Source: Archangiaceae bacterium | GTDB lineage: Bacteria; Myxococcota; Myxococcia; Myxococcales; Myxococcaceae | NCBI GenBank assembly: GCA_043750125.1 | Contig: JAYVCD010000422.1 | Coordinates: 1-33,043 of the forward strand | Length of the DNA stretch: 33,043 nt | Direction: 5' to 3' | Part shown: piece after piece, positions 1 to 33,043 of the stretch | Position numbering within the stretch: position 1 is the first letter of the stretch | Layout of the letters: each line of letters opens with the position of its first letter | Made by a program: the position numbers and the translations under genes | The notes under the pieces: model-generated | Databases searched by the model: none | Seen by the model: the letters and a program-made list of their open reading frames with translations, nothing else | What the model was told of the DNA's origin: nothing

Positions 1-784
1 TGTCGGCGAACACGGTAAAGATCGAGGTCCGCGGCAGGAACAGCTCGGGCGCGGTGCGGCGATAGCTCAGCTGCACTTCGATGTTTTCGGTCGGCGTCCA
101 CCGCGGCCCCACGTCGAGCTCCGCCAAACGCGTCTCGGAAATGCTCCAGACCAGGGCGCCCATCAGGGTCAGAGATTTCAGCGGACGCCACCTCGCGTCG
201 AGACCGGCATCTTGTCGGGACACCGCGCCGCGCTGAAGCATGTGGATGAACGAGGCTCCGACTTCGGTATTGATCGACGGGGCGAAGTACGCGCGGGTGC
301 CGACCACGAAGTCACCGCGCAAGAAGTTGGCGAACCGACGCTCGACCGGGATTCCGGCGAACGCGCTCAAGCCGATTCCGATTTCGGTTTTGTAGTCGGC
401 GAACAACCCGTCGAAGAACATTGCGCGCGCGACGCCTCCGACGACGAACTGTCGGCCCAGCCGCAGCTTCAATTTTTTCTTCAACGCCCGCCCTTCGACG
501 AAGGCGAGGTTCACGTCGCTCGCCCCGATGCCGGCGGACGAATTGGGCAGCGTCAAGCCGCCCCACGCATCGACCGCGACGCCGAGCTCGTCAAAGCCCC
601 GCAGCTGCAGGTTCTTCGCCCGAACGCCCACCCACTCGTACAGCGGAACGACCGTCTTCACCTCCCCGTCGACCACGTCGGGGCGTCCGCCGATCAGCGT
701 GGTGGAATAGACGCTGACCTCGGCAGCCGAGGCCTGGCCCGCGCCGAGCGCGAGAACGGTGGCGACGATTTGACAGCCTCTCAT
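1..784 (-). CDS. Putative outer-membrane beta-barrel (porin-like) protein, 3' end truncated by window edge
   Basis: Not in ORF track (no stop in window). Manual translation from ATG 784: MRGCQIVATVLALGAGQASAAEVSVYSTTLIGGRPD...DVNLAFVEGR...LKLRLGRQFVVGG...FDGLFADY...DAGLDARWRP...IEVQLSYRRTAPELFLPRTSIFTVFAD. It has a Sec signal ending ASA and alternating amphipathic strands, and lies 15 bp after the cytochrome c gene. Confidence 0.7.
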   Translation of the reverse strand, partial: MRGCQIVATVLALGAGQASAAEVSVYSTTLIGGRPDVVDGEVKTVVPLYEWVGVRAKNLQLRGFDELGVAVDAWGGLTLPNSSAGIGASDVNLAFVEGRALKKKLKLRLGRQFVVGGVARAMFFDGLFADYKTEIGIGLSAFAGIPVERRFANFLRGDFVVGTRAYFAPSINTEVGASFIHMLQRGAVSRQDAGLDARWRPLKSLTLMGALVWSISETRLAELDVGPRWTPTENIEVQLSYRRTAPELFLPRTSIFTVFAD

Positions 785-799
785 TGCGTGACGCGCCGA

Positions 800-1138
800 C
801 TACTTCTTGAACTCGCGCATGTACTTGACCATCGCGTCGAGCTCCGGGCCTTTGATCTCGTCCTTGAAGCCTTCCATTTCCTGCTTCACCCCGTCCTTGT
901 CCTTCTTGAGGCCGTCGTTGATCGCGGTCTTCATCTCGTCGTCGGTGGCCTTCTGGAAGTCTGCCGACGCGATGTCACGCATCGCCATCTTCTTCCCCTT
1001 CTCGGTCTGGGCCTTGCCGTCCTTCCCGTGGCACGCCGCACACTTCGCGCCGAACATCCGCTCGGTCTTCTTGTCTGCCGCATGCGCGTGGGTCGCGAAC
1101 GTGAAGCAGGCGAGGGCCAGGGGTACGAAACTTTTCAT
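800..1138 (-). CDS. Periplasmic monoheme class I cytochrome c
   Basis: Signal peptide ending AHA, single CAACH, C-terminal Met candidate distal ligand (QEMEGF), GGAGAG RBS upstream. Confidence 0.9.
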   Translation of the reverse strand: MKSFVPLALACFTFATHAHAADKKTERMFGAKCAACHGKDGKAQTEKGKKMAMRDIASADFQKATDDEMKTAINDGLKKDKDGVKQEMEGFKDEIKGPELDAMVKYMREFKK

Positions 1139-1170
1139 GTCAGTCTCTCTCCAGTCAGCGTGGGGTGGAG

Positions 1171-1998
1171 TCAGGGTTCGGAAATCTGAGCGCCCTTTCG
1201 CAGGTCCACATCGGCCTGCAAGGTGAGCTGTTCAATCCGGGCGCGGGTGAGGTCTTCGATGATCTGCGGGCGGGCGTCCTCGAACGTCACCGCGTTCTTC
1301 TCGCGGCGCTCGATCAGCTCGAGGATCCAGAACCGTCCCCCCGGCCCCCGGATGATCGGGCTCACCTGGCCCGGCGCCAGCGAGGCGACCACCCCGCGCC
1401 ATTGTTCGGGCAGCTGTTTCCAGCTGAGGAAGCCCAGTTCCCAGGGAGCGCCGGCGCCTTCGGGCAAGCCGGTAAATTGTCGTCGGGCCTCGCTTTCGAA
1501 TGAGGCGCCGCCTTGAAGCGCGCGCTGCACGGTCAGAATCTGCGCTTCGTCCCGCAGCAGAATCTGCCGCAGGTGAACCTCGGTGCGGATCAGCGCCGCG
1601 TTGTTCTCGAAGAACGCGCGGACCTGGGACGCAGAGGGCTCGGCCTTCTTTGCGATCTGGGTCCGATAGAATGCCTCGGCCAACGCGCGTCGCCGGGCCG
1701 CACCCAACAGCAGCTCGAGACGGGCGACCTCGTCCGCGGCAGGACCTTCGGGCTCCAGCCCCAGCTCGACCGACTTCTGCCGAACGAGCTCGTCGTGGAT
1801 CAGTGCCGCGATCACTGCCTTCCGGCGATCGGGAACGCTGGGCTCCCCTGCCCCATGAGCTGTCGGCTTGAGACCCAGCAGCACTTCAGCCTCGGTGATC
1901 GCCACTCCGTTCACCGTCGCCACTGCGCTGTTCTGCCGGCCCGGATTGCACGCGGACAACAATGCGATCGCGCCGAGGCATCGGAACCGGGCGTTCAA
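1171..1998 (-). CDS. PpiC/SurA-type peptidyl-prolyl isomerase lipoprotein
   Basis: TTG start at 1998 overlaps the upstream TGA (TTGA). Lipobox LSAC; VATVNGVAIT N-domain; parvulin-like VHLRQIL...GASFESEARR...LGF...GQVSPII. Confidence 0.85.
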   Translation of the reverse strand: MNARFRCLGAIALLSACNPGRQNSAVATVNGVAITEAEVLLGLKPTAHGAGEPSVPDRRKAVIAALIHDELVRQKSVELGLEPEGPAADEVARLELLLGAARRRALAEAFYRTQIAKKAEPSASQVRAFFENNAALIRTEVHLRQILLRDEAQILTVQRALQGGASFESEARRQFTGLPEGAGAPWELGFLSWKQLPEQWRGVVASLAPGQVSPIIRGPGGRFWILELIERREKNAVTFEDARPQIIEDLTRARIEQLTLQADVDLRKGAQISEP

Positions 1999-4931
1999 TG
2001 GCACGTCTTGCAGGACTCGACTTCGTCGCCGCTGAACGGGTTGGCCGGGGTGGGGTCGACGGTCATCACCGTCATGTGCGCGGTGGCCGCGTCCGAGTCG
2101 TGGCACCCACCGCAGGGCAGTCGGGCCGGCTTCGTCTTCCAGCTGCCACTGGTGGTGCCGTTGGCGTGGCAGACCTGACAGTTGCGCAGGTCCTCGGGGA
2201 AGGTGATGTCCCAGTTTCGGCCCGGCACCGGATCTCCGTTGGGATAGCCGACCGTGAGCAGGGGGAAGTCGAGGGTCGCGCCGGCGTGGACCGCGTGGAC
2301 CCGCCGCGAAATCGCCGCGGCGCCGCCCCACGAGCCGACCACGTTCGAGTTCTGGTTGTCGTGGCACGCGCCGCACTGATCCACCGCCGTCTTGTCGACG
2401 ATCTTGTTGTGACGGAAGAAGTCGAAGACGAAGCCTTTGTTCGTTTCGGGGCTCTGGTGACAGGTGTCGCAGTTGGCCGCCGGAGCGAGCTCTTCAGCCA
2501 GTTGCTTCACCTGGAAGGTCGTCTTCGCCACCGTCGGAGTGCGGTAGTTGGTGGGGACGATTCCTCCGCGATCTTTGAGCTCGATGCTCGCGATGTAGGT
2601 GCCCGGAGCGAGGTCGTCGACCGGGTCCAACTGGTACTGAATGCTGCCCGTCGTCCAGCTGACCTTCGGATCATTGGGAACCGTCGGCGATCCTCCGTCG
2701 AGGTTCCATTGCTTCGCCAGGTTGTTGGACGCGGTGTACCCCCCGAGGTTCTTCACCGTCGCGTCGTTGAAGATCGCGGTGTTCAGGGGTCCGGCGAGAA
2801 CCTGAATCGAGAAGAACTTCCCGAGATTCCGGCTGCGAATGGCGAGCCTCCCGCGGGTCTCGTCGAGGTACGCGATCGCCCGGGCTTTGAAGGGCGCGCT
2901 CGAGTTGAGCCAGGCGACGATTTCAGCCGGAGTCGCGGCGGTGCGGTCGACGAAGCCCGTCGCCGGCACGGCCAGCACGACGGTGGCGCGAAGCAGCGTC
3001 GCGGCGGTGTCGAATTCCCGCTTCAGGTCCTCGCCGTTGTCGGCGACCACGGTCATCGTGTTTCCCACTGCGCCCAGGTTGTAGGTGGGCTGGTCGAGGC
3101 CGAACAGCCGGGTGCGCGCGGCCAGGCCGAGCACCGGGTTGCGCCGAGCGCGGGGGCCGTGGACGAACAGCGCGGCCCCGGTGAATTTTCCGTCGCGGGG
3201 CGTGCAGTGATCGCCGCCGTCGAAGCCCAGGGGAGTGTTGGGAAGACAGCCTTCGGCGCCGTCGAGATCCTGAAGGACGGTGGTGTGATCGATGGGAAGA
3301 CCGTTTTCGCGAATGACCAGCGTGACCACCGGAGCCTCGCCCGAGACGTAGTACCCCCGGGTGGGAACGTTGAGGGTCAGGTCGGTCGTGAACTCCGGAA
3401 TGTTGCGCGGGTCGGCCCGGGTGAAGTCGTGGGCCTGGGTGACCGGGTTGATGACGTTCGGCACCGGAGTCCCACTGGGCGGGTGGCAAACGCCGCACGC
3501 GTTGTCGGTGGTGGCCATTCCGCCCGCGTGGTTCACGCCGGTCGCGAAGTTGGTCTCGTCGTGGCACGAGCCACAGGCTTTTCGGGACGGGACGTTTTTC
3601 CAGTTCGCCACCTGCGGCGTCGCGACGGGGTTCGGCTTGTCGTTGTGGCACTTGGTGCAGTTGTTGAGCACGGCCGGGAAAGACGCCTTCCACCACTCGA
3701 CCTTGGTGTTCATGTAGCCCCAGATGGCGTAGCTGCCGTTATCGGCCGCCTCGTTCACCAGCGTGGCCGGGTTGTCCCACAGAATGCCGTCGGCCCCGGG
3801 AATGCTCATCAGCTCGCCACCCGCGTGAATCTTGTGAATCATCGTGTCGAGGTCGAGCGAGGCGCCGCCGTGAGGGTCGATGTTCCCGGGAAGGTGGCAG
3901 GTGGCGCAGACCTCGACGGTGAGGCGATCGCCGCCGTGGGCGTGAAATTCCTGGCCGTGGCAGGTGCGACAGTTTCCGGTGTCGATGATTCGGCGGCTCT
4001 CGGTGACGATCGAGCCGTCGGGCACGAAGTCTAAGAACCCATCGGCGGTCGCCCCGCTGTGGCCGCCCACCATCACGGCGATGCGGTGAAGCCGATTCCG
4101 CTCGAACGCAATCGGCTTTCCTCCCACGCTGACGTTCGAGAGGTTGGTCGCGAAGGTGTAGACGTACGAGCCGTCGTTGTTGTCGACGAGGGCGCCGTTG
4201 CTCTCTTTGTACGCCTGGTAGGCCTGAGTTCCGTCCGGGTTTGGCCAGTTGCCTCCATCGGAACCGGTGACGGTCTGCAGTTGGTAGATGTACGCGACGA
4301 ACTTGTTGAACGCCTCTCCGGCATCGGAATCGGGGGGAACCAGCTTCACGATGTTGGCGCTGACGGTCTTGATCCCGAGCACCGGCTTGTTGGTCGCGCT
4401 GGCCACTTTGAAGCTGACGGTGACGATTCCGGTGGGGCTGGCCGCCGCCCCGGTGATTGTCATGTTGGCGAGGAATTTTCCGGTGCTGGACAGCGCGGCC
4501 TGGGTGAGGAAGTCGGTCCCGTGGAACTGGTCGACCCGGAAAGCGTCACCGGCGTTGGCCCCGTTCATTCCATTGGTTCCGTTCGTGCCGTTGGCAATGT
4601 TGATCACCGTGCCGTCGGCGCAGCTGATGGTGCGGCCTCCGTCGAGGTTGTCTTTGATCGAGCACGAGCTGCCACCGGGGAGGTCGGCGATCGTTCCGTC
4701 ACTGCAGCTGACGATTCGCCCGCCGTCGCTCTTGGTGGTGATCGAGCACGAGGTGCCCGCGTCGCCGTTGGTTCCGTTGCGCCCGTTGGACAAGGTGACC
4801 TTCGTCCCGTCGGTGCACGAGACAGTCACGGTTCCGTCCCCGTTGTCCTGGGTCGAGCACGAGCTGCCTTTCTCTCCGACGGGCCCCTGACAACCCGCCA
4901 GGACGACACACAGCACGATGTTGATTTTCAG
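1995..4931 (-). CDS. OmcA/MtrC-family decaheme c-type cytochrome lipoprotein (~978 aa)
   Basis: Ten CxxCH motifs in two groups of five (CRTCH, CATCH, CTKCH, CGSCH, CGVCH; CDTCH, CGACH, CQVCH, CGGCH, C-terminal CKTCH). Family-type motifs HGGDR and MIHKIH; lipobox LAGC. Start uncertain (CTG 4931 after GGAG, or TTG 4979). Confidence 0.92.
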   Translation of the reverse strand: MKINIVLCVVLAGCQGPVGEKGSSCSTQDNGDGTVTVSCTDGTKVTLSNGRNGTNGDAGTSCSITTKSDGGRIVSCSDGTIADLPGGSSCSIKDNLDGGRTISCADGTVINIANGTNGTNGMNGANAGDAFRVDQFHGTDFLTQAALSSTGKFLANMTITGAAASPTGIVTVSFKVASATNKPVLGIKTVSANIVKLVPPDSDAGEAFNKFVAYIYQLQTVTGSDGGNWPNPDGTQAYQAYKESNGALVDNNDGSYVYTFATNLSNVSVGGKPIAFERNRLHRIAVMVGGHSGATADGFLDFVPDGSIVTESRRIIDTGNCRTCHGQEFHAHGGDRLTVEVCATCHLPGNIDPHGGASLDLDTMIHKIHAGGELMSIPGADGILWDNPATLVNEAADNGSYAIWGYMNTKVEWWKASFPAVLNNCTKCHNDKPNPVATPQVANWKNVPSRKACGSCHDETNFATGVNHAGGMATTDNACGVCHPPSGTPVPNVINPVTQAHDFTRADPRNIPEFTTDLTLNVPTRGYYVSGEAPVVTLVIRENGLPIDHTTVLQDLDGAEGCLPNTPLGFDGGDHCTPRDGKFTGAALFVHGPRARRNPVLGLAARTRLFGLDQPTYNLGAVGNTMTVVADNGEDLKREFDTAATLLRATVVLAVPATGFVDRTAATPAEIVAWLNSSAPFKARAIAYLDETRGRLAIRSRNLGKFFSIQVLAGPLNTAIFNDATVKNLGGYTASNNLAKQWNLDGGSPTVPNDPKVSWTTGSIQYQLDPVDDLAPGTYIASIELKDRGGIVPTNYRTPTVAKTTFQVKQLAEELAPAANCDTCHQSPETNKGFVFDFFRHNKIVDKTAVDQCGACHDNQNSNVVGSWGGAAAISRRVHAVHAGATLDFPLLTVGYPNGDPVPGRNWDITFPEDLRNCQVCHANGTTSGSWKTKPARLPCGGCHDSDAATAHMTVMTVDPTPANPFSGDEVESCKTCH
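4551..4865 (-). repeat. Three intragenic SCS-x-DG-x-SCxDGT repeats plus G-x-N triplet linkers
   Basis: SSCSTQDNGDGTVTVSCTDGT / TSCSITTKSDGGRIVSCSDGT / SSCSIKDNLDGGRTISCADGT, with NGRNGTNG and NGTNGTNGMNGAN linkers. Confidence 0.85.
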
Positions 4932-5034
4932 GGACGCTCCGCCTTCCGTTGCCAGCTGTTTTTCGACTGCCCATGCCAAGCCATTGCGCCACAGGCAAAG
5001 GCGCCCCACTGAGACTGTTCTGCGCGCTACAGGA

Positions 5035-5382
5035 TCAGCTGACCATCGAGGCGCAGTCGAGGCAGTGGTGGGCCTCGGGCATCGCGCGCAGACGGTCGGC
5101 GCCGATCTTCTTGTTGCAACTTCCGCAGCGGCCCCAGGTGCCTTGGTCCAGACGGAACAGCGCGGCGTCGATCGCATCGACCTCATTGCGCTCGCGGTCG
5201 GAGAGGGTGACCAGCACTTCGGCGATCTCCTCCCCTGCGGTGCGCTCTCGGGACTCACCGTCGTGGCGAAGCTGCGCGCCGTCATTCGCGTTGTGGCGCT
5301 GGCTGCGAACGAGCACCGTGCGCCGGGCCACGAGCTTTGAGCGGGCTTCTGTCGCGTGCTGGGTTTCGGTCGTGGTGGACAT
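5035..5382 (-). CDS. TraR/DksA-family C4 zinc-finger protein
   Basis: ATG 5382. Coiled-coil N-terminus, then IDAALFRLDQGTWGRCGSC...RLRAMPEAHHCLDC. Confidence 0.88.
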   Translation of the reverse strand: MSTTTETQHATEARSKLVARRTVLVRSQRHNANDGAQLRHDGESRERTAGEEIAEVLVTLSDRERNEVDAIDAALFRLDQGTWGRCGSCNKKIGADRLRAMPEAHHCLDCASMVS

Positions 5383-5394
5383 GCCGAGGCGCTG

Positions 5395-5410
5395 TGCAAT
5401 CCGGGGCCCA
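5395..5410 (-). promoter_or_regulatory. Putative sigma54 promoter for the dksA-like gene
   Basis: Minus strand TGGGCCCCGGATTGCA with exact GG-N10-GC spacing and a TTGCA -12 box. Confidence 0.6.
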
Positions 5411-5443
5411 CATCGAGGGCGCCGACATTTCAACTCTGAGGGC

Positions 5444-5485
5444 TCCACGGACTGCGCCTCGGCTTCCGGGGTGCAGCTTCTGCAC
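5444..5485. promoter_or_regulatory. Tandem putative enhancer (EBP) sites between divergent promoters
   Basis: GTGCA-GCTTC-TGCAC (5471-5485), plus degenerate TCCA-CGGAC-TGCG (5444-5456) offset by 28 bp. Confidence 0.6.
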
Positions 5486-5518
5486 CGGGACGTTGCCGCC
5501 TCTCTTCTGAGAGAGAAA

Positions 5519-5534
5519 TGGCGCGCGGGTTGCT
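5519..5534 (+). promoter_or_regulatory. Putative sigma54 promoter for usp
   Basis: TGGCGCG-CGGG-TTGCT, a close match to TGGCACG-N4-TTGC(W). Confidence 0.72.
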
Positions 5535-5547
5535 CGGGGTGGGTTTC

Positions 5548-6810
5548 ATGACCATCGTCTGCGCAACCCGGTTTTCCGAAGAGTCGTCTTTCGCTGCGAA
5601 GGTCGCCGCCGAGCTGGCGCGGAAGCAAAAGCAGGCATTGTGGCTGGTGCACGTGCTCCCGGGTCGGGTGATTCGATCGTGGGGGGACAAGGTCGAGGCG
5701 GCGGCCACGGCGGCGCTGCTGGCCGAGGCCCAGGTGCTGCGCGAATCGGGGCTCGAGGTTCAGACCGTGGTGCTGAACGGGAAGGTCGATCACGAAATGT
5801 CCCGGTTCTGCGCTGCGAAGGGAGCCTCCCTGCTGGTCGTCGGAGACACCACCCAGAACACGCGCGGGCCCATCGCCGGGACGCTCGACAGGCTCGCGTA
5901 CAGCGTCGAGACGCCGCTGTTGGTGGTGCGAGATCCCCGGCCGTTCATCGCCTGGGCCGAAGGAAAGGCTCCGCTCAAAGTGATGCTGGCGATCGATCAC
6001 ACCTCGAGCTCGGCGGTCGCGCGAGATTGGATCTGCGCTCTGGCCCAGTACGGCGCGCTGGACCTGGTCGCGACGCACGTCTGGTGGCCGCGCGAAGAGT
6101 ACGAGCGGCGGGGACTGCCCTTTCCGCCTGCGGAAGAAGGGCACAAGTCACTGGCGAACTTGATGGAGGCCGAGACGGCGGCGGCGCTCACCGGCCTGCC
6201 GAACAACGTAAAAGTGCGGGTCCACCTCGAGATCGGAGTGCAACAGATTGGCGAACAGTTGCTCGCGCTGGCCAACGACGAGCAGATCGACATGTTCGTG
6301 CTGGGAACGCACCGCCGCCGCGCGCTGGGTCGGCTGTGGTCGATTTCCCATCATGTGATGGCGCTCGCGCCGATGTCGGTGGCGTGCATTCCGTCGGCGT
6401 TGGCCGTACCCGATGTCTCGGCGGCACCTGCATTCCGGACGGCGCTGGCGGCCACCAACTTCTCAGAGGCGTCGAACCGCGCGCTCACCTGCGCGATCGC
6501 GGTCGTCGGTGACGGCACCGTGCACGTGGTTCATGTGAGCAAAGAGCCGTTCAGTCCCGAGTCGGAAAAGGTTCTCTTGAAGAAGCTGACTGCAGTGCTG
6601 CCTCCGGACGCTGAACGGCGGGCGCGGCTGATGGTGCACGTGCTTCACGGCGAGGTCGCCGAAGAGTTGATCAAGGCCAATGATCGCTTCGGAATCGACG
6701 TGGTCTGCCTGGGCCTGAAGGCTGAGACCTTGCTCAAAAGCGCGGTGGTCGCCGAGGTGCTCAAGCGCTCAGGACGACCGGTGATGTTCGCCGCGCCACT
6801 CAAGGCGTGA
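5548..6810 (+). CDS. Universal stress protein, three tandem USP domains
   Basis: ATG 5548. MTIVCATRFS, VMLAIDHTSSS and LAATNFSEAS domain starts; FVLGTHRRRALGRL and SGRPVM USP motifs. Confidence 0.9.
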   Translation: MTIVCATRFSEESSFAAKVAAELARKQKQALWLVHVLPGRVIRSWGDKVEAAATAALLAEAQVLRESGLEVQTVVLNGKVDHEMSRFCAAKGASLLVVGDTTQNTRGPIAGTLDRLAYSVETPLLVVRDPRPFIAWAEGKAPLKVMLAIDHTSSSAVARDWICALAQYGALDLVATHVWWPREEYERRGLPFPPAEEGHKSLANLMEAETAAALTGLPNNVKVRVHLEIGVQQIGEQLLALANDEQIDMFVLGTHRRRALGRLWSISHHVMALAPMSVACIPSALAVPDVSAAPAFRTALAATNFSEASNRALTCAIAVVGDGTVHVVHVSKEPFSPESEKVLLKKLTAVLPPDAERRARLMVHVLHGEVAEELIKANDRFGIDVVCLGLKAETLLKSAVVAEVLKRSGRPVMFAAPLKA

Positions 6811-7128
6811 GCGCTGGGGGCTTGAGATCTCGAGGAGCGGGAAGCCCACTGAGGAAGTCTATCAGGAACCCGTCTCGCCTCATTCCCCCAACAAAGCTCT
6901 CGACGAAATGCCGTTGACCTTGCTGAGCAACGGAAAACAAATCCGCACCGCTGCACCCACTCGGAACCGGCCGTTCGACAGCACATGAGGATGAGCGAAT
7001 CGAACCGCGCTGCCGAGCCGAACCGCTGAGGAAACTTTCGGTCAAACACCGACAACCTCAAAGCGCCAGGAAGCCCGCTCAGAGTTCGATCTGAACTGGG
7101 ACGCGCGAACCGACGACACGTCCCTGGT

Positions 7129-7323
7129 CGCAACGAGCTGCGCGGGCTGCTGATCGAAGGCCGAGACGCCGACGAGACCTGGAACGAGGACCACTGCGAA
7201 TACCTGGTCAATCATCCCGAGGGCGTCGTCTTTCTGGCGGGCCGCACATTCCACATCTGCCGCGCGCACGCGCTGGCGCGGACCACGCTGCGCGGTAGGT
7301 CACACGGCACAACGATTGCGTAG
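7129..7323 (+). pseudogene. Start-less fragment of a hypothetical protein gene
   Basis: High-GC3 frame RNELRGLLIEGRDADETWNEDHCEYLVNHPEGVVFLAGRTFHICRAHALAR with no credible start; the tail runs into the ppdK promoter. Confidence 0.4.
7305..7320 (+). promoter_or_regulatory. Putative sigma54 promoter for ppdK
   Basis: CGGCAC-AACGA-TTGCG with exact -24/-12 spacing. Confidence 0.7.
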
Positions 7324-7337
7324 AGCGGCTGAGAGAA

Positions 7338-10031
7338 ATGAAAACCACAGCCCGCCTGACCCTCGAACCCCAGGTCGTTGCGTTCCACCGGGGACGCGCA
7401 AATCAGAAGGCGCTGCTGGGAGGCAAGGGCGCGAACCTCTGTGAAATGATGCGCCTGGGACTTCCGATTCCACCCGGGTTCATCATCACCACCGCCGCCT
7501 GCAACGCGTTCCTGGTGAAGAAGCGCTTGGGTCCCGAAGTGTGGAAGCAAGCGCTGAAGGCTGTCAGCGCCCTCGAGGCCAGTACGGGCAAGAAGCTGGG
7601 AAACCCTTCCAACCCGTTGTTCCTCTCGTGCCGCTCGGGAGCCAAATTCTCGATGCCCGGAATGATGGACACGATCCTCAACCTCGGGATGAACGACGCG
7701 GTGTGCGCGGGTCTGCTCGCCGCAGGCTGGGATGCGCGCTTCGTGCACGACATCTACCGCCGCCTGTTGCAGATGTTTGGGGGAGTGGTGCTGGGAATCG
7801 AGCCGGCCGCATTCGAGAAAGTGCTGGCTCGAGAGCGCGCAGGCTCGCCCCTCGATTCGTCCCTCGGGTCCGAAGCGCTCGAGCGGTGCATCGCCGAGTT
7901 TCATCAACTGATCGCGGCCGGGGGCCGAACCTTTCCTCAAGACCCGCGCGAGCAGCTGAAGCTCGCCACCGAGGCCGTCTTCACCTCGTGGAACGGGAAG
8001 CGCGCCGTCGACTATCGCAACGCCTCGGGAATTCCCCACGACCTGGGAACCGCCGTCACGCTTCAAACGATGGTGTTCGGCAACAAAGGTTCCTGCTCGG
8101 CCACCGGAGTGCTGACCACCCGCAACGTCACCACCGGTCAAGACACCCTCGAAGGGGACTTCTTGATGCACGCCCAGGGCGAGGACGTGGTCTCTGGGAC
8201 CCGCGCCACATTGCCCATGGCCTCGATGGCCCAGCTGCTGCCCGAGCAGTTCGAGCAACTGAAGGCGCACTGCCGACTGCTCGAAAAACATTTCCGTGAC
8301 GTTCAGGACGTCGAGTTCACCGTCGAAGAATCGCAGCTCTGGGTGTTGCAGACCCGCGACGCCAAGCGCACCGCGCGCGCCGCCGTTGTGTTCGCGGTCG
8401 ACTTCGTCAAAGAAAAACGAATCACCCGGCAAGAAGCGGTGCTGCGCGTCAAACCCGAGCACGTCGACTTCTTCCTCCACCCTCAGTTCGAGCCGGTCGC
8501 GCGCGCGGCGGCGGTCGTCCTCGCGACCGGCCTGAACGTCAGCCCCGGCGCCGCGAGTGGTGAAATCGTCTTCGACCCCACCCGCGCTGAAGAACGGGCG
8601 ATCAAAGACAAGAAGGCCGTGATCCTCGTCCGTGCCGAGACGAAGCCGGACGACGTTCACGGGCTGCTTGCGTCCCAGGGGGTCGTCACCTCTCGAGGGG
8701 GTCGCACCAGTCACGCCGCCCTGGTGGCGCGCCAATTCGGCAAGCCCGCGGTGGTGGGCGCCTCGGCGCTGCTGATCGACGAAGAGCAAAGGTGTTTCAC
8801 CGTCAACGGGAAGACGTTTCACGAGGGCGAGATTCTCTCGATCGACGGCACCAGTGGAGAAGTCTTCCTCGGCGCGCTTCCCACCGTGATTCCCCAAATC
8901 ACCGACCCGGCGCTCAAGACGGTGCTCGGCTGGGCCGACGGGTTTCGCAAGCTTCAGGTCTGGGCGAACGCCGATTCGCCCGCCGAGGCTTCGCTGGCAG
9001 TGCAGTTGGGAGCCGAAGGCATCGGGCTGTGTCGCACCGAGCACATGTTCTTCGCCTCGGACCGCCTCCCGGTGATGCAGCGGTTGATCCTCGCCACCGA
9101 CGACCCGGCTCGCACCGCCGCGCTCGAGCAGTTGCTGCCGATGCAGCGGGCAGACTTCGAAGGGCTGTTCCGCGCGATGGAAGGTCGGCCGGTCACGATT
9201 CGCCTGCTCGACCCTCCGCTGCACGAGTTTCTGCCGGCCCACGACGCGCTGCTGCAGGAAGTGACCCAGCTGCAGACCCGAATTCTCTTCGCGGCCCCGG
9301 CGGTCGAACGGCTGGCGCTGCAGCACAAGCTGACCGTGAAGCAAGCGATGCTGGCCGCCGTGGATGCGCTTCGCGAGCAGAACCCGATGCTCGGCCTGCG
9401 CGGAGTTCGCCTCGGCATTCACCTGCCCGCTCTGGTGGTGATGCAAGTGCGCGCGATTTTCGAGGCCGCCTGCGCCTGCAAGCGCGACGGGCTGAAGGTC
9501 GCTCCGAAGGTGATGATCCCCCTCATCGCCCACAAGAACGAGCTGGCCGTCGAACGGTCACTGCTCGAAGCCGAGGCGAAGCGGGTGATGAAAGAGCAGG
9601 GGCTGAAGTTGTCGTACCAGTTCGGAACGATGATCGAAGTCCCGCGCGCCGCGCTCACCGCCGGAGAGCTCGCCGAGCTCGCAGAGTTCTTCTCGTTCGG
9701 AACCAATGACCTGACCCAGACCACCTTCGGCATCTCACGCGACGACGCCGAAACCGGCTTCCTGCTCGAGTACCTGCGGAAAAAAATTCTTCCCGAGAAC
9801 CCCTTCGCCACGCTCGACCAGGCGGGGGTCGGCGAGCTGATGCGACTTGCCGTTCAGAAAGGCCGCGCGACCCGAAAAGACCTCGAAGTCGGAATTTGCG
9901 GCGAACACGGGGGAGACCCGAAGACCATCCACTTCTGTCATCGGCTGGGAATGAACTACGTCAGCTGCTCGCCCTACCGAGTCCCGATCGCCCGCCTCGC
10001 CGCGGCCCACGCTGCGCTGACGAAGGCTTGA
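7338..10031 (+). CDS. ppdK: Pyruvate, phosphate dikinase
   Basis: GGKGANL, RSGAKFSMPGMMDTILNLG, GGRTSHAALVAR (phospho-His), GIGLCRTEHMF, EQNPMLGLRG, FSFGTNDLTQ, GICGEHGGDP, YVSCSPYRVPIARLAAA. Confidence 0.97.
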   Translation: MKTTARLTLEPQVVAFHRGRANQKALLGGKGANLCEMMRLGLPIPPGFIITTAACNAFLVKKRLGPEVWKQALKAVSALEASTGKKLGNPSNPLFLSCRSGAKFSMPGMMDTILNLGMNDAVCAGLLAAGWDARFVHDIYRRLLQMFGGVVLGIEPAAFEKVLARERAGSPLDSSLGSEALERCIAEFHQLIAAGGRTFPQDPREQLKLATEAVFTSWNGKRAVDYRNASGIPHDLGTAVTLQTMVFGNKGSCSATGVLTTRNVTTGQDTLEGDFLMHAQGEDVVSGTRATLPMASMAQLLPEQFEQLKAHCRLLEKHFRDVQDVEFTVEESQLWVLQTRDAKRTARAAVVFAVDFVKEKRITRQEAVLRVKPEHVDFFLHPQFEPVARAAAVVLATGLNVSPGAASGEIVFDPTRAEERAIKDKKAVILVRAETKPDDVHGLLASQGVVTSRGGRTSHAALVARQFGKPAVVGASALLIDEEQRCFTVNGKTFHEGEILSIDGTSGEVFLGALPTVIPQITDPALKTVLGWADGFRKLQVWANADSPAEASLAVQLGAEGIGLCRTEHMFFASDRLPVMQRLILATDDPARTAALEQLLPMQRADFEGLFRAMEGRPVTIRLLDPPLHEFLPAHDALLQEVTQLQTRILFAAPAVERLALQHKLTVKQAMLAAVDALREQNPMLGLRGVRLGIHLPALVVMQVRAIFEAACACKRDGLKVAPKVMIPLIAHKNELAVERSLLEAEAKRVMKEQGLKLSYQFGTMIEVPRAALTAGELAELAEFFSFGTNDLTQTTFGISRDDAETGFLLEYLRKKILPENPFATLDQAGVGELMRLAVQKGRATRKDLEVGICGEHGGDPKTIHFCHRLGMNYVSCSPYRVPIARLAAAHAALTKA

Positions 10032-10059
10032 GGCGAGCCGGTCGGCGCGCGGCCTGGCC

Positions 10060-10450
10060 TCAAAGACGAAGCGGCGAAGCGCGTGCAGCCACCGCGGGCA
10101 CCACCAGTTCGCGTTTCCGAGCAGGCGCATCGCCGACGACCTTCCCCGTCACGACCAGCTCGTAAGTGCCCGCGGGGAGATCGTTGGTCAGGGGCAAAGA
10201 GACCCGGTCGAGGTCGCGGTCTGCCCCTTGAAGACGCCCTTCGCATCGACCCCGGCCATTTTTCGAAGCCGGCGGGCAGGGACGTGCCGATCGCCACCGG
10301 GACTCCGGCAGACAAAGCCTCTTTCACTTTCGCAACGTCGAACGGGGAGATGATCGAGAAACCGCCGATGCGCGCCTTGGCCGCGTCGGTCAGTGGGGGA
10401 TTCTCTGCGCACTGTTTGTCCGAGTAGGGGACCGTGGACAACCAGAGCGT
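10060..10450 (-). pseudogene. Frameshifted remnant resembling a papain-like (C1) peptidase
   Basis: Pieces in three frames: VPYSDKQCAENP..AKARIGGFSII...VKEALSAGVPVAIG..LPAGFEK / KGVFKG / PAGTYELVVTGKV. No start and no catalytic Cys/His region. Confidence 0.45.
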
Positions 10451-10482
10451 CGAGAGCCAGGGTCTGGGCCGAAGCCCGCGCA

Positions 10483-10524
10483 GTGCAGGAGTTGCACCCC
10501 GGACCCCACCCTGCAAATCGGCGC
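10483..10524. promoter_or_regulatory. Tandem putative enhancer sites upstream of the CBS operon
   Basis: GTGCA-GGAGT-TGCAC (10483-10497), plus a TGCA half-site at 10512 offset by 28 bp. Confidence 0.6.
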
Positions 10525-10560
10525 GGCTTCGACCGGCCGCGGCTCCCTGATGCGCACTAC

Positions 10561-10576
10561 TGGCACGTGAGGTGAA
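10561..10576 (+). promoter_or_regulatory. Putative sigma54 promoter for the CBS genes
   Basis: TGGCACG-TGAG-GTGAA: perfect -24 box, variant -12 (GA instead of GC). Confidence 0.55.
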
Positions 10577-10614
10577 GTACCGGTGAAGCAGGGGACGTTT
10601 CTCCTGGGGGCAAA

Positions 10615-11073
10615 ATGAAAGCGATCAACGTGATGACGTTCAAGGTGGCCACGATTGCGGCGGACGCGCAGATCGAGACCGCCCACACCTTGATGCTTCG
10701 ACTCGGAGTCCGCCATTTGCCGGTGATTTCCAACGGCAAGCTGGTGGGGATCCTCTCGGACCGTGACGTGCTGCTGTGCGCTGGAAAAACCGAGGACGGT
10801 TTCGTCTACCCGCCAAGCCTCGTCGCCCAGAGCATGTCGGTGGACTGCGTCACAGCCCAGCTGCACACCCCGATCGCCGACCTGGCCAAGCTGATGCTGG
10901 CTCACAAGATCGACGCCGTGCCAATCGTATTGGGCGACAAAGAGCTGCTCGGGCTGGTCACCTCGACCGACCTGCTGCGCGTCGTAGGCGTCCTGCCGGG
11001 TTGTTTGTCGATGCGCTGTCACCTGCTCGAGACGGGACAATCCGGGGGCCCCGAATGCACGGTGACGCCGTGA
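10615..11073 (+). CDS. Stand-alone CBS-pair protein
   Basis: VRHLPVISNGKLVGILSDRD and IDAVPIV...LLGLVTSTDLL. Confidence 0.9.
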   Translation: MKAINVMTFKVATIAADAQIETAHTLMLRLGVRHLPVISNGKLVGILSDRDVLLCAGKTEDGFVYPPSLVAQSMSVDCVTAQLHTPIADLAKLMLAHKIDAVPIVLGDKELLGLVTSTDLLRVVGVLPGCLSMRCHLLETGQSGGPECTVTP

Positions 11074-11534
11074 CTGTCGCGACGATCATGATCGCCCCGG
11101 TCGCGACCGTTCAAGCCGACCTGCCGCTCTACGACCTGATCTGCCTGCTGGTGGACCTGAACGTCAGCGGTTTTCCGGTGGTGGACGCCCAGGGCCACGC
11201 GATCGGCATGGTCTCGAAGTCCGACTTGATCTGGGAAGATCACGATTGGGCCGAGGCCCGTCAGACAGTGCTGTCCTGGGGAAAAATGGCCGGCCGCAAG
11301 GTGGCCCAGGACATCGAGCTGATCGACGAACGGAACCTCGGCAGCCGAACCGTCGCCGACGTGATGACGTCCGGCTCGCTTTCGGTGCTCCCTACCGACA
11401 GCATCAAGACCGCTTCCCGGCTGATGATCGCCAACCACGTCCATCGCCTGTCGGTGGTCGATGAAAACGCAGTGCTGGTGGGAATCGTGACGACCTTCGA
11501 CATCGCCCGCTGGGTCGCCCAGACCCCACCCTAA
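11070..11534 (+). CDS. Stand-alone CBS-pair protein
   Basis: GTG overlapping the upstream TGA (alternative ATG 11055). VSGFPVVD...IGMVSKSDL and VHRLSVVDE..LVGIVTTFDI. Confidence 0.88.
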   Translation: MTVATIMIAPVATVQADLPLYDLICLLVDLNVSGFPVVDAQGHAIGMVSKSDLIWEDHDWAEARQTVLSWGKMAGRKVAQDIELIDERNLGSRTVADVMTSGSLSVLPTDSIKTASRLMIANHVHRLSVVDENAVLVGIVTTFDIARWVAQTPP

Positions 11535-11570
11535 GCGCTGCGCTTCGTTGTGCTAGAGCCCCCGGGCCCC

Positions 11571-12692
11571 ATGCAAGCCCCCGCCGTGCCCAAGATTCTA
11601 GTCGTCGATGACAACGTCGAGAATCGAGCCCTCGCCAGGGCCACGCTCGACGACGAGGGCTACGAGGTCATTCTCGCGTCCGGAGGTGAGGAAGGGGTTC
11701 GTGCCTTCGAAGCACAGCGGCCCGACTGCGTGCTGCTCGACGTTCGGATGCCGGGCACCGATGGCTTCGCCGTCTGCTCGCAGATCCGCGCCCTGCCCGG
11801 AGGCGATGAGACATCGATTCTGTTCCTCACCGCCCTGCGGGACCTCGACACCTTCGACCAGGCGTTGCGGGCGGGCGGCGATGACTTCCTCACCAAGCCG
11901 GTGCGACCGACCGAGCTGGTTTTACGGGTGCAGGCCGCGCTGAAGGTCCGCCGAATGAGCGGTGAGCTGCGCTCAAACTTCGAGCTCTTGCGCCGGCAGC
12001 GCGATGACTTGATGCGGTTGCAACTTCAGAAGGAACAGCTGACCGCGTTCGTGATTCACGATCTGAAAAACCCCGTCAATGCGATGGACCTCCACGCCCA
12101 GGTCCTGCTCAACGAACGCGACCTCTCGACGCGCGCCCGCGAGTCCGCCCGGCACATTCGAGACGAAGCGCGAACGCTGTTGCGGCTGCTGCTCAACCTG
12201 CTCGACATCAGCAAGAGCGAAGAAGGCCAGCTGGTCGCGCGGTCCCAGAAGCTCGATCTCGAGACGTTGGTCGGCGACGTCTTCGAAGCCTTCGAGCTCA
12301 AGGCGCGAACCAATGGGGTCAGCCTCGCCCGTCAGCTCACCGACCATTCTCTGACCGCCGACCCCGACCTGCTGCGCCGCATCATCGAAAACCTGCTCGA
12401 TAACGCGATTCGCCACGCGCCGCCGGGAACCCGGGTGTGGTTGATCTCGGTCGCCAACGAGAAGTTCTTCGAGCTGCAAGTGGCCGATTCGGGCCCGGGA
12501 ATCGCACCCGAGCTGCGCCAGAGGATCTTCGAGCGCTACGTGCAGCTCGAGGCCGGCGAACGCACGGCGGCCCGAACCGGCCGGGGGCTGGGCCTGGCGT
12601 TCTGCAAGCGGGCGGTCGAAGCCCACGGAGGAACCATCGAGGTCGACAATGCAAACCCGGGCGCCGTTTTCGTGGTGAGACTGCCGCAATGA
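11571..12692 (+). CDS. Hybrid histidine kinase (REC-HisKA-HATPase)
   Basis: [19 protein letters not shown] receiver; HDLKNP H-box; [21 protein letters not shown]. Confidence 0.93.
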
Positions 12693-14650
12693 CGGACTTT
12701 GCCGGCCTCGATCACCCGAGCCTCAGTGACGAGATCTTCCGAAAGCTGCTCGACGCTGCTCCCGACGCGGTGGTCGTCGTCGACGAGCGCGGGCGAATCG
12801 TCCTCGTCAATCTTCAGACCGAAGGGCTCTTCGGCTACCCCCGGGCTGAGCTGATTGGAAAGCCGGTCGAAGTCTTGATCCCCGAGCGGTTCCGGCCCGG
12901 CCACGTCGGTCACCGCACCGCGTTCGCCACCGCGCCCAAAGCCCGCCCGATGGGTTCGGGCCTCTCGCTCTTCGGGCGCAAACGCGACGGCTCGGAATTT
13001 CCGATCGAGATCAGCTTGAGCCCACTCACCACCGGGGGGCGCCGCTTGTCCTCGGCGAGCATCCGCGACGTGACCGATCGCAAACAGAGCGAGCTGAAGA
13101 TCCGCCGGGTGCAGGAACATCTGCTCAGCGCGATCGAGAGCATCCCGGGGGCGTTCGCGATCTTCGATGCCCTCGACAAGCTGGTGTTGTGCAACAGCAC
13201 TGTGCGCCAACTGCTCGGAAGAAACCTCGCGGGCGAAATCATCGGGCGGTCTTTCGAAGAGCTGATCGACGTAAACCTCGCGGCGGGTACCTTCGACCTG
13301 CGGGAAGGCACGGCGGCCGAGCTGCGGGACAAGCTCGTGGGCTACCACCGCGCGCCGGTCGGAGCCCTCGAGGTTCGCACCCGCCAGGGCCGCAACCTGC
13401 GGCTGACCGATCGCCGCACCGCCGAAAGCGGCTCGGTGATGACCATCTGGGACGTGACCGACGAAGTGATTCACGAGGAAGAATTGCGCGGAGCCCGAGC
13501 CCTGGCCGAAGCCGCCAACTCGGCCAAGAGCGAGTTTCTCGCCTCGATGAGCCACGAGCTGCGCACCCCGCTGAACGCGATTCTGGGGTTTGCCCAGCTG
13601 CTCCAGCGCGACAAGAAGGCACCCCTTCCCGACCGTCACCGCGAGCGGATCGAGCACGTCCTCAAGGGCGGCGAGCACCTGCTGCGGCTGATCGACGAAG
13701 TGCTCGACCTCTCGCGCATTGAAGCGGGCAGCGTCTCGGTCTCGCCCGAAGAGGTCAACCTGCGCGGGGTGCTGCCCGAAGTGAAGTCGACGCTCGACCC
13801 GATGGCGGCTCGAGGTGAGATCGAATTGATCGTCGCTGAGCTCCCGGCGAATCTTCCCGGGGTACTCGCCGACCGCACCCGGCTGAAGCAGATCTTGATG
13901 AACTACGGCTCGAACGCGATCAAGTACGGCCGGAAGCGAGGCACCGTGACTTTCCGCGCGGTCGCCAAAGACGGCTTCGTCCGGGTGAGCGTGATCGACG
14001 ACGGAATCGGAATCGCCGACGAGAAGCAGGAAAAGATTTTTCAGCCCTTTCAGCGCGCCGGCCAGGAAACCGGGCCGATCGAGGGCACCGGCATCGGCCT
14101 GGCCATCACCCGCCGGCTCGCCGAGCTGATGGGCGGCACCACCGGGTTTTCCAGCATCGAGAACAAGGGCTCCGAGTTCTGGATCGAGCTGCCGATTCAC
14201 CCCGGGACCCCGGAGCTCCCGGTCGTTCCCCTCGCGTCCATTGCGAGCGTGGGCAGCAAGCTCGCGGGCAGCGAAGGCCCCCGATTTTCAATCGTCTACA
14301 TCGAGGACAACCCGTCCAGCATCGCCTTCATGAAAGACCTGCTGGGCGATTTCGAGCGCGTCGATCTCGCCACCGCGCCCACCGCGGAAATCGGAATCGA
14401 GCTCGTCCGGGCCCGGCGCGCCGACGTGGTGATCATGGACATCAACCTTCCGGGGATGAGCGGGTTCGAAGCGACCCGTCGCCTGCGCGAATGGCCCGAG
14501 ACCGCGGCGATTCCCGTCATCGCGCTGAGCGCCGCCGCGATGGTGCGCGACGCGACCCGGGTCGATGACGCTGGCTTCTATCGCTACCTGACCAAGCCAG
14601 TGAAGGTCGACGAGCTGGCCCGGGTGCTCGAAGAGCTGCTCACCCGCTGA
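12689..14650 (+). CDS. Cytoplasmic PAS-PAS hybrid histidine kinase with C-terminal receiver
   Basis: ATG 12689 overlaps the upstream stop (ATGA). PAS ending [16 protein letters not shown], second [32 protein letters not shown], then a receiver (IEDN, IMDINLP, LTKP). Confidence 0.93.
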
Positions 14651-14655
14651 AGGCT

Positions 14656-16035
14656 TTACTCCTCGGGCTTGCCGTCGTTGCCGATGCCGTACTGATTGAG
14701 CCGGTACTGAATCGTGCGCACGCTCACGTCCAACATCTCGGCCGCGCGGGCGGTCGAGCCTTCCGCCGCCTCGAGGGTCTTGATGATCGCAAACCGCTCG
14801 AGCTCGGCCAGCGTCGCTCCGGGAATCGCAATGCCCACCAGGCTCTCGGAAGTCGGCGCCGCGTAGGGCAGGTGGTCGGCGTCGATCAGCCGGTCCTCAC
14901 ACAGCACCACCGCCCGCTCGATTGCGTTCTCGAGCTCGCGCACGTTGCCTGGCCACCGATGGCTGCGCAGCTTGGTCCGGGCCCGGGCGGTGAAGCCTTC
15001 GACCTGCTTGTGATTCTCGAACGCGAAGCGGTTCAAGAAGTGTTCGGCCAGCACCAGCGTGTCACTGCCCCGCAGCCTCAAGGGCGGCATGTCGATGGTG
15101 ATGACATTGAGCCGATAGAACAGGTCCTCGCGAAATCGACCCGCCGCCACGTCGGCCTTCAGGTCGCGGTTGGTCGCCGCGAGGATCCGCACGTCGACCT
15201 TCACCAGCTCGTTTCCACCCACCCGCTCGAAGTTGCGCTCTTGCAGCACCGTCAACAGCTTGATCTGGGTCGAGGGGGAAATTTCGCCGATCTCGTCGAG
15301 GAAGAGCGTGCCTTCATTGGCCTGCTCGAACCGCCCCACCCGCTTGCGTTCGGCGCCGGTGAACGAGCCCTTCTCGTGACCGAACAGCTCGCTCTCGAGC
15401 AGGGTCTCGGCCAGCGAAGCGCAGTGCAGCGCGACGAACGGTTTGTCCGCGCGGTGGCTCAAGTGGTGAATCGCCCGCGCCAGCTCGCCTTTTCCCGTTC
15501 CACTCTGACCGGTGATCAACACCGTCGCTCTCGAGGCGGCGACCTGGCGCGCCAGCCGATAGACCTTCTGCATCGCAGTGCTGGTGCCGAGCAGACCCTT
15601 CAGACCTTCGTCGTGATTCTCGCGCGCCTGGCGACGGAAGTTCTCGTTGTCGAGCCGAAGGGTGCGGGTTTCGATCGCCCGCTCGACCGCCACCAGCAGA
15701 TCTTCGAACTCGACCGGCTTGGTGATGTAGTCCACCGCGCCTGCCCGCATCGCGGCCACTGCCGAACGCACCTCAGAGGCCGAGGTGACCACGATCACCG
15801 GCAACTCGGGGTCCCGCTGCTGCAGCTCTTTGAGCAGCCCCATTCCATTCATCCGCGGCATGTCGAGGTCCGTCACCACCAGGTCCGGGGGCAGCTCGAC
15901 GATGCGTTCCAGCGCCGTCACCCCGTCGACCGCCAGGTCCACTTCGTAGCCGCGGGCACCCAGCAGCTCGGACAGCGCCTTGCGGGTCGCCCCGTCGTCA
16001 TCGACCACCAGAACTCGTACCCCGGGCTGAGCCAT
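14656..16035 (-). CDS. NtrC/AtoC-family sigma54-dependent response regulator (REC-AAA+-Fis HTH)
   Basis: ATG 16035. VLVVDDD / VTDLDMP receiver; GQSGTGKG Walker [44 protein letters not shown]-terminal HTH. Confidence 0.95.
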
Positions 16036-16070
16036 AGGGCCGTTCGTCCCATGCCCGCCCCCCCGCTTGA

Positions 16071-16112
16071 AGAAGAAACTGCACCGAGGGGTCGACCGTG
16101 CAAACCGTGCAT
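16071..16112. promoter_or_regulatory. Tandem putative enhancer sites between the EBP gene and the SQR-like gene
   Basis: GTGCA-AACCG-TGCAT (16098-16112), plus AGAA-GAAAC-TGCAC (16071-16084) offset by 28 bp. Confidence 0.6.
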
Positions 16113-16135
16113 CCGCGTTCCCGGCCTTGAGCCGA

Positions 16136-16151
16136 TGGCACACCCCGTGCT
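16136..16151 (+). promoter_or_regulatory. Putative sigma54 promoter for the SQR-like gene
   Basis: TGGCAC-ACCCC-GTGCT with exact spacing. Confidence 0.72.
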
Positions 16152-16168
16152 CACCGCTCGCCCGTCAG

Positions 16169-17194
16169 ATGAGCAAGAAACGCATCGTCGTTCTGGGATC
16201 GAACTTCGCGGGCTTTACCGCCGCAGTTTCCCTCAAGTCTCAGGTCGGCTCGCTTCACGACGTGACGGTGATCTCGCGCCTGGCTCAATTTGTCTTTCAC
16301 CCCTCGTTGGTCCGGCTTCCCCTCGGAGCCCGAACGGCGCAGCAGGCCCACTTCCCCGTCCACGGCCTGCTCGCCGAGCACGGAATCGCCTTTCGCAATG
16401 AAGCGGCCATTCGACTCGACCTCGAGGGCCGCAAAGTCATCACCGCCACCGCCGAGGAACGCTACGACTTCCTGGTGATCGCCACCGGGGCCCGCCCCAA
16501 TTACGCAGCGGTTCCCGGCCTGGGTCCGCGCGGGTATACCCATTCGATCGTCACTCTTCCCGAAGCCGAGCTCGCCCGCGACGCCTTCGAAGACTTCGTC
16601 CGCGCGCCGGGCCCGGTGGTGATTGGGGACGTGCAAGGCAGCCCCTGTCGCGCGCTGGGGTACGAGTTCCTGTTGAACCTGGCCCTCGCCCTCGACCGAC
16701 GCGGCTTGAGCAAGGCCGTTGCGCTCACCCACCTCACCTCGGGGCCGCCCATCGCGGCGGGCCCCTTCGAGGTCATTGCCCACGCCGCAGTGGCCGAGAT
16801 TGGTCCTGGCCAGATTGCTCTGGCCGACGGGCGGCGTCTTCCATTCGCGTTCTCGATGTTGCTGCCCTCGTTCCTCGGCGTCGACGTGGTGCGGGCGTGC
16901 GAGAAGATCACCGACGCGTCGGGCTTCGTGCGGATCAACGCCTTCCACCAGTCCCTCTCTTTTTCCGAGGTCTTCGCCGCCGGCGACGCCGCTTCAGCCC
17001 AGCCGCTCGAGAGGTCCGGCTACCTCGCAGAACAGTCAGCGCAGGCGGTGGCTCGGAACATCGCGGCCTGTCTTCGCGGTCAACCGATGGAACCCATTCC
17101 CGCTCTTCCCGCGACCGCGGGCGGCTGGCTCGACAGCGAAAGCGAAGCGGCCTGGGCCAAACACGCGTTCGAGCGCTATTTTCCCGCGGCCTGA
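16169..17194 (+). CDS. Sulfide:quinone oxidoreductase-like FAD-dependent oxidoreductase (shortened)
   Basis: KRIVVLGSNFAG, FVFHPSL, YDFLVIATG, GSPC...YEF, VFAAGD and a C-terminal WAKHAFERYF amphipathic helix. Confidence 0.8.
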   Translation: MSKKRIVVLGSNFAGFTAAVSLKSQVGSLHDVTVISRLAQFVFHPSLVRLPLGARTAQQAHFPVHGLLAEHGIAFRNEAAIRLDLEGRKVITATAEERYDFLVIATGARPNYAAVPGLGPRGYTHSIVTLPEAELARDAFEDFVRAPGPVVIGDVQGSPCRALGYEFLLNLALALDRRGLSKAVALTHLTSGPPIAAGPFEVIAHAAVAEIGPGQIALADGRRLPFAFSMLLPSFLGVDVVRACEKITDASGFVRINAFHQSLSFSEVFAAGDAASAQPLERSGYLAEQSAQAVARNIAACLRGQPMEPIPALPATAGGWLDSESEAAWAKHAFERYFPAA

Positions 17195-17202
17195 AGAGGC
17201 AC

Positions 17203-17218
17203 TGGTCGACCGCTTGCA
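17203..17218 (+). promoter_or_regulatory. Putative sigma54 promoter for the cytochrome gene
   Basis: TGGTCG-ACCGC-TTGCA with exact spacing, inside a 36-bp intergenic gap. Confidence 0.55.
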
Positions 17219-17230
17219 TTGCCGGGGTGG

Positions 17231-17707
17231 ATGAACTTTCGACCCGTGCTGCTCTGCTTGGGAATGGTGTGTCTGGCGAAGGCCCACGCGGGGGAGCCCA
17301 GGCCGAAGGCCTCCGAGCCGGTCGAAGGAACGGACAAGGTCCTTCCGACTCCGGACTACCTGCCTCCGCTGGCCCGCGCGGTCCTCCACAAGGCGATGCA
17401 GCGTCACGGGCGCGACCAGTCTCGCCTCGTGCTGGCGGTCACGTTGCTCCAGCGCAATCTGGTGAAGAGCATCGCCTCGGAAATCGCGGCCGAGCCCCGG
17501 CTGGTGCGGCCGTTGGGTGAGGGCCGAGACGAGCTCAACTCAGCGTTGCCCGAGCGCTTCTTCGTGCTCCAGGACTCGCTGCGGCTGCGGGCCAAAGAGC
17601 TGGCCCAGGCGGCCGAGAAGAAGGACGACGTGGGGTTGGCCCGGACCTTCGGGCAGCTGGTCGAGACGTGCGTCAGCTGCCACTCGGCCTACCTCGACCA
17701 ACCCTGA
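17231..17707 (+). CDS. Class II (c'-like, four-helix) cytochrome c
   Basis: Signal peptide ending AHA, helical body, single C-terminal CVSCH. Confidence 0.82.
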   Translation: MNFRPVLLCLGMVCLAKAHAGEPRPKASEPVEGTDKVLPTPDYLPPLARAVLHKAMQRHGRDQSRLVLAVTLLQRNLVKSIASEIAAEPRLVRPLGEGRDELNSALPERFFVLQDSLRLRAKELAQAAEKKDDVGLARTFGQLVETCVSCHSAYLDQP

Positions 17708-17715
17708 AGAACTCT

Positions 17716-18273
17716 TCAGGACCGGGGCACGAACGCCCGTTCCTTCCACAGCCGGGCCATCAGCAGCGCGGGAATCAAGATGTACCAGATGTTGAACGCG
17801 TACATCTTCAGCATGTTTTCAGCTTTGAAATCGAAGCCGGTGCCGGGGCAAACGCGGTTGAAGAACTCTGCGTCTCCGAACTGCGCGGCCCACAAGAAAA
17901 TCATGCTGCCCTCGAACATCGCGCCCGACCAGATCAGCGCCGGAGTGCGGATCCACGGGTGGCCCTTGTAGAACGCCCACGCCATCAAGAAGTGCAGCGG
18001 AGCGAACACGTAAGAGGCGAAGAAGCAGGCCACCCGCACGAACACCGGAGCGTGCAGCACCAACGGGTCGGTATGCAGCGCGTAGTACTTGTAGATCAGC
18101 CGGCTCATGAACCACGCCGAGTCGGGGCTGGGCGGCCCAATCGCCGGAGTCGAGTCCCCGAACGTCGACGTCAGCCCGAAATAAAAGAGAAAAACCACGA
18201 AGAACCAATCGGCCGGCCGTCGGGAGATGGGCACCAGCGCGGCCGGCGCATTCTGCAGCTCGAATTTGGTCAC
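17716..18273 (-). CDS. EXPERA-domain (TMEM97/EBP-like) four-TM membrane protein
   Basis: Four hydrophobic segments; DWFF, YYALHTDPLV, AFYKGHPWIRTPALIWS, YILIP. Start uncertain (GTG 18273). Confidence 0.75.
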   Translation of the reverse strand: MTKFELQNAPAALVPISRRPADWFFVVFLFYFGLTSTFGDSTPAIGPPSPDSAWFMSRLIYKYYALHTDPLVLHAPVFVRVACFFASYVFAPLHFLMAWAFYKGHPWIRTPALIWSGAMFEGSMIFLWAAQFGDAEFFNRVCPGTGFDFKAENMLKMYAFNIWYILIPALLMARLWKERAFVPRS

Positions 18274-18413
18274 GGGGCGAGGGCAATAACTCGAACGCAA
18301 TATTTGCGTCCACCCTCAACCCGGAAAATACCGGCCTCCACCGCCCCACCATTGCTCACCAGGTAGTTTAAGCCCCGTCCCCGAAACCTTGCAGCCCAGG
18401 GGGGGTTGAAGCA

Positions 18414-18677
18414 GTGACGGTGCATTCAGAAGAGGACGAAGACGCGCGGCTGATGGAACGGGTAGGTGCGGGCGACAAGGCGGCGTTTGCCACCTTGTTC
18501 GACCGTTACCAGGGCCCGGTCGTGCGTTTCGCCTGGCGCTTCGTCGGCAGTCGGGGGCGCGCCGAAGAACTGGCGCAGGAAATCTTCTTCAAGCTGTACC
18601 GCAGCGCGAAGTCGTACCGACCGAGCGCGAAGTTCAAGACGTTCCTCTTCCGCGTCGCAACCAATCACTGCCTCGAC
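18414..18677 (+). pseudogene. ECF sigma-70 factor, region 2 only
   Basis: DARLM...GDKAAFATLFDRY...AEELAQEIFFKLYR...KFKTFLFRVATNHCLD, with no region 4 following. Confidence 0.8.
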
Positions 18678-18952
18678 GTGAGGCGTTTGTCTTTGATTGC
18701 CCTGCTGCTGTGCGGCGGGGCCCACGCGCAAACGGCCGAAGAGCACTTCAACGCCCTGCCCGAAGCCAGGCGAGAAGAGCTGCGCGAGCGGATGCGCACG
18801 TTCAAAACTCTTCCGCCCGAAGAACAGCAGTGAATCCCGAGGAACGCAAAGAGCTTCGCCACCGACTGCGCGGCTACCTGCAGGCCCACCCGGAACAGCG
18901 CGAGCAGCGTCAGGAGATGCGCCAGCGAATGCTGCAGAGGCGCCACCGGTGA
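18678..18952 (+). pseudogene. Secreted helical-repeat protein (DUF3106-like), internally deleted and frameshifted
   Basis: GTG 18678 VRRLSLIALLLCGGAHAQ signal, FNALPEARREELRERMRTFKTLPPEEQQ*, continuing in another frame as NPEERKELRHRLRGYLQAHPEQ...HR*. Confidence 0.65.
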
Positions 18953-19119
18953 GCCTTCTCGCCCTGCTGGTGCTGTTGCTTCACCCCGACGCCGGGGTGC
19001 CACCGCCCGTCAAGCCCGCTCTGGATGATCGCGAAGTGGTGAAGAACCTCGAGCTGCTCGAGTTGCTCGACGAGACCAGCGAGCTCGAGTTGTTGAAGGA
19101 GCTTTCGGTCGAGCGCTGA
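18949..19119 (+). CDS. Small hypothetical protein (56 aa)
   Basis: GTGA overlap; hydrophobic N-terminus followed by DREVVKNLELLELLD. Confidence 0.6.
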   Translation: MSLLALLVLLLHPDAGVPPPVKPALDDREVVKNLELLELLDETSELELLKELSVER

Positions 19120-19135
19120 TAACTTCACGCCCCAC

Positions 19136-19582
19136 ATGCTCATCGTGCGGCGGGTGAAGGTGCAGGACATTCCCAGCCTCGAGCAGTTCGAGGCCGAAAA
19201 CATGAAGCGCTTTCCTGCCCGCGCCGGGTGGATGGAGGCGTACCGCCGGGTGATTGAAAAATCGCTGTCCGAGGAACCCGAAGGAATTCTGGTCGCCGAG
19301 TTCGAAGGGCGCGCCGTGGGGTGTGCGGTCGTTCGCGTTCGCGAGCATCACCCGATCACCGGGGTGAAGTACGGAAAGCTGATGACTCTCACCATCGCGC
19401 ACGGCTGGAAAGGCCAGGGCGTCGACACCCGGCTGTTGCGTGAGTCCGAGGCCTACCTGCGCAGCCGGGGGTGTGAGTCCTTGGCGCTCACCCTGCCCGC
19501 CGACGCGGGCGAAGAGGCCGACCTGTTCAAGGCCTCGGGTTACCGGGTGGTGGGGTGGGAGCTCGAGCGCAGCCTCAAATAG
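19136..19582 (+). CDS. GNAT-family N-acetyltransferase
   Basis: ILVAEFEGRAVG, motif A WKGQGVDTRLL, LFKASGY. Confidence 0.85.
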   Translation: MLIVRRVKVQDIPSLEQFEAENMKRFPARAGWMEAYRRVIEKSLSEEPEGILVAEFEGRAVGCAVVRVREHHPITGVKYGKLMTLTIAHGWKGQGVDTRLLRESEAYLRSRGCESLALTLPADAGEEADLFKASGYRVVGWELERSLK

Positions 19583-19588
19583 GGAAGC

Positions 19589-20140
19589 TCATTCCCCGTT
19601 CAACCGCCGGCCGGGGTCGAAAGAGACGAGCTTGAGCAGGAAGTCGTCGTTGCTCTTCACCGCGACCTTCCCGACGTTCGGGGCCCAGTAGTGGGTCAGC
19701 ACTCCGCCCGAGGGCGAGGTCTCGATTACCGCCAGACACTTCTCGAAGGTTCCCGCCGGGACCTCGACCGTCGCATCGGTCGCCACGACCTCGAACTGCG
19801 AGAGGTCTTTTCCGTTCCGCTCGATCGACGAAGGGCCGGACCACTGCGAGCCCAGGTGCATCGAAGCCGGCAGCAGCACCACTTCGCTGACCCCGCTCAG
19901 CCGCTCGAGCCAGGCGCCTTCTTTCACCCGCCAGCTTCCGCCGGTGCTCCGCTTGCCCCAGGTGAACTGCACCCGGGCCTGCCAGTTCTCGACCGCGCTC
20001 ACCCGAACGCTCACCCGGTCCTTCCCGGCCAGGTAGTTCCACACCGTGCCGCTGCGCACCGCGTAGTAGTCGCCCGCGGGACGCGAGCCTTCGGACAGCG
20101 GAGCTCCAGCCAACAACAACATCGAAAGGAAAGTGATCAT
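19589..20140 (-). CDS. Secreted beta-rich hypothetical protein
   Basis: Signal-like N-terminus; G..WNY, TVEVPAGTFEKC, HYWAPNVGKV motifs; translationally coupled to the upstream gene. Confidence 0.75.
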   Translation of the reverse strand: MITFLSMLLLAGAPLSEGSRPAGDYYAVRSGTVWNYLAGKDRVSVRVSAVENWQARVQFTWGKRSTGGSWRVKEGAWLERLSGVSEVVLLPASMHLGSQWSGPSSIERNGKDLSQFEVVATDATVEVPAGTFEKCLAVIETSPSGGVLTHYWAPNVGKVAVKSNDDFLLKLVSFDPGRRLNGE

Positions 20141-21129
20141 CAGGGAAGGCGCAGCCGGACGCCGATTGAGAGCTCGAAGCGATCCACGTTGTTGAACAGC
20201 GCGGGATCAATGAAATGGCGCCCGCCCATCGCGACAAAGAGTCCGAGAAAACGAAAGGCGTGCCACTCCACTCCGCCGCTGGCGCCCACCCCCACCGCCA
20301 CCGAGCCGCCGAAGATCATCGGCAGCTCTCCTTCGACGAACGCCGAAAGTCTGGGAAGCACCGGGACCACCAGGCCGGCGCGGACTGTGGCTCCGAAGTT
20401 CGGCTCGGTCGAGTCACAGCAGTGCGCCAACCGCAGGTGCAGCCCGGCCCGGAAGTACTTCAGCTCGATGCCTCCCCCAATCTCCATCACTCCGTAGATG
20501 CCACCGCCCGTCTCGAGCTGGCCGCGGACCTCGGCAAACGGGTGGACGTTGATTCCAGGCTTTTCGGTCGGCTCGACCGGCTCGGGGCTCAGGCTCGCGG
20601 CCCCCTGCACCATCACCAGCCAGGTGTCGCGTCGCGACCGACTGAGGACGTCGCTCGAGACGGGGGCCGTTCCGGGCCACCGGGCTTCCACCTTGTGGCG
20701 ACCGATGGGGGTGTGCAGATCCACCGGGGTGGAGCCCATTTCCTTTCCGTCGAGCCAGACGATCGCCCCCGGGGGCGTCGAGCGCACCGCCACCACGCCC
20801 TTGGTCCGCGCGCGCAACCCATCGAGCACCCGCACCACCGACGGGTCGACCCGGGCGGGATCCAAAGACGCCTCGGGGTTCGCCTCGAGCGCGAGCCCAA
20901 ATGCTTCTTCTGCCCGGGCGAAGTCCTGCTGGGCCGCAAAGCATTGAGCGCGCAGCAGCTGCACCTTCTCGAGCTCCGAGCCCTCGAGCGCCGCGAGGTC
21001 CAGGGCCTTGATCGCGGCGCTGTAGTCCCCTTCAGAAAAGGCTTTTTGCCCCTGCTCGAGCTTCGTGCCCCGGGCAGGAACGGCCGCCAGAAGGCACAGA
21101 CACAGGGGTCCAACGAGGGCGAACGTCAT
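20140..21129 (-). CDS. TPR + PEGA domain protein with C-terminal outer-membrane beta-barrel-like region
   Basis: Signal peptide, TPR helices, VRSTPPGAIVWLDGKEMGSTP PEGA, amphipathic strands ending FELSIGVRLRLP. Confidence 0.8.
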   Translation of the reverse strand: MTFALVGPLCLCLLAAVPARGTKLEQGQKAFSEGDYSAAIKALDLAALEGSELEKVQLLRAQCFAAQQDFARAEEAFGLALEANPEASLDPARVDPSVVRVLDGLRARTKGVVAVRSTPPGAIVWLDGKEMGSTPVDLHTPIGRHKVEARWPGTAPVSSDVLSRSRRDTWLVMVQGAASLSPEPVEPTEKPGINVHPFAEVRGQLETGGGIYGVMEIGGGIELKYFRAGLHLRLAHCCDSTEPNFGATVRAGLVVPVLPRLSAFVEGELPMIFGGSVAVGVGASGGVEWHAFRFLGLFVAMGGRHFIDPALFNNVDRFELSIGVRLRLP

Positions 21130-22619
21130 TGGGTGAGGTCGATTCGAACCACCGCCGGCTTACCCGAGGCAACCCTTATTTCGCGCGACTGGGTTTTGAA
21201 GCCGGGCCGCTCGACCCGCACCTGGTACTTGCCCGTGGGCAACTCGAGCAACAGCGGAGTGCGGCCTCTGGAGACTCCGTCGATCAACACCTGCGCCCAA
21301 TACGGTTCCCCGGCATGGGTGGTGATGACGTTCAGCTTGCCTCGCTTCAACGGACTTTTGACCCAGGGGTGCCGGGTTTCGTCGGGTCCGACTGCGACCG
21401 ATTCGACCGAGACTTCATCGAGGCCGGGGTCGGCGATCGCCACCGGTGCCACGCTCTCTTCAGCAAGGCCGGCATCGACGTCCACCGAAGAGGCGACGCT
21501 CACCAGCGCGGGGGCGGGATCCGCGACGACCGATTCCCAGGGCCGGGTGACGCCGAGGGCGAGCAGCCCCAGCGCTGCGAAGGCCAGCGCGAAGGTTCGA
21601 CCCCGTCGGGTCGGCGCCGAGGGGGAATGGGCGGCCCGCTGCTGAAGAGCAATCGGCACCGCCGGGACGGCCGACGCGGCTTCGAGGGCGGCGAGCAGCT
21701 GGGCGGCCGAAGAAAACCGTTCCCCGGCGCGCTTGGCCAACGCCTGCTTCATCACTGCGGCGATCGGCCTGGAAATCCAGGGCGCGCGGTCGACCAGGTC
21801 CGGGGGCGGGTCATGCGCCTGCATCTGAATCAGCCGCAGCTCCGAATCGGCCTCGAACGGGAGCGTTCCGGTGAGGCACTCGAAGAGGACGACCGCGAGC
21901 GCATAGAGGTCGACGCGGTGATCGAGGTCCTTGTTGCCCAGGGCCTGCTCGGGCGCCATATAGTGCGGAGTCCCCATCACCACCCCGGTGCGGGTCAGCG
22001 ACTCGTGGCTGTGCAGCGAGCGAAGAATTCCAAAGTCGAGAATCGTCGCGTGGCCCTCGGGCCCGACGAAGATGTTCCCCGCCTTCACATCGCGGTGAAT
22101 GAAGCCACGCCCATGAATGTAGTCGAGCCCGGCCGCCAGCTGGCGCAGCAGCTTCAGCGTCTCGTCGGGGCTCAGGCCCCCCTTTTGTCGCAGCAGCCCG
22201 GCCAGGGTGTCGCCCTCGAGCTTCTTCATCACGATGAACGGGCGATCTTCAGTCCTGCCCACGTCGTAGATGGGCACGATGTTCGGGTGGTCGAGCTTCG
22301 CGGTCAGCCGGGCTTCGCGCTCGAAGCGCTCGACCACTTCCGCGTCGCCGACCAGGTTCTTCGCCAGCAGCTTGACCGCCACCTTGCGGTCGAGCTCGAG
22401 GTCGGTCGCCAGGTAGACCGAGCCCATTCCGCCTTCGCCGATTTTCTGTTCCAGCTGGTAGCGCCCGGACAGCACGTCGTTGATCCGGATTCCGGCGACC
22501 GTTTTCTCGTTTCCGTCATCGAGCCGCTTCGGTTCTCTGATTCTTCCGCTCAGGGCCGTGCCCGGCCCCGACGGGCGAGGTGCGGGCACGTCGTCTTTTT
22601 GGGGGGGGCTGTTGCTCAA
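21126..22619 (-). CDS. Hanks-type Ser/Thr kinase with TM helix and PEGA domain
   Basis: GEGGMG, VAVK, HRDVKAGN, DFG, GTPHYMAPE; TM segment FALAFAALGLLALGV; PEGA VLIDGVSRGRTPL. Confidence 0.93.
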   Translation of the reverse strand: MSNSPPQKDDVPAPRPSGPGTALSGRIREPKRLDDGNEKTVAGIRINDVLSGRYQLEQKIGEGGMGSVYLATDLELDRKVAVKLLAKNLVGDAEVVERFEREARLTAKLDHPNIVPIYDVGRTEDRPFIVMKKLEGDTLAGLLRQKGGLSPDETLKLLRQLAAGLDYIHGRGFIHRDVKAGNIFVGPEGHATILDFGILRSLHSHESLTRTGVVMGTPHYMAPEQALGNKDLDHRVDLYALAVVLFECLTGTLPFEADSELRLIQMQAHDPPPDLVDRAPWISRPIAAVMKQALAKRAGERFSSAAQLLAALEAASAVPAVPIALQQRAAHSPSAPTRRGRTFALAFAALGLLALGVTRPWESVVADPAPALVSVASSVDVDAGLAEESVAPVAIADPGLDEVSVESVAVGPDETRHPWVKSPLKRGKLNVITTHAGEPYWAQVLIDGVSRGRTPLLLELPTGKYQVRVERPGFKTQSREIRVASGKPAVVRIDLTQ

Positions 22620-22664
22620 GAGGCTCGAACTTTAACAGGCGCTTGGGCTTAACTTGAGTTTCCG

Positions 22665-23609
22665 GTGAGTACGACTCCTTCCACGTCAGCCCGTACGGTC
22701 GAAGTACCTTCCCGGCGCTTCGGGAAGTACCTCATTCGCTCACGCCTGGGAGCGGGAGGAATGGCCGAGGTCTTCCTCGCCGAGGCGATCGATGAGAATG
22801 GCGAAAACCTCAACGTCGCGCTGAAGCTGATGCGGGTAGGAATGAGCGAGTCGACGTTCCACGACGAGGCCGACCTGATGGGGCTGCTCTCTCACCCCAA
22901 CCTGGTGCAGAAGCTCGAGGTGGGCGAAGCGTTCTCCAGGCCCTACATCGCGCTCGAGTTCCTGATTGGCGGAGACCTGCGCTCGGTCATGGACTCGCAC
23001 CGCCAGCAGATGAAGGGGTTCCCGACCGCGATGGGGGTGCACGTCACCCTCGAGGTGCTTCGTGCGCTGGCCTATTTCCATCAGGCCCGGACCCGCTCGG
23101 GGGCTCCGTTGAACCTGATCCACTCGGACGTGAACCCGGCCAACGTCTTTTTTTCGGGGACCGGCGAGGTGAAGCTCGGAGACTTTGGAGTGGCCACGTC
23201 CAGCCGCGCCAACATCGGCCCCGGAGACGGCGTCACCGCCGGAAAGCTTTCCTACCTTTCGCCCGAGCAGACGCGGGGCGAGAAGCTCACCCCCGCCTCT
23301 GACCTCTGGTCGGTGGGAGTGATGCTCCACGAGCTCGCGGTCGGGTACCACCCGTTCCTCAAAGAGGGCGCCGACGAGCCGATGGTGATGGCGGCCATTC
23401 GCGCCGGCAAGCTGGCCATTCCGGACTACGTCGACAAGCCGTTGGTGGCGGTGCTGCAAAAGGCGCTGGCGCCCGAGGTGAAGCTGCGCTTTCGCACCGC
23501 GGGAGAGTTCGCCGGCCCGCTGTTCGCCTACGCGCTCGACAACAATCTCAACCAGCCGAACAAGGCGGTGCAGGAATGGCTGGAAAGCGTGCTCGGGTTG
23601 CTGGTCTAG
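22665..23609 (+). CDS. Cytoplasmic Ser/Thr kinase (kinase domain only)
   Basis: GAGGMAEV, VALK, HSDVNPAN, DFG, GKLSYLSPE, DLWSVG. Confidence 0.92.
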   Translation: MSTTPSTSARTVEVPSRRFGKYLIRSRLGAGGMAEVFLAEAIDENGENLNVALKLMRVGMSESTFHDEADLMGLLSHPNLVQKLEVGEAFSRPYIALEFLIGGDLRSVMDSHRQQMKGFPTAMGVHVTLEVLRALAYFHQARTRSGAPLNLIHSDVNPANVFFSGTGEVKLGDFGVATSSRANIGPGDGVTAGKLSYLSPEQTRGEKLTPASDLWSVGVMLHELAVGYHPFLKEGADEPMVMAAIRAGKLAIPDYVDKPLVAVLQKALAPEVKLRFRTAGEFAGPLFAYALDNNLNQPNKAVQEWLESVLGLLV

Positions 23610-23632
23610 CCGACGGCCGAAGCGTTTTCCGG

Positions 23633-23713
23633 CAGGGAGAACGTGCATTCGAAGACGGTCGAGTGGTGACCCACGCACAGGCCCGCCGCCGGATGTCGCG
23701 TCGGCTCAAATAG
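23633..23713 (+). pseudogene. C-terminal remnant of a Phd/YefM-type antitoxin
   Basis: QGERAFEDGRVVTHAQARRRMSRRLK*, no start, overlapping the toxin remnant. Confidence 0.6.
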
Positions 23714-23980
23714 TCTGGACCGAGCCTGCGCTCAGCGATCTGGAAGCGATCGCCGACCACATCGGGCTCGACAAGCCATCTGCCGCGCGAGCACTGGTTG
23801 TGCGCGTCTTCGACCCCGTGGCCCAACTGGCCGAGCATCCCAGGTCGGGGTCTCGGCCACGCGAGCTGCGCGGTTCCCGCTACCTGCAAAATCATCGAGC
23901 GGCCTTCCAGCGTGTTCTCTGCACGTGATGCGAAGCGAACAGCTGCTGAAACGTTCGAGCTTGAGCCGCACCAAGGGTGA
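23701..23980 (+). pseudogene. RelE/ParE-family toxin pseudogene
   Basis: AQIVWTEPALSDLEAIADHIGLDKPSAARALVVRVFDPVAQLAEHPRSGSRPRELRGSRY, then frameshift/deletion, then LHVMRSEQLLKR...*. The start-codon position reads TCG. Confidence 0.75.
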
Positions 23981-24193
23981 GTGACGCTCGTTGCCGGCCG
24001 AGTACTGTCCCCGCCAGGGGCGCGAGAGCCGGAAGGTGACCGGGCCGTAGCGGCCCGCTTTTCGAACGAGAGTCGAAAACGCCTGAGGTCAGCGAGGAAC
24101 GACGTGGCTGCGCCATACCGAGAAGTACTTCGGAACCGATTCGGCACTGATGGCCACTATTGGTCCAGCTTTCTGGATTACCCTCCGCCATCA

Positions 24194-24547
24194 ATGGCGC
24201 CATCCCAAATGCGCGGTGCTCTCCGCGTCAAGGAATCGCAGTCTTTCGTAGAGCTCGAGCAGCGCAGACGACCGCGCGATGCGCGCGCGAAAAAGCTGAT
24301 TTCAGCCATCCATCGTGCGGAGCTCGAGCGCGCACGCGCCACCATCGAGGTGGGGCTGTCCCTGGGCGCCCTGATCGAGGAGAAGCTGTACGCAAATCTG
24401 GGGCATCCAACCTTCCGAAGCCTTCTTGCAGAGCTGGGGATCGGGAGATCCCAGGCCTACAAGCTCATTGCGCTCGCTGAGCGATCCTCCGCAGGCCGGA
24501 TCGCGAAGCTCGGCGTGGAGGCCGCTTATGCGGAGGCGATGCGATGA
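24194..24547 (+). CDS. Hypothetical helical/HTH protein (DUF3102-like)
   Basis: IEVGLSL...LYANLGHPTFRSLL.ELGIGRSQAYKLI pattern. Start uncertain (ATG 24194 or 24209). Confidence 0.55.
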   Translation: MAPSQMRGALRVKESQSFVELEQRRRPRDARAKKLISAIHRAELERARATIEVGLSLGALIEEKLYANLGHPTFRSLLAELGIGRSQAYKLIALAERSSAGRIAKLGVEAAYAEAMR

Positions 24548-24550
24548 GCG

Positions 24551-26209
24551 TCAAACCCGCAACATCGACAGCGCGTCGTCGGCCACTTCCGAAAACAAGG
24601 TCCGCTCGGCCTTCAGCAGCAGCGCGTCGATCCCGACCGACTCGGCGGCGCTGATCGCCACCCCGCCGCGGCTGCTGACCAATTCCGTAGCCTCTTCCTT
24701 CGAGAGCCGATCGATTTTGTTCCACACCAGCAGCCGGGGACGATCAGCCAGATGCAGCTGGCCGAGAATCTTCTCGACCGATTCGATCTGTTGATCGCGC
24801 GCAGGGTCCGAAGCGTCGATCACGTGCAGCAGCAGCGCCGCGTCGTCGAGCTCTTCGAGCGTGGCCCGAAAAGCAGTCACCAGGTCTTTGGGCAGATCGC
24901 GAATGAAGCCCACGGTGTCGGTGATGATCACCTCGTGCTCGCGCGGGAAGCGAAGCCTTCGGCTGGTCGGGTCGAGGGTCGCGAACAGCTTGTCTTCCAC
25001 CAGCACTTCCGATCGGGTCAAGACATTGAGCAGCGTCGACTTTCCCGCGTTGGTGTAGCCGACGATCGAGACCACCGGCAGCTCGTTGCGCTCGCGAGAT
25101 CTGCGGCGGGTGTGGCGGCTGACCGAGAGCTGGTCGATGCGTTTTTCGAGCTGGCTGATCCGCTCGCGCACCCGACGGCGGTCGATCTCGAGCTTGGTCT
25201 CGCCCGGGCCCCGGCCTCCGATTCCACCGGCCAGGCGCGACAGTGAGTCGTCCGACTGGACCAGGCGGGGCATCAGGTACTTCAGCTGCGCCAGCTCGAC
25301 CTGCAGCTTCCCGTCGGCGCTCTGCGCACGCTGGGCAAAGATGTCGAGGATCAGCTGGGTGCGATCGAGCACCTTGAGGCTGGTCGCTTCGTTGATTCCC
25401 CGCGCCTGCGACGGGTTCAGCTCTTTGTCGAAGATCAACAGGTCGGCGCCCATCTGCATCGACTTGAGGTTGAGCTCATCGAGCTTGCCGCGGCCGATGA
25501 GGTACTTCGGGTCGACCTGCTTGCGCATCTGCAGCACCTCGTCGACCACCTCGACCCCGGCGGTACGGGCCAGCTCTTTGAGCTCGACCAGCGAGGCTTC
25601 GGTGTGGGCCCGCTTTCCATCGAGGCAGACTCCGACCAACACCGCGCGCTCGCGGTCCCCGACTTTTCGGGCCCGGGTCGTCAGCGCCAACTCGTCTTCC
25701 AGCGCCACCACCACCGCTCCGAAGTCCGGTTGTCCCTCGTGCACGCTGAGCAGGCTTTCCATTCGCCACAGCGCGGCGGCGGCGTTCTGCGGCAGCAGGT
25801 GCGCGAAGTGGAGCACCCCCGGCAGCCCGTCTTCTTTGACCCCAATCGCGGCGATCATGTCCAGCCGCAGCAGGGCCAAGTCGGTGAGGTCGTCCTTGGT
25901 GAGCGCTTCGGACTTGAGGTGGGTGTGAACGAAGCGCAGGCCGCGCAGACGCACCTGCCCGGCGCGCGCCCGACCGATGTCCGGAAGGTCCAACTTGTGC
26001 GCATTGCCGACCACCACGTGCTCGATTTCACCTTTGCGCGAAATCAGGACCCCGACCTGGCGGTGGGTCTGGGCCGAGAACTCGCAGAGGTGTCGGGCCA
26101 GCTCGGGGCTGACGATTTCGTGCACCGACACCCGGCGCTTCCAGGTGTTCTTCAGATGTTTGAGCTCTGAAGGCTTGAGCCCGAAGGTGTTTCCGAAAGG
26201 TTCGTTCAC
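24551..26209 (-). CDS. hflX: GTPase HflX (long form with N-terminal extension)
   Basis: DRTQLILDIFAQRA, LQVELAQL, GGRGPGETKLE, GYTNAGKST, LFATLDPT, DTVGFI, NKID. Confidence 0.96.
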   Translation of the reverse strand: MNEPFGNTFGLKPSELKHLKNTWKRRVSVHEIVSPELARHLCEFSAQTHRQVGVLISRKGEIEHVVVGNAHKLDLPDIGRARAGQVRLRGLRFVHTHLKSEALTKDDLTDLALLRLDMIAAIGVKEDGLPGVLHFAHLLPQNAAAALWRMESLLSVHEGQPDFGAVVVALEDELALTTRARKVGDRERAVLVGVCLDGKRAHTEASLVELKELARTAGVEVVDEVLQMRKQVDPKYLIGRGKLDELNLKSMQMGADLLIFDKELNPSQARGINEATSLKVLDRTQLILDIFAQRAQSADGKLQVELAQLKYLMPRLVQSDDSLSRLAGGIGGRGPGETKLEIDRRRVRERISQLEKRIDQLSVSRHTRRRSRERNELPVVSIVGYTNAGKSTLLNVLTRSEVLVEDKLFATLDPTSRRLRFPREHEVIITDTVGFIRDLPKDLVTAFRATLEELDDAALLLHVIDASDPARDQQIESVEKILGQLHLADRPRLLVWNKIDRLSKEEATELVSSRGGVAISAAESVGIDALLLKAERTLFSEVADDALSMLRV

Positions 26210-26266
26210 GTCGTCCTCGCCCCACCCGTATGTCCCCCATCAAGAGGATGCACGGTTCGGCGCCTG

Positions 26267-27388
26267 TTATTTTACGCGCGCGGCCGGGGCCTTCCGGGTG
26301 GCCGAGCGCTCGAGCGCATTCTCGGCGGCGATCAGCTTCGCCTTCAGCCTCGCCAGCTCGCTGCCCAGCCGATTCACTTCAGCGTCGGCCGCCTGCAGCG
26401 CCGCTCGACTTTCGTTGACCATCGCGTCGGCGGCGATTCGGCTGGCGCGTTCGCGGGTGAGCGCGACCTGGGTTTCCATCGCCTTCTTGTTCGCGGCCCC
26501 GAGCTCCTCGCGGTTCTTCCGCTGGCCGGCTGCGTCGGCGGCCACTTCGCGCACCTCGTTGCGGGCGGCCTCGGCCTCTTCGCGCGAGGAAGTGGCCGCC
26601 GTTTCCAGCCGGCGCATCTTCGCCTCGAGCCCGGCCACCGCGGCGATCGCTTCGAGGGTGCGCCGCTGTTCCTCGTCGAGCATTTCGCGGCCGGTCTCGC
26701 GTTCCCCCTCGAGCACCGCCTGGTGCTTCTCGGCCGAAAGGCGCGCCGCGGCCAGCGCCGCTTCCTGCACCGCCAGCTGACCCACCGTCGCGTCGAGCTT
26801 CGCCTTCAACCGGGCTCCCGCGGCGCGCAGCTCTTCGGTTTCGGCCCCCATCGCCGCGAACATCGTTCGGCCCCGGCCAATCGATTCGTCGCGGCGTTTG
26901 ACCAGCGTGCGCAGGTATTCGATTCGCTCGTCGGGAGAGCCCGAGCGGGGAGGCCGCGGCTCGGGGCCGGAAGCAAAAGGGTCGGGGCCGGTGAGGGGAG
27001 GTGGCTCTTCTTTGGGAGCGCGCCCGGGCGGCAGCGGAGGCGGAAGGTTGTTGCGCGCATCGACCGCGGCGATCAGCTTTTCCAGCGACTCGGCGACGGC
27101 GGTGCTGAACGGCTCGAACGCGATCCCGATGCCCTCAGGCAGCTCGTGCACCATCTTCCCGGTGACCACCACCGACCTGGCGCCCGTCTGGCGGACCTCG
27201 ATTTCGAGCAGCCCTCCGCGGGGAGGGGGGCGGGCCCCGGTGACCAGCAGCCCTCCGGTCGAGATGTTCACCACGGTGTACGCAAAGGTAAAGCCCCGCG
27301 AGCGCACTTCAGCGGTCACTTCACGCGCTGCGACCCGCCGGTGTTTGCGGTGGGCGCGTGTCGACTGTTTGTCTTCCTGGGAACTCAC
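26267..27388 (-). CDS. PilZ-domain protein with Pro-rich linker and long coiled coil
   Basis: GTG 27388. RKHRR and NISTGG c-di-GMP motifs, GIGIAF, PPPLPP linker, Ala/Glu/Arg heptads. Confidence 0.8.
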   Translation of the reverse strand: MSSQEDKQSTRAHRKHRRVAAREVTAEVRSRGFTFAYTVVNISTGGLLVTGARPPPRGGLLEIEVRQTGARSVVVTGKMVHELPEGIGIAFEPFSTAVAESLEKLIAAVDARNNLPPPLPPGRAPKEEPPPLTGPDPFASGPEPRPPRSGSPDERIEYLRTLVKRRDESIGRGRTMFAAMGAETEELRAAGARLKAKLDATVGQLAVQEAALAAARLSAEKHQAVLEGERETGREMLDEEQRRTLEAIAAVAGLEAKMRRLETAATSSREEAEAARNEVREVAADAAGQRKNREELGAANKKAMETQVALTRERASRIAADAMVNESRAALQAADAEVNRLGSELARLKAKLIAAENALERSATRKAPAARVK

Positions 27389-27473
27389 GCGTCGGCAAAG
27401 CGTAGCGAGGACGGCGCCGGGCGGGAACGTCTTGATTGCGCCCGACCACCGAATTGAACGATGCAGGCGGGCA

Positions 27474-28586
27474 GTGACTCTGGCGAAGGCAAAGCGGGTG
27501 GTGGTGAAAGTCGGGACCAATGCCTTGACCCAGGCGACGGGAAGGTTTCACCGCCCCCACATGGAACGGCTGGCCGCCGAGCTGGGGCTGATTGCCCAGA
27601 CCCGAGAGCTGATCATCGTCTCGTCCGGAGCGATTGCCTTCGGGGTCGAACGGCTGGGGCTGACTTCCCGCCCAGTGGACGTGGTCGGAAAGCAGGCCTG
27701 CGCCGCGGTGGGGCAAAGCCGGCTGATGCGGGCGTGGGAAGAGGCGCTCGAGCCGAAGATCGTGGCCCAGGTGCTGCTGACCCATTCCGACGTTCAAGAC
27801 CGGCGCCGCTACCTCAATGCCCGCCACGCGCTCACCCGGCTGCTCAAAGACGGAGTGATTCCGATCATCAACGAGAACGACACGGTCGCGGTCGACGAGA
27901 TCAAGTTCGGCGACAACGACACGCTGGCCGGACTGGTGGCGGGGCTGGTGGAAGCCGACGCGTTGATCATCCTCTCGGACGTTGAGGGGCTCTACGACGC
28001 GGACCCCCGCGGCAACCCGGGGGCCCAGCGCATCGCCTCAGTGGCGAGGGTGACCGCGGCGGTGCGCGCGTTGGCGGGCGACTCGGGCAGCGCGGTCGGG
28101 ACGGGAGGAATGGCCACCAAGGTCCAGGCGGCGGCCAACGTCAATGAGCTGGGAATTCGCTGTGTGATCGCCGCGGGGCACACCGCCGGCACCCTCACCC
28201 GGGTGCTGAACGATGAAGACGTGGGCACGGTGTTCGAGCCTTCGGCAGATCCCCGGCACGCCCGCACCGCGTGGATCGCGCATGCGCTCAAGCCGCTGGG
28301 CCGGGTGGTGGTCGACGCCGGAGCGCGCACCGCGGTGAGCCAGAACCACAAGTCGCTGCTGCCCTCGGGAGTGCGCGGGGTGGAAGGCAACTTCTCGGCG
28401 GGCGATGCGGTGGACCTGTGCGACGAATCGGGGGAGGTCTTCGCCCGCGGCCTGGCAGCCTACGGGGCCGAAGAGCTGAGGAAGTTGGCGGGGAAGAAGA
28501 GCTCACAGATCGAAGCGACGCTGGGGTGGAAGGGGCTCGACGAAGCGGTCCATCGCGATGACCTGGCCGTGCTCGGCGAGGCTTGA
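27474..28586 (+). CDS. proB: Glutamate 5-kinase with PUA domain
   Basis: VVVKVGT, IVSSGAI, AAVGQ, PIINEND, FGDNDTL, LSDVEGLY, GTGGMATK, SLLPSGV, VHRDDL. Start GTG 27474 probable. Confidence 0.95.
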   Translation: MTLAKAKRVVVKVGTNALTQATGRFHRPHMERLAAELGLIAQTRELIIVSSGAIAFGVERLGLTSRPVDVVGKQACAAVGQSRLMRAWEEALEPKIVAQVLLTHSDVQDRRRYLNARHALTRLLKDGVIPIINENDTVAVDEIKFGDNDTLAGLVAGLVEADALIILSDVEGLYDADPRGNPGAQRIASVARVTAAVRALAGDSGSAVGTGGMATKVQAAANVNELGIRCVIAAGHTAGTLTRVLNDEDVGTVFEPSADPRHARTAWIAHALKPLGRVVVDAGARTAVSQNHKSLLPSGVRGVEGNFSAGDAVDLCDESGEVFARGLAAYGAEELRKLAGKKSSQIEATLGWKGLDEAVHRDDLAVLGEA

Positions 28587-29084
28587 GCGGCCGGCAGTAA
28601 CCACCTGCGTCCACAGTGTTCGGGCGGCGGTCCGCACCGGAATTTCGAACGCCTCGAGCGTGGCGCGGTGGTCCCACAGCACGGTCAGCGCGGCGAGCAC
28701 GCCCAGCGGCCACCACAGCACCCGCAGCAAGAGGCCGACCGCGGTGCAGGCCTGCGAGGCGAAGAAGTCCCGGTGGAAACGCAGGTGGTCCTCTTCATCC
28801 CGGCCCCCCAGCGCCACGACCATCGTGCCCAGGATTCGCGCGTGGCGGCCTTCTTCGGCGATGAAGCGCTTGAGCGCCGCGCGGTAGTCGTCGTCGATGC
28901 CTGACAGCTTGGTGCGGTCGATTTCGTGCGCGATTCGCCCTTCGCCTGATTCGCCCAACTGAAACCGGGCCACAGACTGCAGCAGCGCGCGGTGTTGGGC
29001 GATTCCCAGGGGCGGCGCGGCGACCCCGGGCAGGGGGCGGTGCACATTGTCCTCGAAGTGGCTCTTCCAGCTCGACCAGTTCAT
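28503..29084 (-). pseudogene. Ferritin-like domain protein, probably internally deleted
   Basis: FQLGESGEG, FIAEEGRHA, then LGG joined directly to DEEDHLRFH, with no intervening third helix. The 3' end runs 84 bp into proB. Confidence 0.6.
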
Positions 29085-29277
29085 GCGATCTCCTTGATCG
29101 GCAGAAGAACGTCGAACCGGGCCCTGCCCTCGCCCGAACCGGGCGAACGGTCCGAGCAGCCAGGCGAGCGGTCAAATCGACGGCGTCAAGCCGGGTCGGC
29201 CCTTGTTTCGGTGGGCCTAAAAAGATTTTCATTTGGGGGTCCGAGTCGCAGCATTTTCCAAAGACCGGGGGCCGACA

Positions 29278-29640
29278 GTGTCTTCAACCACTCAAAGACA
29301 AACCACGCTGCAGCAAGCGGGTGGCGCGTTGCTGTCCTTCGCGCTGGATCCCAGAAACTGGGTGTCCCGAGGCGCCCACCGGGCCCTTCCCGCCCACCTC
29401 CGGGTCGTAAACGGGGTGCAGATCTGCGCCGCGGTCGATGTGAACGCCGCCCTCGTGGGCTTCGTCCGGGTGTCCTTTCGCGGCAACGAGCTTTCGCCGC
29501 TGAAGGCCGCGGATCTGCTCGAGCTCTTCGTCAAAGACCACTTCCCGTTCACCGCCAACAGCGAGTGGGGCGTGGAGATCGACGGCCGCCGGTGGATCCA
29601 CTTTTCGCGGCGCTACACCTGTCGGGGACTGCAGGGGTAG
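29278..29640 (+). CDS. Hypothetical protein
   Basis: High-GC3 ORF filling the intergenic gap, GTG 29278. No family recognised. Confidence 0.55.
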   Translation: MSSTTQRQTTLQQAGGALLSFALDPRNWVSRGAHRALPAHLRVVNGVQICAAVDVNAALVGFVRVSFRGNELSPLKAADLLELFVKDHFPFTANSEWGVEIDGRRWIHFSRRYTCRGLQG

Positions 29641-29644
29641 GCGG

Positions 29645-30031
29645 TTACTGAAAGCCCTGAAACCCGATTTTCAGCTCGTCGGCCAGCGCCTCGAGGTCCC
29701 GATCGAAAGCCCAGAGCAGCGCCGAATGGGTCAAAGCACATGCGAGCAGTTGTGCATCGACCCACCCGATACCCCTCTGGGCGAGCTTCCTATGGCGGAT
29801 GAACCCGAGCAGATCGAGATCGGTGACCCCGTCCGCCGATGGAATCAGTCGCAACAGGGCCTCTTCTTTTGGGGACAGGCCCCCCAGAACCAACTCCCCG
29901 AGGATCCACGGATGCATCAACAAGACGCCGTCTTCATCGAGCAGGGTGTTGAACCACCGAGCCTGGTCCAAAGTGAGCTTGCCGGAAAAGTGGCGTCTCC
30001 AAACCGAGGTGTCGACGAGGATTTGGGTCAC
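29645..30031 (-). CDS. vapC: VapC PIN-domain toxin
   Basis: ILVDTSVW, HPWILGEL, GIGWVDAQLLA, LWAFDRDL; acidic PIN residues intact. Confidence 0.9.
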   Translation of the reverse strand: MTQILVDTSVWRRHFSGKLTLDQARWFNTLLDEDGVLLMHPWILGELVLGGLSPKEEALLRLIPSADGVTDLDLLGFIRHRKLAQRGIGWVDAQLLACALTHSALLWAFDRDLEALADELKIGFQGFQ

Positions 30032-30216
30032 GAGGACCGACGCCGCACCTCTTGCAGCTGAGGAAGCTTCCCATAGAGGGCTTTGAGCTTCCGCCGCGCC
30101 TCACGTTCGAGCAGCACCTTAAGCGCCAGCTCGAGAACGTCCGTCTTCGACTTCAAGCCCGTTTGACGCAACGCCTCGCGCATCAAAGTTTCGTCAATAT
30201 TGACCGTGGTTCTCAC
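30028..30216 (-). CDS. vapB: VapB antitoxin
   Basis: MRTTVNIDETLMREAL..TGLKSKTDVLELALK; 4-bp overlap with vapC. Confidence 0.9.
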   Translation of the reverse strand: MRTTVNIDETLMREALRQTGLKSKTDVLELALKVLLEREARRKLKALYGKLPQLQEVRRRSS

Positions 30217-30244
30217 GCATCAATTAATGCGCATTTTCGATGCG
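30216..30244. promoter_or_regulatory. Putative VapBC operator (two overlapping inverted repeats)
   Basis: CGCAT-CAATTA-ATGCG (30216-30231) and CGCAT-TTTCG-ATGCG (30230-30244), abutting the vapB start. Confidence 0.6.
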
Positions 30245-30256
30245 GGGACAAGCCCT

Positions 30257-31861
30257 TCAGACCAGCTTGAAGTGCCGCAGCGGCTTGGCGACGTTCTTCA
30301 CCGGGGTCTCGGTCAGCGGCCCGTACTTCAACCCGCGCAGCTGCGCGTCGTCGAGCCCTTCGATCGCGACCTTGGCCGACTCCATCAGCAGCGTCTCGCG
30401 GAAGTTGCCCAGCGACTGCAGCCGGGCGGTCTGGTTCATTCCGGTCGAGAAGCCGGTGTACTGGCGGTTGGGGCCAAACAGGCCGCAGAAGGTGGGCGCG
30501 AGGTTGACGCCGATCGCGACTCCCAGCCCGGGGAGCTTGAGGATCTCGCTCAGCCGTGAAATTTCCGGGTGGGCGGACATGGTGCTGGCAGTGAAGGCCT
30601 GAATCTCGAGGGCGGCGCGCACGGCATCGCGGGTCCGCTCGGCGGCGGTGGACTTGAAGAACGGAGGGCCGAACAGCCCAATCACGCAGTCGCCGACCAT
30701 CTTGTCGAAGACCCCATTGTGACGGTGGATGATTCCGACCGCCTCTTCGCTCCAGTCGTCGACGAACTTGCCGATGCGCTCGGGGCGCTCGAGCACCGTC
30801 TCGCAAATGCGGGTGAAGCCGTTGATGTCCGCGAAGAGGATCCCGACTTCCTCGTCCCGGGGAGTCAGGTAGCGCCGCTCGTAGTCGGGATCCCGCAGCA
30901 GCTCGTCGATGCACTGGCCGGCGAAGAACTGGGAAAGGTGAATCCGCTCGCGGTTGTAGTCGAGCAACCGCTGCGACAGCGTCGAGGCGAGCAGGCGGAT
31001 CAGGTCCATCGTGTAGGCCGAGAACCCATCGGTGCCGCTCCAGATCATGATCTTCCCCAGAGCGCTCGCGTCGCCGACTCCGGAAATCAAGACGGCTTCG
31101 ACCGCGCGCTGGGTGCCCAGCACTTCGCGCAGCTTGCGGTCCTGGGCGTTGATCAGCTGCGGCCCGTGGGCTCGAATCGCGGCGTCGATCTTCGCCGACC
31201 GGGTGCCATTGGAGGCGTGCTCGAGCTGCCCGTACTTGTAGACCCGGTAATGCATCGCGCTCGACTCGACCGCATCGCGGTACATCAGCATGAAGCCCGG
31301 CAACTTCACTTTCTCGCACAGCGCCATCACCGCCTGGTCCATTCCGACCTCGAACACCCGGTTCGAGAGGAAGTGGTTGATGGTCACCAGCACCTGCTGC
31401 TTCTCGGACGCGGTCTGAATCGACGCCAGCACCGTGTCGAGCTCTTCGGCGATCGTCTCGACCAGCCGCTGCAGCGGGGCCGAGCGGTCGACCCCGGTGT
31501 GGTCTCCCGGGAAGTAGAGGCCAATCGCGCCAATCTTGGTGCCGGCGATGTCGAGCGCCTGCGACACCAGCGTCCCATGGGCGGTCTTGCGCGCGCCCCA
31601 GCGGTTCTCGTCCAGCAGGGTCCCGGGGAAGGTGCCCCCGAAGTCGCCGTGATGCCAGGTCTGCACCGAGAGCTCTTCATCGAGGCTGGTGACGGCCACC
31701 CCGGTCGCGCCGGTCAGGCGGATCAGCTCGGGAAACAGGCGCTTGAACGTCTGTTCCAGGTTTTCCCGGTTCTTCAGCGACTGCTCGAGAATGTCGTCAA
31801 CTGTGCGGCTGACGTTTCGCAGATGCTTCAGCTCTTCGTAGCTCAGGTCGCCGGATTCCAT
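30257..31861 (-). CDS. Class III adenylate/guanylate cyclase with N-terminal GAF-like domains
   Basis: ILFADINGFT, DKMVGDCV (Lys suggests ATP specificity), YTGFSTGMNQTARLQ; no TM segments. Confidence 0.9.
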   Translation of the reverse strand: MESGDLSYEELKHLRNVSRTVDDILEQSLKNRENLEQTFKRLFPELIRLTGATGVAVTSLDEELSVQTWHHGDFGGTFPGTLLDENRWGARKTAHGTLVSQALDIAGTKIGAIGLYFPGDHTGVDRSAPLQRLVETIAEELDTVLASIQTASEKQQVLVTINHFLSNRVFEVGMDQAVMALCEKVKLPGFMLMYRDAVESSAMHYRVYKYGQLEHASNGTRSAKIDAAIRAHGPQLINAQDRKLREVLGTQRAVEAVLISGVGDASALGKIMIWSGTDGFSAYTMDLIRLLASTLSQRLLDYNRERIHLSQFFAGQCIDELLRDPDYERRYLTPRDEEVGILFADINGFTRICETVLERPERIGKFVDDWSEEAVGIIHRHNGVFDKMVGDCVIGLFGPPFFKSTAAERTRDAVRAALEIQAFTASTMSAHPEISRLSEILKLPGLGVAIGVNLAPTFCGLFGPNRQYTGFSTGMNQTARLQSLGNFRETLLMESAKVAIEGLDDAQLRGLKYGPLTETPVKNVAKPLRHFKLV

Positions 31862-31930
31862 CGGTGCGATTTGTAGCAGAACGAACCCGAAAATAGAGCC
31901 GACGACGGATCAGGCTAGGATGAGCGCGCC

Positions 31931-32224
31931 ATGATGATCGCGACCCTCGCTGCTGCCCTGTTGATGACGTCTTCCGGTACCAAGCCCGAGCAATATTCCG
32001 AGCGCTGGCTCTGTGACTTGTGGGCCGGCGCCCAGTGTCACGCGAGCAGCTGCGCCAAGGACGCGAAGGATCGCTGCCTGGCGGCGAGCAAGCAGTGCAA
32101 CGAGACCAGCAGGAAGACCGCCGTGACCAAGGAACGCGCCGACAAGCAGGCCGCCTGCGCCCGCGCGCTGCTCAAGGCGGCGTGCGGCGCGCCGAAGCCC
32201 GCCGAGTGCGAAGGGTTGATGTAA
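31931..32224 (+). CDS. Small secreted Cys-rich protein
   Basis: Hydrophobic N-terminus; 8 Cys in about 75 mature residues. Confidence 0.7.
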   Translation: MMIATLAAALLMTSSGTKPEQYSERWLCDLWAGAQCHASSCAKDAKDRCLAASKQCNETSRKTAVTKERADKQAACARALLKAACGAPKPAECEGLM

Positions 32225-32233
32225 TCCCGCCAG

Positions 32234-33043
32234 TCAGATTCCCGGGCGCCGAATCTCGCTGCCGACGAACTTTCCGTCGCGCACGTCGATGAGCCAGTAA
32301 CCCTCGCGGCCGGCCTGGGTGCTGCTGCCCGCTCCGAAGATGTGGGGGCGCTGCGGCGAGGCGGGGTGGTGGTAGCGATGGTGAATGTGTCCGTGCAGCA
32401 CGGCGAAGCGCGACCCGTGCACGATCTCGAACAGCCGGCTCGCATCGACCAGCCCGTGCAGCGGCTTGTCGGGCTTTCCTTCTTTCGTCAGCGGCGCGTG
32501 GTGCACGACGATCAGCACCGCGCGATCCTTCAGCGCCGGATCCGAAATCACCGCCTGCAGCCCCTCGAGCTGGCGCTTGCCGATGATCCCGAACGAGAAG
32601 CCCGGCACCATGCCGACGCGCGCCGATAGCAGCCCGACCACCGCCGCGCCGTCGTCGAGCAGCCGCACGAACGGATACGGCCCCTCGCGGGTGTGCTCGG
32701 GAAGATCGCTCTGAAGCAGGTGACCGAAGCGGCGCTCGAACCGGTGATCCGCCAGCGCCCCTGGTGTGTAGGTGTCGTGGTTACCGGGAATCACCGTGCA
32801 CCGCCGCTTGTCAGCGGTGATGGGACCCAAAGCGGCGAGCGCGCCGTCAAACTCTTCCTCGAGGGCGTAGCCGGTCAGATCCCCCGAGACGATGAGGTGA
32901 TCCGCGCGGTGCCGGGAAAAATCTTCGACGATGGTGCGGATGGTCTTCGGCGAGTCAGCGAAATAGCGTCCCCTTCCACGCAGCTTGAGCTCAGCCAGGG
33001 CCGGCATCCGGCGCCACCCCAGCTCGCGAAGAGAGGGGCGTTG
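32234..33043 (-). CDS. Calcineurin-like metallophosphoesterase (CpdA/Icc-like), 5' end outside window
   Basis: SGDLT, IPGNHD, VHHAP and LHGHIH motifs. The frame stays open to the edge and the first DxH motif is missing, so the gene is partial. Confidence 0.88.
   Translation of the reverse strand, partial: QRPSLRELGWRRMPALAELKLRGRGRYFADSPKTIRTIVEDFSRHRADHLIVSGDLTGYALEEEFDGALAALGPITADKRRCTVIPGNHDTYTPGALADHRFERRFGHLLQSDLPEHTREGPYPFVRLLDDGAAVVGLLSARVGMVPGFSFGIIGKRQLEGLQAVISDPALKDRAVLIVVHHAPLTKEGKPDKPLHGLVDASRLFEIVHGSRFAVLHGHIHHRYHHPASPQRPHIFGAGSSTQAGREGYWLIDVRDGKFVGSEIRRPGI

Follow-up and report, generated by a model that had tools for sequence, protein, structure and literature searches.

A putative NmpR-like low-oxygen circuit with a sister activator and a different sensor in an Archangiaceae bacterium

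The window analysed here, 33,043 nucleotides of contig JAYVCD010000422.1 from an uncultured Archangiaceae bacterium, contains an island with a minus-strand gene for a TraR/DksA-type C4 zinc-finger protein of 115 aa (5035..5382; PF01258, E 8.6e-7), a predicted target of the circuit considered below. On the plus strand follow a triple-domain universal stress protein (USP) of 420 aa (5548..6810; PF00582 in three stretches, E 3e-38) and pyruvate, phosphate dikinase (PPDK; 7338..10031; TIGR01828, 1170 bits, over the cut-off); tblastx of the 530-bp gap ahead of PPDK found no homologue in the genome or in the loci compared. Two stand-alone CBS-pair proteins (PF00571), at 10615..11073 and, from a gene call with an uncertain start, at 11055..11534, form a plus-strand unit with two kinases, the gaps between genes being -13, 36 and -4 nt. 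Beyond the minus-strand activator gene (14656..16035) lie, on the plus strand, an SQR-like flavoprotein (16169..17194; PF07992), which is under the family cut-offs (NF049943, 76 bits against 525) and has a homologue with a site pair in a genus-mate locus, L116, and an exported cytochrome c'-like protein (17231..17707), whose PF01322 match of 26.3 bits is barely below the cut-off of 26.5. A horizontal origin of the island was considered and is without support, since GC3 of its genes (0.80-0.88) is in line with the genome median of 0.83.

The activator is, as the initial annotation had proposed, of the NtrC family and divergent from one of the enhancer sites, facing the 16070/16098 pair. Its REC-AAA-HTH architecture (PF00072, PF00158, PF02954), Asp56 and a GSFTGA loop are the features of a Group I bacterial enhancer-binding protein. 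We compared it with NmpR of Myxococcus xanthus through two reference loci, L096 and L097, which fit all the published residue numbers (D54, V87 and K104-P105, NmpS D59, and NmpU H96/Q283). In an LG+G4 tree of 28 of 36 rows, from which eight long-branch or near-duplicate rows had been removed, the activator clade and the NmpR clade are each supported at 100/100 and joined at 90/95. The window activator thus lies outside the NmpR orthologue clade, in its sister, with about 52% identity to NmpR and a recognition helix that reads SVRTIQYRL against SVRKIQYRL. The same genome also encodes two canonical NmpR-clade proteins, C67 and C29, which are 69% and 66% identical to the NmpR of L097 and have a nearly identical helix. 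Window-type activators are carried by three genus mates (G004, G049 and G068), and in two loci (L008 and L009) activators of this clade adjoin protoglobin kinases and cbb3 genes.

The distinctive part of the island is the sensor cassette at 11571-14650, which the initial annotation had passed over. The first kinase (11571..12692, plus strand) has the REC-HisKA-HATPase architecture of NmpS but is not its orthologue: identity is 30-35% to proteins in the NmpS position and 59-71% to cassette homologues, and the H-box differs from that of NmpS. The second (12689..14650, plus strand) is a PAS-PAS-HisKA-HATPase-REC hybrid kinase and putative haem sensor, which adjoins the activator in 13 distinct loci and cbb3 genes in L012. 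Its first PAS domain, PAS1, is of the FixL/DosP/FG214 kind (E 2.5e-20 against FixL), and the best structural matches to the model were DosP. Two sources describe the F-alpha histidine as the primary haem determinant of haem-PAS sensors, and His156 as the proven proximal ligand of the redox switch FG214, the closest solved relative of PAS1 (PMC10468136; bioRxiv 10.64898/2026.03.15.711900). His72 of the window kinase aligns with the F-alpha histidine of FixL and with His156 of FG214, and is kept in all 12 distinct rows that have PAS1; Met88 is likewise invariant in these rows. The distal arginine of FixL (R220) is absent, its column, located via the R220A chain 1y28, holding Leu92, and the distal histidine position of FG214 is a glycine. 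We conclude from these alignments that the first PAS domain probably binds haem. This PAS subfamily also occurs widely in unrelated kinases: in 19 other genomes the match is to the first PAS only. One cassette (L005) has lost PAS1.

All six GG-N10-G(C/A) elements listed for this region, in which GG and G(C/A) are the -24 and -12 elements, are present. The bare pattern occurs 381 times within 5395-17218 and so says little by itself; what lends the six credence is their agreement with the consensus at 9-11 of 12 positions and their placement just ahead of genes. The minus-strand box of the TraR/DksA gene occupies 5410..5395 (the coordinate given earlier, 5395, is its low end), with site centres 42 and 70 nt from its -24 G, and the USP box (5519..5534, plus strand, 11/12) has the centre of its strong site 43 nt from the -24 G. 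A plus-strand box with GA at -12 (10561..10576) heads the CBS-CBS-kinase-kinase unit, and that of the SQR-like gene (16136..16151, plus strand) matches 11/12 positions. The ATG lies 19 nt past the -12 C in the SQR-like gene, 14 nt in the TraR/DksA gene and 15 nt in the USP gene; many predicted targets look near-leaderless. Plus-strand boxes before PPDK (7305..7320) and the cytochrome c'-like gene (17203..17218) have no good site within 200 bp in a matrix scan (best scores 3.5 and 0.1). Among 13 other genomes, nine have a core site upstream of the PPDK homologue, and the cytochrome c' box is kept in homologues, 14-15 nt ahead of the ATG in four of five relatives among those listed. A scan of the region for sigma70 promoters and terminators was empty or below chance.

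The three palindromes previously noted at 5471, 10483 and 16098 are the only TGCA-N5-TGCA sequences in the window (n=3), and all are intergenic. Sequence match and matrix scores mark 5471..5485 (GTGCA-N5-TGCAC) as a predicted strong site, and its predicted weak partner at 5443..5457, 28 bp away and common to two divergent promoters, is at the 99.7th percentile of window positions under a matrix trained outside the window. In the same scoring, the predicted half-site at 16070..16084 reaches the 99.8th percentile; it is the partner of a predicted strong site at 16098..16112, whose centre is 33 nt from the -24 G, and lies 35 nt upstream of the activator ATG, making autoregulation possible. The third predicted strong site, 10483..10497, is centred 73 nt from the -24 G. 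Its predicted weak half-site 28 bp downstream (10511..10525) scores -9.4 with the outside-trained matrix and an alternative partner at 10455-10469 slightly higher, at -1.8; the arrangement of the 10483/10511 pair is near-identical in L116. The exact 28-bp partner offset that had been claimed was recovered, as offset 28 ranked top at all three sites with a matrix from other genomes only.

The further claim that the sites lie roughly 25-40 bp from a box holds at the CBS promoter for the 10511 half-site and not for the 10483 site, which ends 63 bp before the box. Such enhancers are unusually promoter-proximal against textbook sigma54 enhancers, which lie farther from the promoter, but not against NmpR-order loci, where sites are 28-80 nt from the -24 G (51 nt in L097 by hand count) compared with 33-45 nt for the proximal sites of the window. 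The proximal sites also seemed to be phased on the DNA helix (R 0.62, p about 0.001, n 17), but no weight is given to this, since divergent promoters do not count as independent and a number of proximal sites had been assigned wrongly.

Although the sensor and activator are contained in the island, the regulon is not, as predicted targets lie on at least five other contigs. These encode USP, CBS, NnrS, hemerythrin and NirK; alcohol dehydrogenase and a desaturase, followed by a radical-SAM gene, are further off-window candidates. Of 27 relatives, 12 have NmpR-type sites ahead of nosZ. In the genome of the window, the promoter of the cbb3 operon has sigma54 boxes, with the nearest site pair about 720 bp off. 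Protoglobin (PF11563) was not found in any of the four genus genomes, including that of the window (89% complete), and was found in 100 of 121 family genomes. Canonical NmpR, NmpS and NmpU had no match in the three genus mates, where 28-bp pairs are kept. In two other genomes (G109 and G028) a protoglobin accompanies this cassette, so any replacement is not universal.

Taken together, these sequence comparisons suggest, with a probability of about two in three, that the island is a three-protein signalling cassette with some of its targets, forming an NmpR-like low-oxygen circuit with a sister activator and a different sensor. Oxygen would be sensed by a haem in PAS1 of the hybrid kinase. By analogy with NmpU-NmpS-NmpR, the signal would probably travel via the second, REC-gated kinase to the activator's Asp56. 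Once phosphorylated, activator dimers would occupy a pair of G(T/C)GCA-N5-TGC(A/G)C sites at an offset of 28 bp, the sites and spacing being shown by sequence statistics, then oligomerise and open sigma54 promoters at a distance of 30-100 bp. The genes switched on would serve stress responses and alternative respiration. Predicted targets in the window are the USP, CBS, TraR/DksA and SQR-like genes, and on other contigs those named above; the kinase operon, itself a candidate target, would provide positive feedback. In this genus, the cassette appears to have replaced the protoglobin-based NmpRSTU pathway.

We considered whether GC-rich DNA and codon periodicity could instead have produced the palindromes by chance. 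Raw genome counts at spacer 5 (150) show no enrichment over those at spacers 2, 8, 11 and 14 (143-205), a pattern of codon periodicity, and are uninformative. The minimal box pattern is abundant, loose searches in G004, G068 and G109 did no better than reversed controls, and a loose count around sigma54-like boxes (29 at spacer 5, but also 23 at spacer 11) was superseded by intergenic and offset tests. In contrast, not one of 5000 dinucleotide resamplings reached the three occurrences in 3437 intergenic nt of the window, and intergenic GTGCA-N5-TGCAC is enriched in the genome (8 against 0-2 at the 14 other spacers). With a foreign-genome matrix, offset 28 is best for 11 of 33 anchors where about 1.4 are expected (one pair counted twice), and with one built on out-of-window sites its summed partner score is the highest of 20 offsets (9.4; runner-up -24.7). 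A genome matrix scan, partly circular in being trained on this genome's own sites and boxes with one mis-registered C67 site, placed its top 17 matches all in intergenic DNA, preferred 28 over 29/30 in 16 of 17, and at score 28 found 18 matches against one in the reversed genome; the foreign-matrix offset test avoids both flaws. Family scans with exact patterns gave a perfect T-type site together with a strict box in four of 121 genomes (three of the 120 others, none of them in the genus) and the C-type pattern in 41 of 121, with many control matches too; they are too strict and too noisy for activator-to-motif mapping. Conservation in relatives and coherent targets also speak against chance, which the resampling and the foreign-matrix test effectively refute.

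In this genome the sites could also be read mainly by C67 or C29, or shared by all three proteins, leaving the window activator a passenger. The identity and recognition helices of the two canonical copies fit this idea, but the C67 gene adjoins an NmpS remnant lacking a receiver (the match spans residues 146-365 only), the C67 promoter keeps a C-type site at offset 29, and the genus mates keep 28-bp pairs without NmpR; no protoglobin was found in this 89% complete genome. We therefore regard this reading as quite improbable. Somewhat less remote, although still unlikely, is that the same regulon and activator respond to something other than oxygen, with PAS1 sensing NO, CO, redox state or haem supply, or working without haem, in a nitrosative or energy-stress response. 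The targets NnrS, NirK, hemerythrin and the cytochrome c'-like gene would suit such an input, as would the missing distal arginine, the invariant Met88, the kinship to FG214 and the loss of PAS1 in L005. Against it stand the protoglobin kinases and cbb3 oxidase genes that accompany activators of the same clade, and the overlap between this gene set and the genes induced with NmpR in hypoxia.

The low-oxygen circuit thus remains our preferred reading. What is new is the sister activator and the proposed sensor swap; this kind of low-oxygen sigma54 circuit is already described in M. xanthus. A regulon described in 2025 from one species would gain a second form, with a sister activator and another sensor, in a clear case of sensor swapping while the DNA code stays nearly constant. 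More tentatively, and at rather less than even odds, the NmpR family may act in Myxococcota as a modular master switch for low oxygen, a haem-PAS hybrid kinase having displaced the protoglobin in one lineage. Genes of denitrification, among them those for clade II nitrous-oxide reductase and copper nitrite reductase, would then answer directly to sigma54 enhancers rather than to FNR/DNR-type control, and many of the messages would be leaderless. This would offer a testable answer to what activates N2O reductase and NirK in soil myxobacteria.

The initial proposal of a sigma54 hypoxia regulon with tandem palindromic enhancers is supported, low oxygen being the most likely input, but its analogy to mycobacterial DosR is not. 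DosR is a NarL/LuxR-type regulator acting on sigma70-family promoters with GAF-haem kinases and a regulon rich in USP and CBS proteins. The window system shares with DosRST this gene content and a probable haem-based low-oxygen input, and no component, sigma factor or motif; 21 window proteins searched had no match to a GAF or LuxR domain, the island encoding a sigma54 activator and PAS kinases. FixL signals through FixJ-FixK. The window kinase resembles FixL, DosP and FG214 in its PAS fold and F-alpha histidine, and differs from FixL and FG214 in their distal residues and from FixL in its output, which would be a sigma54 activator reached via a second kinase.

The published NmpRSTU system of M. 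xanthus (PMC11841059; PMC6211767) is the better comparator. Its regulator NmpR requires the GCA-N5-TGC core also seen here and binds tandem GCGCA-N5-TGCGC sites 14-15 nt apart; its hypoxia-induced genes, with induction shown by reporter, include CBS, USP, cbb3, HemN and hemerythrin, and the authors themselves liken the regulon to mycobacterial hypoxia USPs (PMC11841059). According to McAllister et al., it is not known which genes Nmp controls in Anaeromyxobacter. Common to the two systems are a Group I sigma54 activator, here of the sister clade, sites within about 100 bp of a box, the core in all three strong window sites and their tandem arrangement, CBS, USP and hemerythrin among the targets, a REC-HisKA-CA kinase, and sites upstream of the system's own kinase genes. 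The window system departs from NmpRSTU in its separate activator clade and non-orthologous REC-kinase, and in a site shifted to GTGCA/TGCAC (T half-sites make up 12 of 26 in cassette loci and 0 of 16 in K-type NmpR loci). The gap is 13 nt (offset 28) instead of 14-15 nt (offset 29-30; 30 in NmpR-order loci), and a PAS-PAS-HK-REC kinase takes the place of protoglobin NmpU and dual-receiver NmpT, the latter not being among the island genes. Finally, the predicted targets here extend to NirK and NnrS, and in relatives to NosZ.

The sigma54 system of the window is a real enhancer regulon, NmpR-like in its working. All six sigma54 boxes (5410..5395 minus; 5519, 7305, 10561, 16136 and 17203 plus) and all three palindromes (5471, 10483 and 16098) proposed in the initial annotation are present. 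The bare box pattern, GG-N10-G(C/A), is frequent, with 381 occurrences between 5395 and 17218, and the six boxes match 9-11 of 12 consensus positions. TGCA-N5-TGCA is found three times in the whole window, each time between genes, an outcome reached in 0 of 5000 resamplings. Raw palindrome counts across the source genome (G000) are flat over spacers, owing to codon periodicity; when only intergenic DNA is counted, an enrichment emerges, with eight GTGCA-N5-TGCAC sites versus 0-2 at other spacers. The 28-bp offset to a partner (5443) or half-site (10511, 16070) was recovered with a matrix trained on sites outside the window, and with a foreign-genome matrix it was the best of 24 offsets at 11 of 33 anchors, all three window sites included. 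At four promoters the distance between the -24 G and the centres of the paired sites is 43/71, 42/70, 45/73 and 33/61 nt, and the 5443/5471 pair is common to two divergent promoters, placed near-symmetrically. The suggested distance of some 25-40 bp from site to box does not apply to 10483, which is 63 bp away with a weak partner. An association of sites with every box does not hold, since no site lies near the box of PPDK or that of cytochrome c'; a core site does lie upstream of PPDK homologues in 9 of 13 other genomes. The gap upstream of PPDK (7100-7310) contains about 70 open codons with no in-frame start and no homologue by tblastx against the genome and fetched loci, and is possibly a gene remnant.

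Genes were called from ORF lists and a custom hexamer-scored caller, and domains were assigned with Pfam and NCBIfam. The window is one contig (C422) of a 6.2-Mb genome that is 89% complete. Between 5035 and 17707 a TraR/DksA-type gene, a triple USP, PPDK and two CBS proteins are followed by a REC-HisKA-HATPase kinase (11571-12692, plus), a PAS-PAS-HisKA-HATPase-REC kinase (12689-14650, plus), a REC-AAA-HTH sigma54 activator (14656-16035, minus), whose closest named homologues come from Myxococcota MAGs, an SQR-like flavoprotein and a cytochrome c'-like gene. Minus-strand genes at 2-5009 encode an OmcA/MtrC-family multihaem cytochrome (above the TIGR03507 cut-off), a PPIase, a small cytochrome c and an unannotated product; a gap of 25 bp separates them from the TraR/DksA gene ahead of them, so the 5410 promoter may drive their transcription.

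NmpR of M. xanthus binds tandem GCGCA-N5-TGCGC sites with a preference for 14-15 nt gaps, requires both the GCA-N5-TGC core and a sigma54 box for its action, and controls CBS, USP, cbb3, HemN and hemerythrin genes, and hypoxia induces mxan_4236 6.5-fold; the NmpR pathway consists of the protoglobin kinase NmpU, the dual-receiver NmpT, the REC-kinase NmpS and NmpR (PMC11841059). Two of 20 protoglobin-kinase loci sampled from the family have the published nmp gene order, with all published residue numbers that were checked in agreement, and therefore served as NmpR, NmpS and NmpU references. The window activator is ~52% identical to NmpR and belongs to a distinct clade with other members in Polyangiaceae and further Myxococcota MAGs. 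Each clade has 100/100 support, and their join 90/95, 86 and 98 in three trees. The recognition helices are nearly identical, which would explain the shared core. The window-type clade occurs in at least 6 of 121 sampled family genomes, including all four of the genus; protoglobin was found in 100 of the 121 (a tally that counts the unpublished G046, on which nothing else here depends) and in 0 of the 4 genus members. Two genomes, G109 and G028, have both the window-type cassette and a protoglobin.

Which protein reads the sites has two candidate answers. The source genome has kept two canonical NmpR copies, and these remain a rival. One (L081:5176-7636) adjoins an NmpS remnant that lacks a receiver and is preceded by a CheB fragment; its promoter carries a C-type (GCGCA-like) site with an offset of 29. 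Upstream, the locus also has CBS genes and a second sigma54 activator, this one lacking a receiver. The other, an NmpR-clade gene (L082:1019-4452), adjoins what appear by eye to be an integrase fragment and a HicAB-type pair, and its region looks mobile. The best evidence for the window-type activator as the predicted reader of the 28-bp pairs comes from the three genus mates (G004, G049 and G068), which have no match to canonical NmpR, NmpS or NmpU and carry sites with 28-bp partners upstream of USP, SQR-like and other genes.

The PAS hybrid kinase adjoins the activator in 13 distinct loci. Its PAS1 domain matches FixL (E 2.5e-20) and FG214 (E 1.6e-17), and the first structural match to a predicted model (pLDDT 84) is DosP. 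His72, conserved in 12/12 distinct rows having PAS1, aligns with the F-alpha histidine of haem-PAS proteins, the primary haem determinant according to PMC10468136, and with His156 of FG214, to which the role of proximal ligand has been assigned (bioRxiv 10.64898/2026.03.15.711900). The kinase of the thirteenth cassette (L005:6983-8551) is missing PAS1. We regard PAS1 as a putative haem sensor with a ligand that may be O2 or another, because the distal Arg of FixL is absent from it and PAS1-type domains are widespread in other kinases. The main argument for oxygen as the likely cassette input is sensor interchange: beside the same activator clade, the PAS kinase is replaced in two loci (L008, L009) by a protoglobin-PAS kinase with cbb3 genes, and in another (L012) the PAS kinase itself abuts cbb3 genes. 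The window REC-kinase is like NmpS in architecture but only 30-35% identical to it, with a different H-box. By analogy with Nmp, the signal would pass from PAS kinase to REC-kinase to activator, and the hybrid kinase's own receiver could serve as an NmpT-like sink.

Contrary to the proposal, the regulon is not self-contained, for its predicted targets are spread genome-wide, on other contigs too. In a combined scan for sites and boxes, which was partly self-trained, the top ranks comprise 17 intergenic promoters on contigs C2, C105, C118, C158, C418, C422 and C452; the C158 pair was absent from the training set. Downstream lie genes for USPs, CBS proteins, zinc alcohol dehydrogenase, NnrS, hemerythrin, a copper nitrite reductase that passes the TIGR02376 cut-off, and a fatty-acid desaturase, after which comes a radical-SAM gene. 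In G000 and its genus mate G004, divergent sigma54 boxes overlap at the promoter of a cbb3-linked copper ATPase (L129:993-1740, L117:716-1457), and a conserved site pair ~720 bp off, behind the next gene (DsbD_2), is suggestive of a possible distal enhancer. An 80-aa protein with no Pfam match (L083:12413-12655; homologues in L140, L145 and L146) recurs near such sites within the genus.

Denitrification genes of relatives were surveyed (700 nt upstream for nosZ) from 30 nosZ and 29 nirK fetched loci, excluding G000, G049, three G046 loci and three with short upstream DNA. A core site followed downstream by a sigma54-like box occurs in 12/27 family nosZ loci, versus 1-3 at five control spacers, and in 5/24 nirK loci, versus 0 in controls, the rows being non-independent through kinship among loci. 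Most genomes surveyed have canonical NmpR-type sites. At the NosZ loci (L116:2430-4780 in G049; L185-L214) an NmpR-type site and sigma54 box often lie upstream. Neither this cassette nor a control of nosZ or nirK by NmpR turned up in the literature searched, which lacked most subscription papers.

In G000, the ATGs that open ORFs after 411 sigma54-like boxes are most frequent 14, 15 and 16 nt past the -12 C (22, 11 and 7, versus 1, 3 and 1 in a shifted control; 40 versus 5), and an SD-like word accompanies 1 of 31 such genes versus 712 of 3027 others. The window distances, in box order, are 14, 15, 19, 40, 19 and 14 nt. Sigma54 transcription usually starts ~12 nt past the -12 C, which would give leaders of 2-7 nt for all but one of the six window promoters (ATGs 5382, 5548, 7338, 16169 and 17231). 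This clustering and the scarcity of SD words point to near-leaderless sigma54 transcripts in G000. Leaderless pexR is transcribed from a sigmaA promoter, according to PMC12754779, and the sections available of PMC3616915 do not link leaderless mRNAs to sigma54.

The concept of a sigma54 low-oxygen enhancer regulon has already been published for NmpR (PMC11841059). NmpRSTU homologues and their horizontal exchange are described in PMC6211767, the accessible text of which describes no PAS-based form. The window system is outside NmpRSTU membership because it differs in the clade of its activator, in its sensor, in the orthology of its kinase and in the gap between its sites: where NmpRSTU has a protoglobin sensor and a 14-15 nt gap, the window has a PAS hybrid kinase and a 13 nt gap (offset 28).
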